DNA from: an uncultured Chromatiales bacterium
GTDB taxonomy: Bacteria; Pseudomonadota; Gammaproteobacteria; Poriferisulfidales; Oxydemutatoraceae
DNA length: 64,000 nt
NCBI GenBank assembly: GCA_964347615.1
Contig: CAYFZO010000006.1
Location: 4,126 to 68,125, forward strand
Reading direction: 5' to 3'
Part shown: positions 1 to 64,000 of the stretch, piece by piece
How the letters are laid out: every line of letters starts with the position of its first letter
How positions within the stretch are numbered: the first letter of the stretch is position 1
The notes under the pieces: generated by a model
Told to the model about the DNA's origin: nothing
Databases searched by the model: none
The model's input: only the letters and a program-made list of their open reading frames with translations
Position numbers and translations under genes: made by a program

Positions 1-8
1 AGGCGAGT

Positions 9-458
9 ATGGATTTATCAATGCCGGATTTGCTGAAGAATACCCAATCGAGTGATATTTTCGCGGTCGTCGGCTTACCCGACGTCAAACTCGAAAAGAT
101 CGAAGAGCAAACGGAAGATGGGGATGATCTTTGGCAGGTAACCTTGCACGGCCTGGACGTATTCGACCCCACCACCATGGAGCCTTCCCCCCTGAAAGGC
201 AACGACGTGCCTTGCTGGATGCTAGACACCGATTACGACGGCCAATGCTTCCGCGCCGGTCAAGTATTTTTTCCGCGCACTTCGGCTTGGGATTCAATCC
301 GCCGGGCCGTGCAGGCGGATTTTGACGAAGCCGTGTGGGAACGCCTGCAAAGCGCCGTCAGCGAGCCGTTTGTGGCGGGAGAACAAATCGCCGTCAAAGC
401 CCTTGACGATAGAGGAAACGAACTGATGGTCGTTAAGAAAGTTGCAGACGAGAAATGA
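9..458 (+). CDS. Hypothetical protein. The ORF is open to the window edge, so it may be the 3' end of a longer upstream gene. Its stop overlaps the start of the next gene.
   Basis: ORF in the same orientation as the two downstream genes and coupled to them through an ATGA overlap at 455-458. No stop codon lies between position 3 and the first ATG, so the reading frame may continue upstream of the window. No recognisable catalytic motif. Confidence 0.35.
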   Translation: MDLSMPDLLKNTQSSDIFAVVGLPDVKLEKIEEQTEDGDDLWQVTLHGLDVFDPTTMEPSPLKGNDVPCWMLDTDYDGQCFRAGQVFFPRTSAWDSIRRAVQADFDEAVWERLQSAVSEPFVAGEQIAVKALDDRGNELMVVKKVADEK

Positions 459-2107
459 AAATAACCAAAGTCATCATCCGCAACTTCAAGCGTTTCAGAG
501 ATGAAACTTTCAACCTCGACGGGCACGTCGTTGTCGCCGGTCCAAACAATTCCGGTAAAACAACACTGTTACAGGCAATCGCCACTTGGCATCTGGCACT
601 GACGCGCTGGCGGGAACTGAACAGATATCAACGGCACGGCGGCGTTTACGCAAAGGCGCCGATTGCGAGACAAGCATTTTATTCGGTGCCTTTACGCGCT
701 TTTGACTTGCTGTGGCATCAACGCAGTGCAAACAACAGAATCGAGATAGAGATCACTTTCGACGGCATCCCTGTCCCCGTTGAAATAATCAGCGACTCCA
801 GCGAACAGGTCTTGGTGCGCCCCCTCCAATCCGTGGAGCCGGCGCAACTAAAGAACCCAAGCAACTTCCCCAACCCGGTTTTTGTCCCCGCCATGACCGG
901 CTTGAGTACGGAAGAACCGGTATATCAACAGCCAAAAATCAACCAACTGCTAGGACAAGGAAAGCCCGGCGACGTATTACGCAATCTGCTGGTCGAAACC
1001 CACCAAAACCAAGACGCGTGGGACCGCCTAACAGCGTCATTGAAAAAGATGTTCGACTACGACCTTCTCCCGCCGAATACCGACGGCCCGAACATCATTG
1101 CGGAATATCAACACACCGGCAGCGGGACAAAATACGATATTGCCAACGCCGGCAGCGGCTTTTTGCAAGTGCTGATGCTGCTGACCTTCCTGAACTCCCG
1201 ACAAGGAACCGTACTCTTGCTGGATGAACCCGACGCCCACCTGCACGTGATTCTCCAAGACAGTATTTACAGCGAGCTAAGGCTCGCGGCACAAAAGAGC
1301 AAATCTCAATTGATCATTTCCACCCACTCAGAAGTCATCATAGACACGGTCGACCCGAGAGAACTATGTGTGCTGTTGGGTACTCCCAGAAAGCTGGCAA
1401 GCAACGAAGAAAAAGCCTCGTTGATATTTTCCTTATCCTCGCTTTCCAACTTGGACATCATGCTGGCACTTGAAAAGAAAAAGGTGCTTTATCTGGAAGG
1501 ACACACGGACCTCGACGTGCTGCGCGCGTGGGCTCATATCCTGGAACACCGAGCAGAAAATTTATTGGAGCAGCCGTTTTGGAAGCCCGCCGTATTTGAA
1601 ACCGCACCAGGAGCAAGAGGAATAAAGGCAGAAAATCATTTCGAGGCCCTACTGCTCGTTGAAAAAGAAATCCGCGGCGTACAAGTCATTGACCACGACG
1701 GAAATCCCGATATTCCCGACGGGAATACCGCCTTTGACGGAAAGCTGCTGAAGTTGTGCTGGAGTCGTTATGAGATCGAAAGCTATCTTGTGCATCCCGA
1801 CGTTCTCGCTCGATTCATTGCAGAAACGGTCGGGCCGACGGCGGAAATGGCGAACAGCGAAGCGATGAAAGAACTCATGCACGACTACCTGCCCAAGCAA
1901 GCCGCAGAAAACCCGATGCAGGAACACGGCTATTTCAAAAATACGAAAGCTCGTACCGACGTCTTGCCGCCGATTCTTGACAGGGCCGGACTGCCGGGTT
2001 TTCCTTACACACGTTACGCAGAAATCGCCGAAGTGATGCGGCAGGATGAAATCCACCCTGAGATAACGGAAAAACTGGATGCAATCGCTGACTATCTGGG
2101 ACTGTAA
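455..2107 (+). CDS. OLD-family nuclease (GajA-like): an N-terminal ABC-type ATPase and a C-terminal Toprim domain
   Basis: The N-terminus reads 'IIRNFKRF...VVVAGPNNSGKTTLL' (Walker A). 'LLLDEPDAHLH' is Walker B, followed by the ABC signature/H-loop-like 'ISTHSEVI'. The C-terminus has 'KKVLYLEGHTDLDVL', an E...DxD Toprim-like motif. This layout is typical of OLD/GajA/AriA-type proteins. The stop overlaps the next start. Confidence 0.75.
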   Translation: MKITKVIIRNFKRFRDETFNLDGHVVVAGPNNSGKTTLLQAIATWHLALTRWRELNRYQRHGGVYAKAPIARQAFYSVPLRAFDLLWHQRSANNRIEIEITFDGIPVPVEIISDSSEQVLVRPLQSVEPAQLKNPSNFPNPVFVPAMTGLSTEEPVYQQPKINQLLGQGKPGDVLRNLLVETHQNQDAWDRLTASLKKMFDYDLLPPNTDGPNIIAEYQHTGSGTKYDIANAGSGFLQVLMLLTFLNSRQGTVLLLDEPDAHLHVILQDSIYSELRLAAQKSKSQLIISTHSEVIIDTVDPRELCVLLGTPRKLASNEEKASLIFSLSSLSNLDIMLALEKKKVLYLEGHTDLDVLRAWAHILEHRAENLLEQPFWKPAVFETAPGARGIKAENHFEALLLVEKEIRGVQVIDHDGNPDIPDGNTAFDGKLLKLCWSRYEIESYLVHPDVLARFIAETVGPTAEMANSEAMKELMHDYLPKQAAENPMQEHGYFKNTKARTDVLPPILDRAGLPGFPYTRYAEIAEVMRQDEIHPEITEKLDAIADYLGL

Positions 2108-5100
2108 TGGCCATAAACGAAGTCGAAAACCCGATCATAAACTCGCCCTACCAAGAGCCGGCGGCGCATTGGAAAATTCACGAGCACGAACCGGCGGAAA
2201 AAATCGAGGGGCGCCGAAAACCAACTTATATATACCTGCCGCCGGGAATCCAAATAAGCAGTGAGAACGAACGTGAAGTGGGCTATGAAATAGAACTGCA
2301 ACTGGTCTCCCGGATAAGGGAACGACTCGCGGAATGGCGACCGCTCGCCTTGAACGGAAGCGGCGGTGTTACCCGAACCACGATGGATCTGCTTAACTAC
2401 TGGCGGCGAGACGGAAGAAAACACCCTTTGTTTTTTGCGCAGCTTGAGGCTGCGGAAACAATCATTTTCCTCAAAGAAGCACGCGCGGATTTCTTGCACG
2501 GGATCGACGTTCCTGAGGACGACCCCGGAGAAAACAAGCGGCAGCAGGGGTTCACCGCTTTTCAACGGCTGTGCTGCAGAATGGCAACCGGCTCCGGAAA
2601 AACGACCGTGATGGCCATGCTGGCTGCATGGAACGTGCTGAACAAGGTCAACAACAAGCGGGATCCACGGTTCTCCGACGCCATATTAATCGTTTGCCCG
2701 AATGTGACAATCCGTGACCGACTGGCCGAGCTCGACCCCAAGAGAGGTGAAGCCAGCATTTATCGGACCAGCGACCTCGTCCCGCCCGCGTTCATGCCTC
2801 AATTGGCGCAGGGGCGAGTCCTGACGGTGAATTGGCACGTCTTTGAACCACGCGGCTCCCAACTCGGGAGCAAGGTGGTGAAGACCGGGCAACCCGTGTC
2901 CATCCGAGAGACCGTATTGATTCGCGGTGAAACCACCACCGCGCGCGGCAGACGATACATGACCGAAGACGATCTTAGGCAGAAAGAATCTCTCGGGTTC
3001 TTAACGATTATTCCCGGCTCGGAAAAAAAAGACAAGGACGGCAATCTTGAAAAGGTGGAGATAGAAGCGAAAAAATACGTCGAGTCCGACGCTGCATTGG
3101 TGCAACGTGTCTTGGGAAATGAGCTCGGGACGCGCCGCAAGATCCTGGTATTCAACGACGAGGCGCATCACGCATACCGCCTGCGTGGAGACGACACTGA
3201 AAACACATCAGAAGACGAGCTTATCGGTGATGAAGAGGTAGCAAGAAACTATTACAAGGAAGCCACGGTCTGGGTGGACGGTTTGGACCGAATACATAAA
3301 CTTCGGAACATCAGTTTTTGCGTTGATTTTTCGGCAACGCCGTATTTTCTGGGCAACGCGGGCAAGGACACCAACCGCATATTCCCGTGGACGGTAAGCA
3401 ACTTCGATTTACAAGACGCGATTGAAGCCGGGCTGGTCAAGATTCCTCAACTCGCGGTGCGAGATTCTTCCGGAAGCAACGTCCCGGGATACTTTAATAT
3501 CTGGAAATGGATTTTGCCTCAGCTTACATCTACCGAGCGCGGCGGAAAAAAAGGCGAAGTCAAACCGGAAGCGATTCTCAAATATGCACACACACCGATT
3601 GCCATGCTCGGCGGAATGTGGGAAGCCCTCAGGCAGGAAATGATGAACTCAGACGACCCCCGCCCGCCGGTTTTAATCATTGTCTGTAAAACCCGGAAGC
3701 TGGCGAAAGTCGTGTATGAATGGATAGCCGAAGACCAGCCGCCGAACGCCGCCATTCCGAGTGCGCAGCTGGCCGGACTGCGTAACGACGACGAGCATCA
3801 AAATACGATCTGCGTCTATTCAGACGTGCAAGACGAGATTGAAAGCGGTAACGCCAAGAGCGATGAAAACCGTTGGATGCGCCACACGCTGGACACCATC
3901 GGCAAAAGAGAGTGGCCGACAGACGGTCAGAGGCGACCGCAATACCCCGATGGTTTTGAAGAACTCGCGGAGAAAATGAGGCGCGATAAACACCCGCCGG
4001 GACGGGACGTGCGCTGCATCGTCAGCGTGGGCATGCTCACTGAAGGGTGGGATTGCAACACGGTGACACACATCATCGGCTTGCGCCCGTTCATGTCGCA
4101 ACTTTTGTGCGAGCAAGTGATCGGACGCGGTCTGCGGCGCATTTCTTATGACGTCGGCGAAGACGGGCTGATGAACGAAGAAATCGCCAAGGTGTTCGGC
4201 GTGCCGTTGTCCGCTTTCACCGTTAAAACCTCTAACGGTGGCGGTAAGAAGAAACTGAAGCGCCACCATATTTACGCACTGCCCCAGAAAGAAAACTATG
4301 AGATCCGCTTTCCGCGCGTTGAAGGCTATCGGCAGGTTATCCGAAACCGCCTCGTCTGCGACGTGCAGAAAGTTGCTGAACTAGAAATCGATCCGCAGAA
4401 AATTCCAAAAGAAGTAGAAATGAAAGCAGGGTTATCCAACAACTTTGGTCGTCTTTCTCTTCATGGACCGGGGAAAATCAACCAGGCGGGCTTAGATGAA
4501 TTCCGACAAGAAATGCGGCTGCAACAAAGGTTTTATCAGATGACGACCAGGTTGGCAAAGGATTATTCCCAAAATGAGGGATGCCGATTGCCGGTGGGAA
4601 TTCTGTTTCTTCAACTCTACGAAATCGTACAGGAATATTTTGACGAAAGAGTTGTCGCTATTGAACCTGCAGACAAAAAAGACGCCTTTTTGTCTCCGTA
4701 TTACGGGTACGTGATTGAACGTCTGTTGGAGACCATTCGTCCTGAAGAATCTTCTGGCGAAGCACCTGAGCTGCCACGCTATGAACGCATGAGGGACCAC
4801 GGGTCCACCGCGGAAGTCGATTTCTACACTCGCCGCAAACCTTACTCGGTGTCCAAAAGCCATATAAACGCCGTCGTGCCGGACACCAAGAAGCTTGAGC
4901 AATCAGCTGCGTGGTATCTAGACCGACACCCGAAAGTTTTCTCATTCGCAAAAAATGAAGGAATGGGTTTCGGCATTCCTTATTTGCACGACGGCACGGT
5001 TCACGATTACATGCCTGACTTCCTTGTTCGTCTAGACGGCGAAAACGGCGAAAATCGCTATTTGATTCTTGAGACCAAAGGATACGATGAACTGAAAGAA

Positions 5101-5223
5101 ATCAAACGAAACGCCGCAGAACGTTGGGTCGCCGCGGTTAACGCCGACGGCAAATACGGGCAATGGCACTACGAAATGATTGCCAAAGCCGAAGAAGTAA
5201 ACGGTGTTCTGGATAAGATGTAA
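2107..5223 (+). CDS. SF2 helicase-nuclease of the type III restriction Res-subunit type: a DEAH helicase core with a C-terminal PD-(D/E)xK endonuclease
   Basis: The N-terminus 'NPIINSPYQEP..HW' is characteristic of Res-type proteins. Helicase motifs are present: motif I 'ATGSGKT', motif Ia 'IVCPN', motif II 'FNDEAHH' and motif VI 'QVIGRGLRR'. The C-terminus has 'PDF...RYLILETKG', a PD...ExK nuclease motif. Confidence 0.75.
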   Translation: MAINEVENPIINSPYQEPAAHWKIHEHEPAEKIEGRRKPTYIYLPPGIQISSENEREVGYEIELQLVSRIRERLAEWRPLALNGSGGVTRTTMDLLNYWRRDGRKHPLFFAQLEAAETIIFLKEARADFLHGIDVPEDDPGENKRQQGFTAFQRLCCRMATGSGKTTVMAMLAAWNVLNKVNNKRDPRFSDAILIVCPNVTIRDRLAELDPKRGEASIYRTSDLVPPAFMPQLAQGRVLTVNWHVFEPRGSQLGSKVVKTGQPVSIRETVLIRGETTTARGRRYMTEDDLRQKESLGFLTIIPGSEKKDKDGNLEKVEIEAKKYVESDAALVQRVLGNELGTRRKILVFNDEAHHAYRLRGDDTENTSEDELIGDEEVARNYYKEATVWVDGLDRIHKLRNISFCVDFSATPYFLGNAGKDTNRIFPWTVSNFDLQDAIEAGLVKIPQLAVRDSSGSNVPGYFNIWKWILPQLTSTERGGKKGEVKPEAILKYAHTPIAMLGGMWEALRQEMMNSDDPRPPVLIIVCKTRKLAKVVYEWIAEDQPPNAAIPSAQLAGLRNDDEHQNTICVYSDVQDEIESGNAKSDENRWMRHTLDTIGKREWPTDGQRRPQYPDGFEELAEKMRRDKHPPGRDVRCIVSVGMLTEGWDCNTVTHIIGLRPFMSQLLCEQVIGRGLRRISYDVGEDGLMNEEIAKVFGVPLSAFTVKTSNGGGKKKLKRHHIYALPQKENYEIRFPRVEGYRQVIRNRLVCDVQKVAELEIDPQKIPKEVEMKAGLSNNFGRLSLHGPGKINQAGLDEFRQEMRLQQRFYQMTTRLAKDYSQNEGCRLPVGILFLQLYEIVQEYFDERVVAIEPADKKDAFLSPYYGYVIERLLETIRPEESSGEAPELPRYERMRDHGSTAEVDFYTRRKPYSVSKSHINAVVPDTKKLEQSAAWYLDRHPKVFSFAKNEGMGFGIPYLHDGTVHDYMPDFLVRLDGENGENRYLILETKGYDELKEIKRNAAERWVAAVNADGKYGQWHYEMIAKAEEVNGVLDKM

Positions 5224-5283
5224 CCAATTTCAGTCTTTCCCTTATCTTCTTTATGGTTACGGAGAACCCAAGAAGCAATCACC

Positions 5284-6222
5284 ATGCCAATAACTGATGT
5301 ATTTTCAAAGCGACAGAAGAAGCTTCGTGGGGAAGTTCCTGATGTGTACGTATATGATGATTTGCCACACCCACTTAGGATACAAATTGTCCGAGCCTGG
5401 GAATACTCGCTTAAGCGGCAAGAAGACAGCGGGGATGTTTCTGATTTACTACAAAGAGCTGCTCAAGAAACGATCAGAATCTTGTGTGATGAGTATGGGG
5501 TATTTGAATTGCCTGGAACTGGATACGAATATGAGGATGATTTTTCTAGGCTCTGCAACTTCTTCTTTCAAGAAGAAGATATAGAAAAAGCCCTTGACCC
5601 TGTGGAGCTACTTCCTGATGTTTTTTATCAACGATACCGAGATGAAGAACATTTTACTTCCGACCCGCCTAAACAGTCGTCGGCTAGATTGTTAGAAGAG
5701 CTAAACGCTAGATTCAAGGAGCACGGTGTAGGGTATCGATTTAGTGACGGAAAGATAATTCGTATCAGCTCAGAATTCACTCATTCAGAAATTGTAAAAC
5801 CTGCTTTACAGCTGCTTCATGATCAATCTTATTCCGGTGCTCAAAAAGAATTTTGGAAAGCACACGAGCATTATCGCAAGGGCGACTTCCCAGGAGTGCT
5901 TGTTGAGTGTCATAAAGCTTTCGAGAGTGTTATGAAAGTAATCTGTGAAAAAAGAGGGTGGGATTTCGGAAAAAATCCTAAAGCAAGCAAATTGATTGAA
6001 ACATGTTTCGAAAAAAAGTTAATTCCAGAGTTTTGGAAAAGTCATTATGAGTCATTAGAAAACTTTCTTAAAACCGGTACTCCTACTGCACGCAACAAAT
6101 TAGGCGCCCACGGGAGCGGCTCAACTTCTCCTCCAGTGCCAGATTATCTCGTTGCCTACACGCTACATATAACTGCCTCCACAATCATTTTCCTTGTAGA
6201 AGCAGAAAAAAATCTGTCATGA
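5284..6222 (+). CDS. Hypothetical protein with a C-terminal HEPN-like Rx5H motif (Abi-like candidate)
   Basis: AT-rich ORF sitting in a defence context. 'TARNKLGAHGSG' fits the HEPN Rx4-6H catalytic motif and lies in the C-terminal region. No other family signature was recognised. Confidence 0.4.
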   Translation: MPITDVFSKRQKKLRGEVPDVYVYDDLPHPLRIQIVRAWEYSLKRQEDSGDVSDLLQRAAQETIRILCDEYGVFELPGTGYEYEDDFSRLCNFFFQEEDIEKALDPVELLPDVFYQRYRDEEHFTSDPPKQSSARLLEELNARFKEHGVGYRFSDGKIIRISSEFTHSEIVKPALQLLHDQSYSGAQKEFWKAHEHYRKGDFPGVLVECHKAFESVMKVICEKRGWDFGKNPKASKLIETCFEKKLIPEFWKSHYESLENFLKTGTPTARNKLGAHGSGSTSPPVPDYLVAYTLHITASTIIFLVEAEKNLS

Positions 6223-6237
6223 ACTGATATAAGCCTA

Positions 6238-6531
6238 TTGCTTCTTCTTTTACTTACCCAAGCCAGCCGGCAGCTTTCGACTGCGGCGCCGCGTGGCTCT
6301 CGATTACGCTACAAGCGGGACGCTTCGGCCTCTACTACCCACGGCATGGCCGGTATCAAACGCGACGAGGTGTACCCCGCGCTCGGCATAGACCCCGAGA
6401 AGTATCAGGTGATTTGCGGGTTTGTGCTCGGGGTGTTGGATACGAAAGAGAACCTGAATCAGGACTTTGTCGAGGGCGAGCAGCCGTCGGGACGGGATGC
6501 GCTGGATGTGATTTGGATGAGGGAGGAGTGA
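6238..6531 (+). CDS. Short ORF of uncertain reality between the HEPN-like gene and the distal end of the CRISPR array. It may be a gene remnant.
   Basis: 97-aa ORF with a Leu-run N-terminus and no recognisable motif. It lies in the array trailer region. Confidence 0.15.
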   Translation: MLLLLLTQASRQLSTAAPRGSRLRYKRDASASTTHGMAGIKRDEVYPALGIDPEKYQVICGFVLGVLDTKENLNQDFVEGEQPSGRDALDVIWMREE

Positions 6532-6558
6532 GCATAAGCTTAGTTGAACGGATTTGTA

Positions 6559-8858
6559 TGTGCCAATGAGGCCGGTGCAACGTTGCGCCGGATGTGAAGA
6601 CGCCGATCGTTCTTTACGGTGCGCCTGGCTTGCTTTAATGAAGCCAGCGCAACGGTGCGCCGGATGTGTCAGCGGGGTGTCCATCTCATCGCCGGGCGTG
6701 CCGTCCCTTCAATGAAGCCGCGCAACGTTGCACCGGATATCTCATGCGTCGGCACCTGCTGATCCATGTACCAGTCACTTCAATGAAGCCACCGCAACGT
6801 TACGTCGGATGTTTGGACAACTATAACTTACACTATTTTTTACAAGCTGGCTTCAATGAAGCCGGCGCAATGTTGCGCCAGATTTAGCGGGCGGAGTATC
6901 CGCCGGATCTCGCCCTTCGTACTTCAATGAAGCCGGCGCAATGTTGCGCCGGATGTCCAGCTTCGGGGCGACCTATACCGGCTACAACTTCCCCCTTCAA
7001 TGAAGCCAGCGCAACGTTACGCCGGATTTCTTGGACCGTCAATTTCCGACGCCGAGAGTGCCCCGAGCCTTCAATGAAGCCGGCGCAACGTTACGCCGGA
7101 TTTCACGTACAAACTTTTGCCTGCACCCGGTGCCCCAGTTATCCTTCAATGAAGCCGGCGCAACGTTGCGCCGGATTTGACATTTACCATCACTGACGCT
7201 ACCGGCACGATTACCCTTCAATGAAGCCAGCGCAACGTTGTGCCGGATTTCAAGCTTAGGATAAGCTCTTTTAATCGAGTGCGCTGCCTTCAATGAAGCT
7301 GGCGCAACGTTGCGCCGAATGTGCCTCGTCTGTACAAGGCGTTCTTCGATGGTCAGCCGCTTCAATAAGGCCGGCGCAATATTACGCCGGATGTGTTTCT
7401 TGATTGTTATCGTGTCCCCGACCTTGCCCTCCCTTTAATGAAGCCAGCGCAACATTACGCCGGATGTTTGGACAACTGTAACTTACACTATTTTTACAAG
7501 TTGGCTTCAATGAAGCCGGCGCAACGTTGCGCCGGATTTACCGCAACTCCCTGTAAATCGTCTTGCGCGTCGCCTTGCTTCAATGAAGCCGGCGCAACGT
7601 TGCGCCGGATTTCCAAGCAACTCTCGCGGCCCTGCTCGACGGGCAGGAGCCGCTTCAATGAAGCCGGCGCAACGTTGCGCCGGATTTCCGACGTAAACGG
7701 ATTTGCCCTTGAGTTTTTGGTAGCTTCAATGAAGCCGGCGCAACGTTGCGCCGGATTTCATGTCCTCGGCGAGGACGGCGGATCGAAATGACGGCGCTTC
7801 AATGAAGCCGGCGCAACGTTGCGCCGGATTTGCGTGCACGGACTTGTTGGGTTGGCAAGATTCCTGAGCTTCAATGAAGCCGGCGCAACGTTGCGCCGGA
7901 TTTAGCAGGCCAAGAGAACCTATCGGTCGACCTCGGTATGCTTCAATGAAGCCGGCGCAACGTTGCGCCGGATTTCTCCAGCACCACGCCGAACCACACC
8001 GAGCCTCGGTAGCGCTTCAATGAAGCCGGCGCAACGTTGCGCCGGATTTGAAGATAAACGATCTGAACTGGACATCGATACCCATGCTTCAATGAAGCCG
8101 GCGCAACGTTGCGCCGGATTTCCCTCTTTCCTGACACGTGAAAACCTTGTCATCATTCTGCTTCAATGAAGCCGGCGCAACGTTGCGCCGGATTTTCCCC
8201 GACGTCAACTCCGCTACCGCGTAGATTCCCGGGCTTCAATGAAGCCGGCGCAACGTTGCGCCGGATTTCGCTGTGCCCGCAACGCTCGCTTGCAGTCCCG
8301 CGTTGCGCTTCAATGAAGCCGGCGCAACGTTGCGCCGGATTTCTGGTATAAGCTGCTGCCATGGCTCGTAGGATGCGTAACGCTTCAATGAAGCCGGCGC
8401 AACGTTGCGCCGGATTTGTCGTTGCCGGCGGCGTCATAGGCGGTGAGCTTGTAGCTTCAATGAAGCCGGCGCAACGTTGCGCCGGATTTGGTGGCCGGTG
8501 CGGTTATCCACTGCATCAGGGATGAGCGGCTTCAATGAAGCCGGCGCAACGTTGCGCCGGATTTTGCTCCAGCCCTATCTTGTATTTGATGAGCTCCTGG
8601 CGCTTCAATGAAGCCGGCGCAACGTTGCGCCGGATTTGAGTTCCAGTCTCTCACGGCCTTGAGGGGCAAGGGGGGCTTCAATGAAGCCGGCGCAACGTTG
8701 CGCCGGATTTCCTGTCGTTGTGTCCGTGAGTGACGCCCCTGACGCTCTGCTTCAATGAAGCCGGCGCAACGTTGCGCCGGATTTCATCGCAGCGGCCCGA
8801 GGGGTTACAGCGAGGATCTGGCGCTTCAATGAAGCCGGCGCAACGTTGCGCCGGATTT
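6559..8858 (-). CRISPR. CRISPR array of about 32 repeats of 36 bp with 35-38 bp spacers. The leader is at the high-coordinate end, next to cas2, and the array is transcribed on the minus strand.
   Basis: The repeat GCTTCAATGAAGCCGGCGCAACGTTGCGCCGGATTT recurs with a period of about 73 bp. On the minus strand it reads AAATCCGGCGCAACGTTGCGCCGGCTTCATTGAAGC. It has a perfect internal palindrome, CCGGCGCAACG/CGTTGCGCCGG, and ends in ATTGAAGC, which is the typical 3' handle orientation. Repeats are perfect from about 7,505 to 8,858 and progressively degenerate from 7,433 down to 6,559. Confidence 0.95.
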
Positions 8859-9080
8859 AGCCGCCCCTGATTCCTTTCCACGGCGCGGCTCATTCTGACA
8901 TACTTCGAGACCTGCCACGACACGCTCACGGTTTTCAACTCCTCGGCTGGCGCATCCAGCGCGGTGGTGATTAACTCGTTGCAACGCAAGAGGAAAACTT
9001 GATGCGAGCGCTCGCCGTGATTTGCCCGCCGCTGAAGCCCTCGCGGCGGATGCAGCAACGCGCCCTTCCCTCGGGAACGG
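8859..9080 (-). promoter_or_regulatory. Putative CRISPR leader between the cas2 stop and the first (newest) repeat
   Basis: This unique 222-bp segment lies between the 3' end of cas2 (9,081) and the terminal perfect repeat. It has the same orientation as the cas operon and the array. It is unusually GC-rich for a leader. Confidence 0.45.
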
Positions 9081-9374
9081 CTATACGATGGTCGCTTGTC
9101 GGGTCGGTGCTTCATAGGTCTTTCCCAGACTCTCGACACGCGGGTCAACTTTCTCGGCTGGCCCCAGGTCGAGAATCAAGATGTGATCCTCCGCCGGTTG
9201 AATCAGTTTCTCCAGGCGCGTGAGCATCTCGACGCGCCGCCTGGCCGTCAGCCGGCATTGAAACACCGACAGCTGCAACCAGTAGCCGTATCCTTTCATC
9301 GACTTGAACACCTGCCGCCAGCGTTTCGGTTCGGCGATGTCGTAAGTAACAATGTAAAGATGCTCGTTGGCCAT
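9081..9374 (-). CDS. cas2: Cas2
   Basis: 97-aa protein beginning 'HLYIVTYDIAEPKRWRQVFKSMKGYGYWLQLSVFQC', which is the typical Cas2 N-terminal beta-strand/Asp motif. It lies immediately downstream of cas4-cas1 and next to the array. Confidence 0.9.
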   Translation of the reverse strand: MANEHLYIVTYDIAEPKRWRQVFKSMKGYGYWLQLSVFQCRLTARRRVEMLTRLEKLIQPAEDHILILDLGPAEKVDPRVESLGKTYEAPTRQATIV

Positions 9375-9380
9375 GATACA

Positions 9381-11105
9381 TCACCGCGGAACGTAGTGCG
9401 GGTAAGTCGGAATCTCTCCTTGCAGATGGCGTGCAAGCAGTCGTGTCTGCACTTCGATCAGGCGGCGCATGGAGACACGATAACCGAAAAGCGGATGCGT
9501 TGTTTCCTGTTCCATGCGACGTTCGAAAGCGGCAATGAGCGCCTTGTTCCTGCCGGGCTTCAGCGAACAGGCGGGGCCGTTGAAAACGAAGTCGCTCGGC
9601 TTGACCTCGCCGTTGTTGACGGCTTGGATGACGCAGGAGTCGGCGACAATCGGGCGGAACGGCTCCATCAGGTCAAGCGACAGGGCCGGACGGCCGTGAC
9701 GCGGGCGGTGATAGAAGCCCATGTAGGGGTCGAGCCCCACGGACGAGATCGTCGCGGTGAACGCGCGTACCAGCAGAGCGTAAGCGAGCGACAGCATCGC
9801 ATTCACGGGGTCGGTGGGCGGGCGGCGGTTGCGGGTTGAAAAGGAAAACGTCGCCAGGCCTTCCTTGGCTTCCGTCGAGAGCATGTTCTCAAAACGGGCG
9901 AAGTAAATCGACGCCGCCTCACCTTCCATGCCGAGCAGCTGCTGGGCATCCCGGGCGCGGGACGTCCCCTGAGCGATCTGCTTCAACCGGTTCAGATCCT
10001 CGTTCTTGGCGCTCGTGTCCCGATCGCTTCGCCAGTTCCGCCGCAACATGGTGCGGGAGTTCCTGACTTTCGCCGCGACCAGGTCACGCGAGAAAGCGAG
10101 ACAGCGACGCTCGTCGAAGGCGGTCCGATACTGCGCCTCACGCACGGCGACGTTACCGTTCCCGGTGCTGACGGTGTGCCCGAGAAACCAACCCCCGGTG
10201 GAGAACCACGCCACCGGAATCCCGTCGCGCATCAGCTCGTGCAAGGCGGGCGTGGTCACGGAAATCGGGCCGAACAACGCAACCTGGGAAACCTCGATCA
10301 AGGGAACCTCGACCACTTCCTCCTTGGTCTCGACAACCAGCCGGTCGCCGCTCTTGCGTAAGTACGCGCCGGGCGATTGCACGTAAAGAGGAAGAGCCGG
10401 ATCGTCGGAAGGATTGAGCGGACGCGGCGGATGTCCCTTGCGGAACAGGTTGGTCTCATCCGGCAGACAGATGCCGGCGAGAGAGCAACGAGGACATTTG
10501 GGGCTGTTCTCAAGCGGCGGCGGACGCTTCCCGGAAACGGCGGCGGCGCGCAAACCGGAAATCGCCTCCAGCGTACGGGCGCGCAGCTCATCGCTGAGCG
10601 CAACCGGGACTTTCTCGCGTGAGCCTGCGTACCAGAGCGCTCCCTGCTTCACCTTGTAACCGTTGTCCTCCAGGATCATCGCCTGAGCGCAAACCTGAAC
10701 CCGCTCCGGCTCATACGCACCCGCATCCACGTGGGGCCGCTTGCCCTTCTTGAAGTCCACGGGTATCACGGCGCCTCCATCGGCCTCCACGACGTCCATC
10801 TTGGCGATGACGCCGAGACGTTCGGACGACAGCGTAACGGAACGCGCCTGCGCCATATCTCCATCGAGGTCATCGGGCAGGGGCAGACGCCCCTCTCCCT
10901 TGTCAACCCGGGTATGGGTGCGCTTCCCCTCGGCGGTGTCCCCGCTCTCGGCCCACTCGCCCTCGACCCACTCCAGGTAGGCCAGCCGAGGGCAGTAGAT
11001 CCACTCGTTGATCATCCGCGCAGGCACCAGCGAGGCGTCGGCGTCTGCAGAAGGCGGGGGAATTGCGAGGGAGAATTGGTTGTCGGGGTGTTTCCGTTTA
11101 GACAT
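9381..11105 (-). CDS. cas4-cas1: Cas4-Cas1 fusion protein
   Basis: The N-terminal half has a RecB-like nuclease motif ('EWIYCPRLAYLEW') and a Cys cluster ('CPRCSLAGIC'), which is Cas4-like. The C-terminal half is Cas1-like ('GFYHRPRHGRPALSLDLMEPFRPIVADS'). A Cas4-Cas1 fusion is a hallmark of type I-U/I-G and V-B loci. Confidence 0.88.
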   Translation of the reverse strand: MSKRKHPDNQFSLAIPPPSADADASLVPARMINEWIYCPRLAYLEWVEGEWAESGDTAEGKRTHTRVDKGEGRLPLPDDLDGDMAQARSVTLSSERLGVIAKMDVVEADGGAVIPVDFKKGKRPHVDAGAYEPERVQVCAQAMILEDNGYKVKQGALWYAGSREKVPVALSDELRARTLEAISGLRAAAVSGKRPPPLENSPKCPRCSLAGICLPDETNLFRKGHPPRPLNPSDDPALPLYVQSPGAYLRKSGDRLVVETKEEVVEVPLIEVSQVALFGPISVTTPALHELMRDGIPVAWFSTGGWFLGHTVSTGNGNVAVREAQYRTAFDERRCLAFSRDLVAAKVRNSRTMLRRNWRSDRDTSAKNEDLNRLKQIAQGTSRARDAQQLLGMEGEAASIYFARFENMLSTEAKEGLATFSFSTRNRRPPTDPVNAMLSLAYALLVRAFTATISSVGLDPYMGFYHRPRHGRPALSLDLMEPFRPIVADSCVIQAVNNGEVKPSDFVFNGPACSLKPGRNKALIAAFERRMEQETTHPLFGYRVSMRRLIEVQTRLLARHLQGEIPTYPHYVPR

Positions 11106-11222
11106 ACAGATTTTCTACTACCGTTAAAGCTCCGCCTACAAAGTAAATTTTCAAGGAAGTGAATTTAGGCTAGAAATACCCTCTAGCTGAAATTTGTATG
11201 ACTAACCTGTTAGTAAGATTGG

Positions 11223-13415
11223 TCAACTCACGCCAACAAACAACCCACCACCAAAATGCATTGTTCGGCCCAAAAGAATTGGTCCTTTTACGGCAAGAGA
11301 GAATGTTAAGCGGGCATAGACTTCAAGTCCACCACGAGGACCATGAATAATACGAAGGCACTCTACCTTAGGCTTCGGTAACCCATGGCGACCAAGTTCT
11401 ACAAGTATGTCCTCTGCTACCGCCGTCTCAGGTTTTGTACGCTTGGGGTGACGCGTAGGGCGATAAGGTGTCAAGCTTTCCCAAACTCTTGCTGGGCGAA
11501 AAAGCGGATCTTCGAGGGAAACTGGCATACGGACAAGTTGCAGACGTCCTGCAGAACCAGCACGAAGCTCACTGAACTCTGCTAAAGCATCTTCTAAAAG
11601 CCCCAAGCATTCCTTGTATTCGTCACTCGGTTTATGGTGCTCCATTATGTGAGGGGAAATAACTAGTAGTCGCTGACGAGGCAAATCAGCCAAGAAAGCA
11701 ATATGTCTGTGGTTGCCACCACGCAAGGGAGAGCCATTCATTTTATGGCCTGTGAAGAATGGATGTAAAGAAGCCTGTCCTCTCTTAGCTTGTACCTGAG
11801 CCATAACAGCACGCCGCAAAGCACGGGTCAGAACACTCGGAATTTTCTTTCTCAGCCCGCTAACGATAGCAAAGGCATGTATGCTACAAACCTCATCTTT
11901 ATTCGGGACCATTAACCCAAGTCCCTGAAAACGTCCATCTCCTAGAATAAGCGGCCCTGACACAGGTTTCTGGAAAGTAAGTTTCACATGCCAAAGGGCG
12001 TGCTTCGAAAACCGTGTCCCCACAGCAAATGCTTCAGCTTTTGTTCCCTGAACCGCATAAGGTTCTCGTTGAACCTGTACAGCATTTGGCCTGATATTGA
12101 TATTTGCATGACGAAGCGCCGAAAACACGGCGCGACAAGCAGAATCTTCCTCAAGAATTCGCTCTTTCCCTCCCTTTCTTTCATCAGCCAACTTGTCAGG
12201 ATCAATTCGTCGGCGCTGAATGGGAAGCGCTAGAGGAGTCTCTGAACGCCAAATCGATGCCTCATGATAGTAACGCTCAAACATAGTATGGTTTGTCGCT
12301 GGAACCAACATTGGTAAGGTACCTTTCACTCCATCGGATTTGCTTTCTTCTGCAAGTGGGGAAATTCCATTGAAAGCCCATTCGAGATCATCCACACGAA
12401 GCGGACAATTAGCTGGAATTTCAACGGCAATACGGCGAATTGCTCGATCTCCCTGATATCTAAGTGTCGGAACAGCAAAAACACGAACTCGCCGAAAAGC
12501 ATCAAGACTGCTAGCGTTACGACCGATAAGGAATTTTTCTATAGCCTCCTTTTTATCTGGCAACGAATCAATAAGTTTTTTAGCGGCAAACCGAATCACT
12601 CGCTGAACCAAAAAGCCAGCCTGAGCAGGATCGAAAGATTTTAATTGACTTTTTGTCAGAGAACGTATTTCATAGTGGAGTCGAACTGGCGGAGTGTTGT
12701 AGCGTATTTGCACAAATCTTGGCTGATTCGGAAACATCAATTCAGCTTTTCCTTGATTCGGCGAAGCTCTCAAACGATTAAGAAATGCCTCATAGCGAGA
12801 CTGCAAACTATCAAGCGAACCTTCTGTGGGAGTAGCATAGCCACCTTCCCCTTCCCCTATCGGGCGATAAATTTGGCCGCCGTGCGCCGAAATCATTGCC
12901 GCAGTATCTTCTTCCGTTAAAACTTGGGTCTCTGCCCAAGCAAAATCAACACCTCTCCCAAGTTGATATAAATGATTGGCTATCGCTTTCGTGCAATCCA
13001 TCATTTTTAGATTGTCTGTCTCTTCCCAAAGATAAATAACAGGGATTTCAGAATTGAATAACCACGACTGAGTGCGTTTAATGACTAGTGATTCTTTATA
13101 GGCCTTTTTATAGGCCTCTTTCGCACAGCGCGTGCTTTCTCGCGCGAGCTCTAGCGCAAGCAAGGTATCTAAATCATTATTCGGCATATAAGGATTAGAC
13201 GCTTTCTGTCGTTTAGCAAAGGGGGCTAAAATTGTTGGTGGCTTTTGGCGTTCCAGCCAAAGAAGAGCTTCCCTATCGTTATTATCTATTCTTCGCCCGA
13301 TAGAAGCAGCTGCAACAAATGCCTGAAAGAGCCGTGCAGGAGCAGGTGGCCAATCACCGGATCCGTGGTAGCGCCCCTCGTGAAATCTTATATGAACAGC
13401 AAGATTTTGTAACAT
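11223..13415 (-). CDS. csb2: Csb2-like protein (Cas5/Cas6-family fusion of the GSU0054 group). The Cas8u2/Csx17 alternative is not excluded.
   Basis: The N-terminal motif 'GRYHGSGDWPPAPARLFQAFVAA' resembles the conserved start of GSU0054/Csb2-family proteins, as far as I recall. It sits in the effector-module position between cas7 and cas4-cas1. The assignment rests on memory of the family motif, not a search. Confidence 0.5.
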   Translation of the reverse strand: MLQNLAVHIRFHEGRYHGSGDWPPAPARLFQAFVAAASIGRRIDNNDREALLWLERQKPPTILAPFAKRQKASNPYMPNNDLDTLLALELARESTRCAKEAYKKAYKESLVIKRTQSWLFNSEIPVIYLWEETDNLKMMDCTKAIANHLYQLGRGVDFAWAETQVLTEEDTAAMISAHGGQIYRPIGEGEGGYATPTEGSLDSLQSRYEAFLNRLRASPNQGKAELMFPNQPRFVQIRYNTPPVRLHYEIRSLTKSQLKSFDPAQAGFLVQRVIRFAAKKLIDSLPDKKEAIEKFLIGRNASSLDAFRRVRVFAVPTLRYQGDRAIRRIAVEIPANCPLRVDDLEWAFNGISPLAEESKSDGVKGTLPMLVPATNHTMFERYYHEASIWRSETPLALPIQRRRIDPDKLADERKGGKERILEEDSACRAVFSALRHANINIRPNAVQVQREPYAVQGTKAEAFAVGTRFSKHALWHVKLTFQKPVSGPLILGDGRFQGLGLMVPNKDEVCSIHAFAIVSGLRKKIPSVLTRALRRAVMAQVQAKRGQASLHPFFTGHKMNGSPLRGGNHRHIAFLADLPRQRLLVISPHIMEHHKPSDEYKECLGLLEDALAEFSELRAGSAGRLQLVRMPVSLEDPLFRPARVWESLTPYRPTRHPKRTKPETAVAEDILVELGRHGLPKPKVECLRIIHGPRGGLEVYARLTFSLAVKGPILLGRTMHFGGGLFVGVS

Positions 13416-13423
13416 AATTACGC

Positions 13424-14530
13424 TTATTGCTTATTTTTTTTACCTTTCCCTTTTTTGCTTTTATCCTCTTTTGCTTCCTCTACATCTTTCTTTGCTCGAC
13501 CTTTATCAAATTCAACTGACGGAGCTTTTTTCTCAACTCCAAAAAGTTCAGCTTTTTCTTTTGCGTAACTCAGTGCATCTTGATGAGAAAGGGTGATTTT
13601 TTTTCTTGTCCCATCTCGATAAACAAGTTCGCAAACTTCCTTGTCCTTGTCCTTACAGGCAGAGTCGAGTACTAGTAAACATCCAGACCGCAAAAAACCG
13701 TCGAAAGGCACTGTGGTCGAAACCAATGCAAGTCCTAGAATATAGGTACGAAGTGCGTCTACATTCTCCCCTCTCAAACGACGTAACGCTATCAAGTTTA
13801 AAGTAACGTCACGTCTGATTTCTTCAGCGATTATTCCACCGTGCTTCCCTACTGCGGGTACAGGAACATAACCACGCCGGGCAAGATCTCCCTCCTTCTC
13901 TTTACGCTCTTCTTCCGAAAAAACGCCTAGCTCATCATAGCTCAAAGAAGGAAAATACTGTGCTGACCGAGTAAGCTCGCTCACTCCAAACGCACGAATA
14001 ACCGATTGAACCAAACGAGGAAGTTTTGCCTGAGTATCACGGCTGTCCCAAACACCGAAAACTAGTGAAGTTGGAGCAAGCTTAGCAAGCTTTGTTACAT
14101 CGCCTTCATCCAGCAAGCTCTTAAAAGCAGCTTGTGCTCGTTCCTTAAGATCAGTGCTACGAATAACTGCATCACCTAACCTATGATGCGCCTCTAGAAT
14201 AGAAATAAATTTATCGCCCTCATAAGTAATCTCTATTTGAGGCACGAGATTTCGATATGGAGCTTGTGAGAATATTGGTTCGATTCGATTAGCCTGTGAA
14301 CCTACGCTATCGATAGATGCAACTTTTGTTCCGTCTTCTAGCGTATCAATGTTATAACCAGAATCTTTCCCAGGTGCAGACGCGTAAGTGGCAGGAAAAA
14401 TAGGTGCCCCTCGCCCTTCAACCGGAACTAACATTTGGCGTAAATGGAGTGCAACTGGTGCATTCTCACTATCGACATGCACCCAACTGTCACACTCTAG
14501 GCTCGTATTATTCCTATTTTTAGATGTCAT
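13424..14530 (-). CDS. csb1: Cas7 (Csb1/GSU0053-like)
   Basis: 368-aa protein in the backbone position of a I-U/I-G operon. 'PIFPATYASAPG...GYNID' resembles the Csb1 family. It is translationally coupled, with a 4-bp overlap, to the upstream gene. Confidence 0.55.
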   Translation of the reverse strand: MTSKNRNNTSLECDSWVHVDSENAPVALHLRQMLVPVEGRGAPIFPATYASAPGKDSGYNIDTLEDGTKVASIDSVGSQANRIEPIFSQAPYRNLVPQIEITYEGDKFISILEAHHRLGDAVIRSTDLKERAQAAFKSLLDEGDVTKLAKLAPTSLVFGVWDSRDTQAKLPRLVQSVIRAFGVSELTRSAQYFPSLSYDELGVFSEEERKEKEGDLARRGYVPVPAVGKHGGIIAEEIRRDVTLNLIALRRLRGENVDALRTYILGLALVSTTVPFDGFLRSGCLLVLDSACKDKDKEVCELVYRDGTRKKITLSHQDALSYAKEKAELFGVEKKAPSVEFDKGRAKKDVEEAKEDKSKKGKGKKNKQ

Positions 14531-15426
14531 TTTTTAGTCTCCTCAATAACGGTGGTTATCATGCGTATCTTGCTTCCTTGTCCAGGTTTATCAAGGAGCA
14601 TTCGGAAGCGACGAAGCAGCATACCAGAAATAAATGTTTTTTTTGCACCGAGAGCAGCCCGTAGAAAAACCGGCGGAAAAAGTCGCCCCTTATGCTTATT
14701 CATCGGTACCGCATAACGATACTCTAACCTTTTTACTCGCAGTGGCCTTGCATACCTCATCCCAATTGCGGCAAGCAACTCAACCACAGGGTAGCCGATG
14801 ATACTAATCTTTTTTTCCTGTTTCTTTGGAGTAAAACCAACGTCAATTTGAATATAACTCCTCCGGCAATCAAAGCCAAAGCTATTGGATTGCGGCGTAG
14901 AAAAAGCAAAAGGTTCATCCACTGCAACTTCTTTCCAATGCGACAGTATCAGCTGCTGCGCATCATGAGCAAGCATCGCACCGGGATAGCCGCACATCCC
15001 CGACCAAAATTTTGCTTTATCCCGCCTCGTTTCATCCCCCCAATAGTCAACGCAGATTTTAATATTATCTGCAGATAATTCTATTGGAAGAGTTGCTGGT
15101 TTCGTCGGATTGGGAAAAGGAAAAACGTTTTCTTGCCCGCGTTCTCTTTCCACAACCCATTTATTTTTCCATTTTTTTTGGCTTTCTGAGGTCCAGTTGG
15201 ACGGTTCAAGAACTTTAATTTTGGCATCTTTCAGAAAGCGAAGCGCACTTTCAACAGGGTCTTTATCGCCAGCCGTGCGTAAGCAAAATCGAGTGGCCGG
15301 GAAATCGGACCGATCAAATCCTCCTTCTGTATCACCCATCAGCACATCAGCTATCTCGACCAAACCGAGACAAGCAAAAACCTGACCAGGGTTAAATAAA
15401 TCTACTGGTATTTTTGACTCAGCCAC
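14527..15426 (-). CDS. Cas-associated protein in the large-subunit (Cas8u2/Csx17) position. It is unusually short at 299 aa and its identity is uncertain.
   Basis: Placement between cas3 and cas7, with overlapping stop/start on both sides. No motif recognised. Confidence 0.3.
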   Translation of the reverse strand: MAESKIPVDLFNPGQVFACLGLVEIADVLMGDTEGGFDRSDFPATRFCLRTAGDKDPVESALRFLKDAKIKVLEPSNWTSESQKKWKNKWVVERERGQENVFPFPNPTKPATLPIELSADNIKICVDYWGDETRRDKAKFWSGMCGYPGAMLAHDAQQLILSHWKEVAVDEPFAFSTPQSNSFGFDCRRSYIQIDVGFTPKKQEKKISIIGYPVVELLAAIGMRYARPLRVKRLEYRYAVPMNKHKGRLFPPVFLRAALGAKKTFISGMLLRRFRMLLDKPGQGSKIRMITTVIEETKK

Positions 15427-18136
15427 ATCCTGCCTCTTTCTTTGAAGCTATTTGATCAGCTGAACGTAATAATGCTTCCCACCAAGCGAGCCCCCATGGT
15501 CCCCATCTGTTTTGTAAACGCACATAACGCAGCGCCACTTCAAGTCCCTCATCTTCCAAAGATGAAGGCGGCATCTCATCACAACCTTGTATCGAAATCC
15601 CCGGTCGGGCATTACCATGGTGAGCGGTAATAAGGTGAAGCAAAAGATCCCTGTCCTCTTCATTAGATATGGCCTGAACTTCTGGACAATTCTTCGCAAA
15701 AAGAAAAGAGCCGAACTCATGACGATAACCTGCAAGCGCACGAGGGTTGCCTCGCAACGTCTTTGCATAAGGCCGGCCTTCGAGAGGAGCTGCCATTGCT
15801 TCCTGCCAACGCCGAGCTTTCTTTCCTTCATCATGCAACCGACCAGAAAGGGCCAGCAGGTGAATATATTTTTTCGGCAAGTCCAGCATCTTAGCAATTT
15901 TCTGAGCTTCTTGTTCAACATCAGCAGCGTGGTCAGCTAAAGAAATTGGCTTAGATGAAAGTGATGAGGTTTCATTTTCCCCTTCTTGGGGGGCTTTAAG
16001 AATTTGGGGGGCTTTAAGAATAATACTTAACCAAGAAAGCGGTTCTCCTTCAGTAAAACCTTCGATAAATCTATACGCTTCAAACTCCAAATCGTCTCCA
16101 TGACTCTCACCATCTTTATCCCTAGCTTGAATTTCGAAATCTATATCTTCCCAGCTCTCATCAGCAGTGCTGAAATTCGTACCTGCGCACCGAGTACGTC
16201 GAATTTCGAAATCTATCTCTGCCCAGTTCTCATCAGTGCCAGGCCTGTCAGCGGTCGAGGCAGAATCGTCTGCATCACCACTTAAAAGACCTTCAGGGCT
16301 TAATCCACCAAGATCAGAATGAACAACTAATACCGCTCCCATGAAACTATTTTTAAAATCTTTTTTTTCTTCCTTTTCTTTTTTATTCGTGGGGCTTGCT
16401 AGCTTTAGTAATTCGCCCAGTGTCAACTGTTTCTTGAGCTCATTACGCGTAGTTAGAACATACACTACAACCTCTTTCTTCTTTTCCTCTGAAAAGTCTT
16501 CACTTTTTGATAATACTTTATCTCGTGCTTTGGCTCGCTTACAAAGCCATTCGTGAGCATGGGATGCCTCAGTTTCCAAAATCTCTCTGATGTGCAGCCT
16601 CCCATGGCGAAAAAACGTTTCAACTTCATCACTCTCCACTTTGCCATTCCTCCGTCGAGGCAAGTAAGAGCGCCAAATAATTCGTGTTTGCTGCTCCTCA
16701 CTTTCCGACCAACCATAAAGCCAAGGATGCACTTCCGGACGACCAGTATGTTCCTGAAGTTCAGTCATCGCCCAAGCTTCAATCAGCGGCCGGGTAAGTT
16801 CAGGGTGAAGTGGCGGAGTGGTTGTTGCATCGCGTATTAATTCTGGTTGCGCATTCGAAACTTGCGATAAAGCATCAGGGCCGGCCTGAAAAACTCCATC
16901 CTCTACACAAGGTAGTTTTTTAAGAAGCTCTCTGACCGGTTTAAGAAGTACACCAGAGGGAGTGCTTTTCTCATTTTCATCGCAAACAACAATTTTTGCG
17001 GACCCATCCCCACAGCGATTAACTCGCCCGAGTCTCTGCACCATGCGTTCCCAGGCCACCAGATCCATCACTGCGTGATTAGCGTCAAGATCAACTCCAA
17101 CCTCACCTGCTGAGGTTGCAACAAGAAAAACATTGTCCTTAGGGATTCCGCCTGCTAAAAAACCATGACAACGTAGCTCTTCGTCCGCAATAGTTCGTTC
17201 ATGTACTCGCCGGGCACCAGTAAAAAGAATCACTTTCGTGTCACGCTTTTCACTCTTTTCATGCTTTTCAAGCTTGCTCTTCACTTTCTCCGCAATTTTT
17301 CGGCGGTCACAGTAGATTACACATTTCTGAGCATTGCCATCCATAATCTTAGAAGCTGCATCCACCATCTCATCTACTAGTTTTTCTTTTTCAACAGGGT
17401 GGATTGTCAAACTTTTTGTTGCCGCCATTCGGCGGGCAATTTCTGGGTTTTTACGATCTTCTTGTGAAAGAGAAAATTTTTCACCGTTGGTAGAATTAGT
17501 ATGCGTGGCTGATAAAGCAAGTAGTTGCAGACTTGGTCGTGGCAGTAATTCGGTTCCTTTTAAATCCGACTTAACCACTAGTGAGTCCATTAAAGATTCG
17601 AAAGCTGGCACGAGGTGAGCCTCGTCAAGCACGATAAGCGTATCGACCCCGAGGATGCCTGCGTGCAGAGGACGCATACGCCTTGACACACCGTACCCTT
17701 CAAATAAAAGCCGCGAGCCAATCATATCCACGGTGCCTATGATAATTCCGGGGCGTGCAGGATTCGCTCTCCAGCTCCCGGTATCTATGTGTTGCCCCCT
17801 TAGTTTAGACACCGCTATTCCGTCAGAGAACAGCGAGTTTTTAGAGAATGCTTGTTTCTCAATTATTTGTTGTTCTATGCGCTCAGCTTCAGAACTCGCT
17901 TGATCTACTACCGCACGACGGTTGACCACATACACCAATCTTCGAGGAACATGATTCTTAGCAGCTAGTGCAAGTAGCCAAATGTGTATGACTTTAGTTT
18001 TTCCCAGACCCGTGGGAATATCAACGATTCTTGGGATTTGCCCCTTGCAAAACTCATAATACAGTCTCTCTTGCCAAGGAAAAGGAACAATATCATCTGA
18101 TGCGTTTAGACAACGAAAACCTTCTAGGAAATTCAT
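15419..18136 (-). CDS. cas3: Cas3 helicase with a C-terminal HD nuclease domain (the I-U/I-G arrangement). It contains an internal tandem-repeat insertion.
   Basis: The N-terminal SF2 helicase has motif I 'DIPTGLGKTKV' and motif II 'VLDEAHL'. The C-terminus has 'RLHDEGK...ITAHHG', the HD motif. A C-terminal HD domain is characteristic of I-U/I-G Cas3. Confidence 0.9.
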   Translation of the reverse strand: MNFLEGFRCLNASDDIVPFPWQERLYYEFCKGQIPRIVDIPTGLGKTKVIHIWLLALAAKNHVPRRLVYVVNRRAVVDQASSEAERIEQQIIEKQAFSKNSLFSDGIAVSKLRGQHIDTGSWRANPARPGIIIGTVDMIGSRLLFEGYGVSRRMRPLHAGILGVDTLIVLDEAHLVPAFESLMDSLVVKSDLKGTELLPRPSLQLLALSATHTNSTNGEKFSLSQEDRKNPEIARRMAATKSLTIHPVEKEKLVDEMVDAASKIMDGNAQKCVIYCDRRKIAEKVKSKLEKHEKSEKRDTKVILFTGARRVHERTIADEELRCHGFLAGGIPKDNVFLVATSAGEVGVDLDANHAVMDLVAWERMVQRLGRVNRCGDGSAKIVVCDENEKSTPSGVLLKPVRELLKKLPCVEDGVFQAGPDALSQVSNAQPELIRDATTTPPLHPELTRPLIEAWAMTELQEHTGRPEVHPWLYGWSESEEQQTRIIWRSYLPRRRNGKVESDEVETFFRHGRLHIREILETEASHAHEWLCKRAKARDKVLSKSEDFSEEKKKEVVVYVLTTRNELKKQLTLGELLKLASPTNKKEKEEKKDFKNSFMGAVLVVHSDLGGLSPEGLLSGDADDSASTADRPGTDENWAEIDFEIRRTRCAGTNFSTADESWEDIDFEIQARDKDGESHGDDLEFEAYRFIEGFTEGEPLSWLSIILKAPQILKAPQEGENETSSLSSKPISLADHAADVEQEAQKIAKMLDLPKKYIHLLALSGRLHDEGKKARRWQEAMAAPLEGRPYAKTLRGNPRALAGYRHEFGSFLFAKNCPEVQAISNEEDRDLLLHLITAHHGNARPGISIQGCDEMPPSSLEDEGLEVALRYVRLQNRWGPWGLAWWEALLRSADQIASKKEAGCG

Positions 18137-18305
18137 AGTATAAAGTTAGCCTCACTTATCAATGCCATTAAATTTTTGGGCATTATATACATAAATATGT
18201 ATACCTCACTGGCGTTTACGCCGCCGCGCCTCGCGCACAAGGTAAGGCGTGCGCGGTTCCTAGTGCACCTTGAAAACCAGCGGCACGAGGTAGGATCCGG
18301 GGAGC

Positions 18306-18500
18306 TTACTCTGCATTCACCGCTGCCCATTGCTCCTCATTGAAAAGACAATACATATAGCCGCCCGCAACTGGCCAACAGGGCGTTGTTTCCATATCTA
18401 CCCCGCATTTCATTAACGCTTCCGCCGTTTTCGGATGTACACCAGCACAACCCGTTATGGTAACGAGCGTGACGAAAGAAATAGCTAAAGCTTTTTTCAT
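18306..18500 (-). CDS. Small putative lipoprotein
   Basis: 64-aa protein with an N-terminal signal peptide ending in the lipobox-like 'ITGC'. Confidence 0.35.
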   Translation of the reverse strand: MKKALAISFVTLVTITGCAGVHPKTAEALMKCGVDMETTPCWPVAGGYMYCLFNEEQWAAVNAE

Positions 18501-18517
18501 TTTTATCTCCTTGTTAA

Positions 18518-19141
18518 TTAAAAGGTATGCGCCTTGCCGTCGACAGACATGTAGGCTTCCAACTGAACGCGCGGAGACTTGCCTTTCTGCTTCGCTTCCA
18601 CGCCAGCTCGAGCAAACTTTTTCATTATTTCATTAATCTGCCATTCTTTGTACGGCTGATAGTGTTCTTTCATTGCTTCGATATAGGCCAAGATCCGGTC
18701 GGCGTCGTCTGGCCCGATGCAGCCTTTGTACTCCTTTCGCCTTGCATACCTGTCAACTTTTTCAGCAATGATTTGACTAATCTGCCTCATCAAATCTTTT
18801 CTTTCGCTGTTTCTTTTGGCGTCATGTTCTGCTGTTGCTTTTTCCCGTTGGGCTTCTTTTTCCGCCTTAAGCGAATCAATCAGTTTTGAGCAGCTTGTTA
18901 TATCCATTCCCTCAAGCCAATCCTCTACGGAACCGCGACAATCGGCAGCTGACGCTCCTAGCTTTTGGAATGAATCATCCATTATGTCTGTTGGGTATCC
19001 AGCCTCCTTAAGAAGAGCAAGTGCAAAGTCCACTTGAGCCTCCGTTGCTGGTCGGGTGTCTGCTGACTTCTCTCCAGAGAAAGCCTTAACAATTCCCCAT
19101 CCGATTGCAAGGATTATTACCCAAATTATTAAAGTTTCCAT
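18518..19141 (-). CDS. Membrane-anchored hypothetical protein
   Basis: The N-terminal TM helix is 'LIIWVIILAIGWGIV'. It is followed by a charged, coiled-coil-like region. No family recognised. Confidence 0.4.
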   Translation of the reverse strand: METLIIWVIILAIGWGIVKAFSGEKSADTRPATEAQVDFALALLKEAGYPTDIMDDSFQKLGASAADCRGSVEDWLEGMDITSCSKLIDSLKAEKEAQREKATAEHDAKRNSERKDLMRQISQIIAEKVDRYARRKEYKGCIGPDDADRILAYIEAMKEHYQPYKEWQINEIMKKFARAGVEAKQKGKSPRVQLEAYMSVDGKAHTF

Positions 19142-19159
19142 TTTGTGTTTACCTCTTTA

Positions 19160-19767
19160 TTAAAAGTTGTAATGCACACCGGATATGAATATATTGGCGT
19201 ATCCGTCGACCTTTACCCTACGGTATTGGCCACGGAATCCCCAATGTCCATTAAAGCTGTAGTCGACACCCGCGCCGAACGATACGTCCTCTCCATTCTC
19301 ATCGATACCGATACCTTTTACCCTAACGTCCCAGAACGCCACACCGATAAATCCGAATACCGTGAACTTGTTGAACGGCTGGCGGATATAAACGGTTGGC
19401 ATCCATGCGCGGGAATGCAGCTTGCTTTCAATTCGCCCCACCCCACCCCGAGAATAAAGCCGTAGCGTTTCCAGTCCAACGTATCAAGGTGGGTATAAGG
19501 TAATTCAACGGCTACATACTCGTTGAAAGCATAGCTGCCGTACAGCATATCCGTCAAGGCGTTATCAGCGACGTATTCTTCATCAACGTGCGCATTGTCG
19601 ACACCGAACCCGAAGTAAGGCTGGGATACCGTGATAGGCGACACAAGCAATAGGCTTGCAGCAAGCGCAAGGTTTCTTATTCTTATGTTTTTCAAGGCCT
19701 GACAGAAGCTCATATCGTAATATGACTCCTTAGCTTGGATAAAGACATCGGCGTCGAGCAAATACAT
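19160..19767 (-). pseudogene. Outer-membrane beta-barrel protein gene (OmpW/OmpA-like) disrupted by a frameshift
   Basis: Two overlapping minus-strand ORFs, 19,318..19,767 and 19,160..19,441, lie in different frames. The first has a signal-peptide-like 'NLALAASLLLVSPITVSQPYFGFGVD'. The second ends in '...NIFISGVHYNF', a classic OMP C-terminal beta-strand ending in Phe. Confidence 0.45.
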
Positions 19768-19769
19768 GA

Positions 19770-20927
19770 TTAAACCGGGTATCCCAAACGCCCGCCAAGA
19801 CTTGAAAAAGTCTTTGTGCTCTTTATGTCCAGCATCTTGAACGCATCCCGGTAGAGTGTACGCCCCTCAAGCGTGCTCCCTATCAACGCCCGTGCAAAAC
19901 GAGATCCGACCCGCCGCTCTTCGGTCGAATAAAAATCACCTCCTCCGCTTGCTTTCCTACGTCGCGCCAACACTCCACGCAACTGCCTCATTTTATCTTC
20001 ATAGGCTCTGTCAAACTCTGCGCGCGATACAGCTCTCGCATCCAGGAGCCTCCGCAAAATCACAAGCGTGCTGACTTTGAAATGCTTAGCAAGATCCGAA
20101 ACGGCCTCCAAAGGCTCTTCAGACGGCAAAGCTTGACGCAATTCTTCAAGCGGCACCAACAACTCGGCAGCGACACGGTTACACCACTGTTCGACCGCTT
20201 GCTCAGGTACGGAACTCAACCTGGAGTCCGAAAGCGCCGATTTCCCGAGCCACAGGTGCGCCAATTCATGAGCCAAGGTGAACATCTGGGCGGCTTTGGT
20301 ATCAGCGCCATTGATGAACACCAGCGGAGCAAAGTCATCAACCAGAGCAAATCCGCGGAATTCCTCAGGGTCAAGCTTGCGGTGAGTGTCGTTGCCGACC
20401 ACACCGTTCACCATGACAAGCGCTCCTATCTCATCCGCTTGTTTGATGAACTGTCGAAACGCCTCTTCCCAAGTCGAAAGATCGCGCCGTGCTTCAAGAT
20501 CAAACCTCATTTCCTCGCGCATCCGCGAAGCAGTTTCTTCAATGTCATCTTTGATGTCCGCCGACCCCACAAACTCCCTCGGTTCCTCCCTCTCGGAAAG
20601 GGCAAAATCCCGGTACCAGTCTTGCCGGCGCTGGCAGCGATAAATCGTATCAAGCAAGTCCGGGCTAGGACGGGGCAATTCTCGATTTCCTATCGTCCGG
20701 AAATCCGGAATCGGGATTGGTTCGTCCGGAGGCTCGGGCAAAAACAAATAACCGATTGGCACATGGACGGTCTTGGCAAAACTCTCAAGCTGTTTCAGCG
20801 TAGGCCGTACTTCGCCGTCTTCCCAAGCTTGGATCTTCGGGAACTTTCTCTCCAATCTCTCGCGGTTGCGTCCTGCTCGTTTCCGAGCCCAACGCAACAT
20901 CGAAGGTTCAACTTGAACCCTAGGCAT
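19770..20927 (-). CDS. XRE-family HTH fused to an ImmA/IrrE-family Zn-metallopeptidase
   Basis: An N-terminal HTH region is followed by a 'FTLAHELAHLWLG' HExxH motif. It is a paralogue of the protein at 41,096..42,229. Confidence 0.75.
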   Translation of the reverse strand: MPRVQVEPSMLRWARKRAGRNRERLERKFPKIQAWEDGEVRPTLKQLESFAKTVHVPIGYLFLPEPPDEPIPIPDFRTIGNRELPRPSPDLLDTIYRCQRRQDWYRDFALSEREEPREFVGSADIKDDIEETASRMREEMRFDLEARRDLSTWEEAFRQFIKQADEIGALVMVNGVVGNDTHRKLDPEEFRGFALVDDFAPLVFINGADTKAAQMFTLAHELAHLWLGKSALSDSRLSSVPEQAVEQWCNRVAAELLVPLEELRQALPSEEPLEAVSDLAKHFKVSTLVILRRLLDARAVSRAEFDRAYEDKMRQLRGVLARRRKASGGGDFYSTEERRVGSRFARALIGSTLEGRTLYRDAFKMLDIKSTKTFSSLGGRLGYPV

Positions 20928-21013
20928 ATCGCCTTACCTCTGAGAAAAACAATTTCTGGGGATTACCTGCCAGGCAATCCCAGATTTTCCCACGGCTGGA
21001 GAAACGCGAAAAG

Positions 21014-21790
21014 TCACCCCCCACAAACCTCCGGCATCTCCTTGCTCAGCTCAGCCCCGCCGAGACCCAGCGCTTCCAGCGCCTCGTCCTTGCCCCGCAG
21101 ATAAGCCCGCAGGATCCCACGCGCGGGCACCTCCCCCACCCGGGTGAGTTCGACCTTGGGGTTGTCGAAGAAGTTCTGCAAATACCCGGTCTGGGTGAAC
21201 CGGACGCTCTTCAGTGCCCCGCTCCCGGGATCGCGGCGTATCCTCTTGATCATGTACTGCTGGTTGCCCAGGTCAATGTATTCGTCGTTGGCCAGATAGC
21301 GTCCATACTTGTCGGCCTTCATCTTCTTCCAGCCGGAGGCGAGTCGCTTTCCGTGCAGGCCGTCGTGCAGCCGCGCCAGTCCGCCGCCGCTGTTCCAAAG
21401 TCTCTCGAACAAAGGAAAGACGTAACCGTATTCGGTGCGCTCAGCCCGCTGACAAACCTTGCGGTAGTGAACGTCCGGCTGCCGGATGAATCCGTCCAGC
21501 CGCTCTCTCACCGCTTCGCGGTCCTCCGCCTTGAACACCAACAGCGCCGCCGCGCTTCTCCCCTGCTCAAGCGAAGCAACGCGCTCGACCCAGACGATCA
21601 ACGGCTCGTCCTTGTGAGCCCCGCGATACTCGCCCGCCAAGCCGGCGAACACGTCTCCCGCCCGGTCGCGTTCAGCCCGGTCGCGCTCGGCATGAACGTC
21701 CGCAGCGAAAGCCGCGCACAACGCGAACACCGACGCAGCGCACAGCCGGAACCGCCTTGCGCCCGCCGGCGCGACGCCGGTCGTGGTCAC
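21014..21790 (-). CDS. Putative secreted protein of unknown function
   Basis: A signal-peptide-like stretch, 'RFRLCAASVFALCAAFAADVHA', lies near the N-terminus. The annotated ATG at 21,883 probably over-extends the gene, and a GTG near 21,790 is more plausible. High-GC region. Confidence 0.35.
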   Translation of the reverse strand: MTTTGVAPAGARRFRLCAASVFALCAAFAADVHAERDRAERDRAGDVFAGLAGEYRGAHKDEPLIVWVERVASLEQGRSAAALLVFKAEDREAVRERLDGFIRQPDVHYRKVCQRAERTEYGYVFPLFERLWNSGGGLARLHDGLHGKRLASGWKKMKADKYGRYLANDEYIDLGNQQYMIKRIRRDPGSGALKSVRFTQTGYLQNFFDNPKVELTRVGEVPARGILRAYLRGKDEALEALGLGGAELSKEMPEVCGG

Positions 21791-21821
21791 GCCCGAACCT
21801 CGTCCGTTGGCCGACGGGTCG

Positions 21822-22136
21822 TCACGACTTCTCCGCCGTCTCTTCCTTGAGAAACTCGACGTGGAAACGCACGGGTCGGTCAATCCGCAGGTAGTGTTTC
21901 ATCGTCGGCTCGACAACGCCGGCGACGCCGGGGCGCAATTCGTGCGCTTCCTCCTCAGGCTCGACGATGTGATACGTCAGGCTGCCTTCGGTCACGACAA
22001 TCCTGCCCCACACCCCGGGCTTGGTCGTGTGTGCCTTGAGGATGTTCGCGGGCGCGGTGTCCTGGTCGAACTGCGGCGACCGCTTATAGAAAACGACGTT
22101 GTCCGGAATCCGTTTCATCTTCCCTCCCTTGGTCAA
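21822..22136 (-). CDS. DUF1971-like small protein (resembles the N-terminal domain of TehB)
   Basis: 'KAHTTKPGVWGRIVVTEGSLTYHI' resembles DUF1971, from memory. Low certainty. Confidence 0.35.
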   Translation of the reverse strand: MTKGGKMKRIPDNVVFYKRSPQFDQDTAPANILKAHTTKPGVWGRIVVTEGSLTYHIVEPEEEAHELRPGVAGVVEPTMKHYLRIDRPVRFHVEFLKEETAEKS

Positions 22137-22330
22137 ATTGGGTCAACCTGGGCCAGCCCGGGCCGACCCGCTCATTCTATAGCGCAAGCGCCGGAACGAA
22201 GCCTGCGCCCGTACAACCGCCCGGGAAAACAAGCGCCGGCGCAGGAATACGTCCCGGACGCGCCTACGCCTAGGCGTCTGAGGTCTCGCCACCCCACCGC
22301 CGACTTACGCTAGACTAACAGCAGCTAGCT

Positions 22331-23476
22331 TTGCTCATATCCGCTTGGAGAACCGCCCGAATGACCGACCGACGCGCCAGCGATTATTTCACCGCCCGCG
22401 GCCTCAGAAGCACGACGCCCAAGACGCTGAACAAAGCGTTGCGGGTGGCGCTGGAAAGCATGGAAACATTGGTACGCGACGACGCAGCGGGTTTGGCGCG
22501 CGAAGAGCAAGCGGCGTTGCAGGCAGGCAGTTCAAGACTTGACCCCAAACCGGGAGTAGACTCGCGCACCGAAACCGCGGTCAAACACGCGGCGGTTGGC
22601 AAGCGAAGATTCACAACCAAAGCGGCGAGCAAATTTCTCAGCTCAGCCGCAAGCCACGTACGACATTTGAGAAACAAAACCGCGGTCAAATACGCGGCGG
22701 TTGACAAGCGAAGATTCATGACCAAGGCGGCGAGTAAACGTCTCGACCCAGCCGCAAGCCACATGCAGCATTTGAGAGACGAAACCGCGGTCAAACGCGC
22801 GGCGGTTGGCAAGCGAAGATTCACGACCAAGGCGGCGAGCGAACTTCTCGGCTCAGCCGCAAGCCGCGTACAGCGTCGGAAAAACATCCGAATAACCGCC
22901 CGACCCGCCAGCGACCGCTTCATCACCGCCCACAACCTCAGAAGCACGACGCCCAAGACGCTGAACAAAGCGTTGCGGGTGGTGCTGGAAAGTATGGAGC
23001 CGTTGGCGTACGGCGACGCGGCAGATTTGACGCACAAAGAGCAAGCGGTGTTGCGGGGAGGCGGTTTGAGACTTGACCCCGAGCCGGGAACAGACCCGCG
23101 TACCGAAGCCGCGGTCAAATACGCGGCGATTGTCAAGCGAAGCCTCACGACCAAAGCGGCGAGCGAACGTCTCGGCTTGACCGCAAGCCACGTGCAGCAG
23201 ATGACTGCCGACCGCTCGCTTTACAGTTTCTTGATTTCCGACGTCCGCTACATCCCTGATTTCCAGTTCACCGGCGACGGGTTGGTACCCAATATCGCGC
23301 AAGTGAACAAAGCACTGCCGCCGCACATGCATCCCGTCGGCGTGTACAACTGGTTTCATCTCCCCAATGCGGACTTGTTTCCCGACGGCGACGCGGACAA
23401 CCCCGTCAGCCCTCTGGAATGGCTGTGTGACGGACATGACCCGGCGGTAGCGGTAACTCTCGCGCAAGGCTTGTAG
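22331..23476 (+). CDS. Xre/MbcA/ParS-like antitoxin partner of a RES toxin. It has a highly repetitive N-terminal region.
   Basis: The C-terminus, 'WFHLPNADLFPDGDADNPVSPLEWLCDGHDPAVAVTL', matches the DUF2384 toxin-binding domain pattern (W..PN..L.G..P.E.L..G....V..L). A RES-domain gene lies immediately downstream. The N-terminus contains an about 190-bp block duplicated at 22,370 and 22,905, plus three to four tandem units of about 105 bp (22,560-22,900 and about 23,100). Confidence 0.5.
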   Translation: MLISAWRTARMTDRRASDYFTARGLRSTTPKTLNKALRVALESMETLVRDDAAGLAREEQAALQAGSSRLDPKPGVDSRTETAVKHAAVGKRRFTTKAASKFLSSAASHVRHLRNKTAVKYAAVDKRRFMTKAASKRLDPAASHMQHLRDETAVKRAAVGKRRFTTKAASELLGSAASRVQRRKNIRITARPASDRFITAHNLRSTTPKTLNKALRVVLESMEPLAYGDAADLTHKEQAVLRGGGLRLDPEPGTDPRTEAAVKYAAIVKRSLTTKAASERLGLTASHVQQMTADRSLYSFLISDVRYIPDFQFTGDGLVPNIAQVNKALPPHMHPVGVYNWFHLPNADLFPDGDADNPVSPLEWLCDGHDPAVAVTLAQGL

Positions 23477-23482
23477 ACCTCG

Positions 23483-24132
23483 GTGGCAAAGCCGCCGAAT
23501 TCCCCGGACCCGCAACGGCTGCGGGGGCTTGCGCCGAGCCTTATAACCGTCGCGCCCAGCACCTGCGTCCATCGCATCTACCGAGGCGGGGGGGATTACC
23601 CTGTCCTGTGGAATGCGTTCCGGCATCACGGCCCAACCACCACCGCCAGATTCGATCACCATCTGCGCGACGCCGATAACAAGCCGCAACCGCAAGCGCG
23701 CGGCATCCTGTATCTTGCCAGCGACGTTCCGACCGCCGTGGCCGAAGTCTTTCAGGCAACCCGCACCTTCGACCCCAGCGAAGATTGCCGCTGGCTGGTG
23801 TCGTTCGAGATTGCCCATCAGTTGACCGATCGATTAGCATTGCTGAACTTGACCGACACCTTCCCCCTGCAGGCCGGCGGCTCGATGAAGCTCATCAACG
23901 GCCCGACCCTCGACGCGCAAAACTGTCACGCGGCTTTTACGACGCCTACAAACAAATTCACGGGCTTTACTATCCGTCGTCGCTGACCAACCGTCCTGTA
24001 ATAGCGCTGTATGAGCGGGCACCGGCGGCGGCGTTCCCGCCCTCCCCGCACTTCAACCGCCCCCTCAACGACCCGTTGCTCATCGAGCCGATGAGAAACT
24101 TCTGCCGCGATATCGGCTACGACTTCGTCTAA
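23483..24132 (+). pseudogene. RES-domain toxin gene, split by a frameshift near 23,940
   Basis: The ORF at 23,483..23,986 carries the N-terminal RES motifs ('VHRIYRGGGD...HHG...RF...ILYLASDVPTAVAEV'). The C-terminal RES segment ('YKQIHGLYYPSSLTNRPVIALY') is in another frame, in the ORF at 23,785..24,132. Confidence 0.5.
23858..24132. repeat. Left copy of a segmental duplication covering the RES 3' end. The duplication continues into the anti-sigma paralogue. The right copy is at 25,013..25,291.
   Basis: About 275 bp are near-identical between 23,858-24,132 and 25,013-25,291. The similarity continues at about 90% identity through 24,133-24,700 versus 25,292-25,860. Confidence 0.85.
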
Positions 24133-24184
24133 GCGTCGCGCAAACGCCCGCGGCGCACGGCGGCACCAACCGCGCGCACTTCCC

Positions 24185-24700
24185 CTACCGCGACACCATC
24201 GCAAACAGCAGGCCGCGTTCCTGCCACAGCCGCACTTTAAGCCATTGAGAGTGCAGCGTCAGCGGCACGGCGCCGCGCAGGACATCGGGAACCCCGCGGT
24301 GGACGCTAGGATTGTAGGGAATCTGATACACGGTGTGCATCCCTCCATGGTTGTCGTGCATCCGCAGTTGCGCCGCCGCCTTGCCTTGGATCTTGCAGAC
24401 GCGACCGCCGGTCACCTGCCACGGCTTGTTCCTAATCCACAAGGGTTCGGTCAGGTTGACTGGCAGCGGTTTGAAGAATTCGCGCATCTCGTCCATGTCG
24501 CCTGGTCCCACCTCATGCAATTCTAAATTGAAAGGGTTAGTTGCAAGCGTTTCCAACTCGATGTGGTTGGTTGCGACTTCATCGGCGATATACTGGTGGG
24601 CATCGCCGGCGAAAGTGCTGAAATAGTCGAAGATGTCGAGGCTGTCGCTGATTATGCCGAACGCTACCCCCAGTCCAATGAGCGCGTTAAGGCCAGGCAT
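24185..24700 (-). CDS. Truncated paralogue of the anti-sigma factor C-terminal (periplasmic) domain
   Basis: About 75% identical in protein sequence to the C-terminal 130 aa of the ORF at 25,345..25,980 ('ADEVATNH...GKAAAQLRMHD...LWQERGLLFA'). It lacks the N-terminal cytoplasmic anti-sigma region. Confidence 0.4.
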   Translation of the reverse strand: MPGLNALIGLGVAFGIISDSLDIFDYFSTFAGDAHQYIADEVATNHIELETLATNPFNLELHEVGPGDMDEMREFFKPLPVNLTEPLWIRNKPWQVTGGRVCKIQGKAAAQLRMHDNHGGMHTVYQIPYNPSVHRGVPDVLRGAVPLTLHSQWLKVRLWQERGLLFAMVSR

Positions 24701-25012
24701 GAGGCAACAAGAACGCGAAAGCGTCGTACTGCATCGCCGCCACTGCGACCGCGACGATGAGAGTGTAAAAAATGTGGCATATCTCCATGTAAATAATTAT
24801 ATCAAGCAAACCACAACCTACTGGAAGAAAAAAATACTTATTAAACAAAAGGTTATAAGGGGTTGCGCAATCCCCGACCCTATTAGTGTCCTTTTGAAGC
24901 CGATTGGCAAGCGGGCGAAATACGAAAACTGCAAGCCGACCGTCGAGAAATTGAGGCGCAAATGGCGACTGATGCCGAGGAAGCCCAAGCCGTGATTCGT
25001 AGATTTATGTAT

Positions 25013-25291
25013 ATAATTCCTTTCCCCTGCAGGCCGGCGGCTCGATGAAGCTCATCAACGGCCCGACCCTCGACGCGCAAAACTGTCACGCGGCTTTTAC
25101 GACGCCTACAAACAAATTCACGGGCTTTACTATCCGTCGTCGCTGACCAACCGTCCTGTAATAGCGCTGTATGAGCGGGCACCGGCGGCGGCGTTCCCGC
25201 CCTCCCCGCACTTCAACCGCCCCCTCAACGACCCGTTGCTCATCGAGCCGATGAGAAACTTCTGCCGCGATATCGGCTACGACTTCGTCTA
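25013..25291. repeat. Right copy of the RES 3'-end segment (partial gene fragment)
   Basis: See the entry at 23,858..24,132. It is preceded by an about 310-bp AT-rich unique segment (24,700-25,012). Confidence 0.85.
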
Positions 25292-25344
25292 AGCCCCGCG
25301 CAAACGCCTACGCCGCACGACAGCACCAACCGCGCGCGCTCCCC

Positions 25345-25980
25345 CTACCGCGACACCGTCGCAAACAGCAGGCCGCGTTCCTGCCACAGCCGCACTTCAA
25401 GCCCCTGGGAGTACAGCGTCAGCGGCACGGCACCGCGCAGGACGTCGGGAACCTCGCGGTGGGCACCGGGGTCGTAGGGAACCTGATACACGGTCTGCAC
25501 GCCCCCGCGGTCGTCGTGCATCCGCAGTTGCGCCGCCGCCTTGCCCTGGATCGTGCAGAAGCGACCGCCGATCATCCGCCACGGCGTATTCTCAAGCCGC
25601 GAGGATTCGATCAGGCTGAAGTTCAGCGGCTCGAAGAATCGGCGCACCGCGACCACGTCGTCCGACTGCACTTCAAGCGATTTCAACTTGAGGTGGTTGG
25701 TTGCGACTTCATCGGCGATACGCTGGTGGACGTCGGCGGTGAACGGTGCGAAGGCGCCGTACTGCATCGCCGCCAGCGCGACCGCGACGATCGAGACGGC
25801 GGCGGCGATACCCCAGTAGACCCGCACGCCGCGCGGCACCGCAACGCCGGCGTGCGCGCGCCCGGCGGTCTTGTCGGCCCGGGCGGCGAGTGCGTTCAGC
25901 TGCGCGAAGCGCCGCGCGGGCAGACGCTTGCCTTCGAGCAGCCGCGCGACCGCCTGCTTCATCGGCTCGCGCGCGCTCAC
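25345..25980 (-). CDS. Anti-sigma factor (single TM, periplasmic C-terminal domain), coupled to the ECF sigma factor
   Basis: Its start overlaps the sigma-factor stop (25,977-25,980). The TM helix is 'VYWGIAAAVSIVAVALAAM'. The N-terminal region is Ala/Arg-rich and cytoplasmic. Confidence 0.5.
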   Translation of the reverse strand: MSAREPMKQAVARLLEGKRLPARRFAQLNALAARADKTAGRAHAGVAVPRGVRVYWGIAAAVSIVAVALAAMQYGAFAPFTADVHQRIADEVATNHLKLKSLEVQSDDVVAVRRFFEPLNFSLIESSRLENTPWRMIGGRFCTIQGKAAAQLRMHDDRGGVQTVYQVPYDPGAHREVPDVLRGAVPLTLYSQGLEVRLWQERGLLFATVSR

Positions 25981-26441
25981 GCCGCCCCCTCGGTCTGCGC
26001 CGACACCCGCTTGCGCATGCGCGAGATGCGCGACAACACCGTCCCGCGGGGCAGTTCAAGCCACTGCGCGACCTCGCTCGTGGTGTAGCCTTCCACCGCC
26101 CACAGGAACAGGATCTCGCGGTCGGTCGGGTCGAAACCCGCCCACAGCGCTTCAAGCGTGTCGCGGTCGACCATCACCTGTTCGAGCGTCGCGACGTCGA
26201 AGTCGAGATGCTTGCCGTCGTCGAAAGGCTCGGCTTGGACGCGCCGGCGGCGACGCCAGTCGTCGATGAACCGGTTGCGGATGATCCTCATCATGTAAAA
26301 CTTGCTGATCTCGGCGACGCCGCGTCCCGAAGCCAGGTATCTCTCAAGCGCGTCCTGCAACAGGTCGCACGCCGCGTCGTCGTCGCCGGTCAGCGAACAG
26401 CAGTAGCGATACAGCTGGTCGAACAGCGCTTGGTCGAGCAT
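25977..26441 (-). CDS. ECF (sigma-70 family) RNA polymerase sigma factor
   Basis: Region 2 reads 'DLLQDALERYL...FYMMRIIRNRFIDDWRRRRR'. Region 4 reads 'REILFLWAVEGYTTSEVAQWLELPRGTVLSRISRMRKRV'. Confidence 0.8.
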   Translation of the reverse strand: MLDQALFDQLYRYCCSLTGDDDAACDLLQDALERYLASGRGVAEISKFYMMRIIRNRFIDDWRRRRRVQAEPFDDGKHLDFDVATLEQVMVDRDTLEALWAGFDPTDREILFLWAVEGYTTSEVAQWLELPRGTVLSRISRMRKRVSAQTEGAA

Positions 26442-26442
26442 C

Positions 26443-27285
26443 TCAACGCGGGGTTTCGGGGTCGGGATGGTCGGGGGCGAGACGGAACGCGCTCACCCAG
26501 CCCTTTTCGACCAGGGGCGGCAACGCCCGGTCGAGCCGCGCAAAGCGCCGCGACAAGACCCCGAGCGGCGCGCCTTTGATAATGTCCCCGAGCAGGCGGT
26601 AGGTCGTGCGCGAACAGCGCGCGACGGCCGGACGCAACCGGTCGCGGTGAACGCACAGCCGCTCGCCGCCGGCAGGCCACCCCGCGGGATACGCGCGCGT
26701 GCGCCAGATCGAAAGCAGCGGGTAATCCGAAGACACCAGCGACAGCGCACGGCTTGCCTGCAACGTGATCCGCGGGCGGTCGCGCTCGTCGACCCGCGAG
26801 AACGCCTCGAAGTCGAACCGCGCATCGTCCTCGGCGTAATGCGCGTCGTGATAGCAACGCTCCAGCCGCGCGAGGTCGGGCAGACAGGCGAGACGACGGT
26901 CGGCGCGGTTGTCGGGTTCTTCGCAATAGCGGCGCAGGAAGTCGGCGAACTGCCCGCCGTAATGATTGAGGTCGACACGGCGGCTCGGGTGGAGCCGCAC
27001 GTAGCCCGCCGCGACGCCGGAAAACCGCGCGTCGCCGAGCAGCTGCGCGCACACCGGGTAAACCTCGCGCAACGCACGGATCAAGGCGCCGCGGAAGTTG
27101 CGCCGATAGACCGCGACGCTTTGCGCCCCCGACAGACCGCCCGCGGGAAGCACCTGCGCGACCAGCGCGTCGCCGCCTTCGAGCATCGCCCGCCTGAAGT
27201 TCTCCTGCAACGATTGCAAATCCACGACGTCCGCCTCTCCGCCCCGCGCGTTCAGACTACACCACCCCGCCGGCGGCGTTGTCAA
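26443..27285 (-). CDS. DUF2063-family protein (BufC/MbnC-like partner of an MNIO enzyme)
   Basis: It sits immediately downstream of, and overlapping, a DUF692 gene. The size and the conserved operon context (DUF2282-DUF692-DUF2063) fit. Confidence 0.65.
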   Translation of the reverse strand: MTTPPAGWCSLNARGGEADVVDLQSLQENFRRAMLEGGDALVAQVLPAGGLSGAQSVAVYRRNFRGALIRALREVYPVCAQLLGDARFSGVAAGYVRLHPSRRVDLNHYGGQFADFLRRYCEEPDNRADRRLACLPDLARLERCYHDAHYAEDDARFDFEAFSRVDERDRPRITLQASRALSLVSSDYPLLSIWRTRAYPAGWPAGGERLCVHRDRLRPAVARCSRTTYRLLGDIIKGAPLGVLSRRFARLDRALPPLVEKGWVSAFRLAPDHPDPETPR

Positions 27286-28204
27286 CGCGCAAGCCTTGCG
27301 CCGACGGCGTACGGTCCGAGCAGGCGTTCAAGGCGGGCGACGGGCGCGACGCGGCGGCGATGATCCGCCGCGCCTTGTCCGCCTCGCCGAGCAGGGTTCC
27401 GAACGCGGGCAACGCGTTGTCCCATTCGATCAGCACCGGCACGTCGCGGCGCCTTGCGACGAACGTCTCGAACAACCGCCACACCGGGTCGGCGACCGGG
27501 TGGTCGTGCGCGTCGAGCAGGAAGTCGCCGCAATCCTGAAACCCGCCCAGATGCACTTCGCGCACCCGTTCGAGCGGCAGACGTTCGAACACGTCCGAGA
27601 CCCGCCAGCCGTGGTTGCGCACGTTGACGTGCCAGTTGTTGAGGTCGAGCAGGACGTCGCAGTCGGCGCGCGCGACGACCGCGGCGAGGAAATCCATCTC
27701 GTCCATCGTCGAATGCCTGTAGGTGAGATAACTCGACACGTTCTCGATCAGGATGCGCTGGCCGAGGAAGTCCTGCGCCTCGCGGATCTTGAGCGCGACG
27801 CACTCGACCGCCTCCTCGGTGAACGGCAAAGGCAACAGGTCGTGCATCGGCGCGGCGCCGACCGAGGTGAAGCACAGGTGATCCGAAATCCACAGCGCCT
27901 CGAAACGCCCGGCCAGACGCTTGACCGAGGCGAGGTAATCGTAATCGAGCGAGCCGACCGAGCCGAGCGACATGCCGACGCAATGCAGCGCCAGCGGGTA
28001 GTCGCGGCGCACCATCTCAAGGCCGTGCAACGCCGGGCCGCCCGGGGAGAGATAGTTGTCGGCGAGCGCCTCGAACCAGCCGAGCGCCGGCTTGTCGCGC
28101 AGGACGTCGGCGACGTGCGCCTCGCGCAGACCCACGCCGACCAACGCGACGGCGTCGTCAGGCCGCTGCTCGTGCGCGGGAAACCGTGGCATGGACGTCG
28201 GCAT
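27257..28204 (-). CDS. DUF692/MNIO (multinuclear non-haem iron oxidase, MbnB/BufB-like) enzyme. The true start is probably internal, at 28,204 or 28,192.
   Basis: 'VGVGLREAHVADV', '...HCVGMSLGS...', 'ENVSSY' and 'LLDLNNWHV' resemble the xylose-isomerase-like TIM barrel of DUF692. The annotated 535-aa ORF is an upstream over-extension in GC-rich DNA. Met221 and Met226 give a protein of about 315 aa. Confidence 0.7.
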   Translation of the reverse strand: MPTSMPRFPAHEQRPDDAVALVGVGLREAHVADVLRDKPALGWFEALADNYLSPGGPALHGLEMVRRDYPLALHCVGMSLGSVGSLDYDYLASVKRLAGRFEALWISDHLCFTSVGAAPMHDLLPLPFTEEAVECVALKIREAQDFLGQRILIENVSSYLTYRHSTMDEMDFLAAVVARADCDVLLDLNNWHVNVRNHGWRVSDVFERLPLERVREVHLGGFQDCGDFLLDAHDHPVADPVWRLFETFVARRRDVPVLIEWDNALPAFGTLLGEADKARRIIAAASRPSPALNACSDRTPSAQGLRVDNAAGGVV

Positions 28205-28508
28205 CGGATCGGGCTTTCGTTGCGGAGTTGCGTTGCGGGCTTTCATTCGGAATGCTGCACCGCGCGCCGGCATTGCACGATGCACAGGCGCTTTGCCGTC
28301 CCGGCTCGGGCGACGCGAGGAACGAACGGGGGGCGGCTTGGGCGCAAAGGTTTCACTTCCGCGCACCCCGCACGACGCACGGGTGTTTTGCCGTCCCGGC
28401 CCGGGCGACGCGAGGAACGGACGGGGGGCGGCGCGACGTGGGCGTCGTGCAAGATGCCCCGCTTCACCGCGCCCCGTCCGCCGTCTCGCGGCACCGTCTC
28501 GCAACGGA

Positions 28509-28799
28509 TTACTTCGCGGGCTTGGTCGCGGCGACCATGCCGCCAGTGATCTTCTCGCAAGTCCCTTTCGGCACATAGACCCACTCGTTGTCGTCGTTGT
28601 CGCGGGTCGCCTGCCCGGCGCAACCGTGCTTGCCGTCCAAAGCGCCGCAATCGTTCTTGCCGGCTTTGGCCACACCCGCACACTTCTCCCACGTCTTGGG
28701 CGCATCGGGCACCGCCGCTTGCGCGCCGCCCATGAGCATCGCACCCGCCGCGAGGACGCCTGCGACCGTCGAGTTGATGAGTGTTCTTGTTTTGTCCAT
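28509..28799 (-). CDS. DUF2282-family Cys-containing secreted precursor peptide (bufferin-like RiPP precursor)
   Basis: The signal peptide is '[23 protein letters not shown]'. It is followed by the Cys-rich '[25 protein letters not shown]'. The gene lies directly upstream of the DUF692 and DUF2063 genes on the same strand. Confidence 0.65.
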
Positions 28800-29140
28800 T
28801 GGTTTTCTCCTGTGATTGGTCGTTGATGATGCAGGGTCCGTGAGATCAGAGACCCCGGTGACAAAGACGAATCGGAGGGCCGTTTGATTGCGCGGGGTGG
28901 GGAGGATTAAGAAAATTTTGGCATACGAAAAGAAAAATTCCAGCTCCCCGTCAAAGCCCAGTCAATCAAACGACAGATCCCTGTTCCTTATCCCCTACTG
29001 AATGGTCTGATACAATCGCGCCATGCGACCAGATAAAAACATCATAGCCGCAAATTAAGTTGAGAAGTTGAGGGTGCTGTCAGAAAGCAGGAGAACTTTC
29101 GGTCGCTTCACCAAGCAATGAAAAACTGGAACTTCACATA

Positions 29141-30430
29141 ATGGCAAAAATAGAAGGGTTCCGCATAAAAAACTTCAGGGTGCTGCAAGACGTTACTCTC
29201 GGCAGACTGTGGAACCAACGAGAGGTTAAACCCCTTAGCCCCCTAACAGCGGTTATCGGTAAAAACGGTGTCGGAAAAAGCAACTTGTTTGACGCATTTG
29301 GGTTTTTAGCTGATTGTTTAAAGCTTGGTGTTGAAGAAGCCTGTGATGCTCGAGGGCGTGGTGGCTTTGAAAAGATATTGAGCCGAGGAAAAGAAGGACC
29401 GATTGAATTCGTAGTCTATTACAAAGAAAGCGGAAACTCGCGGCCGATTACTTACGAGCTATCCGTTGATCTTGACGGTACCGGCCGCCCTTACGTTTCC
29501 AAAGAACACCTCCGACAACGGCGCACAGGAGAAAAATATGGTCAGCCACTTTCGTTTCTCGCGCTTAATGACGGAAAAGGCATTGCGTGGAAAGGCGACC
29601 AAGGAGGGTTTTCAATAGATGAAGAGCAGGCAAGAAGCAATTTGGTTTTAGCGCATATTAAAAAAAGCCGCGGAATTAGAGAAGAACCTAAAGATACGGA
29701 AGACGTGGAATTGTCAGACAACAGAGAACTAGGCATTACCACGCTCGGCTCCCTAAAGCAGCATCCGAGAATTTCCGCCTTTCGAAAATTCATTCAGAGC
29801 TGGCACCTCAGCTATTTTACGCCGGATGCGGCACGTAGCCTTCCGCTTGCGGGCCCGCAAAAACATCTTAATGCTCACGGCGATAACCTTGGAAACGTGG
29901 TGCAGTTTATGGAACGTGAACACCCCGGGAAATTTCAGAATATCTTAGACCGCATCGCCAAGAAAATACCGGGAATAGACAAAATCGACACGGAAAAAAC
30001 CGAAGATAACCGCATACTTCTTCGATTCAACGACAAAGGGTTTGATGATCCGTTTTACGCTCAGCAAATGTCCGATGGAACACTGAAGATATTTACATAT
30101 CTGCTGATGCTTGAACACCCGGAACCGCCGCCGTTTCTTTGCATCGAGGAACCGGAAAACGGCTTGTATCACAAGCTGCTTGAAACGCTTGCTCAGGAGT
30201 TCAGAGAGCACGCCACCGGTCACGGAAGCAGGTCTCAGATTTTTGTTACAACGCACCAGCCTTACTTTGTTAACGCTCTGGAGCCAGAAGAGGTATGGGT
30301 GCTGGAAAAAAACGCCAGCGGATTCTCCGACGTCAAGCGCGCGAGTGACGATGAAACCGTGAAGAACATGGTGTCGGAAGGACTGCCCTTAGGGGGACTT
30401 TGGTACAGTGATTATTTAGATGCGAGGTAG
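29141..30430 (+). CDS. ABC-type AAA ATPase (AAA_15/AAA_21-like; OLD/AriA/AbiL-type defence ATPase)
   Basis: 'RIKNFRVL' is an SMC-like N-terminal strand. Walker A is 'VIGKNGVGKSNL', Walker B/D-loop is 'LCIEEPENGLYHKL', and the H-loop is 'VTTHQP'. Confidence 0.75.
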   Translation: MAKIEGFRIKNFRVLQDVTLGRLWNQREVKPLSPLTAVIGKNGVGKSNLFDAFGFLADCLKLGVEEACDARGRGGFEKILSRGKEGPIEFVVYYKESGNSRPITYELSVDLDGTGRPYVSKEHLRQRRTGEKYGQPLSFLALNDGKGIAWKGDQGGFSIDEEQARSNLVLAHIKKSRGIREEPKDTEDVELSDNRELGITTLGSLKQHPRISAFRKFIQSWHLSYFTPDAARSLPLAGPQKHLNAHGDNLGNVVQFMEREHPGKFQNILDRIAKKIPGIDKIDTEKTEDNRILLRFNDKGFDDPFYAQQMSDGTLKIFTYLLMLEHPEPPPFLCIEEPENGLYHKLLETLAQEFREHATGHGSRSQIFVTTHQPYFVNALEPEEVWVLEKNASGFSDVKRASDDETVKNMVSEGLPLGGLWYSDYLDAR

Positions 30431-31097
30431 CTTAATGCGTCTTGAGGTATTAGTTGAAGACCAATCAGGGCAAAAAATGCTTGAGATTCTTATCCCTAAA
30501 ATTGTTGGTGACGAACACACTTTCCGAGTTCATGCCTATAAAGGAATTGGCAACATCCCAAAAAATGTAGATAAGATACCTACCGCTAAAAATCGTTTGC
30601 TTCTTAATAACCTTTCAAGGTTGCTTAAGGGACATGGAAAAACTTTTCTCCAAAGCGGTAACTACCAAAAATGTTGCGTGGTCGTAGTTTGCGACTTAGA
30701 TGAAAAATGTTTAAAAGAATTCCGCAGGCAACTTCTTCAGGTTCTCAACAGGTGCACACATAAACCAAGAACTCAGTTTTGCATAGCTATAAAAGAAAGC
30801 GAAGCCTGGTTCCTGGGGGATACCCCAGCCGTCAAATCCGCATATCCAAGGGCAAGAGATAGGGTGCTTGACAAATTCCAACGTGATTTTATCTCTGGCA
30901 CTTGGGATTCTCTTGCCGACGCTGTCTTCCCCGGTGGCGCCAGAAAACTCCAAAATCAAGGGTGGCAGGCGATTGGCGCAGAAAAAATGAAGTGGGCTGA
31001 AAAAATCACGCCATATATGAAAGTAGACGACAATAAATCTTCCAGCTTTTGTTATTTCCGAGACAAAATGAGACAGATTCTTCAAACCAGCAATTAA
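30420..31097 (+). CDS. Toprim-like partner protein (DUF4276-like) of the preceding ATPase
   Basis: It overlaps the ATPase stop. 'RLEVLVEDQSG' is an acidic E..E.D motif and 'VVVCDLDE' is a DxD motif, in the spacing expected of a Toprim/OLD-type nuclease domain. The family name is from memory only. Confidence 0.5.
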   Translation: MRGSLMRLEVLVEDQSGQKMLEILIPKIVGDEHTFRVHAYKGIGNIPKNVDKIPTAKNRLLLNNLSRLLKGHGKTFLQSGNYQKCCVVVVCDLDEKCLKEFRRQLLQVLNRCTHKPRTQFCIAIKESEAWFLGDTPAVKSAYPRARDRVLDKFQRDFISGTWDSLADAVFPGGARKLQNQGWQAIGAEKMKWAEKITPYMKVDDNKSSSFCYFRDKMRQILQTSN

Positions 31098-31260
31098 TTT
31101 CCCCTCACCCAATCAACTTAACGTCCGCCCCCTATTCCGCGTCAGGGCGGCAACCGTATAACCGTCAAGTGTCTCAAGGAACCGCTTGGCGGCTCCACTC
31201 AGGATGCCCTCGAGCCGGCATCCGAGCATCGGTGCAGCCCACCACGTCAAGCGTGTTTTC
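31090..31260. repeat. Left copy of an imperfect direct repeat of about 170 bp (about 85% identity) bracketing the 20-kb module. The right copy is at 51,025..51,195.
   Basis: The core 'CGTATAACCGTC.AGT.TCTCAAGGAACCGCTTG.CGGC...GAGCCGGCATCCGAGCATCGGTGCAG' is shared by both copies. The minus-strand translations of both copies are homologous: APMLGCRLEGILSGAAKRFLETLDGYT versus APMLGCRLKGVLNEAVKRFLEILDGYT. Confidence 0.8.
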
Positions 31261-31370
31261 CGTGAGCTACTCGGCGTTTTCGCCCGCGCCGGCTGCTGAT
31301 GAGAGACGCCTTTACACTGAGGGCAGGCTTACGGGATAATCGCCGCAATTCAGAAAACACGGAGACAACG

Positions 31371-31883
31371 ATGGTTACAGAATGGACACGAAACGACGTT
31401 TGGCAGAATATGCTGGATGCGGAACGGCTTGTTCGATACTACGAAGTGATTTTAGATCGGTGCCAACGTAATTACATGCTGCCTCGTTTTATCCTGCTTC
31501 TCGGAATGACGGGCGTATTGATATCTTTGCTGGAATTGGTTCCGGAAGGTTACAAAGACGCCATCCAAGCCGTCTCTAGCGTCATGGTGATCGCGGCACT
31601 TGCTTGGGACTCTCATGCCAACTACGCAGGAAAGGCGCTGGTATTACAGCAGGTCAGCGTTGAATGCATCAAACTGCAAGTCGAATGGCGGGTGCTGTGG
31701 AACGCCATCGAGACTCATACCATTGAAGACGAGAAAGCGCGGGAAAAAAACGCTTGCTTAAGTCGCAGGATCGCTGCTGTAACCGTACGCCCCGGAGATG
31801 CCGGTGTCCGGGAAGACCGAAAACTCAACCGGAAGTGCGCCAGGGATGCATATAAAGTGATGGCGGGGCGGTATGCGGTGTAA
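31371..31883 (+). CDS. Small 2-TM membrane protein, a candidate SLATT-like effector
   Basis: An N-terminal helix is followed by two hydrophobic helices, 'FILLLGMTGVLISLLELV' and 'VSSVMVIAALAW', and then a helical tail. It lies 45 bp upstream of the SNF2 gene on the same strand. The start was chosen at the internal Met (31,371), which has a GGAGA ribosome-binding site. Confidence 0.35.
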   Translation: MVTEWTRNDVWQNMLDAERLVRYYEVILDRCQRNYMLPRFILLLGMTGVLISLLELVPEGYKDAIQAVSSVMVIAALAWDSHANYAGKALVLQQVSVECIKLQVEWRVLWNAIETHTIEDEKAREKNACLSRRIAAVTVRPGDAGVREDRKLNRKCARDAYKVMAGRYAV

Positions 31884-31928
31884 ATTAATTGGTTGCCATA
31901 ATAAGAAGCTCTATGGCCCAACTTTACA

Positions 31929-34900
31929 ATGAACAACGACGTCCCTCGCCCCGGAATGATTGCGACAGTTCGCAACCGGCGTGGTGTAATTGCCTCTGTT
32001 GAACCTTTTGACGGCCAAACTGGACGTATTCACCTTGTCGACATAGAGTACAAGGACAACTACGCGCCGGATACGGAACGCATCCTATGGGAACGTGAAC
32101 CTAACCGAGATCTTCTTGAACCGACCGCATTACCCGACCCAACTCAAGACCCCATGCCTCCGAAAGAGTTCGACGCGCTTTTACGCGCCGCTCGATGGAC
32201 GGCTCTTTCCCCATACCTCGACCCTGATGGTGACGGCCCCTTAGATCGAGAACCAATTTCAAGTCCATTCCACGGTGGCGTACGAGTGGAAGACTATCAG
32301 CTCGTCCCATTATTAAAAGCTCTCCGCATGCCTCGCGTGAGCTTGTTGATTGCCGACGACGTCGGGCTTGGCAAAACCGTTGAAGCAGGGCTGATTTTGA
32401 CCGAACTTCTTCTCCGACGTCGTATCCGACGCATTCTAGTCCTCACACCCGCGTCTCTGCGTCAGCAATGGCAGGATGAGCTCTGGGAGAAATTCTCACT
32501 TCGATTCAAAATTATCGATCGCAGCTCAACGGAAAAATTGCGCCGAGACCGAGGAATAGATGCAAATCCATGGCGATCATTCGACCGCATCGTTGCCTCC
32601 TACCATTATTTACGTCAACCCGACGTACGCGAACAATTTTTATCAGCATGTCATACCCCGGAAAATTCACCACACCTACCGTGGGACTTGCTGATAGTGG
32701 ACGAATGTCACAACTTGATGCCGTCATCGTTTGGAGAAGACAGCGAGCTTTGCAAAACGCTCGGTTTGGTCGCACCACGGTTTGAACACCGGCTGTTTCT
32801 TTCGGCGACTCCACACAACGGCCACACGCGTTCGTTCACCGGGCTGCTGGAAATGCTTGACCCGGTGCGCTTCACCCGCACCCACGAAATGAAACCTGCC
32901 ATGCGTGGACGAATCAACGACATAATGATTCGTCGGCTAAAACGCCAGATTAACGCTGGCAGTGCAACACCAAGATTTTGTACCCGGCATCCGCCCAAAT
33001 CTTTGGAACTCAACACAGATCCGCGCGAATCTGCCCTTTCCGAGGCTTTCGATGCCTTTCGCAGCGCTATTCGTAATCTCATCACGGAAGGAACAAAGCA
33101 GCGCCGCCGCGCTGGAATTTTTGCGGTCGAAATTCTCGGCAAACGGCTGCTCTCCTGCCCTACAACGTTTGCTGAATCTTGGAGCCGGACAAGACGGGGG
33201 TTTCGCGAACAGGATGTCTCAGATGAAACGGAATTGGCAGCCGCCGAACGGTCATTGCGTCAGGAAACCGGCGATGACAGAGAAACAGAAAAGCGCGAAG
33301 CCAATGCTGCTGCAACTATAGGTGCATGGCTTAAGAATTTTTCTGACGACGTCAAGGATGAGATCAACCGCATCGAAAAAGCGATTGATGAGCTAGGCTT
33401 TGATCTCAATGCCTCTATTGTTGAACAAACGCCTTGTGTTGACGTGCGCTTCGACACGCTTGTCTCGTTAATCGAAAATCTCCTGCGGAAGAAAAATAAG
33501 TTCCGCGATGACGAACGCTTAATCGTCTTTACAGAATACAAAACCACGCTCGATTACGTCGCTCGACGCCTGCGCGAAAAATACCCTGCCGAACGAATTT
33601 TGACGCTGTTTGGGGCCGGTGGACAGGAGGGTATGGATGAAAGCGAACGTGAAAACGTCAAAGCGGCTTTCAACAATCCGGGTTCACCTGTACGCGTTCT
33701 TATTGCGACCGACGCTGCGTCGGAGGGACTCAACCTGCACCAGACGGCACGATATTTGCTGCATTACGACTGCCCATGGAACCCGTCACGCTTGGAACAA
33801 CGCAACGGCCGCCTTGATCGTTACGGTCAAGCCCGTGACGTGACCGTGCATCACTTTGTCAGCAGTACAGATCCTGATTTGCGCTTTATTGATTGCGTTA
33901 TTCGTAAAGCAGATGAAATTCGAGAAGACCTTGGTTCCGTCAACGAAGTTTTTGACCGTGCAACTTATCGCCGCCTGATTCAAGGGGAAGATGCAGAATC
34001 AGTGAAAACAGATATGTATGCAGGGCTTGACGCCGCCCAAGAAAGCTCGGCTATTGAAGCCGACGAAACGGCCACGATAAAAAACGAAGCAGCGTCTGAT
34101 GATGCGTTGCTTGACGCAATGTCTAAAGAGATCGACTTAGATAGTTATGCACTCGGCGATACGCTTGAAGCGGCAATGATCTCATCGAGTGGTCGAAGGC
34201 CTCAACTCGAAGTCGGTGAGGAGCCGGGATGTTATCGCGTGACAAACCCGGAACTCCCCCACTGGCGTGACATTATTGATGAAACTGTACGCCGTCCATC
34301 ACTTCATGCCGCCCGCGGACCAATGCCGCAACTCGCATTTGACACTAAACAATTCATTAAGCCACTCGGATCTTTGAGTGTTTTTCTACCACGGAAAGAA
34401 GTCTTGCTTATCCACCTTGCACATCCGCTGATGCAACGTGCTCTCAGTCTCCTTACACAATGTCGCTATCCCGGTAACCGCCAAGTTTCACGATGGACGG
34501 TACGCCGAGGTGACGGAGAAATCCCAAAAGATGCTGATGCAGCCATTTTATTTAGTATTGAAGAAATTGCCGTAAATGAATTGCGCGAAACGTTTCATCG
34601 CTGGGTACGCACCGTGGTATTTCCCGTTCAGAATGGAATCCTTGGTGAACCGCTTCCACATATTCCGGCACACAGCTTTCGTGGAGCATCTGTAACGAAA
34701 AATCAAAGCGAACAAAAACAGGCAGGAGAAATCCTTGAGGAGGTTAATGGCTCACTGAGGAAATGGCTGGAACAACACCAGAAAGAACTTACCGACTCTC
34801 TCCAAAATCAACTTGAGAGTGACGGTAAAGCGGCTCGTGGACTTGAAGAGAATCGGTACAAGCAGCGGCAAGGAGAACTATCAAAACTAATCGAAGAAAC

Positions 34901-35186
34901 GACAATAGCAAAACTTACTCGAGAAATTAAGCAACTTCAAGAAAGGCTGCGGCAAAGAAAACTTTTAGATGAAGCCGAGAAAATTATGGAGATTGAACGC
35001 TCTATCAAGAAAAAAGAAGAAGAAATAGAACGTCGCCGTTCTTATTACAAAGAGATCAAAAATCAATTGAAGCGCGAACATGAACGGACTCTTAAACATC
35101 TCCTTCCTAAACGCTTTGCAATGTCAGGCAACGCTCAAGTATTCCCTGTCACAGTTGAAATTCGTTTCCCGGAACAGCAGCCTTGA
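31929..35186 (+). CDS. SNF2-family helicase (DISARM DrmD-like)
   Basis: 'DYQLVPLLKAL...LIADDVGLGKTVEAG' and 'LIVDECHNL' (DExH) are the N-terminal motifs. 'ATDAASEGLNLHQTARYLLHYDCPWNPSRLEQRNGRLDRYGQ' is the SNF2 C-terminal helicase signature. The gene is translationally coupled to the downstream methyltransferase. Confidence 0.85.
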   Translation: MNNDVPRPGMIATVRNRRGVIASVEPFDGQTGRIHLVDIEYKDNYAPDTERILWEREPNRDLLEPTALPDPTQDPMPPKEFDALLRAARWTALSPYLDPDGDGPLDREPISSPFHGGVRVEDYQLVPLLKALRMPRVSLLIADDVGLGKTVEAGLILTELLLRRRIRRILVLTPASLRQQWQDELWEKFSLRFKIIDRSSTEKLRRDRGIDANPWRSFDRIVASYHYLRQPDVREQFLSACHTPENSPHLPWDLLIVDECHNLMPSSFGEDSELCKTLGLVAPRFEHRLFLSATPHNGHTRSFTGLLEMLDPVRFTRTHEMKPAMRGRINDIMIRRLKRQINAGSATPRFCTRHPPKSLELNTDPRESALSEAFDAFRSAIRNLITEGTKQRRRAGIFAVEILGKRLLSCPTTFAESWSRTRRGFREQDVSDETELAAAERSLRQETGDDRETEKREANAAATIGAWLKNFSDDVKDEINRIEKAIDELGFDLNASIVEQTPCVDVRFDTLVSLIENLLRKKNKFRDDERLIVFTEYKTTLDYVARRLREKYPAERILTLFGAGGQEGMDESERENVKAAFNNPGSPVRVLIATDAASEGLNLHQTARYLLHYDCPWNPSRLEQRNGRLDRYGQARDVTVHHFVSSTDPDLRFIDCVIRKADEIREDLGSVNEVFDRATYRRLIQGEDAESVKTDMYAGLDAAQESSAIEADETATIKNEAASDDALLDAMSKEIDLDSYALGDTLEAAMISSSGRRPQLEVGEEPGCYRVTNPELPHWRDIIDETVRRPSLHAARGPMPQLAFDTKQFIKPLGSLSVFLPRKEVLLIHLAHPLMQRALSLLTQCRYPGNRQVSRWTVRRGDGEIPKDADAAILFSIEEIAVNELRETFHRWVRTVVFPVQNGILGEPLPHIPAHSFRGASVTKNQSEQKQAGEILEEVNGSLRKWLEQHQKELTDSLQNQLESDGKAARGLEENRYKQRQGELSKLIEETTIAKLTREIKQLQERLRQRKLLDEAEKIMEIERSIKKKEEEIERRRSYYKEIKNQLKREHERTLKHLLPKRFAMSGNAQVFPVTVEIRFPEQQP

Positions 35187-38100
35187 GTACAGAACAGACC
35201 AATGCCGATCTACCTGGATGGGATTCACTACGCCATGGTGGACTGTTGTTCGATGTTGCTCGGCTTAAAACACTTACCGAATTTATCCCCCCACGATTAA
35301 ACGAATACGTTGAACAGCAGCTACGCCACCAGGGAAGCTCTATATTGAACGAAACCGGCGACACCTCAACTTTCGTTACTTTCGTTTTAGAGCAAGTCTG
35401 CGGACTCGATGGTTCAACCGGCACTTGGTTACGCGGCAACAACGTTCCATCATCTTGGGGACGACGGGCGATTACCGGCGAGACCGTTAAACCTCGTCAT
35501 CTGTGGCAAGGACAACACGACGCGTTGCTACCAATATTCATAGACGACAAAAAACGCATCGGCATCGGCAAAGGACGTCGCACCATTAGCCAAGTGCTTG
35601 GTTGGCTTCGCGCTGGCAACAACCAACTTGCATTAATAACCAACGGTCGCCAATGGCGACTGCTGTTTGCCGGCCTCGACTATGACGCTTGGTGCGAATG
35701 GGATATGGATATGTGGTTTGAGGAGGGTGGGCTCTCGCCGCAAGTAACAGCACTGCGCACCTTGCTCAATTTTGAACTTTGGACTCCGAAATCCGAAGAC
35801 GCTCCACCACTCCTATTACAAGCGATTCGAGATACACGCAAAGGCCAAGCGGAACTCTCAGAGGAACTCGGCGAACAAGTGCGTAAAGCAGTCGAAAAGT
35901 TAATTCAAGGTCACAGCGAAGCACTTCGAGAGTACCACGATTCCGTTGCTCCTGCAGATATTTACCGTGCTGCTTGCCGCGTAGTAATGCGGCTCATAGT
36001 GATCTTGTTCGCCGAATCTCGGGACCTGCTACCTCGAGAAAATGCTCTTTACCACGGTAGCTACGGACTGAATGGACTGTTCGACCAACTCGAACACAGT
36101 GCCCACCATGGCGCGGACCTCGCGAACAGCTGGGCTGCATGGCCCCGCATACTGGCTCTGTTCAACTTAGTGCGGCAAGGATCTCATCACCCCGACTTAC
36201 CAGTAACAGCTTACGGTGGAAAGCTTTTCGCAACTGGGCGCCCAGATCCAGCGGATAGAGCATCCAAAGCAATCGATATCTTTGAACGCGAGAATCAAAG
36301 TGCATTATTTTCCGATCGAGACGTTCACAAGATGCTGAGATTGCTTACCCGCACGACCATCAGCATCCGCCAAGGACGTGGTGTGAGGAGGAGTAAGGCA
36401 CCGGTAGATTTTTCCGATCTCTCGTCTGAATACATCGGCATTCTCTACGAAGGATTATTAGACTATGAGCTTAAGACTGCTCCTGACGACGATTCGGTGG
36501 TCTTTCTGACCGTCGGCAATCGGCCAGCACTTCCACTATCGCGTTTGGAAAAAATGGAAGACGGTGCTATCAGAACCCTTTTTAAGTCTCTCAAGAAAAA
36601 GAAAGCGGTTACAGATGACGATACTTCCGAAGATAGCGAGCAAGAGAGCAAAGACGTCGAGCTGGAAAGTAAGGTTGACGAATTGTCTTTCGATGCCAAT
36701 GATGTAACGCTCTATGATAAAAATGACCAATTAGATATATCTCGGGCAGAAGCATGGGCACGTCGTGCCGTGCAAGTAGCGAAGCTAGTAAAAAAACCAC
36801 TTGTCGCGCGAGTTGTCCTACCAGGCGAATGGTATCTAGTCCGCTGGGGCGGCACTCGAAAAGGCTCTGGAAGCTTCTACACTCGACCGGGACTTGCTGT
36901 GCCAACCGTACAACGCACCCTACGCCCGCTTGCCTATGACCCACCTCCAAAAGCCAATGGAGCGCCAGATACAGCAGCGCGTGCGGAAAGTTGGATTCCG
37001 AAACTGCCGGAACAAATTCTAGACGTTAAAACATGCGACCCCGCCTGTGGATCAGGCACCTTTCCACTGGCAGCGTTACGCTTCCTCACCGATGCTTTAT
37101 ACAAATCTCTTCAACGTCATGAACGCATCAAGCGAGACGGTGAACGTTCGGTGATACGGTTACTACGCCTTCACCATGATAAAAATTCAACAACGGCTGG
37201 TGAATCTCCTTTCCACGAAGAACTTATTCCCTGCCCCCCGGACGACGGCGACTTTGAACCTCGATTAAAGGCGGTATTGCGCCGTCACGTAGTAGAGCGC
37301 TGTATCTACGCTGTAGATCTCGATCCGCTTGCCGTAGAGCTGTGTCAGCTGTCTCTGTGGATTGAAACAATGAACCGTGAACTGCCGTTCGGCTTCCTGG
37401 ATCACAAAATAAAGTGCGGCGACGCGCTACTCGGGGCATGGTTCGACCAGTTTCAACACTATCCTGTTATGGCTTGGAAAAACCGCGAGGGGGGCGATAA
37501 AAATCATTCAGAAGGCGTCCATTTTGAGAAAAACGTTCGTACGAAAAAAATCAAGGATTTTGTCAAAGATAAACTGACACCGGATCTAAAACTCTTTCTG
37601 CGAGGCCGCGATCTATTTCAGGAAGATACACTTGAAATAGCAACAACCGCTCACAAAGAATCACTTTCTGTGTTGGAGAAGATGCACAAAATGTCGGTGC
37701 AGGATACAGAGGAACGAGCGAGAATCTACCACCAGAACTTTTTGGGCAGAAAAGCATGGAGCCAAATCAAAGATGCAATGGATCTTTGGTGCGCTTGCTG
37801 GTTCTGGCCGGTAGACAAGATTGAACAGGCGCCTTTACCAAGTAACTTCGCCAAGCCACCAGGCGAGACGCTCGCTGTCGCTAAACAAACAGCGAATAAA
37901 ATGCGATTCTTCCACTGGGAACTGGAATTTCCAGACGTGTTCCAAGAGCAAGGAGCAGGCTTTAGCGCGATTTTAGGTAACCCCCCGTGGGATGCTCCAA
38001 AGCCTATCTCCAAGGAGTTTTTTTCAGATATTGACCCTCTCTACCGTACCTATGGCAAACAGGAAGCTTTGCAATATCAATCCCGCTGCTTCAAAGACGG

Positions 38101-40558
38101 TGATGCCGTTGAACGTCGCTGGCTCGATGACAATGCCGATTTCCGTGCCCGGGCAAACTTTTTCAGATACGTCCGGGGACCGTTCGGTGATCCAGAAGAA
38201 ACCACCGACGGTAAAAACAGATTTGTGGTTATCCGAGGCAAAACCAATCAGGACCTACATGAAAATTGGCGGCAAGCGCGCAACCACACTGTTAGCTTCA
38301 GCGATCCGAAACATCCATTCCGTCATCAAGGCTCGGCGGATATCAATCTCTATAAACTATTCCTCGAATCTGCCCATGCCTTGTTGGGATTTGGCGGAAG
38401 GTTGGGGTTCATCGTTCCTTCAGGGGTATATTCAGATGACGGAACACAGGCGCTTCGAAAGCTTTTTCTTGACAATTGCCGATGGGAGTGGCTGTTTGGC
38501 ATTGTAAACCGTGAAAACATTTTCCCCATTCATAAAAACTACAAATTCAACCCCGTAATCATTGAAAAAGGCGGAAACACGGAAGCAATCCAAACTGCTT
38601 TCATGCAACGCAATCTCGAAAACTGGGAAAATGCCGAGAGCATCTCTATTTCTTACCCTCAAACGTGGATAAAGCAGTTCAGCCCTAAAAATCGAACTTT
38701 CGTGGAAATTCAATCACAACGTAATTTGGAAATTTTGGAAAAGATATACAACCACAGCATTCTACTAGGTGATAACAGTTCCTCTGGATGGGGCGTTCGT
38801 TACTTTCGTGAATTCGATCAGACAAACGACTCAGAACTCTTCCCACCTCGCCCAGAGTGGGAGAATAAAGGGTATAGACCCGACGAGTACAACCGCTGGT
38901 TGCGAGGCGACTGGCAGCCGATTGAAAACCTCTTGGAGTCTTTAGATATTAATCCAGCCCAGGCCGAACCAGCAGAATTAGAACTTGAAGAGTGGTTGCT
39001 TCACGAGACAAGTTCAGAACGTCAAAAAACCGAAGTCCGACTCGTACGCGGCTATTTGCTCAGACCCGGCGACGTCGCCAGGACCGTTTGGAGTCTACGC
39101 TGCGCGCAGCCACCCTACGACAAACTGCCAATTCCGCGTTCGAAAGTACCTGCTGGAATAATTCTCTCACGAGAGGGTGATACCTATATCCACGTGGATA
39201 AAATCGAAGATATAGCCCTCCCACTTTACGTGGGAAAGATGATTTACGTCGGTGATTGGAACGCATCCACGATTCAGTTAAACGAGTTGAAACAACACAG
39301 CCCCAATCCTGAATACCTTTTAGGTATAAAAGACCTCCGACATAACCGCCAAACAAACAACCGCATCGTTTTCCGTGATGTATCACATGCAACCAATGAA
39401 CGTAGCTTCGTAGCGACTCTCATCCCTGGATTATTTCCCTGCGGGAACAAATTGCCGATACTAAGCTTGCCACCCTACAACCCTGTTCAAAGTCTTGAAT
39501 TAATCAATGCTTTGGTAAGTTTCGGATTCGACTGGGTTGTTCGACAGCGTTTCGCTGGAAATAGCCTCAATTGGCACATTGTCGAACCTTGCCCAGTGCC
39601 GCGCCCGGGTACTAGCACCAACAGAACGATAACGCAGTTGGCAAGGTTATTACTCGGAAACATTCTCTTTTCAAGCGACTGGCTGCAACTTTCGAATCTG
39701 GTTTCGCAGCCTCATTTTTACCCGTGTACTTTCAAAGAAAGGCTTCGTATTACTATTATGCTTGACGCAGTAATGACCGCCACCATGGGGCTTTCGGGGT
39801 CGGATTTTCGACGTATCCTGGCAGGGTGTGATTACCCGGCTGGGAACATCATTGACAAGCAACTAAAAGGTTTCTGGCGCGTGGACAAAGACAAAGCCCC
39901 TGAGCTCCGCCAAACTGTCCTGTCTCTAGTTGCTTTCCAAGACCTCGAAGAGCGAATTAAAGCAGCCAATAACAACGTGGAAAAGGGGATTGATTCTTTT
40001 CTTGCACAAAATCACGGCGAAGGGTGGATGCTGCCGGAAACGTTACGCCTTGCCGACTACGGCCTCGGCCATGACAATCGCGCGAAACAACCACAACCCG
40101 TCGCCAGCCGTCTCCCCGGCCCGCGCTTCTACGATTGGCAACTCGCTCAAAGCCCCAAAGAAGCTTGGCAAGAATGTCATCTCCACGCCCGAAATTTACT
40201 CGGCGCCGATGGTTACGCCCAACACGTTCTGAAACTGATTGAACAACGCGTCTCTAACGATGAAGAGTTTCTTGACCTTCTAACGCTACCGTTTGTGCGT
40301 GATTTCATGAACGAGGATGGTTACACGACGACTATAATCAAACTTCGGGCAAAAAAAATCCTAGACGAGACCGCCTACACCCAACTTCTCGATCATCTTC
40401 GAGCACGTAACCTCTTGGACGAAGTCCGTTATCGTCGCCAACGTGAACGTATTACTTCCACGCCGGAACAGGAGCCTCTGCCGAGAGTAGCCGAGCTCCC
40501 GGCAGACTACGATACCGAAACGCCCTCAAAAGAGAATCAAACAAAGATGTTCGAATAG
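35183..40558 (+). CDS. Giant (1,791-aa) gamma-class N6-adenine DNA methyltransferase (DrmMI/PglX-like) with large N- and C-terminal extensions of unknown function
   Basis: Motif I is 'DPACGSGTFPLAALRFL' at about residue 617. 'IYAVDLDPLAVELCQLSLWIE' follows. Motif IV, 'ILGNPPWD' (NPPW), is at about residue 931. The TTG start overlaps the SNF2 stop. Confidence 0.8.
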   Translation: MSTEQTNADLPGWDSLRHGGLLFDVARLKTLTEFIPPRLNEYVEQQLRHQGSSILNETGDTSTFVTFVLEQVCGLDGSTGTWLRGNNVPSSWGRRAITGETVKPRHLWQGQHDALLPIFIDDKKRIGIGKGRRTISQVLGWLRAGNNQLALITNGRQWRLLFAGLDYDAWCEWDMDMWFEEGGLSPQVTALRTLLNFELWTPKSEDAPPLLLQAIRDTRKGQAELSEELGEQVRKAVEKLIQGHSEALREYHDSVAPADIYRAACRVVMRLIVILFAESRDLLPRENALYHGSYGLNGLFDQLEHSAHHGADLANSWAAWPRILALFNLVRQGSHHPDLPVTAYGGKLFATGRPDPADRASKAIDIFERENQSALFSDRDVHKMLRLLTRTTISIRQGRGVRRSKAPVDFSDLSSEYIGILYEGLLDYELKTAPDDDSVVFLTVGNRPALPLSRLEKMEDGAIRTLFKSLKKKKAVTDDDTSEDSEQESKDVELESKVDELSFDANDVTLYDKNDQLDISRAEAWARRAVQVAKLVKKPLVARVVLPGEWYLVRWGGTRKGSGSFYTRPGLAVPTVQRTLRPLAYDPPPKANGAPDTAARAESWIPKLPEQILDVKTCDPACGSGTFPLAALRFLTDALYKSLQRHERIKRDGERSVIRLLRLHHDKNSTTAGESPFHEELIPCPPDDGDFEPRLKAVLRRHVVERCIYAVDLDPLAVELCQLSLWIETMNRELPFGFLDHKIKCGDALLGAWFDQFQHYPVMAWKNREGGDKNHSEGVHFEKNVRTKKIKDFVKDKLTPDLKLFLRGRDLFQEDTLEIATTAHKESLSVLEKMHKMSVQDTEERARIYHQNFLGRKAWSQIKDAMDLWCACWFWPVDKIEQAPLPSNFAKPPGETLAVAKQTANKMRFFHWELEFPDVFQEQGAGFSAILGNPPWDAPKPISKEFFSDIDPLYRTYGKQEALQYQSRCFKDGDAVERRWLDDNADFRARANFFRYVRGPFGDPEETTDGKNRFVVIRGKTNQDLHENWRQARNHTVSFSDPKHPFRHQGSADINLYKLFLESAHALLGFGGRLGFIVPSGVYSDDGTQALRKLFLDNCRWEWLFGIVNRENIFPIHKNYKFNPVIIEKGGNTEAIQTAFMQRNLENWENAESISISYPQTWIKQFSPKNRTFVEIQSQRNLEILEKIYNHSILLGDNSSSGWGVRYFREFDQTNDSELFPPRPEWENKGYRPDEYNRWLRGDWQPIENLLESLDINPAQAEPAELELEEWLLHETSSERQKTEVRLVRGYLLRPGDVARTVWSLRCAQPPYDKLPIPRSKVPAGIILSREGDTYIHVDKIEDIALPLYVGKMIYVGDWNASTIQLNELKQHSPNPEYLLGIKDLRHNRQTNNRIVFRDVSHATNERSFVATLIPGLFPCGNKLPILSLPPYNPVQSLELINALVSFGFDWVVRQRFAGNSLNWHIVEPCPVPRPGTSTNRTITQLARLLLGNILFSSDWLQLSNLVSQPHFYPCTFKERLRITIMLDAVMTATMGLSGSDFRRILAGCDYPAGNIIDKQLKGFWRVDKDKAPELRQTVLSLVAFQDLEERIKAANNNVEKGIDSFLAQNHGEGWMLPETLRLADYGLGHDNRAKQPQPVASRLPGPRFYDWQLAQSPKEAWQECHLHARNLLGADGYAQHVLKLIEQRVSNDEEFLDLLTLPFVRDFMNEDGYTTTIIKLRAKKILDETAYTQLLDHLRARNLLDEVRYRRQRERITSTPEQEPLPRVAELPADYDTETPSKENQTKMFE

Positions 40559-40596
40559 ATAGAAAGCCAAGAGATCAGATGAAGCTGTTTCGGAAC

Positions 40597-41112
40597 CTAA
40601 CCACCAATCTCTCTGGTGAATCGATTAATTATATCTTCGTTGATGTGCGTAGGGCTAGATTCATGCATTTGGTTAGCAACCGCCAAAGCAGTATGCTGCG
40701 TAAGAACACCAGCAGTAACCAAATCCACCATTAGGGTAAGCCCGAAACGAGTTTTGACGCGATGTTTTTCGCAAAGTCGCTGAAGTGCTCTATCGTTTGT
40801 GACGCACGTCCATCCTCTTTCTTTACAGGTAACGAGGCAAAGGCGGTCATTAAATGAAACGTTTGACTCGACTTCTCCAGCTGCAAGCATTTGTTCTGTC
40901 TCAACTTCGACGACCTCGATACCATAACGACGACACTGAGACACTGATACTCCTCGGACCTCGTCGAGCACGTGCGTCAAAACGGCTATTTGCCCTACGG
41001 ACTGAGTTACGAGTTTTAGAACCTCTAGCTTGGAATCACGGTAGTCTATAAGAACGTCCGCATCCGCAAGAAGCCCAGTTTGTAAGGCCCCGCGTTCAAT
41101 TTGTCCACTCAC
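40597..41112 (-). CDS. PIN-like nuclease-fold protein (DUF4411-like), partner of the HTH-ImmA regulator
   Basis: The N-terminus 'LLADADVLIDY' is a PIN-like first-Asp strand. Further acidic residues follow ('THVLDEVRG', 'VTNDRAL'). Its start overlaps the upstream HTH-ImmA stop. The ImmA-plus-DUF4411 pairing is a recurring defence-island dyad (from memory). Confidence 0.45.
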   Translation of the reverse strand: MSGQIERGALQTGLLADADVLIDYRDSKLEVLKLVTQSVGQIAVLTHVLDEVRGVSVSQCRRYGIEVVEVETEQMLAAGEVESNVSFNDRLCLVTCKERGWTCVTNDRALQRLCEKHRVKTRFGLTLMVDLVTAGVLTQHTALAVANQMHESSPTHINEDIINRFTREIGG

Positions 41113-42229
41113 GCGCCTGTTTCCTCATCTCCTCTCGAGTAATCCTCAATATTTCGGCAGCGCGCCCAAGCGAAATATGCTGCTTCTCGACCGCCCTCCG
41201 CACGAGACGCGATAGGCGATTCTCAACGAAATCGTTATAGGAAAGACCTTCTGGTTCTTCAGATCGGCGCCAGCTCCAAGCAAATTCTCCCGCTTCCAGA
41301 GCGAAAGGCTCGTCGACCTTGCGGAGGGTTTTGCCAAAGCGAGCACGATGCTGCCGTTGAAACGTACGCCAAATTTCAGATTCTGCGCGCTCCGATTCCA
41401 CCAAGCGGTAAAGAACTGTCTTATAACTTACTCGGAAAATTCTCTTGACTTTAAGGACACGAATCAAAAGCGGATGTCCATAAGTTTCATTCCATTCACT
41501 GTTAAATGCTTCCTCCGGCATTAGAAACTCACTTGCGAACGCATCTGCTTCACGTTCTGTATCTGCAGAAAGATCGGTCTCATCACGTTGATACTCCCCA
41601 GGGTGAAGCAATAGATGTCCCAACTCATGTGCTGCGGTAAATATCCAACGCTCCACCGATATTCGGTCCCACCTATTGACAACAATCGCTGGCCCGCCAT
41701 CTTGTTCCCCAGCGCTCAACCCAAAGAAAGAATCCCGCTTTTTGTCCAGAAGCAAGAGTTTTACTCCATTTTTCTCAAGTAATCCACAGATGTCCCGCAC
41801 CGGTTCCTTAGGCCCTAACTCAGCAATCTCACGTACTTTTTGGGCAGCACTTTCAGGTCCTGCACTACGAAAAATCTCAGGGTTAAATTTGAATGGACAC
41901 TGCTCGCCCAGGCTGACTTCCAGACTCTTATAGTCATCCAGCCATTTTGAAACTTCCGCCAAAATTTGCTCTCTCCCATGCACTTGGGTCTTGGCGCGAA
42001 ACCGTACACTCTTGAGAGGACGTACGGGAGTCACGAGAACACCGACCGGAACCGCCAGCGCCTTTGCCAACGCAGTAAGTGTTCCCTCCCGCGGGATGAC
42101 TACACCCCGCTCAATCTTGCCAAGCGCCACCCGTGAAAGCCCCGCCTTATCGGCAAGCTGTTCCTGAGTCAGCTCCCGATCCAAGCGTAACCGCGCTACG
42201 TTTGCGGCAATCCCCGCTCTGTCTTCCAT
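41096..42229 (-). CDS. XRE-family HTH fused to an ImmA/IrrE-family Zn-metallopeptidase
   Basis: The HTH is 'LTQEQLADKAGLSRVALGKIERG'. The HExxH motif is 'FTAAHELGHLLLH'. It is divergently oriented from the Ubl operon. Confidence 0.8.
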   Translation of the reverse strand: MEDRAGIAANVARLRLDRELTQEQLADKAGLSRVALGKIERGVVIPREGTLTALAKALAVPVGVLVTPVRPLKSVRFRAKTQVHGREQILAEVSKWLDDYKSLEVSLGEQCPFKFNPEIFRSAGPESAAQKVREIAELGPKEPVRDICGLLEKNGVKLLLLDKKRDSFFGLSAGEQDGGPAIVVNRWDRISVERWIFTAAHELGHLLLHPGEYQRDETDLSADTEREADAFASEFLMPEEAFNSEWNETYGHPLLIRVLKVKRIFRVSYKTVLYRLVESERAESEIWRTFQRQHRARFGKTLRKVDEPFALEAGEFAWSWRRSEEPEGLSYNDFVENRLSRLVRRAVEKQHISLGRAAEILRITREEMRKQAREWTN

Positions 42230-42252
42230 CTTCGAACTTCGAAAAGCGCCCC

Positions 42253-42281
42253 TTGACAGGCGTTCACCAGTAAGGTATCAT
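42253..42281 (+). promoter_or_regulatory. Candidate sigma-70 promoter for the Ubl/E2/JAB/E1/helicase operon, with TTCGAA repeats immediately upstream
   Basis: The sequence is TTGACA, 17 nt, TATCAT (42,253-42,258 and 42,276-42,281). It lies in the divergent intergenic region between the HTH-ImmA gene and the Ubl gene. 'CTTCGAACTTCGAA' at 42,229-42,246 is a possible operator. Confidence 0.4.
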
Positions 42282-42406
42282 ATCTCCCGAAGTTGTCAAT
42301 ATGAATACTTTCAGATTGGCAGCTATAGGGCCGAACGCTTGGCTGATTGCCGTTTTGCTGTCAGCAGGCTTCGGGATTATACAACAAGCACGGGAGGGAC
42401 CAGATA

Positions 42407-42658
42407 ATGGTTGATCCAGACAAAGTAATCCTCGAAATTGCGGCACCGAAAGGGCTGTTCAAAGGGGAGTTCGAAAAAACTGTTACCGTTCAACAGGTAA
42501 TCGACGCAGTTATAGAAAAACAACAATTGCAGCGCGGCGATGTTTTTGAGCTGTTTTATAAAGGTAAGCAGCTTGAACCAGTAAAACAAACGCTGGCTGA
42601 GTTTAATCTTGCAGGAGTAGTTCAGCTCGAGCTCGTTGCTACCGGTCAAGGAGTATAG
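42407..42658 (+). CDS. Small ubiquitin-like (beta-grasp) protein
   Basis: 83 aa with a GGGAGGGA ribosome-binding site. It is the first gene of an operon that also encodes E2-like, JAB/MPN and E1-like proteins. The C-terminus reads '...LELVATGQGV'. Confidence 0.5.
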   Translation: MVDPDKVILEIAAPKGLFKGEFEKTVTVQQVIDAVIEKQQLQRGDVFELFYKGKQLEPVKQTLAEFNLAGVVQLELVATGQGV

Positions 42659-42664
42659 CGATCC

Positions 42665-43123
42665 ATGGCAACGGTATCTGAGTTGATTCTCGGTGAAGAG
42701 TTCGGTCATTTGCGCGAGATAGCCGAAGCTCGTAACTGGCCTCTCAGTCAAGTCAACAAGCGTACATTTAAGCTCACGCTTACAGCACGTGATGATGCCC
42801 GCTTCAGCTTATTGGTTAGCTGCAGCGATTACCCGCAAAAACCACCGGCTTGGCACTGGTGTAATCCTGAAACGGATGCTCTGGACCAAAAAAGCGATAC
42901 GCCGAAAGGGACTGGAGGATATTTTGACCAGTCGGGTTGCATTTGTGCGCCTTGGAACAGGCTCGCCTATCAGCAAGAGAACCCTGAAGGCCCTCACCCA
43001 GATTGGAATCTTGTGAACTGGAGGACAAATGATTGGACAAAAGGATGCACCACGCTGTCCGCAATGGCGTCACGTATCGCGGTCGAACTCATGAGCGATC
43101 GTTACCGAGGCCGGGAAATCTGA
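42665..43123 (+). CDS. E2-like (UBC-fold) candidate conjugating protein
   Basis: 152-aa protein lying between the Ubl and JAB genes. 'QSGCICAPWN' is a candidate catalytic Cys loop. The assignment is mainly by operon context. Confidence 0.35.
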   Translation: MATVSELILGEEFGHLREIAEARNWPLSQVNKRTFKLTLTARDDARFSLLVSCSDYPQKPPAWHWCNPETDALDQKSDTPKGTGGYFDQSGCICAPWNRLAYQQENPEGPHPDWNLVNWRTNDWTKGCTTLSAMASRIAVELMSDRYRGREI

Positions 43124-43128
43124 GATAA

Positions 43129-43650
43129 ATGCTTGAACGAATAAAAAAGTTGTTTTTTCGTAAACGAGTTTTCAAACCTGGTCCGCCAGAACCACCTAGA
43201 TTGATTTTAGCTCAATCCAGTGTGACTGCTCTACGGTCTTGCATGAAACCGGAAATTCGAAAAAAACACGAAAGTATCGCTTACCTTCTGGGTCAGACTA
43301 ACTCTACGACAACTTTGGTTGTGAGTGTAATCCGACCTCAGGCCCAAACCACACCGGGGAGCTTCAAGGTCGAGTCCGTAGCAATGATACGAATTATGCG
43401 TGCAGCTGTCCGTCTTGGACTTCAGGTAGTTGGACAAATACATACCCATCCTAGGAAAGCATTTCACAGCGAAGGAGACGAGGAAGGAGCACGTATTGCC
43501 TATAGCGGCTACGCTTCGATCGTGTTGCCTGATTATGGGCGACGCCTCCCCTCGTTCAAAGGAGCAGTTGCCTACATGTTCCAGACTAACAGCGGCTTTA
43601 TACCAATCGCTCCAGATTGCTTCGTGATCGTGCCGGGAAAAACATCGTGA
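43129..43650 (+). CDS. JAB/MPN+ (JAMM) metalloprotease / deubiquitinase-like
   Basis: The JAMM motif is 'GQIHTHPRKAFHSEGDEEG' (H-x-H-x7-S-x2-D). An upstream Glu lies in 'FKVESVAMIR'. Confidence 0.7.
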   Translation: MLERIKKLFFRKRVFKPGPPEPPRLILAQSSVTALRSCMKPEIRKKHESIAYLLGQTNSTTTLVVSVIRPQAQTTPGSFKVESVAMIRIMRAAVRLGLQVVGQIHTHPRKAFHSEGDEEGARIAYSGYASIVLPDYGRRLPSFKGAVAYMFQTNSGFIPIAPDCFVIVPGKTS

Positions 43651-44996
43651 ACGGGGAAGACTGGAGAAGGGAACGTGACAGTCGTTCCTTGCTCTATGCG
43701 GGGCGAGTACTCGACCGTAATCGGTGGGTGTCGCTGTGTCCTGATCCACGTTACGTGTCGCGTTACGATGGGCAAGTGGCGCTTCTGACCGCGGCGAATC
43801 TCCTTGGTCGAATGACCCCCAGTATTGCGTTGGATATTCCTGATTCAATCCCCATCGTTGATTCTCTACCTAATGCCGGGAAGAACTTGCGTGACGTGTT
43901 GCTTGACCAGCTTCATGAAGCAGATCCTTCTGGGAGTTTCTGTCGCCGCTCATATAAACCGGATGACTACATCATCAGATTCGGTAAGACCGGCGGCGTC
44001 AATACAGTGCACGGGTCGGGCTGGAAAATGTACTGCGGCCCAAGCCCATCACCTTTGGCAGAAACCGAAACGGTAAATCCAATTGGCCCAGCAATGGCTT
44101 CTATTCTTGCTGTAAGTGAAGCTTTCCGAACAAATCTTACTTCACCTCCCGGACAATACACTTTCGATGCTCTAACTTGGACTTCTGACGTAAAAGATGA
44201 AAGTGATGCTCCACTTCCTACTCAGTCGAAGCTCGGAGAAGTTTGGGTTGTTGGTACTGGCTCAGTTGGAACAGCGGTACTCTATTTTTTGAGCCTTGCT
44301 ACACGGAATTTTTCCGCGGTTCTTTTCGACATGGATATAGTCGAAATTCACAATCTGGATCGATCTCCTATATTCACGAGTAACGATGCGGATAATAAAA
44401 CAAACAAAGCAATAGCGACAAAAAGATATCTAAACCAAGTAGGAGTTTCTAACGTCAAAGCCGAACCACACGCCCTTGATGAATCCGATATCTGGAAAAA
44501 CCGTCAGCCAGGTACCCCCGACGTTTTAGTCCCGACCGCAAACGAGCGTAATGTGCGTTCCCTTATCGAAAGTTACTTTCCGCCAATCCAAGTTTACGGA
44601 ACCACGGGGCAGAACGGACAAGCCACAATGATTCGTCATATTCCCCCGCATGATCCATGTTCGCTTTGCCTATTTCCTGACACTGACCACGCACCAACGA
44701 GTTGCGCGATCGGTAAAGTTGAGAATGAAAGTAATGAAAAGAAAATTGATGCGGCGCTCCCTTTTCTATCCTTTGCTGCAGGAGCAATGGCCGTCGCCGA
44801 AATTCTAAAACTCAGCCTGCCTGATTATCCAGCCAATAGAAGTAACCGAACAATCTTGTACACAGGCTGTCCACCCCGTTTCACATCTGGACAATTATCT
44901 TTCAGAGATGGTTGCCCATGCCGGCAACGTAACTACGACCTTTATCGAAAAATAACCGAGAACACCTGCTTTTCCCACTTGATGCGTTTCTCATGA
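43617..44996 (+). CDS. E1-like ThiF/MoeB-family activating enzyme
   Basis: The Rossmann nucleotide-binding motif is 'VWVVGTGSVGTAVLYFL', with 'FDMDIVEIHNLDRS' after it. A C-terminal Cys pair lies in 'PHDPCSLCLFPDTDH...SCAIG'. Its start overlaps the JAB gene. Confidence 0.7.
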   Translation: MLRDRAGKNIVNGEDWRRERDSRSLLYAGRVLDRNRWVSLCPDPRYVSRYDGQVALLTAANLLGRMTPSIALDIPDSIPIVDSLPNAGKNLRDVLLDQLHEADPSGSFCRRSYKPDDYIIRFGKTGGVNTVHGSGWKMYCGPSPSPLAETETVNPIGPAMASILAVSEAFRTNLTSPPGQYTFDALTWTSDVKDESDAPLPTQSKLGEVWVVGTGSVGTAVLYFLSLATRNFSAVLFDMDIVEIHNLDRSPIFTSNDADNKTNKAIATKRYLNQVGVSNVKAEPHALDESDIWKNRQPGTPDVLVPTANERNVRSLIESYFPPIQVYGTTGQNGQATMIRHIPPHDPCSLCLFPDTDHAPTSCAIGKVENESNEKKIDAALPFLSFAAGAMAVAEILKLSLPDYPANRSNRTILYTGCPPRFTSGQLSFRDGCPCRQRNYDLYRKITENTCFSHLMRFS

Positions 44997-45027
44997 TTTC
45001 GTAGTTTAGGCACTCAATCGGCCAACA

Positions 45028-48000
45028 ATGTATTATCGGCTGGTTTGGAACTTTCAAAGTGCTGTATTTCCAATGGCTTTAAACCCCATCGCTTACACGG
45101 AAAGCGTCGTCCGTAGTTTTCTGCGTTACCAACTTACGGCGTACCCTTTCGCTGACCAAAGATTGCACGAACAGATGTGCAAATTGCTGTCTCTTAACGA
45201 AACTCGTCAGTCTCCCCTCCTCAAAGGCCCCTACGTCAGCTTATCGCGCTCATTCCGGCAAGGCGCTTCAGTCGCGTCTTTAGTGAAAGAAAGGCTGCTA
45301 CACCCTCACTTACAACAACGTATTCGCAACGAAGTTACACATCTCTATAGTCATCAAGAAAAAGCGATCCGTGCTATTGCGAAGAAGCAGACAACCCTCG
45401 TATCCACCGGAACCGGTTCAGGCAAAACCGAATGCTTCCTCTATCCCATCATTAGCCAATGCCTGAAACTCAGGGATGAAAAAGCATCCCCCGGTATTAG
45501 CGCGGTCATTGTCTATCCGATGAACGCATTGGCGGAAGATCAGCTCATGCGATTACGCGGCCTGTTGGCAGGCACTGGAATTCCATTTGGGATTTATGTA
45601 GGCAAGACACCTGAGAATGAAGCCGATGTGACTGGCGTTAAATTGCATGATGGGGCGTCACGGGATGATTACGAAACCCGGCTGAAACGAGCACAACAAG
45701 AAAGCAGCGGCGAGACGGTTTATCCAGCAGAAGAGGTTTGTTCACGGGAGGTTATGCGCACAGAAGGCAAACAGCCACGAATTCTCTTAACCAACGTGAA
45801 GCAGCTTGAGCTGCTGCTGACGCGGCAGATAGATATTCAACTGTTCGCTAATGCTCGACTGGATTTTCTGGTATTCGATGAGGCTCATACGTTCACTGGG
45901 GCGCTAGGAGCGGAAACAGCCTGCCTAATCCGGCGCCTGCGTGCATTCTGTGACATCAATATAAACCACACTACATGCGTCGCTACCTCAGCAACGATCG
46001 TTGATAAGGAAGAGCCTGACGCCGCCCGAAAATTCGCCGCACGATTTTTCGGCGTTCCACGCGAAGCAGTAACTACAGTTAATGAAGACTACGAAAAAGA
46101 CGTTTGGGAAGAGCCACGGTTTGTTCCCACTGCTCCCCCTGAAAAAGCTGCCGATATTCTCAGCAACTGTATTGAGGCAGTTGAAGACGAAGACAATTCA
46201 AACGCTGAAAAAATAGAGGCAATCTATCGTGCGTTAACCGGCGAGGGCCTGCCCGAAAGAAACTGGCCGGAAGCCCTGCACAATGCTATGTCTCGCAATG
46301 ATCTGGTTTTTCGCTTGAACGAGGAGCTCCATACCCCGAGGGAGCTGGCGGAATTACCAGCAGCACTTGAACGGCATATCGACCGCCCTGTAGCTGAGGA
46401 AGAAATTCTTGCTTGGCTGACGTTAGGGGCGGCAGCACGCAAGCAAGGTCGACCTTTATTACGCCCCATCGTACATAACTTCGTACGCGGCATCAGCGGC
46501 GCCGTGGTGACATTTCCTAAAGATATGAATAGCCCGAAGCTATGGCTCGCTGCAAAAGACGAGGGTGAGATTGAACCTGACACGTCTGAAGATAAACATG
46601 CGCATTTTCCTGTAACGACCTGTACTACTTGTGGACAGCACTACTTCATTGCGTTCCTAAAAGACTTCTCTTTCACCGGAAACGTGCCTGAGGGCGGTGA
46701 AACCAGCTCCACCGGCCCTTGGTGGTCTTCGAAAGAAGAAACTTTGGGTGGTAAACGCGTTGTTCTAGTAGACAAATTGATTGGAGAAAGTGACGAAGAC
46801 GAGGACACGTCTCCTCATGCGAAGATGGCACCACTCTATTTCTGTCGCCGATGCGGAACAGCACACCTTGAAACACAGTCACGATGCCTTTGCTGTGGAT
46901 ATGAAAATGGTACGGTTCAGCTGCACGCAGTCCGCCAGAAGGAAAAAAATCCTGGCAAACTGGCCAGCTGCCTTTCTTGTGGTTCTACCAGTCGTCGACT
47001 CGGCGGGGATTACCGCGAACCAGCCCGGCCCGTGCGTGCAGTTAACGTGGCGGACGTGCACGTTCTCACCCAAGACATGGTGCACCACGCAGAACGACGT
47101 CGTCTGCTCGTATTCTGCGATAACCGGCAGGACGCGGCATTTCAAGCTGGCTGGATGAAAGACCGCGCCCGACGTTTCAGGTTACGAGCGTTAATGATGG
47201 AAAACATCAAAAAAAGCGCGTGCTCCGTAGGCGATTTGGCCGGGCATCTCGATAAGTTAATGGAAAAAGATGAAACCCTTTCACGAGCGTTGCTTCCTGA
47301 GGTATGGCGCGTTGCACGTCGAGAAGACAGCGGTACCCGCCACCAACAGGAACGCTACAAGTTTCTTCGCTTCCAAGTATTGCGCGAAGTTACACTGCCG
47401 TCACGACAAGCGGTTGGTCTCGAGCCATGGGGCCGCATGAAAATCGAATACACGGGGCTCGACGCGGTGCTACCATGGATTCAGAAGCATGCTCATTCCC
47501 TAAGCCTCCCCCCAGATGGCTTGCGGGAAGGCGTCGCAAGCGTACTCGACTACTTGAGACGAAGAGGGGTGCTGTATGACCCTGAGAATGAGATATTTAC
47601 GAAATACTGGGGAAAAGGAGACCTTGAGATCCAGCGTGGGTACTTACCCGACTCTATTCGACCCAACTCCACCAAGCTACAGCGCCAAGCAGATGAAAAA
47701 CGGGAAGTAATTATTCAATGGATAAGCGACAGGGGCAGCCCAACGGTACCCCAAATCGTCAAGAAATGGGGGGCAGAGAAAAACGCAATCAAACCACTTT
47801 TGGAAAGCTTGTTTCAATTCTTAAAGGAAAACAAACTACTAGTGCCTGTACGACTTAAAGGTTACAAAGGCCGCGCGCTCCCAAAGGTACACGGCGTCTA
47901 CCAAGTAAATAGCGACAAATTACTGTTGACTCCGAACAAAGGCATGAGACGTTGTCGTAGCTGTCGCCGCACTACCACTCGGAACTTACCTTACGACCAC

Positions 48001-51000
48001 TGCCCTGCCCGGAATTGCAACGGAACTTTGGAATGGGTGCCGGAAGATCCAGACAACTATGATTTGCATCTGCTCGATAGCGCATACGAAATGCTGCGTC
48101 CGGAAGAACACACTGCTATGGTCCCATCTGAGGACCGCGAACGTTTTGAGAACTTGTTTAAGGGTGAATCAGAGGCAGTAAATTGTCTGGTGTGTACCCC
48201 AACGTTGGAACTAGGAATTGATATCGGGCGACTCGACTCAGTCCTGATGCGCAACGTACCCCCGTTGCCGGCAAATTATTGGCAGCGCGCCGGACGCGCC
48301 GGACGGCGACATCGCATGGCGGTGAATGTCACCTATTGCCGACCAGTCTCACACGACCGTGCCTACTTCTCAGAGCCGCCTAAATTGCTGGCAGGCAGGA
48401 TTGACCCTCCGGCATTTAATCTAAGAAACGAAGTGATGGTCGAAAAACACGTTCACGCAATAATCATCGCCTCTTTGTATCGCTATTGTCATGATAACGC
48501 TAGACCAGAAGCGGAACGTAACACGATACAGGAAACTTTGCTCAATTGTTTTCCCTCGTTTATCTCGCCTTATCTATTCGATGACAATGAAGAAGTACGG
48601 ACAACGCTGTTCGGCTTCACTTCCTTACGCGATTTAGTTCAGGAAAACTATCAAGCATTGGTCACCGACGTGCAACGTGTGTTTGAGCAAGGATGGCCAG
48701 AGACGGATGCCGACGTTGTAACCCAAGAAGCTCTTTCTGCCTACGTCGCCAAATTCGCCGATAACTTGGAAAACGTCGTCAAACGTTTGCAGCGCCGTCT
48801 GCGTTGGGCTATGAACCAGATTCAGCGCCTCAATAATCACCGTCAGAGCCAGGGAACGCTTTCCCGTGAGGATGAAACGCTATTCCGCCGTTGCGACAAT
48901 CTGGTAAAACGACTAAAAGGCACGAGCTGGAGACGACGAAGCCGAGCGGAAGGGCACTACGACTCGAACACGTTCAGCGTGCTCTCAGCGGAGGGATTCC
49001 TGCCGGGTTACGGCCTGGAAGTCGGCTCGATAAGAGGTGAAGCGGAAATTCCACCCTGGCTCCCCGGAGCTAAGAGTTTTTCTTTACCTCGACCGCCTGC
49101 AATCGCTCTACGTGAATACGTTCCTGGCAATCTCATCTATGCCAACGGACAACGTTTTGTCGCGCGTCACTTTCGCCGCGAGGCAGGCGAGGAATATTCA
49201 GAGATGCCGTGCTACGAAGTATCAATTGACCACCAAGCCGTTAAGCCCGTTAGTTTAAATGCACCCTCGTCATTAGGCGGATACGTCCTCCAAACAATAT
49301 CCGTCTGTGATACGGACTTAATTCATACTTCACACATATCCGACGAAGAAGAATTTCGGTTTCAATTAGGCTTAGCTATTTACGGATTGGAAATCAAGCA
49401 GCACAACGGCGGAATCTCATATCGTTGGGGAGAAAAAACCATGCAACATCGCCGTGGAGTACATATACAACTTGTCAACGTAGGGGCTTTGCTCGCCATC
49501 CGCAAAGGAGAAATTGGTTATCCTGTCTGCACGGTATGCGGCCAAAGTATCTCCCCTATTTCCTCTGACAGACAGCACCAAGAGTTTGTTAAAGATCACA
49601 AGGAACGTTGTGGACGTGAGCCAAAATCTATCGGTTTCTATACCAACGTAGTTGCCGACGCGCTTTCGCTGCCTGAGTGTGACAACTTGGAAATCGCGTA
49701 CAGCGTCTTAGAGTCTTTGCGCTTCGCCGCTACTAGAGTACTTGACATGCATACGGAAGACTTGCAGGTGCTTGTTATAGGACACGTTGAACGAGACGGC
49801 GTAGATGCTTTGTTATGGGATCCAATGCCTGGTGGATCCGGGCTGCTTGACCGCGTGTGTGAACGCTTTGATGAAATCGTGCAAGCAGCTAAAGAAATCG
49901 TTAGTGATTGTCCCGCAGTATGTGACTCATCCTGCATAGATTGCCTTCAGACGTTCCGCAACGCTTATTACCATGAGCACCTCAATCGCCATACAGCCCA
50001 AACACGATTGGAAGAATGGGGAGAACAGCTGGTACGCCGTCACGATATTCCACCGTTGCAACAAAACATTGCCTCCAGCAAAAATGCAATGCCGGTTAAC
50101 GAGGCAGAAACCAAGCTGCGGCACCTGCTACTCGCCGCTGGATTTGACGAAGGCATCCGAGACGAACAGATTCAGTTAGATCGAGCAATAGGAACTACAA
50201 CACCTGACGTAATCTACCGAACGGAAACCGATGGAACAGACGAAGGTGTATGTATTTATTTGGACGGATTGAGTGCACATATCCATGGCAACCCAAAAAC
50301 CGCTGAGAAAGACAGGGAAATCCGGGATTGGTTACGCAATAGAGGATATGAGGTCATTGAAATCACCGCTAACCAGTTAGACGATGAAGATGCAATGACA
50401 CGTCACTTTCGCCGCCTCGCAAGATATTTGCAGATGCCAGATACATTAAGCCGGCTGCGTGATGATCACTCGTGGTTTCGCCAATCTAAAAAGGCATCAG
50501 TTTCTCCTTTGCGATTGGTTACACCGACACCTGAAACGCGTTATGTCACCTGCGTGCCTCTAGTCCCCTTGCAGATTGCCGCAGGGACGTTTGGCGATCC
50601 CAATGCCGCTCCCGACGAATCCGAATGGCAGTGGGTAAAACTTAACTCAGTACGCACGCTGCGCCCTGGAATGTTTGTTGCTGCCGTAACTGGAAAATCT
50701 ATGGAGCCAAAAATACCCGATGGCTCATACTGCCTTTTTTCCGGCCCTGTCACTGGGACGCGGCAAGAAAAAATCGTGCTTGCTCAAATGCACGACACGA
50801 TTGACCCTGAAACCGGGGCCAGGTTTACTGTAAAACGCTATCGGAGCACGAAAGGGGAAAACGACGATGGCTGGCGACACATCAAAATCACCCTTGAACC
50901 TATTAACCCTGACTATCAACCGATTGAGTTAGCGACGGATAACGAGAACTCCGTCACAGTAGCCGCGGAACTGGTTAGCGTTCTTGGCCAAGACGCTCCT

Positions 51001-51024
51001 GTAGATGATACGGATTCTCTCTAA
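45028..51024 (+). CDS. Giant (1,998-aa) multidomain protein. Domains in order: DEAD/DEAH SF2 helicase with multiple Zn-ribbon insertions, a DUF1998 (MrfA/DrmA-B)-like region, a DUF559/Vsr-like nuclease-fold region, and a C-terminal LexA/S24 peptidase domain.
   Basis: Motif I 'VSTGTGSGKTECF' is at about residue 126, motif II 'VFDEAHTF' at about 281, and motif VI 'QRAGRAGRR' at about 1,086. CxxC pairs are present ('CTTCGQ', 'CRRCG...CLCCG', 'CLSCG', 'CRSCRR...CPARNC', 'CTVCGQ...C'). 'GVCIYLDGLSAHIHGNP...EIRDW...YEVIEI' is at about residue 1,740. The C-terminus reads 'PLVPLQIAAGTFGDP' followed by 'TGKSMEPKIPDGSY...KR', the S24 Ser/Lys dyad. Confidence 0.8.
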   Translation: MYYRLVWNFQSAVFPMALNPIAYTESVVRSFLRYQLTAYPFADQRLHEQMCKLLSLNETRQSPLLKGPYVSLSRSFRQGASVASLVKERLLHPHLQQRIRNEVTHLYSHQEKAIRAIAKKQTTLVSTGTGSGKTECFLYPIISQCLKLRDEKASPGISAVIVYPMNALAEDQLMRLRGLLAGTGIPFGIYVGKTPENEADVTGVKLHDGASRDDYETRLKRAQQESSGETVYPAEEVCSREVMRTEGKQPRILLTNVKQLELLLTRQIDIQLFANARLDFLVFDEAHTFTGALGAETACLIRRLRAFCDININHTTCVATSATIVDKEEPDAARKFAARFFGVPREAVTTVNEDYEKDVWEEPRFVPTAPPEKAADILSNCIEAVEDEDNSNAEKIEAIYRALTGEGLPERNWPEALHNAMSRNDLVFRLNEELHTPRELAELPAALERHIDRPVAEEEILAWLTLGAAARKQGRPLLRPIVHNFVRGISGAVVTFPKDMNSPKLWLAAKDEGEIEPDTSEDKHAHFPVTTCTTCGQHYFIAFLKDFSFTGNVPEGGETSSTGPWWSSKEETLGGKRVVLVDKLIGESDEDEDTSPHAKMAPLYFCRRCGTAHLETQSRCLCCGYENGTVQLHAVRQKEKNPGKLASCLSCGSTSRRLGGDYREPARPVRAVNVADVHVLTQDMVHHAERRRLLVFCDNRQDAAFQAGWMKDRARRFRLRALMMENIKKSACSVGDLAGHLDKLMEKDETLSRALLPEVWRVARREDSGTRHQQERYKFLRFQVLREVTLPSRQAVGLEPWGRMKIEYTGLDAVLPWIQKHAHSLSLPPDGLREGVASVLDYLRRRGVLYDPENEIFTKYWGKGDLEIQRGYLPDSIRPNSTKLQRQADEKREVIIQWISDRGSPTVPQIVKKWGAEKNAIKPLLESLFQFLKENKLLVPVRLKGYKGRALPKVHGVYQVNSDKLLLTPNKGMRRCRSCRRTTTRNLPYDHCPARNCNGTLEWVPEDPDNYDLHLLDSAYEMLRPEEHTAMVPSEDRERFENLFKGESEAVNCLVCTPTLELGIDIGRLDSVLMRNVPPLPANYWQRAGRAGRRHRMAVNVTYCRPVSHDRAYFSEPPKLLAGRIDPPAFNLRNEVMVEKHVHAIIIASLYRYCHDNARPEAERNTIQETLLNCFPSFISPYLFDDNEEVRTTLFGFTSLRDLVQENYQALVTDVQRVFEQGWPETDADVVTQEALSAYVAKFADNLENVVKRLQRRLRWAMNQIQRLNNHRQSQGTLSREDETLFRRCDNLVKRLKGTSWRRRSRAEGHYDSNTFSVLSAEGFLPGYGLEVGSIRGEAEIPPWLPGAKSFSLPRPPAIALREYVPGNLIYANGQRFVARHFRREAGEEYSEMPCYEVSIDHQAVKPVSLNAPSSLGGYVLQTISVCDTDLIHTSHISDEEEFRFQLGLAIYGLEIKQHNGGISYRWGEKTMQHRRGVHIQLVNVGALLAIRKGEIGYPVCTVCGQSISPISSDRQHQEFVKDHKERCGREPKSIGFYTNVVADALSLPECDNLEIAYSVLESLRFAATRVLDMHTEDLQVLVIGHVERDGVDALLWDPMPGGSGLLDRVCERFDEIVQAAKEIVSDCPAVCDSSCIDCLQTFRNAYYHEHLNRHTAQTRLEEWGEQLVRRHDIPPLQQNIASSKNAMPVNEAETKLRHLLLAAGFDEGIRDEQIQLDRAIGTTTPDVIYRTETDGTDEGVCIYLDGLSAHIHGNPKTAEKDREIRDWLRNRGYEVIEITANQLDDEDAMTRHFRRLARYLQMPDTLSRLRDDHSWFRQSKKASVSPLRLVTPTPETRYVTCVPLVPLQIAAGTFGDPNAAPDESEWQWVKLNSVRTLRPGMFVAAVTGKSMEPKIPDGSYCLFSGPVTGTRQEKIVLAQMHDTIDPETGARFTVKRYRSTKGENDDGWRHIKITLEPINPDYQPIELATDNENSVTVAAELVSVLGQDAPVDDTDSL

Positions 51025-51195
51025 CCCCCTCACCTATCAGCTTCAACACCCACTCCCTATTCCACGTCAGATCGGCAATCGTATAACCGTCGAGTATCTC
51101 AAGGAACCGCTTGACGGCCTCATTCAGGACGCCCTTGAGCCGGCATCCGAGCATCGGTGCAGTCCGCCGCGTCACGAGCGTCTCGTGCAATCAGC
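51025..51195. repeat. Right copy of the imperfect direct repeat of about 170 bp (see 31,090..31,260)
   Basis: It overlaps the last codons of the giant helicase gene. It carries an intact start of a minus-strand ORF fragment (50,975..51,190, 'MHETLVTRRTAPMLGCRLKGVLNEAVKRFLEILDGY...'). Confidence 0.8.
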
Positions 51196-51295
51196 CCCCG
51201 GTCTATCCTTAATCGCGCAACGTTGGCGGCAATCGGTGTTTTGCTTGTCATCTGGCGCAACAATTATCCGCTGATTTCAGTTCACTTTTCGCGCG

Positions 51296-52492
51296 TTACA
51301 GCAAATACTTAGAGATATCTACATTGTCACAACCTGATTTTGCCTTCATAAACCACTTATCGCCATCCTTAGAAATCCAAATATGCCAAAACGGTCGGTC
51401 AGGCTTTTCTGTTTGGTGCACTTTCTCAAGTAACAGAAGAAAATCAGAGCGCGGTATAGCAAACAGCGTCTTCACACTGCCGCACCCTAATATGAAATAA
51501 GATTCCTCCACCTCTTCCAAAAACGCTTTGTGTCGTGCGCGAGGTGTAAACCAAAAACTTTCGCCCTGAAACTGTTTTGATACTTTGCAGATTACACCAT
51601 ATTTGCGGTCAGACGATGACCAAACGGCTCTCGTCCGACGAACAAGCCTAGACGGAAAATTCTTTTTTTCTTCAAAACGAGCAAGACATTCCTCGTGAAA
51701 AGAAGCAGGTTTACCACCTTTTCTCGAAGACTCACTTTCTGCATCAGGCTCCTCTTCTTCCACGTCTGTAACCACTTCCGCATCAAGCTCCTCTTCTTCC
51801 ACGTCTGTAACCACTGAAAGAAGCAAATCTGAGATTTTGTCAAGCTTCGTGAACTCTTCAGGAATCAATACACTTCTTACCTTAGAAAAAACAGACTCAT
51901 CCTCCATTTTTTCCTTCAACTCCGCAAGCGCCAGTAACGAGGACACGCTGATCAAACGCATATCCCAGGCATAGCGTGATCCTCGTATCTGACTTTCCAA
52001 ACTATCCGTTTCGTCTCTGCCTACCACCAGTAAGAAAGAAATATCTTCCTTGCTAAAGCTTTTTTCTTTAGAGATGAGATCATCCCGATAACGAGCAAGA
52101 GTTTCGAGATTTAAGTTGTACACGTCGGTTGTCTTTACTTCGACGATAATTGATTCTCCACTCGACAATTTCCATAAACCATCATACCCCACCTCGTTTC
52201 TCACTCCCCGGTATCTCCCGTTCTCAACTTCAAAGTCCAGTCGCCGACCCACTTCGTTGATTATGTCTTGCAATGCAAATCCTAAGTTTACGTGCTTTTG
52301 CACCGGCAATAGACAACACTCTTCCGCATACTCTTTGAGTTTGGCGAGAGGGATGATTTGAAGGAACTCCCGAAACTCTTGGGATGTTCCGTTGTTGTCT
52401 GCGAGTTTGCCGTCGCCGGCAATCCCAATAACTGGTGGAAGGCGTTTCCCCTCCAACGCGCCTTCGTTCCAAAGATCAACTAGTCGCAGCAT
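51296..52492 (-). CDS. Protein with an N-terminal Mrr-like PD-(D/E)xK nuclease motif and an internal acidic tandem repeat
   Basis: 'VGYDGLWKL...ESIIVEVKTTD' is a D...ExK motif, Mrr_cat-like. A duplicated 'VVTDVEEEE(L/P)DAE' tandem repeat lies in the middle. The C-terminal domain is unknown. Confidence 0.4.
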   Translation of the reverse strand: MLRLVDLWNEGALEGKRLPPVIGIAGDGKLADNNGTSQEFREFLQIIPLAKLKEYAEECCLLPVQKHVNLGFALQDIINEVGRRLDFEVENGRYRGVRNEVGYDGLWKLSSGESIIVEVKTTDVYNLNLETLARYRDDLISKEKSFSKEDISFLLVVGRDETDSLESQIRGSRYAWDMRLISVSSLLALAELKEKMEDESVFSKVRSVLIPEEFTKLDKISDLLLSVVTDVEEEELDAEVVTDVEEEEPDAESESSRKGGKPASFHEECLARFEEKKNFPSRLVRRTRAVWSSSDRKYGVICKVSKQFQGESFWFTPRARHKAFLEEVEESYFILGCGSVKTLFAIPRSDFLLLLEKVHQTEKPDRPFWHIWISKDGDKWFMKAKSGCDNVDISKYLL

Positions 52493-52756
52493 CTTTCCTC
52501 CTGAATGTCACCAACGGACTGGCACTGGCTCTACGAGAACCAAGCGAAAAACAGAAATGGTGTCCGCGGCACTGAAAATATTAATGTGCAAAGCCGTAAT
52601 CCCAATCACTGTTTAAGCCAGCAATCCGTATCATAACAATGGTAGCACTCCCCCGAAATCGAGCGCGAGATACATCGGCACGCAAAGCGATAAATCGGTG
52701 CGCTTGGTCGGTTGCATCTCAGGCTCGGGGCTTCGGGCCGGTCGAATCGGTCGGCG

Positions 52757-53554
52757 TCATTCTTCCAGCGCGCGCAGCCATTGCTGCAACATGCGCCCTC
52801 CGTTGGCTTCGCCTCGTTCGCCCCATTCGGCGGCGTCGCGGCGCAGCTCGTCGAGGTTCGCGTTCACCTGGTCGAGTTCGCTGATGTGTCCGACCAGCCA
52901 GCGTTCCTGCGCTTGCGCGCCGACTTCGGCGTGGAACTGCAACGCAAGCACGTGGCGGCCTGCGGCGAACGCCTGATGAGGGCACAGCGCGGTCGAGGCG
53001 AGGTTCTCGGCGCCGGCGGGCAGGTCGAACGTCTCGCCGTGCCAGTGCAGCACCGGCGTCGTCAGGTGCGCGAGCGGGCTTTGCCGTCCGGCCTCGGTCA
53101 GGTTCAGCGACGACCAACCGATTTCCTTTTGCGCCATCGGATACACGCGCGCGCCCATGACCCTGGCGATGAGTTGTGCGCCGAGACACACACCGATCGT
53201 CGGCTTGTTGTTTTCGACGCGGTGCTCGATCAGCGCGAGTTCGTCGTTGAGGAAAGGAAAGCGGTGCACGTCGTTGGCGCTGATCGGCCCGCCCATGACG
53301 ACGAGCAACGCCGCGTCGCGCGCGGGCGAGAGGTCGCCGGTCGCCGCGTCAACGTGTTCGCAATGAATGCCCGTGTCCTTGAGCGTCGCACCGAAACCGC
53401 CGATGGTTTCGAACGGGACGTGGGTTACGACAACGGCGTTCATCAGGGCGGGCGGGTGTCTCGGTGCTCGGGCTTGCGGCGGGTCGGCGCATTCTATGCC
53501 ATGGTCATGCGGCGCCGCGTCGTGTTCGAGTCGAGGAACAACGGCACGAGCCAA
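52757..53554 (-). CDS. Class I glutamine amidotransferase-like protein
   Basis: 'IGVCLGAQLIARVMGARV' is the GATase1 Cys-containing nucleophile elbow. The N-terminus 'VVVTHVPFETIGGFG' also fits. Confidence 0.65.
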   Translation of the reverse strand: MARAVVPRLEHDAAPHDHGIECADPPQARAPRHPPALMNAVVVTHVPFETIGGFGATLKDTGIHCEHVDAATGDLSPARDAALLVVMGGPISANDVHRFPFLNDELALIEHRVENNKPTIGVCLGAQLIARVMGARVYPMAQKEIGWSSLNLTEAGRQSPLAHLTTPVLHWHGETFDLPAGAENLASTALCPHQAFAAGRHVLALQFHAEVGAQAQERWLVGHISELDQVNANLDELRRDAAEWGERGEANGGRMLQQWLRALEE

Positions 53555-54111
53555 GCGATCGCCAGGACGACGCCCGCGACCAGGAATCCGCGTCCCAGCC
53601 AGATCTGGTCACCGAGCAGATAGTTGTTGCACAACCGTTCGGGCGAGACCAGGTAGAGCCAGCCGAGGCGGAAAAGCATGCTGATGAACTCGATCTTGAC
53701 GACGCCGCGCGCAATCGGGTGCAGACGCTGCCAGCTCCACGCGAGCGGCATCCCGACGAGGAGCACCAGGGAGACGTATTTGGCGAACGCGACGGCGGGG
53801 TCGGTCAAGGATGCGTCAAGCCAGCGCGGAATCATCCAGAACGCGAGGGCGAACGTCGCAACCAGGATGCCCGGGATGCCGCAGGCGTTGAACGGCGTAA
53901 GCACGCGCAAGAGGTACGGCTCGACTCGCGCGCCGAGGATCACGCCGACGGCGACCAGCAGGGGAATCTCGACCAGCACGTGTCCGGTCATCGTCGCTTC
54001 GAGCGCGGCGCCGACCGGGGTCAACGTGATCGCCAGCCACGCGACGACGGCCGCCGCCGCAAGGATCAGCGAGCGGGGGCGGTGGATGGTCAGCCCTGTG
54101 AAATCCGCCAT
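53494..54111 (-). CDS. Polytopic membrane protein, possibly a caa3/ba3 oxidase assembly factor (CtaG-like)
   Basis: Multiple TM helices. It lies in an operon with SCO1 and the oxidase subunits. The family assignment is uncertain. Confidence 0.35.
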   Translation of the reverse strand: MADFTGLTIHRPRSLILAAAAVVAWLAITLTPVGAALEATMTGHVLVEIPLLVAVGVILGARVEPYLLRVLTPFNACGIPGILVATFALAFWMIPRWLDASLTDPAVAFAKYVSLVLLVGMPLAWSWQRLHPIARGVVKIEFISMLFRLGWLYLVSPERLCNNYLLGDQIWLGRGFLVAGVVLAIAWLVPLFLDSNTTRRRMTMA

Positions 54112-54818
54112 TCGATCGCCTCCAGCAACGCGCCGCGGTCGTCGACGTCGTAAATGCCGACGACTTGCCCGCGGTGCGCGAGATAAACCGCGGTGTTGTG
54201 CACGAAGCCGACGTCGGGTTCGGGAATCACGACGACGCCGAGCTGATCGAGCACGGCTTCAAGGTCGCGGTCGTCTTCAAACCGTGCGGCGTTCCATGAG
54301 GTCTCGTCCGCCGAGAACCGCGACAGGTAACGCGCCAGTTGATCCGGCCCGTCGCGGGCGGGATCGAAAGTGAGGCTCAGCAGTTGCACCTTGTCCTGCA
54401 GCCCGAGGTCGGCGAGATCGCGCTGCAAGCGGCGGAACGCGGCGCCCATCGCAAGGCAGGCGCCGGGGCAGTGGGTATAGATGAAGTCGATCAGCACGAC
54501 CGGACGGTCGAGATCCGCGAGCGACAGCTTGCGTTCGTGCGCGTCGAGCAACGGCGCGGGCGGCAACGGCCTGGGGTGTTCGATCACCGCGAGGCGTCTT
54601 GCGCTTTCGGACGTCCACGCGGCACCGCCGTCGGTGCCGATCCACAGTGCCGACAACCCGGCACCGAGCACGACAATCGCCGTGGCCAGCGAAAGCAGCC
54701 GGCGGTTCATGCCGTCCTGGCGTGCTTGAGGCCGGTCAGGAACCTGACGGTGAAGACCGCGGTCGCGAGCACGATCAGCACGGCGACGACGGCCGCGGGC
54801 TGGCTGAGCCCGATCCAT
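54090..54818 (-). CDS. SCO1/SenC copper chaperone (thioredoxin fold)
   Basis: 'VLIDFIYTHCPGACLAMG' contains the SCO1 CxxxC motif. An N-terminal TM helix is present. Confidence 0.75.
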   Translation of the reverse strand: MDRAQPARGRRRRADRARDRGLHRQVPDRPQARQDGMNRRLLSLATAIVVLGAGLSALWIGTDGGAAWTSESARRLAVIEHPRPLPPAPLLDAHERKLSLADLDRPVVLIDFIYTHCPGACLAMGAAFRRLQRDLADLGLQDKVQLLSLTFDPARDGPDQLARYLSRFSADETSWNAARFEDDRDLEAVLDQLGVVVIPEPDVGFVHNTAVYLAHRGQVVGIYDVDDRGALLEAIEWRISQG

Positions 54819-56152
54819 TCAGGCAGATGCTGTGCCCAGCGGCGCGGCACCGATTGGTAGCCGCTGACCAGGAAGCTGAACGAGAACGCGATGCCGCCGA
54901 CGGTGAACAGCCAGAACGCACCGGTATCGATCGGCTTCGAGGCTTTGTCCCGGCCGACCATGTAGTACATGAACGCAAAGATCATCGCCACCAGGCCGAC
55001 GAGCAGGTAGGTGTGGAAGTGTCCCGGCACCCACATCGTGTTGTGCATCACGTGGTTGACCGTGATCGTCCCGTCGATGACCGCGGGAATCACGCCGACC
55101 GCCCAGCCGAACACCGACAGGAACAAGAGCCGCGAGACGACGTCCCATTGCATCCCGGAGCGATACACCAGGGTAAGTGCGCCGAACGCGGTCACCAGGA
55201 GAATCGGGAAGCCGCTGAGATAGGAAATCACCTGCCCGAGGACCAACGCCCAGGTGGGCATGGCGAAGTCCATCAGCAAGTGGTGCGGGTACACGATCAG
55301 CACCATGATCGTCGAGGCGGTCCACGCGGCGAGAAAGATCTTGCTGACTTTCCACGGACGGCCGGCGTATTCCGGCAGGATGGCGTACACCGCGATGACC
55401 GCCTGATAGATCGTCGCGTTGATGAAGACGTGGCCGAAGAAGTAGATCAGGTTCTTGGCGAGCAGCGCGTCAACCGCGAACTGCGGCATGAAAAGGTTCA
55501 CGAGCATCAGCACCAGCACCACCGCGGCACCGAGGATGCCGGCGACGTTGACGATCAGCACCATCGTCGAGGCGACCACCGCGGGCGGCGGCGGCTCGTC
55601 GGTGCTCGACCCGAACAGTTGCGGCCAGCCGAGCCCTTTCGCGAGCGAGCCGTATCTCCCGATGATGGCGCGGGCGACGTCCAGGTAAAGCAGCAGGAAC
55701 CCGACCCCGATGGACAGGATGCCGAGCATGTAGGACGCGGCGCCCGCCGTGCCCCAAGCGCCCATGCCGTGCGAGGGCAGCGGGAACAGGAACGTCCAGG
55801 CACCGGCGAAGCCGCCGAGAAAGATGCCGCCGAGCACCAGCACGACGCCGAGCAGGAAGAACCCGAGGTTCGCCCACAGGATCGCGGTGGTGAGCTCGAC
55901 GTGGCGGCGCAGGAAGTACCACAGCACGGCGCTGCCCGCGAGACCCGAGACGCCGACCATCCCCGCGCCGTGGGCGGTCATGATCTGATAGAAGACGCCG
56001 GGGCTCACGCCGAACCACGCCGCCTGCCCCGCCCGCAGCACGAGACCGAAGACCATCAGCAACAGGTAAACCACGGCGGTGACGCCGAGGTAGGTCAGGA
56101 CGCCCGCCCTGGCGTCGGGTTGAATCGGCGAAACGCCGGTGCCTGTGCTCAT
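54707..56152 (-). CDS. Haem-copper oxidase subunit I (short, B-type/ba3-like)
   Basis: Three elements occur in the canonical order: 'YFFGHVFINA', then 'VYPHHLL', then 'NTMWVPGHFHTY'. About 12 TM helices. Confidence 0.75.
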   Translation of the reverse strand: MSTGTGVSPIQPDARAGVLTYLGVTAVVYLLLMVFGLVLRAGQAAWFGVSPGVFYQIMTAHGAGMVGVSGLAGSAVLWYFLRRHVELTTAILWANLGFFLLGVVLVLGGIFLGGFAGAWTFLFPLPSHGMGAWGTAGAASYMLGILSIGVGFLLLYLDVARAIIGRYGSLAKGLGWPQLFGSSTDEPPPPAVVASTMVLIVNVAGILGAAVVLVLMLVNLFMPQFAVDALLAKNLIYFFGHVFINATIYQAVIAVYAILPEYAGRPWKVSKIFLAAWTASTIMVLIVYPHHLLMDFAMPTWALVLGQVISYLSGFPILLVTAFGALTLVYRSGMQWDVVSRLLFLSVFGWAVGVIPAVIDGTITVNHVMHNTMWVPGHFHTYLLVGLVAMIFAFMYYMVGRDKASKPIDTGAFWLFTVGGIAFSFSFLVSGYQSVPRRWAQHLPEWIGLSQPAAVVAVLIVLATAVFTVRFLTGLKHARTA

Positions 56153-56172
56153 GATCCGCCTCCTCCTTCAGG

Positions 56173-56757
56173 TCACGGGGTTACGGTGAACTCGCTGATC
56201 ATCACGTGGTGGGCGAGCCCGCAATACTCAAGGCACATCAGCTTGTAAGCGCCGGGCCGGTCGAACTTCAGCTCGAGCGAGTTGGTGTAGCCGGGCATCG
56301 CCTGAGTCTGCCCGATCAGGCGCATGTCGGGGTCATAGACGCCGAGGCCGTGGTTGACGTCGGCGGTGGTGACGTGGAAGACGACCGTGTCGCCGGCTTT
56401 CGCGCGTTGGCTGCTCAGCTCCCAGTACCATTGATGTCCCTTGACGTCGATCGCGACGGCATCGTCCGAGACCTTTCCTCGGGTCGCCGCGTAAGGCAGG
56501 TCCAGCGTGGTGACGATCGTGATGAGGACGCCCGCGACCAGCAGCACCCAGAACAGCTTGGAACGGAAAGCACCGGCTTTCGCCTGCGTCGGCGCGTATT
56601 CGTCGGCGCGGCGGCCGGCGTTGAGAGCGACAAAGATGAAGATCGCCGAGACAATCGCCATGAGTACGGCGGTCAATATAAACACGGTGTCGTGAATCAT
56701 AAGCCATCTCCTTGAGGCCCCGCCCGGCGAGCGGTTGACTACGTACTCGGGATACAT
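56173..56757 (-). CDS. Cytochrome c oxidase subunit II (CuA cupredoxin domain)
   Basis: An N-terminal TM helix is present. The CuA site is 'CLEYCGLAHHVM' (C-x-E-x-C-G-x2-H-x2-M). Confidence 0.8.
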   Translation of the reverse strand: MYPEYVVNRSPGGASRRWLMIHDTVFILTAVLMAIVSAIFIFVALNAGRRADEYAPTQAKAGAFRSKLFWVLLVAGVLITIVTTLDLPYAATRGKVSDDAVAIDVKGHQWYWELSSQRAKAGDTVVFHVTTADVNHGLGVYDPDMRLIGQTQAMPGYTNSLELKFDRPGAYKLMCLEYCGLAHHVMISEFTVTP

Positions 56758-56948
56758 AGTTAATTACGACCGCGGCGGAATGTCAATCTCGGCGGCGACG
56801 GCTTGCGTCCCGCGCGAGCGCGGCGTTCAGGACGGGCAAACGCGACGTCCCTAAGACCGGGCAGCTCAAAAGCGCACCCGGCTTTCTCGTCACGGCGCAA
56901 CCGACGCGGCGGGGCGACGCAAGCAACCGCGCTATAATCCACGCCGCC

Positions 56949-57836
56949 ATGGGCATCGACATCAGCAGCATCAAACGCGTCGCTCTGGCAATCAAGCCGA
57001 ACGAGGCGCGGGCGCTCGAATTGGCCGCAACGCTGACCGACTACCTGCTCGAACGTTTCGACGCGGTCGTCGCGGACAAGGAGTCCGCCGCCGCCGTCGG
57101 CAGCGAACGATTGACCGCGGTCGAAAAGGACGAGATCGGCGCCGCCTGCGATCTCGCCGTCGTGCTCGGCGGCGACGGCACTTTCCTCAGCGCGGCACGC
57201 GCCATGGCGCGGCACGGCGTGCCGATCGTCGGCGTCAACCTCGGGCGGCTGGGCTTCCTCACCGAAATCCCGCCCGAGGACATGCTCGCCCAGCTCGACC
57301 GCGTCCTCAGCGGCGATCACCACGTCGAGGAACGCACGATGATCGGCGTCACCTACCTCCGCGACGGGAACGCGTCGAGCCGCCAGGACGCGTGCAACGA
57401 CCTGACGCTCAAGCACAAGGACTCGGTGCGCATGATCGAAGTGGACACTTCAGTTGACGGCGTGTTCCTGAACACGGTGTGGTCGGACGGGCTGATCGTC
57501 TCGACGCCGACCGGCTCGACCGGCTACGCGCTGTCGAGCGGCGGGCCGATTGTCGAACCCACGCTCGACGCGTTGCTGCTGGTGCCGATCTGTCCGCACA
57601 CGCTGAGTTACCGCCCGTTGATCGTCAAGCCCGGCAAGCCGATCGAAATCCGCTACACCCGGCACAACAACGACGCCGGACTCGCCTCGGTCGACGGGCA
57701 AATCAACCAGGTGCTCAACCCCGGCGACGCGGTGATCGTCGAAACGCTGCCCTACAAGCTGCAACTGATCCAGCCGTCAAACCACGATTACCTGCGCACG
57801 CTGCGGACCAAGCTGCGTTGGAGCGAAAGGCTGTAA
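56949..57836 (+). CDS. nadK: NAD+ kinase
   Basis: 'VVLGGDGTFLSAAR' is the GGDG motif. 'NDLTL', 'DGLIVSTPTGSTGYALSSGGPIV' and the conserved nadK-recN adjacency also fit. Confidence 0.9.
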   Translation: MGIDISSIKRVALAIKPNEARALELAATLTDYLLERFDAVVADKESAAAVGSERLTAVEKDEIGAACDLAVVLGGDGTFLSAARAMARHGVPIVGVNLGRLGFLTEIPPEDMLAQLDRVLSGDHHVEERTMIGVTYLRDGNASSRQDACNDLTLKHKDSVRMIEVDTSVDGVFLNTVWSDGLIVSTPTGSTGYALSSGGPIVEPTLDALLLVPICPHTLSYRPLIVKPGKPIEIRYTRHNNDAGLASVDGQINQVLNPGDAVIVETLPYKLQLIQPSNHDYLRTLRTKLRWSERL

Positions 57837-57882
57837 GCCGTCCGGCGGTTCCCGACGAGTTCGCGGCGGGGAGTGAAATCCC

Positions 57883-59550
57883 ATGTTGAAATCGCTGGCG
57901 GTCGAGAATTTCACCATCATCGAAAAGGCGCATCTCGAATTCAGTGCCGGCATGACCACGATCACCGGTGAAACCGGCGCGGGCAAGTCGATCCTGATCG
58001 ACGCGCTCGGGCTCGCGCTCGGGCGGCGCGCGCAATCCCACTACCTGAACGCCGACGCCAAGCTGTCGGTGACGCTCGAGGTCGAGCCGGTCAATCTGCC
58101 GGACGTCGTCGCGTGGCTCGAAGAGCACGACCTTGCAAGCGGCGAGGAATGCATCCTGCGGCGCACCCTCGCCCGGGACGGTCGCTCGCGCGCGTTCATC
58201 AACGGCGCGCAGGTGCCGATTGCGCAGATGCAGTCGTTGAGCGCGCGGCTCATCGAGATCGTCGGGCAGAACTCGCAACAGCCGTTGATGCACCCCGGCG
58301 GACATCTCGATATTCTCGACGCGCAATGCAACCACGACGACGCACTGGAGGCGCTCAGGACGGTACACCGCGAGTGGAGCGCGACGTCGCGGAAGCTGAA
58401 GGCGCGGCTTCAGCAAAGCAGCGAGATCGAAGACCGCGTCGCGCTGCTGAACTACCAGCTCAAGGAGCTCGATGAATTCGCGCCCGAGGACGGCGAGTTC
58501 GAGCGGGTCGATCAGGCGCACCGGCGCCTGTCGAAGAAAGAGTTGCTGCGCGAGGAGGCGCACCGGGCGCTGGCCTTGCTCGACCAGACCGAATCGAGCG
58601 ACGCTTCGGCGCAGATCGCCGCCGCCGCGCGTTCGTTGCGCGCGCTGGCCGACGCCGACCCGGGGCTTGCGACCGCAAGCGAACAGCTCGACGCCGCGCT
58701 CGACCACGTGCAGACCGCGAGCCGTGAAATCCGCGACTGCCTCGAGCGCGTCGAGGTCAGCGAGGAGGAATACCAGGCGTTGGAGAAGCGCCTGCGCGGC
58801 TATCTCGACCTGTCGCACAAATACAAGACCAAGCCGGAGGCGCTCGTCGAGTTCCGACGCGGCCTGAGAAAGACGCTCGACGAGACCGAGAGTCCCGAGG
58901 CGAACCCCGAAGCGATGCAACGCCGGCTCGACGAGCTGAAAGCCCGTTACGCAACGCTCGCCGGCAAGGTCGGCAAACGCCGCAGGGCGACGGCCACCGC
59001 GCTATGCAAGGAGGTGACGAGCACCCTCGAGGATCTCAACATGCAAGGCGCCGAATTCAGCGTCGAGTTCAAACCCAACGACGACGACGCACCGAGCGCC
59101 CACGGCGGCGAGCAAGCCGAGTTCTTCGTGCGCACCAACGCGGGGCAGCCGCCCGGCCCGCTCGCGCGGATCGCGTCGGGCGGCGAGCTGTCGCGCGTCA
59201 GCTTGGCGATACAGGCGGCGTTCGCGGCGAAAAACCCGGTGCCGACGCTGGTTTTCGACGAGGTGGACGCGGGGGTCGGCGGCAAGACCGCCGAATTGGT
59301 CGGCAAGCTGCTGAAGAAAATCAGCGCGGGCGCCCAAGTATTCTGCGTCACCCATCTGCCGCAAGTCGCGGCCCAGGCCGACCATCACTTCCGGGTGGAC
59401 AAGCAGGAACGCGACGGGCGCACGCGGGTAGGCGTCGCCGCGTTGTCGCCGGAGCAGCGCCGCGGCGAAATCGCGCGGATGATGGCGGGTGCCGAAATCA
59501 CCGAGAAGTCGCTTGCGCACGCGGGCGAGATGCTGAACCCGCGGGGATGA
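57883..59550 (+). CDS. recN: DNA repair protein RecN
   Basis: 'LAVENFTIIEKAHLEFSAGMTTITGETGAGKSILIDAL' is the N-terminal Walker A of RecN. An SMC-like coiled coil follows. The C-terminus has 'GGELSRVSLAI' and 'LVFDEVDAGVGG'. Confidence 0.9.
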   Translation: MLKSLAVENFTIIEKAHLEFSAGMTTITGETGAGKSILIDALGLALGRRAQSHYLNADAKLSVTLEVEPVNLPDVVAWLEEHDLASGEECILRRTLARDGRSRAFINGAQVPIAQMQSLSARLIEIVGQNSQQPLMHPGGHLDILDAQCNHDDALEALRTVHREWSATSRKLKARLQQSSEIEDRVALLNYQLKELDEFAPEDGEFERVDQAHRRLSKKELLREEAHRALALLDQTESSDASAQIAAAARSLRALADADPGLATASEQLDAALDHVQTASREIRDCLERVEVSEEEYQALEKRLRGYLDLSHKYKTKPEALVEFRRGLRKTLDETESPEANPEAMQRRLDELKARYATLAGKVGKRRRATATALCKEVTSTLEDLNMQGAEFSVEFKPNDDDAPSAHGGEQAEFFVRTNAGQPPGPLARIASGGELSRVSLAIQAAFAAKNPVPTLVFDEVDAGVGGKTAELVGKLLKKISAGAQVFCVTHLPQVAAQADHHFRVDKQERDGRTRVGVAALSPEQRRGEIARMMAGAEITEKSLAHAGEMLNPRG

Positions 59551-59587
59551 GCCGCGACCGCTTTCCGGCGGCGGCAAGGCGGAAAAC

Positions 59588-60043
59588 CTACTTGAGATCC
59601 TTGTGGTCTTCCCGGCGGTCTTCCCGGCAGTCTTCCCGGTTACAGTCCACGTACATCGTCAGTTCGTGGTCGGCGATCGAAAAGCCGTTGCTCTTCGCAA
59701 CCTCGCGCTGGCGCTGCTCGATCGTCTCGTCCATGAACTCGGTGATCTTGCCGCAGCGGATGCACACCATGTGGTCGTGGTGATGCCCTCGGTCGAGCTC
59801 GAACACCGCGGTATTGCCTTCGAAGTGATGGCGGATCACCAGCCCTGCCGCCTCGAACTGGGTAAGCACGCGGTACACCGTCGCAAGCCCGATTTCCTCT
59901 CCCGCCTCGAGCAGTTTCCGGTAGAGGCTGTCGGCGGTGACGTGGTGGACGTCGGCGCGCTCCAGCAGCTCGAGGATTTTCATCCTCGGCAATGTCACCT
60001 TGAGCCCGGCGGCTTTCAGGTTCTGGTGTTCGGAGGCGCCCAT
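59588..60043 (-). CDS. fur: Ferric uptake regulator Fur
   Basis: 'LKVTLPRMKILELLE...HVTADSLYRKL...IGLATVYRVLTQFEAAGLV...HHHDHMVCIRCGKI...' is the Fur winged-helix plus HHxH/CxxC metal sites. The start was set at the internal Met ('MGASEHQ'). The ORF track over-extends the gene in GC-rich DNA. Confidence 0.85.
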   Translation of the reverse strand: MGASEHQNLKAAGLKVTLPRMKILELLERADVHHVTADSLYRKLLEAGEEIGLATVYRVLTQFEAAGLVIRHHFEGNTAVFELDRGHHHDHMVCIRCGKITEFMDETIEQRQREVAKSNGFSIADHELTMYVDCNREDCREDRREDHKDLK

Positions 60044-60651
60044 AAAATCGCAACCGTCGGCTTGATCGACGCAGCTTCGGTTTCGTCCCGATATTAACAC
60101 CAGCGGCGTACATTTCTCAACGCCGCGCGGGAAGCGATACAATCCGCAACGACCAAGCGTTCGCGCACGATGGAAACAACCGGGACTCACAGACACCAAT
60201 CCGCCGACGACCGACGATCCGCCGGGCGGTGAAGCGACGGCGGCCCGGAAGCAGAGAACCTGGGAGCAGTAAAAGTACGGGAGCCATGACAATCCGCGCA
60301 AGACGTGAAAGCACGCCGCCCGAACCGTTGTCGGTTGCGTCCCGGAACCATACCCGGAGCGAAGCGGTTGCACCGCCCGGCCGGCGCGTGCGGATTCGTA
60401 CGGCGCCGCTTCGCCGGAGAATTTCGCGGGCGACGTCGTCGCGTGTCTCACGGCACAAGTCGGGGCAAGCCGCGGCAAGCCCGGAACGGCGGCACCGCAA
60501 CCACCGCCCCGCGCCGCCGGCTGCAAGACCGTCGGGACTTTTGCGGAACGGGGCTTGCGGACGCGGCGGCAGGCCGTCCGCCGGTGAAGCGTTTGACGGA
60601 GGCAAAACGCCTCACAAAACATCCCACAAAATATCTCAGGGGTTCACGTAC

Positions 60652-61197
60652 ATGAACTCCAGGACAACGCCCTCGACGGGCGCCGCCGCATCGATGCGCA
60701 CCCCGAATCAGGTTTCGGCCCGGGTTTCGGCCCAGGTTTCAAGCCGGGTTTCAGGCACAGCCCGGAGCCTGTTCTTGGCTTTGGCGTTGGCGCCGCTGCT
60801 CGCGGGCTGTACCACGAAGTCCGACTTCAAGGAAAGCGGCGAATTCTTCAAGAAGATTTTCAGGAAAGAGACTTATTCACTGTATCGCCCCGATATTCAA
60901 CAGGGCAACACCGTGGACCCGGCCAAGCTCGCCCAGCTCAAGCTCGGCATGAGCAAGAAACAGGCACGCTACTTGCTGGGCAATCCGATCGCCGAAAACG
61001 TATTTCACAGGAACCGCTGGGTCTACACCTACTACCTGATACCGGGCAGGGGAGAACGGCGACGTTATCAGCTGGTGTTGTTCTTCAGCGAAAATCGACT
61101 GTACAAAATCCGGAAATCGAAAGAGATCGCGGAACTTGAGAGAAAGCCGCGCAAGAAGAGCAAGCCGCGACGAAGCAAGCGCGAAGACGGAAGCTAA
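60652..61197 (+). CDS. bamE: Outer membrane assembly lipoprotein BamE (SmpA/OmlA family)
   Basis: A signal peptide plus lipobox ('LLAGCTT') is present. 'VDPAKLAQLKLGMSKKQARYLLGNPIA...FHRNRWVYTYY' fits BamE. The upstream part of the ORF-track entry is an over-extension. Confidence 0.7.
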   Translation: MNSRTTPSTGAAASMRTPNQVSARVSAQVSSRVSGTARSLFLALALAPLLAGCTTKSDFKESGEFFKKIFRKETYSLYRPDIQQGNTVDPAKLAQLKLGMSKKQARYLLGNPIAENVFHRNRWVYTYYLIPGRGERRRYQLVLFFSENRLYKIRKSKEIAELERKPRKKSKPRRSKREDGS

Positions 61198-61228
61198 GCC
61201 GGAAGCTGGCCGGGATCTGGGCCGGGAG

Positions 61229-61525
61229 CTAAGCGTCGCGCGCCGCGCGACGGCGACGCGCTTCCATCGGGGCGCGCTTGAGCGGGCGGTAGATCTCGAT
61301 GCGGTCGCCGTCGGCGGGCACCGCGTCGAACCCGACCTGCTCGCCGAAGATGCCGACCCCGCCCTTGCCGCCCGCGGGATCGACCTCCGGCGGACATTGC
61401 GTCAGGATCCCCGAGCGGCGGACGATGCCGGCGACGGTCTCGCCGGGACGCGCGCGCAACTTGATCGACACCCGGTAGCCGCGTTCGGCGTACACCACCT
61501 CGACCTTGATCGCGCCGGCTGTCAC
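61229..61525 (-). CDS. rnfH: RnfH-family ubiquitin-like protein (UPF0125; RatB-like)
   Basis: 'IKVEVVYA...SGIL...EVDPAGG.VGIFG...DGDRIEIYRPL' fits RnfH. It is adjacent to ratA, as in the conserved smpB-ratA-rnfH-bamE neighbourhood. Confidence 0.7.
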   Translation of the reverse strand: MTAGAIKVEVVYAERGYRVSIKLRARPGETVAGIVRRSGILTQCPPEVDPAGGKGGVGIFGEQVGFDAVPADGDRIEIYRPLKRAPMEARRRRAARDA

Positions 61526-61959
61526 GCCCGCCCGTACACTTCACCGGCGCGCTCGGCGAAAGCCTCCACCAAGGACGACGCCACCCGCTCGAACACCGGC
61601 TTGAGCAAGCCCGCGTAGACGCGGTTGGAGAAATCAAAGTCCAGCCTCAGCTCGACCGTGCAGCCGCCGCCCTCAAGCGACGCGAACGTCCATTTGCCCC
61701 TGAGGTGCTTGAACGGACCCGCGGCGAGCTCCATCTCGATCGAACTCGGCGGCACGTTGCGGTTGAGCGTGGTCAGCGACAAGCCCACGCCTTTGTGCTT
61801 CAGGTGCAGGGTTGCGCGCGTGCGCCCGCGGTCTTCGCCTTCTATCGACGATCCGTCGCACCACGGCAGGAAGTTCTGGTACGCGGCGACGTCGCTGACC
61901 AGCGCGTACATCTGGTCGCAGGAGTACGCCGTCGTCGCCCGCCGCAGGATTGCCGCCAT
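61522..61959 (-). CDS. ratA: SRPBCC-fold protein RatA/PasT (Coq10-like)
   Basis: 145-aa protein with 'YSCDQMYALVSDVAAYQNFLPWC' at the N-terminus. Conserved position between smpB and rnfH. Confidence 0.7.
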   Translation of the reverse strand: MAAILRRATTAYSCDQMYALVSDVAAYQNFLPWCDGSSIEGEDRGRTRATLHLKHKGVGLSLTTLNRNVPPSSIEMELAAGPFKHLRGKWTFASLEGGGCTVELRLDFDFSNRVYAGLLKPVFERVASSLVEAFAERAGEVYGRA

Positions 61960-61962
61960 ACC

Positions 61963-63321
61963 TCAAAACGGCCACACGAGGCTGACGAAGACCGCGCCGA
62001 TGGCGATCGGGCTCAGATAGCGCAGCATGAAACGCCACAGGCGGTAAAAACCCTCGTTCCTGATGTTGAGTTCCTCGCGCAACACGAAAGCGGGCAGCTT
62101 CCAGCCCCCGTACAGCGCAATCAGGATGCCGCCGAACGGCAGCAGGACGTTCGCCGTCAGGTAATCGAACGAGTCGAACACGGTGCGCCCGAACACCGTC
62201 CAATTTTCCGCGTCGCTGAAGGAAAACACCGTGCCGAGACCGAGCAGCCAAGCGACGAAGCCGATGATCCACGCCGCCCCGCCCCGCCCGATGCGCCAGT
62301 TGTCGGTCAACCACGACAGCCCCGGCTCGATCAAGGACACCGCCGAGGTCCACGCCGCGACAAACAGCAGGAAAAAGAACACCGCGCCCAGCACCTCACC
62401 CCCCGGGATGCCCCCGAACACCAACGGCAGGGTCTGGAACACCAACCCCGCCCCCTGCCCGGGTTCGAGGCCGTAGTGAAACACCAGGGAAAACACGATC
62501 AGCCCGGCGACGATTGCGACCAGCGAGTCCAACGCGGCGATGACGAAAGCCGTGCGCACGATCGGGACCTGAGCCGGCAGGTATGAACCGTACACCATGA
62601 TCGCGCCCAAGCCGATGCTCAAGGAGAAGAACGCCTGACCCAACGCCGCGAGCACGCCGGCGCCGGTGAGTTTCGAGAAGTCGAACACGAACATGTACTC
62701 GACAGCGGCGTCGAACCCGGTCTTGACCGCCACGTACGCCAAAAGCACCACAAGCAGGATAAACAGCACCGGCATCATAAACTTCACCGCTTTCTCGAGA
62801 CCGGATTTTATGTTCCACCCCATCACGCTCGAGGTGAAGACGATGAAGAGCGTGTGCCAAGCGAGCAATTTCTCGGTGCTGCCCGTGAGGTCCGAAAAGA
62901 TATGCGCGACGCCTTCCACCGTCGCCCGCTCGAAAGTGCCGGCGCCGGTGCGGAAAAAATACGCCATCGTCCAACCCGCGATGACGCTGTAGTAAGACAG
63001 GATCATCAGCGCCGCGCCCACGCCCATGAGGCCGACCCCTTTCCACGCGCGGTGCACGCCGAATTCCGCGGACAATCGTTGCATCGCGTGCACCGGGCTG
63101 CCGCACCCCCGACGCCCGATCAGGATCTCGCTGGTCATGATCGGCAAGATCAGCACCACCGCGAGCAAGTAAACCAAGATGAACGCGCCGCCGCCGTGCT
63201 GACCGGTGACGTAGGGGAACTTCCAGATGTTGCCGAGTCCGACCGCCGAGCCGGTCGCCGCCAGAATGAACACCCATTGCGACGACCACTGGCTGCGGAC
63301 GTTTTGACTCAGCGTAGACAT
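61963..63321 (-). CDS. Sodium-dependent transporter of the NSS (SNF) family
   Basis: 'ILAATGSAVGLGNIWKFPYVTGQHGGGAFILVY' is the NSS signature in TM1. About 12 TM helices. Confidence 0.85.
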   Translation of the reverse strand: MSTLSQNVRSQWSSQWVFILAATGSAVGLGNIWKFPYVTGQHGGGAFILVYLLAVVLILPIMTSEILIGRRGCGSPVHAMQRLSAEFGVHRAWKGVGLMGVGAALMILSYYSVIAGWTMAYFFRTGAGTFERATVEGVAHIFSDLTGSTEKLLAWHTLFIVFTSSVMGWNIKSGLEKAVKFMMPVLFILLVVLLAYVAVKTGFDAAVEYMFVFDFSKLTGAGVLAALGQAFFSLSIGLGAIMVYGSYLPAQVPIVRTAFVIAALDSLVAIVAGLIVFSLVFHYGLEPGQGAGLVFQTLPLVFGGIPGGEVLGAVFFFLLFVAAWTSAVSLIEPGLSWLTDNWRIGRGGAAWIIGFVAWLLGLGTVFSFSDAENWTVFGRTVFDSFDYLTANVLLPFGGILIALYGGWKLPAFVLREELNIRNEGFYRLWRFMLRYLSPIAIGAVFVSLVWPF

Positions 63322-63389
63322 GGACGGAAAGTTTTCATCGCCCGTCGCAGCCCGGCGGGCGCGCTTATAATAGCAGACGTTCGGGAGAA

Positions 63390-63857
63390 GTGACGATGAA
63401 AAACACCGACAGCCTCATCGCCGACAACCCTCAGGCGCGACGCAACTATTTCATTGAAGACCGGTTTGAAGCGGGGCTTGCGCTGGAGGGGTGGGAAGTC
63501 AAGAGCCTGCGGCAGAAACGCCTGCAGCTGAAGGAGGGGTACGCCTACGTCAAGGACGGCGAGGTATGGCTGCTCGGCGCGCACATCAGCCCCCTGCCCT
63601 CGTCCAATGCCCACCCCGAACCCGTGCCGTCCCGGACCCGCAAACTGCTGCTCAACAAGACCGAGATCAGGCGCCTGATCGGCGCGGTCGAGCGCAAGGG
63701 CTATACCCTGGTGCCGCTGAAGGCATACTGGAAGAACAACCGCGCGAAAGTCGAAATCGGCGTCGGCAAGGGCAAGCACGTGCACGACCGGCGCGACGCG
63801 GAAAAACGACGCGATTGGCAAAGGGAAAAACGCCGCTTGCTCAAACAATCGGCGTAG
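63390..63857 (+). CDS. smpB: SsrA-binding protein SmpB
   Basis: '[29 protein letters not shown]' and '...GAHISPL...' fit SmpB. The K/R-rich C-terminal tail is typical. Confidence 0.9.
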   Translation: [155 protein letters not shown]

Positions 63858-64000
63858 ACGCGGGCGAAGCGCGCTTTACGCGTCGCAGGAATACGCGCCG
63901 TCGGCGTAGCCTTTCTCCCGGACGTGCTGCATCGCCTTGTCCACGCACTCGTTGTAGGTGCCGAACTTGCCGATCATCTCGGTCTTCGCTCCCGGCCCCT

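Follow-up and report, generated by a model that had tools for sequence, protein, structure and literature searches.

A VapBC52/RosmerTA-type gene pair head-to-head with a ubiquitin-like conjugation and helicase operon: a putative regulator and toxin-antitoxin module

Described systems of comparable architecture

From RosmerTA (RmrT/RmrA; Millman et al., 2022) and the ImmA/Rosmer node of NetFlax (Ernits et al., 2023), it is established that ImmA-HTH antitoxins can be partnered by PIN-like toxins. VapBC52 of Mtb (Rv2514c/Rv2515c) has been described as a bona fide toxin-antitoxin (TA) system in which ssDNA sets off self-cleavage of the antitoxin; VapB52 neutralises the toxic VapC52, and for VapB52 self-cleavage has been proposed at F75-R76, with release of the toxin as the proposed outcome (NAR 2026, PMC13273310). 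In the CapH/CapP system (Lau et al., 2022; Calloji et al., 2026 preprint), CapP cleaves CapH at F82|R83. CapH/CapP-like regulators are placed divergently ahead of a variety of defence operons, ubiquitin-like operons also being found with such genes, and CapH/CapP regulate their neighbouring operons (Lau et al., 2022). The same work noted fusions, as well as a “vapC-like gene + CapH-CapP fusion” together with DISARM, and gave the vapC-like gene no toxin role (Lau et al., 2022).

We analysed a window of 64,000 nucleotides from an uncultured Chromatiales bacterium, in which a minus-strand gene pair encoding a 377-aa HTH-M78 protein and a 171-aa PIN protein stands head-to-head with an operon for a ubiquitin-like (Ubl) system and a helicase. 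Compared by its published description, VapBC52 resembles this pair in having a PIN toxin beside an antitoxin with an N-terminal HTH, a conserved FR at ~75-78, where the domains join, and an IrrE/CapP-like HExxH peptidase; unlike the pair of the window, it is not described as heading a defence operon. CapH/CapP share with the pair an XRE HTH repressor and an M78 peptidase (ssDNA-activated in CapP), located divergently upstream of a defence operon, and F82|R83 of CapH has its counterpart in VRFR at 75-78, an F|R after the HTH that matches at the sequence level only. However, CapH and CapP are two proteins, whereas the pair has one chain and always an attached PIN gene, with a Bil-like Ubl system and a DruE-like helicase as its cargo. 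RosmerTA is likewise a two-gene defence-island module whose antitoxin combines an HTH with a Zn-peptidase, but the toxin of the pair matches no RmrT model (RmrT toxins are heterogeneous) and the gene order here is antitoxin-first. ImmR/ImmA (ICEBs1) and DdrO/IrrE (Deinococcus) share with the pair an HTH repressor and a scheme of M78 metalloprotease cleavage on DNA damage followed by derepression; they differ in being two separate proteins, with no toxin partner and with mobile-element or repair genes as targets.

The gene pair and its products

The XRE-HTH and Peptidase_M78 gene, a fused repressor/antitoxin of 377 aa, occupies 41096-42229 on the minus strand, and is followed on the same strand by the gene of the VapC-like PIN nuclease, a putative toxin of 171 aa (40597-41112). 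Both open reading frames, their 17-nt overlap and their divergence from a plus-strand operon agree with the first-pass annotation. The overlap extends from the PIN start GTG at 41112 to the upstream TGA (41098-41096) of the HTH-M78 gene, and this GTG is the sole in-frame start ahead of the conserved LLADADV motif of the 171-aa frame; by this arrangement, the PIN gene is translationally coupled to the HTH-M78 gene.

Pfam HTH_3 (E 5.5e-13) and Peptidase_M78 (E 2.6e-17) both match the 377-aa protein above the gathering score, bearing out its earlier reading as an HTH plus an ImmA-type peptidase. An XRE-type HTH (residues ~7-68) is separated by the invariant linker motif V75-R76-F77-R78 from an ImmA/IrrE/CapP-like M78 zinc peptidase, downstream of which lies a conserved C-terminal helical region. 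The F77-R78 codons (41996-42001, minus strand) are invariant in 35 homologues, and the motif position in CapH and VapB52 makes F77|R78 the predicted self-cleavage site. The HExxH codons H201-H205, zinc-binding/catalytic, are found at 41615-41629 (minus strand), with H201, E202 and H205 invariant in the alignment of the 35 homologues. Fourteen PADLOC models of RmrA match the protein (best E 3.4e-38, residues 15-292), as do capP (1.5e-18) and capH (8.6e-7), while the NCBIfam spr1629 repressor/antitoxin model scores 2e-21, below its cut-off.

A PDB sequence search with the 377-aa protein returned 7t5u (E 0.003), the chain of an HTH-domain protein, and no solved VapB52 or CapP chain matched beyond HTH domains. 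The full-length AF2 model reached a pLDDT of 58, its poor quality being attributable to an alignment too shallow in diversity, so its use was confined to the fold matches with IrrE and HTH; the best PDB fold matches of this low-confidence model were IrrE 3dte/3dti (probability 0.99). From H205 to the acidic ligands further downstream, the sequence contains no cysteine, and thus it lacks a cysteine switch of the CapP/VapB52 type, which occurs in about a third of CapP proteins and in VapB52 is a loop occluding the zinc site; C148, upstream of HExxH, is the only invariant Cys. The GAF domain that forms the ssDNA groove of CapP has no Pfam match in the 377-aa protein, whose C-terminal region is conserved and modelled by AF2 at low confidence.

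The 171-aa protein had been called PIN/DUF4411-like. The PIN half of this name stands (PF01850, E 1.4e-7, 32.6 bits vs a cut-off of 23.6), and the DUF4411 half was discarded, as Pfam matches PIN alone. The acidic quartet D17/D19, E51, D89 and D107 is invariant in 40 homologues, and 505 homologues were found at ~65% identity. The AF2 model (pLDDT 90.4) gave VapC3, Shigella VapC and VapC21 as top Foldseek matches in the PDB (probability 1.0, TM 0.45-0.64), so that the PIN fold suggested earlier is supported by profile and structure alike; PADLOC returned no RmrT model and no match at all, and a PDB sequence search with the PIN protein had no matches. The protein is thus best read as a VapC-like PIN nuclease fold with an intact catalytic quartet, and its toxin role is putative.

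Judged by sequence, the pair belongs to a recognised, widespread module in which a DNA-binding, self-cleaving Zn-protease antitoxin accompanies a PIN toxin (RosmerTA, VapBC52, or CapH-CapP fusion plus vapC-like gene). Its architecture and likely mechanism are already in the literature, and it is an expected defence-island component. The first-pass annotation had seen in the pair a regulator only, which is incomplete in view of the PADLOC RmrA antitoxin match and of the VapBC52 type being a bona fide TA.

A second M78 gene of the window, at 19770-20927, had been described as a paralogous HTH-ImmA gene with no PIN partner. Its product does contain the M78 domain (Pfam, E 1.2e-16), but no HTH is matched by Pfam, and its identity to the 377-aa protein is only 30% over 144 aa. 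The open reading frame directly downstream (19318-19767) opens with the N-terminal part of DUF4411 (residues 2-25, E 9e-4), which runs into outer-membrane beta-barrel sequence, which points to a truncated PIN-like partner; the second gene is therefore not without one.

The common promoter region and the genomic neighbourhoods

The putatively regulated operon (42408-51024, plus strand) encodes, according to Pfam and PADLOC, an 83-aa Ubl (42408-42658), a BilB-like E2 (42665-43123), a BilC-like JAB (43129-43650), a BilD-like E1 (43617-44996; BilD_N in the precomputed Pfam matches) and a DruE-like DEAD/MZB helicase with a LexA-like S24 C-terminus (45028-51024). The S24 domain had already been noticed on the helicase; it is present, and its motifs are conserved in homologues. 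Among 80 related loci, the Ubl, E2, JAB and E1 proteins of the window were found only on the contig of the window itself and in a 97% identical copy.

A sigma-70-like promoter facing this operon is located at 42253-42281 (plus strand; TTGACA-17-TATCAT, 11/12 matches in the promoter scan), with a predicted transcription start at ~42288; the promoter formerly placed at 42253 is hence real and near-consensus. The pair's own promoter lies at 42272-42299 on the minus strand, with a -35 TTGACA at 42299-42294 and an extended -10 TG-n-TACCTT at 42280-42272, transcription being expected to start near 42265. Its ATGATA is the complement of the -10 of the Ubl promoter, and the 47 bp from 42253 to 42299 are common to both promoters, which are interdigitated on opposite strands. 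For ATGATA there is also the simple explanation of an extended -10 element. A TATTCAT element (42301-42307, minus strand; family consensus TATCAT) immediately precedes the -35 of the pair; together with ATGATA it makes up an inverted repeat, and it may be an operator half-site.

The core TTGACA-N12-ATGATA.ctT is kept in 44 of 59 non-redundant upstream regions of the family, from many phyla. Among these 44 anchored loci, TATCAT occurs 0-1 nt upstream of TTGACA in 19, and a TGTCAA element equivalent to that of the Ubl promoter is found 16-18 nt from ATGATA in 17. The conserved element of the family is a TATCAT/TTGACA/ATGATA/TGTCAA core, with a role as operator suggested by conservation and symmetry. 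The two TTCGAA copies that had been put forward for this role are present at 42231-42243, adjoining the start codon of the HTH-M78 gene, yet they are unconserved across the family: the repeat is absent from the equivalent position in ~70 related upstream regions, and other family loci hold a Shine-Dalgarno sequence there instead, so it was rejected as operator. An Rfam search of the region had no matches.

The family of the pair, which has more than 2,900 members, is conserved at ~65-75% identity across many phyla, with the HTH-M78 gene directly upstream of PIN in ~72-80 of 86 loci. The immediate divergent neighbour corresponds to a known or candidate defence model in ~31 of ~69 non-redundant related loci, as classified with a GC3-weighted ORF caller whose assignments are somewhat noisy. 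These neighbours include 6A-MBL-like cassettes, CBASS, PDC-S01, Azaca and PARIS, and, besides the operon of the window, the same pair has defence operons of at least 11 further kinds as divergent neighbours, head-to-head cargo on the HTH side typically lying ~60-250 nt away. At one chromosomal site in Latescibacterota/Gemmatimonadota, the defence cargo differs and is always on the HTH side. By analogy with published precedent, a regulatory role of the pair for its neighbouring operon is plausible.

Proposed mechanism and competing explanations

The head-to-head position and the common promoter region suggest that the pair probably switches on the Ubl operon and releases the toxin. From what is described above on domains, motifs and fold, on the conservation of the family, on promoter geometry and on genomic associations, we infer the DNA binding, cleavage trigger, toxicity and regulation that make up such a scheme. 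The pair would be a RosmerTA/VapBC52-type module with a dual role, repressing both its own and the Ubl-operon promoter and holding the PIN protein inactive until ssDNA triggers self-cleavage, a reading to which we assign a probability of roughly 50%. The 377-aa protein would act as a single-chain CapH-like repressor plus CapP/ImmA/IrrE-like zinc peptidase, doubling as PIN antitoxin. In the resting state, this protein, probably as an oligomer, would sit on the TATCAT-TTGACA-N12-ATGATA...TGTCAA core (42253-42307), so that the pair's promoter and that of the Bil-like/DruE-like operon on the opposite strand would both be repressed, and would keep the PIN toxin inactive. By analogy with CapP and VapB52, ssDNA from phage replication or DNA damage would activate the peptidase, which would cut F77|R78 and separate the HTH from the remainder of the protein; the Ubl-helicase operon would be derepressed and the PIN RNase freed.

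The strongest competing explanation, which we consider less likely, is that the pair is an autonomous TA/abortive-infection module only, autoregulated and releasing PIN on a phage cue with no effect on the Ubl-helicase operon, its adjacency being a matter of defence-island clustering. The PADLOC RmrA match and the VapBC52 and RosmerTA precedents are in line with it. At least 12 related loci contain no divergent gene within 400 nt, so the pair can occur by itself, and some related loci sit among housekeeping genes. The promoter core is no less present where the pair stands alone, and the TGTCAA-ATGATA geometry also appears where there is no divergent gene, which makes it non-diagnostic of cargo regulation; as a discriminator of cargo, the cargo-strand promoter geometry was discarded (6/28 defence loci vs 9/21 co-directional loci). 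A confinement of defence genes to the HTH side was ruled out by MkoA-like, pAgo-associated, HmaB and type IIG/DrmMI genes on the PIN side; with defence genes on both sides, co-location alone is no proof of regulation, and clustering in defence islands accounts for part of the association between the pair and defence genes. Against full autonomy, the only strong promoter of the Ubl operon physically overlaps that of the pair in the window, and it is hard to see how a repressor could bind this stretch with no effect on the operon's promoter. Where defence cargo stands on the HTH side, it is consistently head-to-head and at short distance, and CapH/CapP of the same geometry do regulate their neighbours.

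It is improbable that the pair is a pure transcriptional regulator, that is, a CapH-CapP fusion with PIN as an accessory, such as an RNase acting on operon transcripts or a co-sensor. The capH and capP model matches and the vapC-like gene without toxin role of Lau et al. (2022) agree with such a function, and an RNase might find a substrate in the predicted 5'UTR of the Ubl operon, which has an unusual degree of structure (z = -4.8); but PIN has its invariant catalytic quartet intact on a VapC fold, two translationally coupled genes are the usual layout of type II TA systems, VapC52 is toxic and neutralised by VapB52, and the pair persists without any cargo. Least probable of all is that the pair, instead of being portable, forms an integral part of a DISARM/Druantia-like system, needed for its activity (e.g., gating the DruE-like helicase), since the DrmD-DrmMI / PIN-HTH-M78 / variable cassette / DruE-like helicase synteny that suggests it recurs in ~10 loci from several phyla, whereas DrmD, DrmMI and DruE are missing from ~60 of 80 loci, where the pair is next to unrelated systems or alone.

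The dual-role reading can be carried further, tentatively and with less confidence than the reading itself. A single ssDNA-activated cleavage at F77|R78 would have two outputs at once, derepressing whichever defence operon lies at the built-in outward promoter and unleashing the PIN toxin. This would make the family a portable “sensor head” before at least 12 different defence systems, unifying CapH/CapP-type regulators with RosmerTA/VapBC52-type TA modules. Among these systems would be a recurrent DISARM/Druantia-like chassis, in which the slot by the head is filled with interchangeable cassettes, mostly ubiquitin-like conjugation systems.

The module is compact and ~70% identical across phyla, which makes it a tractable model and an annotation flag for new defence operons nearby. 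If the dual role is real, it would join the damage-sensing control of immune operons with TA abortive infection, which are usually treated separately, and would account for a costly Ubl-conjugation/helicase system staying silent as long as no ssDNA is present.

Domain composition of the two proteins

The minus-strand gene at 41096-42229 is present as an open reading frame for a 377-aa protein with Pfam HTH_3 (E 5.5e-13) and Peptidase_M78 (E 2.6e-17) domains, in agreement with its description as HTH-ImmA in the first-pass annotation. In PADLOC the protein matches 14 models of RmrA, the RosmerTA antitoxin (best E 3.4e-38), together with those of the M78 peptidase CapP (1.5e-18) and the HTH repressor CapH (8.6e-7); NCBIfam added a hit below threshold to the spr1629 repressor/antitoxin family. 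The family is very tight (2,966 hits, the best at ~70-75% identity over the full length), and neither H201-E-x-x-H205 nor the tetrapeptide V75-R76-F77-R78 varies across 35 aligned homologues. The FR dipeptide stands directly after the HTH, as in CapH, which CapP cuts at F82|R83 (bioRxiv 10.64898/2026.05.16.725639), and as in VapB52 (F75-R76; PMC13273310). Unlike VapB52 and a third of CapP proteins, the 377-aa protein lacks a cysteine switch, since its sequence has no cysteine from HExxH to the downstream ligands. The AF2 model of the entire protein was poor (pLDDT 58); with this model as query, the best PDB fold matches were IrrE (3dte/3dti, probability 0.99), with XRE repressors, DdrO among them, coming next.

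The second gene of the pair (40597-41112, minus strand) encodes a 171-aa protein, and GTG 41112 is its sole possible in-frame start ahead of the conserved LLADADV motif; the resulting 17-nt overlap with the upstream gene's stop codon implies translational coupling. Of its earlier label, “PIN/DUF4411-like”, the reading frame and the PIN part stand (Pfam PIN E 1.4e-7, over the gathering score), whereas DUF4411 was discarded, as Pfam returned PIN alone. The objection that PIN-fold support might be lacking does not hold, because the model is confident (pLDDT 90.4) and the top Foldseek matches are all VapC toxins (VapC3, Shigella VapC, VapC21). More than 500 homologues at ~65% identity are spread over many phyla, with D17/D19, E51, D89 and D107 invariant. 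The domains, motifs and PIN fold of the pair are established by these tools.

This kind of module is already described. RosmerTA, a toxin-antitoxin (TA) system for phage defence, combines variable toxins with an antitoxin that is a Zn-peptidase (Millman et al., preprint), and the ImmA/Rosmer antitoxin node of NetFlax, often with an N-terminal HTH, partners PIN-like toxins (PMC10440598). VapBC52 of M. tuberculosis joins a PIN toxin to an HTH-FR-IrrE-peptidase antitoxin, VapB52, which self-cleaves given ssDNA, presumably freeing the toxin (PMC13273310). CapH and CapP repress CBASS operons, which DNA damage derepresses; a vapC-like gene together with a CapH-CapP fusion is noted beside DISARM, and CapH/CapP-like genes are also listed with ubiquitin-like 6a and 6e operons, always upstream and on the opposite strand (Lau et al.). 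That the pair is a sensor-TA of the RosmerTA/VapBC52 type is a reading we hold with considerable confidence.

At 19318-20927 (minus strand) lies another module of this architecture, in degraded form; its 385-aa M78 protein diverges in the N-terminal region, which carries an FR motif of its own (PDFRT, F76-R77). This gene had been thought to lack a PIN partner; however, the open reading frame 3 nt after it begins with 25 residues matching the N-terminus of DUF4411 (PIN-like) and continues as outer-membrane beta-barrel sequence, so its toxin gene was truncated by rearrangement. Adjoining it, in a second low-GC stretch (~45% GC), is a CRISPR-Cas effector set (11223-18136, minus strand; Cas_GSU0054, Cas_GSU0053 and a Cas3-like helicase) resembling type I-U/I-G.

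The defence island and its shared regulatory region

Gene layout confirms that the pair diverges from the Ubl-helicase operon (42408-51024, plus strand), which comprises Ubl (42408-42658, with GGGAGGGA as the Shine-Dalgarno sequence ahead), a BilB-like E2, a BilC-like JAB, a BilD-like E1 and a DruE-like helicase. On the PIN side, convergent with the pair, PADLOC identified DrmD (31929-35186) and a DrmMI/type IIG methyltransferase (35183-40558). A GC content of 47-52% within flanks of 60-67% marks the 29-52 kb stretch as a horizontally acquired defence island. Directly upstream of DrmD, an AAA_21/AAA_15 ATPase (429 aa) and a DUF4276 protein (225 aa) at 29141-31097 (plus strand) probably form a two-gene defence system of their own. 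Downstream of the helicase, a 398-aa open reading frame (51296-52492, minus strand), conserved in the near-identical island copy L087, carries the tandem acidic repeat VVTDVEEEE-L/P-DAE and matched nothing in Pfam or PADLOC. Ubl ends in ATGQGV, without a terminal Gly-Gly, and the adjacent JAB peptidase would therefore need to trim it, exposing a C-terminal glycine.

Alignment of upstream sequences from many phyla at the HTH-M78 start codon revealed a common core (consensus aAaa..aTCAtaTTGACAAAat..g.aaaaATGATA.ctT); allowing up to 3 mismatches, 44 of the 59 non-redundant regions contain it, 35 of these with a spacing of exactly 12 nt. From its sequence, TTGACA-N12-ATGA-TAnnTT reads as a putative -35 and extended -10 promoter of the pair (in the window, minus strand, -35 at 42299-42294 and TG-n-TACCTT at 42280-42272). 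Just 5' of the -35, TATCAT is the inverted complement of ATGATA, and this symmetry is a candidate operator. The TTCGAA repeats (42231-42243), earlier proposed for that role, are present but unconserved, a Shine-Dalgarno sequence replacing them in other loci, and were rejected. Past ATGATA comes another conserved element, TGTCAA, at a distance of 16-18 nt in 17 loci, the class of the window, and of 4-6 nt in 9. On the opposite strand, the former class reads TTGACA-N16-18-TATCAT, a near-consensus sigma-70 promoter directed outward from the pair; a promoter scan of the window recovered it as the site at 42,253 facing the Ubl operon (42253-42281, plus strand, 11/12 matches). Both core promoters thus lie on the same 47 bp, an established overlap, and occupancy of one by RNA polymerase or a repressor cannot leave the other unaffected. 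The outward geometry is also seen in loci without cargo (a divergent gene beside the pair); it belongs intrinsically to the module and does not prove that cargo is controlled. The Ubl operon's predicted 5' UTR (42286-42425, plus strand) folds into two long hairpins 5' of the Shine-Dalgarno sequence (-51.5 kcal/mol, z = -4.8 vs shuffled controls), and matched no family in Rfam.

The copy of the entire island in another metagenome (L087; ENA ERZ25070786 ctg149546l) is 97% identical, as compared with window 31000-52000, and its differences cluster in the shared promoter core, where 12 substitutions in ~50 nt hit the -35 as well as the -10 elements, and in PIN. This gene has diverged most (87% amino-acid identity; dS 0.12 vs 0.015 for HTH-M78) and carries D130A at an otherwise invariant position.

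The 1,998-aa helicase bears DEAD, Helicase_C, MZB/DUF1998 and Peptidase_S24 domains. Its C-terminus (50500-51024) contains a LexA-like cleavage-site region (VPLVPLQIAAGTFGDP / PLVPLQIAAGTFGDP), Ser motif (GKSMEP) and Lys motif (TVKRY), all three kept in full-length homologues at three related loci (L011, L024, L065). These features suggest autocleavage of the RecA/ssDNA type, which would release the C-terminal domain, and make the second protease checkpoint proposed earlier plausible.

Genomic neighbourhoods of related loci

Scanning the PIN alignment against one genome per species returned 80 loci, from Latescibacterota, Gemmatimonadota, Binatia, Vicinamibacterales, Spirochaetia, Myxococcota, Gammaproteobacteria, Nitrospirales, Rhodothermales and Planctomycetota, and nearly all have the HTH-M78 gene directly upstream of PIN, which establishes family-wide linkage. 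The window's Ubl, E2, JAB and E1 proteins were found in none of the 80 scanned loci, occurring only in the window's contig and L087, from another sample. Head-to-head placement beside defence operons is nonetheless established as recurrent: in ~31 of ~69 non-redundant loci, the window's included, the immediate divergent neighbour is an identified defence system or candidate, namely 6A-MBL-like cassettes (MBL-like protein and E2-E1-JAB fusion; 11), PDC-S01 (AAA_14/DUF4143; 6), CBASS cyclases/effectors (5), Azaca ZacA (2), and Cap2-like E1-E2, PARIS AriAB, PDC-S02, PDC-S10, HEC-01A and a methyltransferase (1 each). In Latescibacterota/Gemmatimonadota, constant housekeeping genes (DUF4159, TPP enzyme) flank the PIN side and the defence cargo on the HTH side differs between genomes.

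DISARM/Druantia-like synteny (DrmD-DrmMI, pair, variable cassette, DruE-like helicase of ~2,000 aa with MZB and S24 domains) recurs in ~10 loci of several phyla (window 31929-51024; L011, L013, L018, L019, L024, L032, L046, L053, L065, L069). Only the window has a Bil-like cassette (Ubl-E2-JAB-E1); in the other loci its place is mostly taken by a 6A-MBL-like one (MBL-like, E2-E1-JAB fusion and a 253-aa protein), and otherwise by CBASS type I or by an AAA_14 ATPase. Ubiquitin-like conjugation cassettes are repeatedly paired with the DruE-like helicase in these loci.

At L023, L047, L052 and L065, a large defence gene (MkoA-like, HmaB or DruE-like helicase) follows the pair co-directionally after ~45-170 nt, so the pair may in addition lead same-strand operons.

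Proposed mechanism and its alternatives

In the best-supported model, a fused CapH-CapP-like repressor doubles as antitoxin of a VapC-like toxin. By homology, the 377-aa protein would bind DNA at the conserved core, ssDNA would activate its peptidase, and cleavage at F77|R78 would relieve repression and release the toxin. The earlier reading of the pair as a regulator is partly borne out: a regulatory link to the neighbouring operon is reasonable, with precedent in the literature, and control of the Ubl-helicase operon seems slightly favoured; to the full combination of sensor-TA and operon control we assign a probability of about 0.5. The main rival, an autonomous TA leaving its neighbour unaffected, appears less likely. 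Several observations speak against a purely regulatory pair: at least 12 loci have no divergent open reading frame within 400 nt, plain housekeeping genes are among the neighbours at other loci, and MkoA-like (co-directional), pAgo-associated, HmaB and type IIG/DrmMI genes also occur on the PIN side. Cargo-less loci and defence genes on the PIN side make the pair an autonomous module of defence islands and more than the accessory of a single system. First and foremost it belongs to a known class of self-contained sensor/toxin-antitoxin pairs; what is new is its cargo context.

Follow-up and report, generated by a model that had tools for sequence, protein, structure and literature searches.

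The Bil-like cassette beside the giant helicase of an uncultured Chromatiales bacterium is best explained as an autonomous system seated in a variable slot of an ARMADA locus; it is probably transcribed together with the helicase, under the control of DNA damage. We place the probability of this reading at roughly 0.72, and the same applies to the view of the cassette as swappable cargo within the known ARMADA type I system and not as part of a new coupled machine.

The window, the whole stretch of DNA analysed, comprises 64,000 nt (contig CAYFZO010000006.1, GCA_964347615.1, positions 4,126-68,125). It was compared with about 160 related loci, mostly from metagenome-assembled genomes. The window is a dense, low-GC defence island, in which type I-G CRISPR-Cas, HEC-01 and a second CapP-like regulator are also present. 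Plus-strand gene order is ArmA, ArmB, Ubl, E2, JAB, E1 and ArmC, with the PIN and regulator genes on the minus strand:

31101-31256, no strand: direct repeat, left copy, 156 nt; repeat family D1, bracketing the ArmA-to-ArmC module
31929-35186, plus: ArmA, SNF2/BrxHII/DrmD-like helicase, 1085 aa (PADLOC, Pfam)
35183-40558, plus: ArmB, PglX/DrmMI-like N6-adenine methyltransferase, type IIG-like, 1791 aa (PADLOC, Pfam)
40597-41112, minus: VapC-like PIN gene, 171 aa, sharing an operon with the regulator (Pfam PIN 1.4e-7)
41096-42229, minus: CapH-CapP fusion regulator, 377 aa; XRE-type HTH plus M78 (ImmA/IrrE) metallopeptidase
42240-42310, no strand: putative divergent promoter/operator of the regulator module; plus-strand TTGACA-17-TATCAT at 42253-42281, overlapping minus-strand promoter-like site at 42305-42277
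42407-42658, plus: BilA-like Ubl, 83 aa; one beta-grasp domain, C-terminus ...ATGQGV
42665-43123, plus: BilB-like E2, 152 aa; invariant Cys94 (ICAPWN) and His111 (GPHPDW)
43129-43650, plus: BilC-like JAB/JAMM peptidase, 173 aa; motif E48...H105-x-H107-x6-S114-x2-D117
43647-44996, plus: BilD-like E1, 449 aa; begins with GTG and overlaps the stop codon of JAB; nucleotide loop GTGSVGT, zinc site CxxC...CxC, Cys353 invariant
44972-45072, plus: native ArmC leader, retained 3' of the insertion; alignable to the stretch between the methyltransferase and helicase genes in locus L082
45073-51024, plus: ArmC, YprA/DruE-like helicase, 1983 aa; DUF1998/MZB, Vsr-like segment, C-terminal S24 domain
50092-50433, plus: putative Vsr-type PD-(D/E)xK nuclease segment of ArmC, TTTPDVIYR ... 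CIYLDGLSAHIHG ... GYEVIEI
50572-50961, plus: S24 peptidase domain within ArmC, LexA/UmuD-like; its Ala-Gly site is in QIAAGTFGD, the Ser in GKSMEP and the Lys in FTVKRY
51026-51181, no strand: direct repeat, right copy, 156 nt, immediately past the ArmC stop codon

ARMADA type I is a three-gene anti-phage system of a SNF2 helicase, a PglX-like methyltransferase and a YprA-like helicase (Bell et al. 2025). By their profile matches, ArmA, ArmB and ArmC are identified as this system. ArmA matches DrmD (8.3e-202) and BrxHII (1.9e-70) in PADLOC and SNF2-rel_dom and Helicase_C in Pfam, and lies upstream of ArmC in many of the 80 helicase-relative loci. ArmB matches REase_MTase_IIG (E=0) and DrmMI (2e-126) in PADLOC and Eco57I in Pfam. 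The earlier view of the ArmA-ArmB pair as DISARM-like is supported. ArmC contains DEAD, Helicase_C, MZB/DUF1998 and Peptidase_S24 domains and matches DruE1 (PADLOC, 3.4e-118), PDB 9tu7 (1.9e-46) and YprA 6znp (1.7e-27). Its homologue in L038 (62% identity) is entered as ARMADA type I in Table S1 of Bell et al. (2025). The helicase had been given a start at 45028 (1998 aa), which falls in the leader conserved with cargo-free L082, whose gene begins at the aligned ATGGCT. The start is most likely ATG 45073 (1983 aa), which widens the E1-helicase gap from the 31 bp originally given to 76 bp. As for the nuclease once attributed to this protein, Pfam finds no such domain in ArmC; what stands is the conserved Vsr-like motif and, as top profile match, a weak one to 3r3p (E=0.33).

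The four consecutive plus-strand genes described as Ubl, E2, JAB and E1 are upheld by Pfam, PADLOC and PDB profile and structure matches as a conjugation cassette of the Bil kind. Their junctions are indeed tight: 6 nt separate Ubl from E2, 5 nt separate E2 from JAB, and JAB and E1 overlap by the 4 nt GTGA. The Ubl starts at an ATG preceded by GGAGGG. Its Pfam matches, ubiquitin (E=3.8e-4) and Rad60-SLD (E=4.4e-4), fall short of the curated cut-off; its family profile matches almost exclusively ubiquitins in the PDB, and G80, G82 and V83 are invariant among 27 homologues. Structure prediction, suggested for the two smallest proteins, is clear for one and weak for the other. The AlphaFold2 model of the E2 (pLDDT 94.8) has a BilB-like fold: for this model Foldseek ranks E2(BilB) chains of 8tz0/8tyz in the first three places among PDB structures (TM 0.56-0.64, probability 1.00) and human Ube2W next. 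The single-sequence model of the Ubl (pLDDT 66.8) has the order beta-beta-alpha-beta-beta and only weakly matches ubiquitin/NEDD8 structures.

The E2 also matches PADLOC BilB (1.4e-6), and the JAB protein matches Pfam Prok-JAB (1.1e-7) and PADLOC BilC (1.4e-14). The JAB motif, previously reported as HxHx7Sx2D, reads HTHPRKAFHSEGD, which is HxHx6Sx2D, and is kept across homologues. The E1 matches Pfam ThiF (9.6e-17) and PADLOC BilD (3.2e-17), with BilD_N among the precomputed Pfam matches; its best solved relative is E1(BilD) of 8tyz (3.8e-9). Biosynthesis of a sulfur carrier of the ThiS/MoaD-ThiF/MoeB type, in place of protein conjugation, is an identity that these matches effectively refute. 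The E1 profile does hit ThiF (7e-8) and MoeB (1.3e-4) in the PDB, as would any E1-like adenylating enzyme, but its best matches are to BilD. It is accompanied by a JAB peptidase and by an E2 that has the BilB-like fold and carries an invariant pair of Cys and His, and the profile of the Ubl picks out ubiquitin but neither ThiS nor MoaD. Nor are there thiamine or molybdopterin genes near the cassette in this low-GC defence island. The subfamily fits neither described Bil type cleanly. The cassette genes are maintained: neither in the window nor in the 97.6%-identical copy of the locus, L084, do in-frame stops interrupt the Bil-like genes or ArmC; dN/dS is 0.13 for ArmC and lies in the range 0.18-0.49 among the Bil genes; and the catalytic residues of the Bil-like proteins are invariant across homologues.

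The cassette lies within an insertion. In the closest ArmC relative (L082/L083, 78% identity), ArmA, ArmB and ArmC are contiguous, with 242 bp between ArmB and ArmC and no insert. Homology to L082 breaks at ~40562, directly past the ArmB stop, and resumes at ~44972, so that the last ~8 E1 codons lie within sequence homologous to the native ArmC leader. The intervening ~4.4 kb hold the vapC-like PIN gene, the CapH-CapP fusion regulator and the Bil-like genes. Among the 80 relatives, ArmB and ArmC lie between 88 bp and over 9 kb apart. The gaps contain 457 ORFs in 346 clusters, and the cargo includes AbiE, DarTG, HEC-03, PDC-S01, PDC-S68, Schlafen-like ATPases, KAP/NACHT-LRR, 6a and Bub. By this comparison, the junction is a variable cargo slot.

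The regulator matches Pfam HTH_3 (5.5e-13) and Peptidase_M78 (2.6e-17) and PADLOC RmrA (3.4e-38), capP (1.5e-18) and capH (8.6e-7). It shares 65-71% identity with its counterparts in nine other ARMADA loci versus 26-37% with those beside other Bil cassettes, which points to membership of the ARMADA lineage. PIN gene copies 60-63% identical accompany it in L004, L017, L018, L051 and L078. A vapC-like gene and CapH-CapP fusion beside DISARM have been described (Lau et al. 2022), as has CapH/CapP with Bil, 6a and 6e operons. A single consensus promoter had been proposed for the whole unit; the TTGACA-17-TATCAT site is there (11/12 in a promoter scan) and conserved, but it is a property of the regulator module, not of the Bil genes. 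The promoter/operator block is kept in L004, L008, L015, L017, L018, L025, L032, L051 and L078 with differing downstream cargo, and homology to these loci stops at ~42310. This conservation is better promoter evidence than the consensus match, because promoter-like sites in the region are no commoner than in shuffled sequence.

Co-transcription of the cassette and ArmC is plausible, since no plus-strand terminator-like site is predicted between E1 and the helicase (44316-45097). The same regulator and promoter face ArmC in nine other loci, across cargo as short as 754 bp, which suggests that this promoter serves ArmC in the sub-lineage carrying it. The native leader contains a weak promoter-like site (TAGGCA-18-TATTAT, 45007-45036, 9/12), so ArmC may also be transcribed alone. 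Cassette and helicase might then be separately transcribed neighbours, with ArmC under its own leader promoter and nothing but the defence island in common. That the ~100-bp leader is kept in cargo-free L082, and that the island is so dense, speaks for this view. We nevertheless consider it unlikely, given the shared promoter of the nine loci, the terminator-free junction and a leader site of a kind equally common in shuffled sequence.

The preliminary description regarded cassette and helicase as a new coupled system. The comparison does not sustain this: the junction occurs in one lineage, namely this locus and L084. Bil-like genes are absent beside ArmC in all 80 helicase relatives (tblastn and family HMMs), and no ArmC-type helicase lies beside E1 relatives in the 33 loci that have 2 kb or more of downstream sequence. 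The three closest E1 relatives likewise lack this helicase and form stand-alone CapH/CapP-Ubl-E2-JAB-E1 units followed by unrelated genes.

Other Ubl-type cassettes occur within ~10 kb of ArmC in 10 of 80 loci, as 6a in L017, L047 and L078 and as Bub type I in L006, L009, L010, L022, L059, L060 and L074. Their frequency, high for rare systems, could reflect functional affinity. The Ubl cascade and the ARMADA helicase might even be one machine, in which Ubl attached to ArmC activates, inhibits or relocalises it, or ArmC supplies a signal or substrate access for E2. In keeping with this, cassette and ArmC follow each other on one strand and no terminator is predicted in between, and three Ubl-type families (Bil-like, 6a and Bub type I) lie near the ArmC family in 11 of 81 loci across several phyla. 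The 6a cassettes of L017 and L078 occupy the identical slot, between the same regulator and ArmC, and in L009 a capP gene stops 36 bp short of ArmC and a Bub operon is divergent from it. We still hold such coupling to be quite improbable. Besides the restriction of the junction to one lineage, the closest ArmC relative lacks the Bil genes, just as the Bil cassettes most closely related to this one lack ArmC, and the other Ubl-type cassettes lie upstream or downstream, on either strand, 0-7 kb away. The right insertion boundary truncates or replaces the E1 tail in the native leader and looks accidental, not designed. Moreover, the cassettes track CapP-type regulators (7/17 loci with them, 3/63 without; odds ratio 14, p=5e-4, statistics that ignore shared ancestry), and CapH/CapP is already on record as a companion of Bil, 6a, Bub and DISARM-type systems, each on its own. 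Nothing in the analysis speaks in favour of the helicase as conjugation substrate, as once proposed. The autonomous-cargo reading takes the affinity as regulatory or recombinational, and the tracking of CapP-type regulators by Ubl-type cassettes in 10/80 helicase loci remains a point of interest.

Under this preferred reading, the slot in this lineage holds a regulator module (PIN and CapH-CapP, with divergent promoter/operator) and the Bil-like cassette, the latter between promoter and native ArmC leader. By analogy with characterised families, the CapH part would repress the promoter until ssDNA or DNA damage activates the CapP peptidase and lifts repression; the Bil genes, then ArmC by read-through, would be transcribed together. 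The JAB peptidase would trim Val83 and expose Gly82 of the Ubl, which the E1 would adenylate and bind as a thioester, probably at Cys353. The Ubl would pass to Cys94 of the E2 and on to a lysine of the target. As in Bil systems that have been characterised, this target would most likely be a structural protein of a phage. Independently, ArmC would attack unmethylated phage DNA, and its S24 domain might conceivably serve as a further switch, through self-cleavage triggered by RecA/ssDNA. Cassette and ARMADA would thus share an address and probably a regulator, not a mechanism.

The S24 peptidase reported in the giant helicase is confirmed by Pfam (Peptidase_S24, 8.5e-9 for the whole protein and 3.9e-10 for the segment). 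The ARMADA preprint makes no mention of an S24 fusion of ArmC (Bell et al. 2025), and ArmC relatives of ~1800 aa are without the domain. Its Ala-Gly, Ser and Lys motifs are all kept across homologues, and this conserved fusion is a further point of interest. By repeat search and alignment, the two 156-nt repeats are 81% identical and have a minus-strand reading frame in common; both copies are present only in this locus and L084.

The locus is best explained as an ARMADA type I system in which a variable slot between ArmB and ArmC has taken up an autonomous Bil-like cassette. A promoter under CapH-CapP control probably drives transcription of this cassette together with ArmC. The sequence between the two ARMADA genes holds the following features.

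Features between ArmB and ArmC
40597-41112, minus strand: vapC-like PIN gene, regulator module
41096-42229, minus strand: CapH-CapP fusion of 377 aa, regulator module (HTH_3 5.5e-13, Peptidase_M78 2.6e-17; PADLOC capP, capH)
about 42311-44971, plus strand: Bil-like cargo, the second part of the insert
42407-42658, plus strand: Ubl gene, 83 aa, ATG start with GGAGGG just 5'
42665-43123, plus strand: E2 gene, 152 aa, 6-nt spacer after Ubl
43129-43650, plus strand: JAB gene, 5-nt spacer after E2
43647-44996, plus strand: E1 gene, 449 aa, GTG start at 43647 overlapping the JAB stop codon

The four genes of the cassette lie on one strand in the order Ubl-E2-JAB-E1, and both order and spacing are repeated in dozens of relatives. 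Their identification in the preliminary description was right, as judged by Pfam, the PADLOC models BilB, BilC and BilD, PDB profiles and structure prediction of the E2. The E1 matches ThiF in Pfam (9.6e-17) and BilD in PADLOC (3.2e-17), with BilD_N among its precomputed Pfam matches. Against the PDB, the E1 family profile finds the E1 (BilD) of Ensifer aridi as its best match (8tyz, 3.8e-9), followed by ThiF and the NEDD8/SUMO E1s. Residues invariant among the homologues comprise GxGxxG, C338/C341/C423/C425 and C353. The protein has the multidomain composition expected of BilABCD, with a BilD_N/IAD part, a ThiF domain predicted to be active and a zinc site; the assignment of its catalytic Cys is putative. 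In exact-sequence records the deposited protein is the 449-aa form with the GTG start, and a 459-aa version with a TTG start is absent. The JAB protein matches Prok-JAB and BilC. Its earlier description as a JAMM-type peptidase stands, but the motif spacing was misread: HTHPRKAFHSEGD corresponds to HxHx6Sx2D rather than HxHx7Sx2D.

Sequence evidence for the E2 is weak. It consists of a PADLOC BilB match at 1.4e-6; the family profile had no match in the PDB, and an hhalign comparison with E. aridi BilB was not significant (probability 1%, E=0.057). Its identity was resolved only by structure prediction. An AlphaFold2 model from 54 homologues reached a pLDDT of 94.8, and its top three Foldseek matches were E2 (BilB) chains of 8tz0/8tyz at probability 1.00, with human Ube2W next. 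The UBC fold is accompanied by Cys94 and His111, both invariant across the 54 sequences. The fold of the Ubl is less well supported than that of the E2. Pfam gives ubiquitin and Rad60-SLD matches, both sub-threshold, and a profile of 27 homologues matches almost exclusively ubiquitins in the PDB. A single-sequence model, of moderate confidence only, shows a beta-beta-alpha-beta-beta order, with weak Foldseek matches that are nearly all ubiquitin-like. The family ends in an invariant G-x-G-V, with G80, G82 and the terminal Val all invariant. The protein is identified as a beta-grasp Ubl with a conserved C-terminal glycine. A sulfur-carrier (ThiS/MoaD-type) reading of the four small genes was dismissed.

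The cassette was compared with two reference types of Bil, namely type I from Collimonas (Millman 2022 / Hör 2024) and type II, the CEHH/6C type from Ensifer aridi (Chambers 2024). It shares with BilABCD the Ubl-E2-JAB-E1 order, an upstream and divergent regulator of the CapH/CapP type, an E1 with BilD_N and ThiF, an E2 fold nearest to BilB, and a JAMM peptidase. Its protein sizes are near those of the PADLOC models of type I. Type I BilA, however, has two ubiquitin-like domains (ISG15-like) and Gly as its last residue, whereas the Ubl here is a single beta-grasp of 83 aa with a one-residue overhang, ending in G-Q-G-V; type I membership was rejected on this feature. Type II Bil has a CEHH-type E2 of about 200 aa, a 535-aa E1, and a Ubl in which a conserved glycine is followed by at most nine residues that are removed by the JAB peptidase (Chambers et al. 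2024, PMC11601596). The Ubl here resembles the latter in its conserved glycine and short overhang. In contrast to type II, the E2 has 152 aa, is devoid of the CEHH Glu/His and does not match E. aridi BilB significantly by profile, and the E1 has 449 rather than 535 aa and matches 8tyz at only 3.8e-9, so type II membership was rejected as well. With its single-domain Ubl, non-CEHH E2 of 152 aa and E1 of 449 aa, the cassette thus belongs to a distinct Bil-like subfamily that fits neither described type. This subfamily is large, with a metagenomic membership of at least about 500; it comprises 530 E1 clusters at E<=1e-5, mostly metagenomic, and is usually stand-alone. By analogy with characterised Bil systems, the cassette would be expected to conjugate its Ubl to a phage protein and to confer phage protection.

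The genes on either side of the insert belong to a different system. ARMADA type I is defined by ArmA, a BrxHII-like helicase, ArmB, a PglX-like methyltransferase, and ArmC, a YprA-like helicase with a Vsr nuclease (Bell et al. 2025, bioRxiv 10.1101/2025.09.15.676423). Each of the three core genes is found here, backed by strong profile matches. ArmA (31929-35186) matches DrmD (8.3e-202) and BrxHII (1.9e-70) in PADLOC and SNF2-rel_dom in Pfam, and ArmB (35183-40558) matches DrmMI (2e-126) and a type IIG methyltransferase (E=0) in PADLOC and Eco57I in Pfam. ArmC was placed in the ARMADA type I clade by proxy rather than by tree, through its domain matches and through a homologue (locus L038, MEKT01000042.1) that is 62% identical over ArmC residues 1-1976 and is listed as 'ARMADA Type I helicase' in Table S1 of Bell et al. 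A Vsr-like motif lies in the C-terminal part of ArmC. No ArmD gene (GajB-like/RelE) follows ArmC, the next gene being a 398-aa minus-strand ORF, and this absence indicates type I rather than type II. On these sequence criteria, we assign the SNF2 helicase, the methyltransferase and the YprA-like helicase to ARMADA type I. The locus differs from most members in its gene order, as ArmA-ArmB-ArmC is the minority order according to Bell et al. (2025), and from published ARMADA loci in the regulator module and Bil-like cassette between ArmB and ArmC; Bell et al. (2025) describe no cargo within an ARMADA operon.

Two other systems resemble parts of this set. ArmC is best matched in PADLOC by the DruE models of Druantia, and ArmA and ArmB match DrmD and DrmMI of DISARM class 1. 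These are the resemblances that the ARMADA class was created to explain (Bell et al. 2025). Both memberships fail because partner genes are absent. For Druantia there are DruE-like matches only, with DruABCD, DruM/F/G and DruH partners not identified among the annotated neighbours, which are ArmA, ArmB, the regulator and the Bil genes. For DISARM class 1, there is no separate DrmB, as DUF1998/MZB is fused inside ArmC, and no PLD-type DrmC gene in the window. The 194-aa and 398-aa ORFs beside the module have no PADLOC match.

Gene callers and alignment to a related locus place the start of ArmC at ATG 45073, giving 1983 aa. This replaces a start at 45028, and the gap after E1, 31 bp in the preliminary description, becomes 76 bp. 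The Pfam domains of ArmC are DEAD, Helicase_C, MZB/DUF1998 and Peptidase_S24, and its best PDB match is 9tu7, a DEAD/DEAH helicase of 2108 aa, with YprA/MrfA (6znp) matched at 1.7e-27. The Vsr-like segment gave 0 matches in a phmmer search of the PDB, nothing relevant in Pfam at E up to 5, and 3r3p alone as a weak match (E=0.33) in a profile search; its assignment as a Vsr-type nuclease is tentative.

At its C-terminus, ArmC has a conserved S24/LexA-like domain (Peptidase_S24, 3.9e-10; window 50572-50961). It contains the Ala-Gly site QIAAGTFGD, the Ser in GKSMEP and the Lys in FTVKRY, and thus has in its sequence the Ser-Lys dyad and upstream Ala-Gly or Cys-Gly site of LexA/UmuD-type S24 proteins. 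These site and dyad motifs are kept in all S24-bearing ArmC homologues examined. Most of the close ARMADA type I ArmC homologues (P0002-P0120) carry the fused domain, and a sister group of ArmC relatives of about 1800 aa lacks it. It is absent from the text and tables of the ARMADA preprint (Bell et al. 2025), and our literature search found no paper describing an S24 domain on ArmC. With its intact dyad and cleavage site, the conserved domain points to a possible and testable switch by self-cleavage on an effector that is a helicase and putative nuclease; a RecA/ssDNA trigger for such a switch is an attractive but speculative idea.

The boundaries of the insert were mapped against the closest ArmC relative (L082, 78% identity), in which ArmA, ArmB and ArmC are contiguous and the ArmB-ArmC gap is 242 bp. 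Homology breaks at ~40562, just past the ArmB stop codon, and restarts at ~44972, within the last eight E1 codons, and from there it spans the native leader of ArmC as far as the start codon at 45073. The insert amounts to ~4.4 kb relative to this cargo-free locus and consists of two parts, the regulator module and the Bil-like cargo. The PIN gene and the CapH-CapP fusion share 60-71% identity with counterparts in nine other ARMADA loci. The divergent promoter/operator block at ~42240-42310, including TTGACA-17-TATCAT, is conserved in those nine loci with differing cargo, and this homology stops at ~42310.

The regulator combines an XRE HTH with an M78/IrrE-like peptidase and is divergent from the operon that it would regulate. 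A vapC-like gene together with a CapH-CapP fusion occurs with DISARM-type systems, and CapH/CapP occurs with 6a and 6e Ubl operons (Lau et al. 2022, bioRxiv 10.1101/2022.04.27.489752). Among type II Bil operons 15% have CapH/CapP, and among Bub operons 31% do (Chambers et al. 2024, PMC11601596). The module here follows the fusion form of Lau et al. in its XRE HTH-M78 fusion, in its divergence from the controlled genes and in the vapC-like PIN gene that precedes the regulator. It differs in position: it does not precede the whole operon but separates ArmB from ArmC within the system, and therefore would control the cargo and ArmC only. By analogy, we infer that ssDNA- or damage-stimulated cleavage of the regulator would derepress the operon.

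The preliminary description had regarded a Ubl operon joined to a DUF1998 helicase as novel, with the helicase as one possible conjugation substrate, and had suggested a survey of helicase homologues for a conserved Ubl-operon neighbourhood. A mechanistic link between the two is not supported by that survey. We collected 80 genomic loci of ArmC relatives from many phyla, with helicases 56-70% identical, and in none of them did tblastn or the family HMMs find a Bil-like Ubl, E2, JAB or E1. The reciprocal set comprised 80 metagenomic loci of E1 relatives and came from an alignment-based scan; a metagenome scan with the single E1 sequence had returned no matches, whereas the alignment query succeeded. 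The Ubl-E2-JAB-E1 order is kept across these loci, and none of the 33 with at least 2 kb of downstream sequence has an adjoining YprA-type helicase. In the three loci closest by E1 (59-60% identity), a divergent CapH/CapP pair and the four genes form a stand-alone unit, with pyruvate kinase, a toxin-antitoxin pair or transposases downstream. Elsewhere, the junction of the Bil-like cassette with ArmC occurs only in L084, which is the same locus at 97.6% nucleotide identity.

Among the ArmC relatives, the distance between ArmB and ArmC ranges from 88 bp to >9 kb, and the gaps hold 457 ORFs in 346 clusters. Their cargo includes AbiEi/AbiEii, DarG, HEC-03-like ATPases, PDC-S01 and PDC-S68, as well as Schlafen/AlbA_2 ATPases, a KAP NTPase with NACHT-LRR, a GHKL-type enzyme and a Phd antitoxin.

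Other Ubl-type cassettes, namely 6a and Bub type I, occupy the same or a nearby position relative to ArmC in 10 of the 80 loci. With the window included, the count is 11 of 81 loci and three types, two of which sit in the identical slot. The 6a operon (an MBL-like gene and an E2-E1-JAB fusion) lies in the slot between regulator and ArmC in L017 and L078, with the same CapH-CapP fusion regulator as in the window on one side and ArmC on the other, and 7 kb upstream in L047. In the two former loci, both from Vicinamibacterales (L017 4978-9224, L078 5166-9669), it consists of the MBL-like gene, an E2(Prok-E2_A)-E1-JAB triple fusion and a gene of ~250 aa without matches. Bub type I lies within ~10 kb of ArmC in L006, L009, L010, L022, L059, L060 and L074, with varying position and strand. 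These Bub type I (6E.1) operons come from several phyla and comprise Prok-E2_E, a JAB-E1 fusion, DUF6527, an SDH/ClpP-like protease and a CapP-like gene; in L009 (operon at 4359-9962) 36 bp separate the end of the divergent capP gene from the start of ArmC. The cargo-free L082 has an SDH_protease gene just downstream. Like the cassette here, 6a and Bub type I are CapH/CapP-associated Ubl-type cassettes (Lau et al. 2022; Chambers et al. 2024), but they differ from it in architecture, and Bub chemistry proceeds through oxyester intermediates. Neither a 6a nor a Bub operon is present in the 64-kb window.

The Ubl cassettes track CapP-type regulators, occurring in 7 of 17 loci with such a regulator versus 3 of 63 without (odds ratio 14, p=5e-4, with shared ancestry ignored). 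We read this recurrence as cassettes with a common regulator type that are exchanged or co-selected at a damage-responsive promoter. It could also reflect a real and repeated functional partnership between S24-bearing ARMADA type I helicases and CapH/CapP-controlled Ubl modules (Bil-like, 6a and Bub type I). The slot between regulator and ArmC would then not be neutral: either ArmC itself or the phage DNA-protein intermediate that it generates would be acted on by the Ubl machinery, and S24 would tie this machinery and ArmC to RecA/ssDNA signalling. We consider such a partnership improbable. The neighbourhood of Ubl cassettes and ArmC is recurrent but loose, and represents a modest lead.

Our literature search found no paper that connects ubiquitin-like systems to helicases of the ARMADA or YprA kind. 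The nesting as such is thus undescribed, although it is a singular combination of known parts. If an ARMADA type I system with a nested, autonomous Bil-like cassette is the true explanation, the locus would provide a boundary-mapped case of one defence system nested in the operon of another, behind a shared damage-responsive promoter. The ArmB-ArmC junction would then be a hotspot for AbiE, DarTG, HEC-03, PDC-S01, 6a, Bub and Bil-like cargo, which would help the annotation of defence islands and warn against inferring a shared mechanism from operon adjacency. As a by-product, the analysis brought out a large Bil-like subfamily, mostly from metagenomes, whose single-domain Ubl ends in G-x-G-V. 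The interest of the locus rests on the hotspot, the S24 fusion, this subfamily and the loose Ubl-ArmC neighbourhood.

Fragmentary gene calls in L084 had raised the possibility of pseudogene decay. The genes from ArmB to ArmC all align between the window and L084, with no gaps and no in-frame stops, and dN/dS is 0.49 for Ubl, 0.27 for E2, 0.18 for JAB, 0.33 for E1 and 0.13 for ArmC, on few substitutions. Decay was rejected on the zero in-frame stops and the dN/dS values below 1, and the values are consistent with purifying selection. Across window positions 36794-52492, dS relative to L084 is mosaic. It reaches 0.10-0.12 in ArmB and the PIN gene and 0.085 in E1; ArmC has 0.04 and the regulator 0.015, and the 398-aa gene (51296-52492) shows zero differences. 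This mosaic divergence suggests recent recombination within the locus.

The stretch from ~29 to 52.5 kb has a G+C content of ~49%, flanked by sequence of ~64%. No Rfam families or tRNA genes were found in or beside the island, and thus no tRNA-linked integration site. A direct repeat of 156 nt (31101-31256 and 51026-51181, 81-84% identical) flanks the entire ArmA-to-ArmC module and was found only in the window locus and L084. Both copies share a minus-strand frame, ...APMLGCRLxGxLxxAxKRFLExLDGYTxAxLT..., and a 59-aa ORF that overlaps the ArmC stop codon is called in the right copy. The repeat could have arisen by duplication of a gene fragment when the module inserted or recombined.

Further defence genes accompany the module. 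Immediately upstream of it, at 29141-31097 on the plus strand, lies a HEC-01-like candidate pair of an AAA_21/AbiEii-type ATPase (HEC-01A, 1.2e-191) followed by a DUF4276 protein. A second low-GC stretch of the window, of about 45% G+C, contains type I-G (I-U) CRISPR-Cas effectors on the minus strand at 11223-18136, namely Cas5/6g (730 aa), Cas7g, Cas8g and Cas3g (905 aa). Adjoining these genes is a second RmrA/CapP-like regulator of 385 aa (19770-20927, minus strand; capP 1.1e-15), so CapP-type regulators occur twice in the defence island. The ORFs at the edges of the ARMADA module (31299-31883, plus strand, 194 aa; 51296-52492, minus strand, 398 aa) match nothing in Pfam or PADLOC, and the latter contains a 39-nt tandem duplication at 51737-51814. 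In the high-GC sequence left of the island, two copies of a G+C-rich 63-nt repeat lie 95 nt apart at 28275-28432, and a related 20-mer is located at 53078, just right of the island.

Follow-up and report, generated by a model that had tools for sequence, protein, structure and literature searches.

Judged from its sequence and genomic neighbours, a gene in the 64,000-nucleotide window is armC and encodes the effector protein of an ARMADA Type I system, alongside ArmA and ArmB. Its sequence also places it in a large subfamily whose members end in an S24 autoprotease of the LexA/UmuD type, and this tail is a portable module that recurs on unrelated restriction enzymes. The best reading of the tail is that it is most likely a RecA*-responsive self-cleaving switch, which would turn the enzyme off by exposing an -AA degron. 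We consider the whole reading, which combines an ARMADA Type I armC, a RecA-triggered off-switch tail, and an independent nested cassette, to be evenly balanced. The tail, its portability, and the nested cargo are new with respect to both the initial annotation of this DNA and the text of Bell et al. (PMC12458937).

ARMADA anti-phage systems were first described in 2025 in a preprint (text of Bell et al., PMC12458937), and the experimental tests cover Type II from E. coli only. The contigs of four relatives (L019, L031, L033, and L041), with 47–53% identity to the armC product over ~1,800 aa, appear in that source as 'ARMADA Type I helicase'. In the window, armA (31929–35186, plus strand) encodes a BrxHII/RapA-like SNF2 helicase of 1,085 aa, which matches the PADLOC models DrmD (8e-202) and BrxHII (1.9e-70) and the Pfam families SNF2-rel_dom and Helicase_C. 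The armB gene (35183–40558, plus strand) shares its first 4 nt with the end of armA, and its product is a PglX/Type IIG-like N6-adenine methyltransferase of 1,791 aa that contains a GNPPW motif and matches PADLOC REase_MTase_IIG (E = 0) and DrmMI (2e-126) and Pfam Eco57I. Related loci also have an armA-type gene upstream in the same orientation. Of the 38 related loci in which at least 5 kb of sequence precedes the helicase gene, 27 encode ArmB upstream in the same orientation, and 11 have neither ArmA nor ArmB within 10 kb. As in ARMADA Type I, to the extent of the text of Bell et al., a YprA-family helicase with a Zn-rich insertion, a fused OB-CON-DUF1998 region, and a C-terminal predicted-active Vsr nuclease shares an operon with an SNF2 helicase of the BrxHII type and a methylase resembling PglX, without ArmD; both here and in related loci, armC is not followed by an ArmD-like gene. 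The armA-armB-armC order is noted in the same source for some lineages (PMC12458937). Thus, the architecture, which had initially been proposed to be distinct, matches ArmC of ARMADA Type I, with ArmA and ArmB upstream. The window differs from the described systems in the LexA-type S24 tail after the Vsr domain and in the armB-armC junction, which is split by 4.4 kb of nested genes.

The armC gene lies in one plus-strand open reading frame of 1,998 codons (45028–51024), identified by analysis of the reading frames of the window. The conserved start is the methionine at 45073, in accord with the sequence MALNPIAY that opens the homologue consensus, and the resulting 1,983-aa product is identical to database protein P0001, located on an ENA metagenome contig. 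The gene has 3,133 homologues at E ≤ 1e-10, and the reading frame is therefore far beyond chance. The initial annotation placed the frame at 45028–50480; its start was correct, but the true stop is at 51024, so that the last ~180 aa, including the Peptidase_S24 domain, were cut off and the LexA-like tail was missed.

The SF2 helicase core of ArmC, described here in the 1,998-aa numbering from the frame opening at 45028, is divided into two RecA halves. The RecA1 half (45325–46017, plus strand; Pfam DEAD, 2.8e-21, and ResIII) contains motifs I (GSGKT, aa 130), Ia (PMNALA, 164), II (DEAH, 284), and III (SAT, 321), whereas motifs V (TPTLELGID, aa 1057) and VI (QRAGRAGR, 1086) belong to RecA2 (48115–48357, plus strand; Pfam Helicase_C, 4.1e-11, aa 1030–1094). 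The motif positions delimit an insertion of ~700 aa between the halves (46018–48117, plus strand), which contains six Zn-type cysteine clusters at aa 532, 606, 620 (CLCC), 648, 976, and 992. The insertion lies where BrxA-like, Zn beta-barrel, and MarR-like domains are located in ARMADA and Druantia helicases (text of PMC12458937); these folds are putative in armC. The PADLOC DruE3 models align over aa 39–734. The MZB/DUF1998 Zn-binding domain (49717–49947, plus strand, aa 1564–1640) matches Pfam MZB with an E-value of 4.8e-9 and 37.2 bits, against a curated cut-off of 24.2, and has a cysteine cluster at residues 1628, 1632, 1636, and 1639. The initial description of a YprA/MrfA-family helicase with a fused DUF1998 and a C-terminal Vsr-fold nuclease is borne out, as are its positions for motifs I, II, V, and VI, the length of the insertion, and the count of at least five cysteine clusters within it. 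The DUF1998 domain had been correctly recognized but slightly misplaced; the CxxC at aa 1501 belongs to a distinct Zn module that precedes MZB.

The Vsr/DUF559-fold PD-(D/E)xK nuclease domain is encoded at 50095–50427 on the plus strand (aa ~1690–1800). Its putative catalytic residues D1727, D1746, H1753, D1762, and E1778 are invariant across 120 homologues. The nuclease region of the AlphaFold model is confident (pLDDT 70–93) and matches DUF559/Vsr folds, including PDB entries 3hrl and 3r3p, the same matches that the text of Bell et al. gives for ArmC (PMC12458937). HMMER gave no match to PF04480 or PF03852 at E ≤ 10, the isolated nuclease fragment included; the DUF559/Vsr proposal thus holds for the fold, through structure comparison only, and not for the DUF559 profile. 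The HxKx4D motif of PLD nucleases is absent from all frames of the 28–53 kb region, in agreement with the initial annotation.

The S24 tail (50551–50982, plus strand) forms the last ~150 aa of the protein and lies only ~70 aa past the nuclease domain. It adopts the S24 fold and matches Pfam Peptidase_S24 with E-values of 8.5e-9 for the whole protein and 4e-10 for the fragment. The predicted scissile bond is Ala1852-Gly1853 (codons 50581–50586), and the Ser1891 and Lys1936 dyad aligns with S119 and K156 of LexA. Of the 120 closest homologues, 113 have kept the tail with its Ala-Gly site and Ser/Lys dyad intact; the ~114 tail-bearing homologues retain the site alanine in 113 cases, the site glycine in 108, the serine in 113, and the lysine in 111. 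ArmC variants without the tail are found within the same clade, and the tail is thus dispensable for the core function. The text and supplements of PMC12458937, figures and part of Table S1 aside, make no mention of an S24 tail, which is the one part of the gene that the ARMADA description, within this scope, does not cover.

An exhaustive search with the tail identified 980 representatives at E ≤ 1e-10. Equivalent tails, 40–66% identical, are located at the C-termini of restriction-type enzymes of many unrelated kinds, namely HsdR, HsdS, Type ISP/IIG, Res, PLD-helicase, and Schlafen-like helicase. The best matches have restriction-type partners and none has an HTH repressor partner. The Pfam partners (n = 47) include Type_ISP_C (9), ResIII (9), MZB (6), Eco57I (5), N6_Mtase (4), HNH (3), Methylase_S (2), and PLDc_2 (2), with single cases of HSDR_N, Schlafen helicase, RE_LlaJI, and UvrD. 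Unlike in LexA, UmuD, and lambda CI, the S24 domain is attached here to the C-terminus of a 200-kDa helicase-nuclease rather than behind an HTH domain, and it has an additional insertion around the 'DPETG' loop. The tail clade, characterized by restriction-type fusions, is distinct from LexA, to which its members are ~20–25% identical. The residues preceding the scissile glycine in 131 representatives are AAA in 75, VAA in 12, IAA in 8, and LAA in 2. The S24 tail may tie restriction enzymes to the DNA-damage response.

The core mechanism can be proposed by analogy with work on DISARM, Druantia, and ARMADA Type II. ArmB would mark the host DNA, and ArmC, a YprA-type SF2 motor in which numerous Zn modules are combined with a putative OB-CON-MZB canopy, would load onto unmarked DNA at ssDNA-containing ends or replication intermediates, move along it, and then cut it with the C-terminal Vsr-fold nuclease. 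DNA damage would give rise to RecA-ssDNA filaments, which would stimulate self-cleavage at Ala1852-Gly1853. The release of the tail would leave an enzyme ending in ...IAA (consensus ...AAA), which, by analogy with LexA, may function as a ClpXP-type C-degron. Exposure of the degron would shut down restriction during the repair of a host chromosome with unmethylated DNA, and the S24 tail would thus represent built-in restriction alleviation. ClpXP C-degrons are exposed beside the cleavage site of LexA-like proteins (PMC5742171), and ClpXP-mediated restriction alleviation is required for Type I restriction enzymes (PMC4231737). RecA-independent cleavage occurs in some LexA-like proteins (PMC7101444, in part). 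Cleavage of the tail and its RecA dependence are predicted from conserved residues and analogy, while the off-direction is suggested by the partner types and the -AA end, which may merely reflect cleavage-site requirements.

It is unlikely that the tail acts in the opposite direction, keeping the Vsr nuclease or helicase inactive or dimeric until self-cleavage, triggered by RecA filaments that form on phage ssDNA or replication intermediates, licenses DNA degradation. The cleavage-competent S24 features are identical to those that back an off-switch, and activation is also consistent with the position of the tail only ~70 aa beyond the nuclease, with the engagement of ssDNA-containing replication intermediates by the related DruE (PMC13192584; 10.64898/2026.05.13.724758, both in part), and with the DNA-damage-type CapH-CapP-like regulator directly upstream of armC in some loci (L057). 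However, most of the partners, HsdS among them, are constitutive restriction enzymes guided by methylation, for which activation by tail loss is hard to rationalise, and the conserved -AAA/-VAA/-IAA product end is degron-like. The common tail-less ArmC variants speak against an obligatory activation step. Still more doubtful is a tail that does not cleave and whose only role is to dimerise or to bind RecA filaments, setting the oligomeric state of the enzyme or recruiting it to recombination intermediates. LexA, CI, and UmuD' dimerise through their S24 C-terminal domains, but Ser, Lys, and Ala-Gly are kept in more than 95% of homologues and across unrelated partners, a conservation that a purely structural role would not require. 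With the preferred off-switch, HsdS- and methylase-containing fusions would lose modification too, a possibly harmful outcome that counts against it.

The 4.4-kb interval between armB and armC contains a Bil-like ubiquitin-type operon, overlooked in the initial annotation, immediately upstream of armC. Two genes on the minus strand precede it: a VapC-like PIN-domain gene (40597–41112, 171 aa; Pfam PIN, 1.4e-7), with orthologues at the same junction in L011 (62% identity) and L057 (47%), and a gene for a 377-aa CapH-CapP-fusion-like regulator (41096–42229) that is divergent from the operon. The regulator has HTH_3 (5.5e-13) and Peptidase_M78 (2.6e-17) domains and matches PADLOC RmrA (3e-38), capP (1.5e-18), and capH (8.6e-7). 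A vapC-like gene and a CapH-CapP fusion precede DISARM and ubiquitin-like operons in opposite orientation (Lau et al. 2022), and BilABCD loci with a CapH/CapP-type regulator are similar in this respect, except that the regulator here is one fused protein. The divergent intergenic region contains a candidate sigma-70-like promoter (42253–42281, plus strand; TTGACA-17-TATCAT, 11/12), a consensus match only, overlapped by a minus-strand promoter-like site. On the plus strand, there follow genes for an 83-aa ubiquitin-like protein ending in ...GQGV, in the BilA position (42407–42658; Pfam ubiquitin, 2.2e-4, and Rad60-SLD, 2.9e-4, both under the curated cut-off); a 152-aa E2-like protein with a PADLOC BilB match (1.4e-6) and no Pfam match (42665–43123); a 173-aa JAB/JAMM deubiquitinase-like protein (43129–43650; Prok-JAB, 1.1e-7, and BilC, 1.4e-14), the translation of which contains HTHPx6Sx2D; and an E1 protein with BilD_N and ThiF domains (43647–44996, frame opening at 43617; 449 aa in the gene call on the public contig). 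The E1 matches Pfam ThiF (9.6e-17) and PADLOC BilD (3.2e-17), and BilD_N is precomputed on the identical contig. The order of the four genes is identical to that of BilABCD and the JAMM motif is intact, whereas the Bil model matches are weak (1e-6 to 3e-17) and the cassette is nested in another defence operon.

The best explanation is that the Ubl-E2-JAB-E1 cassette with its PIN and regulator genes is an independent nested defence module. Searches of 80 other loci with the window proteins (tblastn, E ≤ 1e-4) gave no matches to Ubl, E2, JAB, or E1, which are present only in L001, the contig of the window itself. A sequence scan detected no terminator-like site between E1 and armC; therefore, the putative DNA-damage-responsive promoter of the cassette probably also drives armC, as judged from consensus scans only. 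It is highly improbable that the helicase and the cassette form one new system in which Ubl conjugation regulates or cooperates with the helicase-nuclease. The common strand, the distance of 76 nt between the E1 stop and the conserved start of armC, the lack of a terminator-like site between the two, and the promoter-like site that they share upstream are in line with such a system, as is L011, where another E2-E1-JAB fusion occupies the corresponding position together with an orthologous regulator pair. However, the cassette is absent from the other ~60 ArmC-related loci, in which ArmA and ArmB are the partners that are conserved; in many loci, armB lies immediately next to armC; and BilABCD-type operons are known stand-alone systems (10.1101/2023.09.04.556158, in part). 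Unrelated cargo occupies the junction elsewhere: DRT1a, IetS, ZacB-like, PDC-M26A, and the E2-E1-JAB fusion, while in L057 the CapH-CapP-like regulator directly precedes armC.

Identity as a Druantia DruE, the PADLOC label, or as a conventional DISARM with a long DrmA, is least credible of all and is contradicted by gene content: DruA-D, DruH, DruM/F/G, DrmB, and DrmC are absent among the neighbours, as had been anticipated for DISARM from the lack of a PLD nuclease and of a separate drmB or drmC nearby. DISARM class 1 (DrmD, DrmMI, DrmA, DrmB, and DrmC) resembles the locus in its adjacent DrmD-like and DrmMI-like genes and in a YprA-family helicase with a DUF1998 module, but here DUF1998 forms part of the helicase polypeptide instead of being the product of a separate drmB gene, a fused Vsr-fold nuclease is present instead of a PLD DrmC, and the DrmA models match armC weakly (1e-14). 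ArmC is much nearer to the DruE models (DruE1, 3e-118; DruE3, 9e-108), which date from 2023 and predate the ARMADA definition. DruE of Druantia types I–III gives the closest sequence match in both PADLOC and the PDB (9tu7, 2e-46) and shares the large YprA-type helicase with an insertion, but the Druantia partner genes are absent. Druantia III has PLD nucleases and types I and II an inactivated Vsr domain, whereas the Vsr catalytic residues of ArmC are invariant.

The helicase-nuclease gene armC is a single long ORF of 1,998 codons at positions 45028-51024 on the plus strand. The initial annotation gave its span as 45028-50480; the start agrees with the first ATG of the ORF, but the stop codon is located about 180 codons later. 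The conserved start of armC is the Met codon at 45073 (MALNPIAY...), as indicated by homologues and by the identical database protein P0001, which has 1,983 residues. The ORF is not a chance feature, since 3,133 database proteins match its product at E<=1e-10, and the top 120 homologues share 63-78% sequence identity with ArmC across almost its whole length.

The Pfam domains of ArmC, which is an SF2 helicase of the YprA family, all above curated cut-offs, are DEAD (2.8e-21), Helicase_C (4.1e-11), MZB/DUF1998, which is the MrfA Zn-binding domain (residues 1564-1640, 4.8e-9), and Peptidase_S24 (residues 1864-1978, 8.5e-9 on the whole protein and 4e-10 on the fragment). The helicase motifs I (GSGKT), II (DEAH), V, and VI (QRAGRAGR) were located at residues 130, 284, 1057, and 1086, respectively, and motifs I and II of the DEAD-type helicase are set apart from V and VI by an insertion of about 700 residues, as proposed initially. 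The insertion contains six cysteine clusters, at residues 532, 606, 620, 648, 976, and 992, where at least five had been noted, and DruE models align across it. It resembles in size and position that of the ARMADA Type I helicase, in which BrxA-like, Zn beta-barrel, and MarR-like domains lie between RecA1 and RecA2, and a coiled-coil HTH follows RecA2 (PMC12458937). The presence of DUF1998 in the polypeptide was recognized correctly, but its placement at about residue 1,500 was not: the MZB cysteines are residues 1628, 1632, 1636, and 1639, and the separate CxxC at residue 1501 is part of a neighbouring Zn module, with the Pfam MZB domain about 100 residues beyond the position proposed. A DUF559/Vsr-type nuclease had also been suggested for the C-terminal region. 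HMMER gave no DUF559/Vsr match at E<=10, either with the whole of ArmC or with the isolated fragment, and the nuclease therefore had to be shown by structure. Judged by the modelled fold, the region is a Vsr-type PD-(D/E)xK nuclease, which is predicted to be active.

The genes preceding armC are organized in the order armA-armB-armC. The armA gene (31929-35186, plus strand) encodes a BrxHII/RapA-like SNF2 helicase (DrmD 8e-202, BrxHII 1.9e-70) that is conserved in related loci. The armB gene (35183-40558, plus strand) overlaps armA by 4 nt and encodes a PglX/Type IIG-like N6-adenine methylase (Type IIG MTase E=0, DrmMI 2e-126, Eco57I 9.7e-21), with an NPPW motif in its translation. When scored with the 2023 models of PADLOC, ArmC itself matches DruE1 (3.4e-118) and DruE3 (8.9e-108), and DrmA weakly (1e-14); its best sequence match in the PDB is 9tu7 (2e-46). 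The system to which ArmC belongs was decided by the neighbouring genes, whose composition is that of ARMADA as defined by Bell et al. (PMC12458937). In a census of 80 related loci from species-representative genomes, searched with the proteins of the window, 38 loci extend 5 kb or more upstream, and in 27 of these ArmB is encoded upstream in the same orientation. ArmD, a GajB-like helicase with a RelE domain, is not encoded after armC in the window, and the related loci contain no ArmD-like conserved downstream gene; a 15-member cluster of downstream genes in these loci was rejected as an artefact composed of frameshifted pieces of ArmC. Supplement 1 of Bell et al. (PMC12458937) lists under 'ARMADA Type I helicase' the contigs of four relatives with 47-53% identity to ArmC (L019, L031, L033, and L041), and the four cluster with the window ArmC in a neighbour-joining tree, which indirectly places ArmC in the Type I clade of the YprA tree. 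Because of the composition of its neighbours, the upstream ArmB, the absence of ArmD, and the contigs of these four relatives, we assign the gene, from its sequence and genomic context, to ARMADA Type I, as the armC of such a system. A YprA-family SF2 helicase with MZB/DUF1998 in one polypeptide, a C-terminal Vsr-type nuclease predicted to be active, ArmA and ArmB in the operon, and the lack of ArmD are features of this type that the window shares.

A DruE-type helicase is common to Druantia, the system named by the PADLOC label, and to the window, whereas the type-specific partners of Druantia are without counterparts: DruA-D, DruM/F/G, and DruH had no PADLOC match among ten neighbouring proteins, which rules Druantia out. 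ARMADA Type II consists of the Type I components and ArmD (PMC12458937), whose absence separates Type I, including the window locus, from Type II; an EEP domain and a second Vsr domain are lacking as well, and Type II is thus ruled out. Conventional DISARM, in which DrmB is separate from DrmA and the nuclease is the PLD protein DrmC, is ruled out because DUF1998 is fused to the helicase, PADLOC finds neither DrmB nor DrmC among the neighbours, and the HxKx4D motif does not occur in any frame at 28-53 kb. The fused DUF1998 and the lack of a PLD motif had both been anticipated, and the initial observation was largely right, although it was cut short. The distinct architecture claimed for the protein holds relative to DISARM, but not as an undescribed one, since it has been published as ARMADA (Bell et al.). 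Type II from E. coli, the only ARMADA type tested, protects against 13 of 80 phages by a non-abortive mechanism that needs all four genes (Bell et al.).

As a plain member of ARMADA, which was defined computationally in 2025, ArmC adds little. The element without earlier description is its LexA-type tail, together with the recurrence of that tail on unrelated restriction enzymes. An S24/LexA-like tail is not mentioned in the text and supplements of the ARMADA paper (PMC12458937), its figures and part of its Table S1 aside, and the literature searched contained nothing relevant on S24/LexA-like fusions to DUF1998 or to restriction enzymes. The LexA and CI repressors have an N-terminal HTH, whereas the N-terminal partner of S24 in ArmC is a helicase-nuclease.

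The tail gave no BLASTP signal with E. coli LexA, and profile-sequence comparison was therefore needed. Hhalign aligned the C-terminal profile with LexA with a probability of 92.5%, pairing GKSME with GMSMK (Ser119) and FTVKRY with VTVKRL (Lys156). Ser1891 of ArmC is aligned with S119 and Lys1936 with K156 of LexA, so that the catalytic Ser-Lys dyad is present. In proteins of the LexA/UmuD/CI type, the scissile Ala/Cys-Gly bond precedes the serine by about 35-40 residues; the sequence PLVPLQIAA/GTF of ArmC provides a LexA-like site, Ala1852-Gly1853, 39 residues ahead of Ser1891. Sequence searches of the PDB with the C-terminal profile and the S24 fragment returned nothing useful, and a broader S24 profile matched LexA C-domains alone, weakly. 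With 19 close homologues as input, AlphaFold2 did not fold the S24 region (pLDDT 25-46). The S24 fold, which the ArmC tail has, was modelled from an 87-sequence alignment spanning different partner proteins. The tail is present in 113 of the 120 closest ArmC homologues, and among about 114 tail-bearing homologues the site Ala is kept in 113, the site Gly in 108, the Ser in 113, and the Lys in 111. The alignments show a predicted self-cleavage apparatus that is intact and strongly conserved at the C-terminus of restriction-type enzymes.

In a rough neighbour-joining tree, the proteins with the tail form a crown clade, in which a few scattered members lack it. Elsewhere, relatives of ArmC end straight after the Vsr domain or have a different tail of about 110 residues. 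This alternative tail ('...PDEVDW....GRVSG.KA...W...') replaces S24 in L020, L027, L031, and L037, and a conserved gene encoding about 700 residues is located directly downstream of armC in L020, L031, and L037.

An exhaustive HMMER search with the 179-residue tail against 1.84 billion representatives returned 1,742 matches, of which 980 have E<=1e-10 and 127 have E<=1e-30. Identity to the query is 36-69% for the best 150 and extends over the linker (consensus RYVTCVPLxxLxAAAGxFG). About a dozen of these 150 are ArmC-like, and the remainder form the ends of proteins with quite different N-terminal parts. Pfam partners identified for 47 of the best 150 are Type_ISP_C (9), ResIII (9), MZB (6), Helicase_C (6), Eco57I (5), N6_Mtase (4), HNH_4 (3), Methylase_S, i.e. 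HsdS (2), and PLDc_2 (2), with single occurrences of HSDR_N, T1RH-like_C, MmeI, a Schlafen-type helicase, RE_LlaJI, and UvrD_C. The enzymes ending in the tail (window, 50470-51021; P0121-P0270) comprise HsdR, HsdS, Type ISP/IIG/MmeI-like enzymes, Res, PLD-helicases, Schlafen-like and UvrD-like proteins, and methyltransferases with HNH. No HTH repressor domain was found in the 47 S24-clade representatives among the 25 most frequent of the 32 matched Pfam families. Of 131 representatives, 75 have AAA directly ahead of the predicted scissile Gly, 12 have VAA, 8 have IAA, and 2 have LAA.

Some S24-tailed methylases (P0144, P0147, P0152, and P0159) contain an extra domain of about 190 residues after S24, with the motif '...DRDFLK.QFLASL.GR.W......FARW.GFRRTG...'. 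A tblastn search of plasmids with the tail gave one match, in the Halomonas sp. PA16-9 megaplasmid (NZ_CP040452.1; L082, 5959-8429), whose record is unannotated. There, the S24 homologue is a separate ORF of 159 residues (7950-8429), which overlaps the end of a 686-residue ORF by 70 nt; either a split gene or a frameshift may explain the arrangement.

Cleavage of LexA, UmuD, and CI is stimulated by the RecA-ssDNA filament, and by analogy such filaments would stimulate self-cleavage of the tail. Cleaved ArmC would end in ...IAA (family consensus ...AAA), resembling the ends of ssrA and of LexA (...VAA), and exposure of an ssrA-like -AA degron would lead to removal of the enzyme. Lambda CI and UmuD are not known to have Ala directly ahead of the scissile Ala, and the constancy of this residue in the tail family may therefore reflect more than cleavage geometry. 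LexA-like proteins, once cleaved, expose a C-degron for ClpXP beside the cut (Neher et al. 2003, cited in PMC5742171); some LexA-like proteins cleave without RecA (PMC7101444). Our preferred reading is that the tail would act as an off-switch for the restriction enzyme. The main rival is that the tail acts as an on-switch and that the nuclease would be licensed by RecA on phage ssDNA. The off-switch fits because methylation-guided restriction enzymes need restriction alleviation when damage and repair yield unmodified host sites, which for EcoKI is achieved via ClpXP (PMC4231737).

More tentatively, and with some doubt on our part, the S24 clade as a whole might be a set of portable C-terminal modules that link restriction-type enzymes to the SOS response by RecA*-triggered self-cleavage and an -AA degron, providing general, self-contained restriction alleviation. 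This reading covers Type I HsdR/HsdS, Type ISP/IIG/MmeI-like enzymes, Type III Res, PLD-, Schlafen-like, and UvrD-like helicases, and ArmC; no description of a portable S24 module of this sort was found in the literature searched. Self-cleavage of the tail on RecA filaments, if it occurs, would mean that a DNA-damage sensor is built into many methylation-guided restriction systems. It would then bear on the old question of how restriction systems spare the host once unmodified sites arise through repair or recombination. The interest of the tail would rise considerably if it were a general damage-triggered switch for restriction systems, and a compact, portable, damage-triggered self-cleaving degron module could serve as a tool.

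The interval between armB and armC contains a nested cassette. A PIN/VapC-like gene (40597-41112) and a regulator gene encoding an HTH and M78-peptidase fusion (41096-42229; RmrA 3e-38, capP 1.5e-18) are located on the minus strand. They are followed on the plus strand by a small ubiquitin-like gene (42407-42658), the product of which ends in GQGV and matches ubiquitin weakly (2.2e-4), an E2-like gene (BilB 1.4e-6), a JAB gene with an intact JAMM motif (BilC 1.4e-14), and, last before armC, a BilD-type E1 gene with BilD_N and ThiF domains (BilD 3.2e-17). As in BilABCD, the Ubl, E2, JAB, and E1 genes form one operon, with the Ubl match being weak. Bil-like genes were not found in any other of the 80 related loci fetched and searched with the proteins of the window. 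This marks the cassette as an independent system that is nested in the locus rather than a partner of ArmC, and an obligate partnership is ruled out.

A vapC-like gene and a CapH-CapP fusion have been described that precede DISARM and 'ubiquitin-related' operons in divergent orientation, and CapP in this type of regulator is activated by DNA damage (Lau et al. 2022). In the window, a consensus scan located a near-consensus promoter at 42253-42281 ahead of the Ubl gene, and a scan for terminators found no terminator-like site between the E1 gene and armC. Because of these two features, armC is probably co-transcribed with the cassette under a damage-responsive repressor, and a regulator of the DNA-damage type is probably positioned upstream of both the ubiquitin-like system and armC. 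Orthologous PIN and HTH-M78 pairs with 47-70% identity occur upstream of armC in three loci (L011, 3714-5376; L057, about 6600-8271; window, 40597-42229), and two of the three precede different ubiquitin-like operons. In L057, the pair is divergent from armC and lies within about 1.7 kb upstream of it, and the encoded ArmC lacks the S24 tail.

Across related loci, the gap between armB and armC varies in length between about 100 bp and over 9 kb, and other defence systems have repeatedly settled at this junction. Its cargo includes DRT1a in L008, IetS and a SIR2/pAgo-like gene in L010, an E2-E1-JAB fusion behind the orthologous PIN and regulator pair in L011, a HEC-01A-like ATPase in L018, a ZacB-like gene in L021, and PDC-M26A in L024.

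The whole window is a defence island. The GC content at the ARMADA locus is 47-52% across 30-52 kb and 56% in the 28-30 kb bin, with flanks of 60-66%; the window contains no tRNA genes. A HEC-01 pair, consisting of an AAA_21 ATPase (1e-191) and a DUF4276 protein, is located immediately upstream of the ARMADA genes (29141-31097, plus strand). Two flanking ORFs are not conserved in related loci: one of 194 residues ahead of armA (31299-31883, plus strand), with a faint match to SLATT_5 (0.002), and one of 398 residues after armC (51296-52492, minus strand), with no PADLOC or Pfam family match. A CRISPR array at 6543 to about 8800 contains at least 32 repeats (GCTTCAATGAAGCCGGCGCAACGTTGCGCCGGATTT...) with a periodicity of about 72-75 nt, which are degenerate toward the low-coordinate end. 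A Type I-G (I-U) cas operon (9381-18136, minus strand) encodes a Cas4-Cas1 fusion, Cas5/6g, Cas7g, Cas8g, and Cas3g, and near the cas genes there is a second M78-peptidase regulator-like gene (19770-20927, minus strand; RmrA 2.8e-19, capP 1.1e-15). At the low-coordinate end of the window, an OLD/AriA/GajA-like ATPase of 550 residues (455-2107, plus strand) is followed, with a stop/start overlap, by a 1,038-residue protein with a faint Type III Res-like match, and the pair (455-5223, plus strand) may constitute another two-gene defence system.
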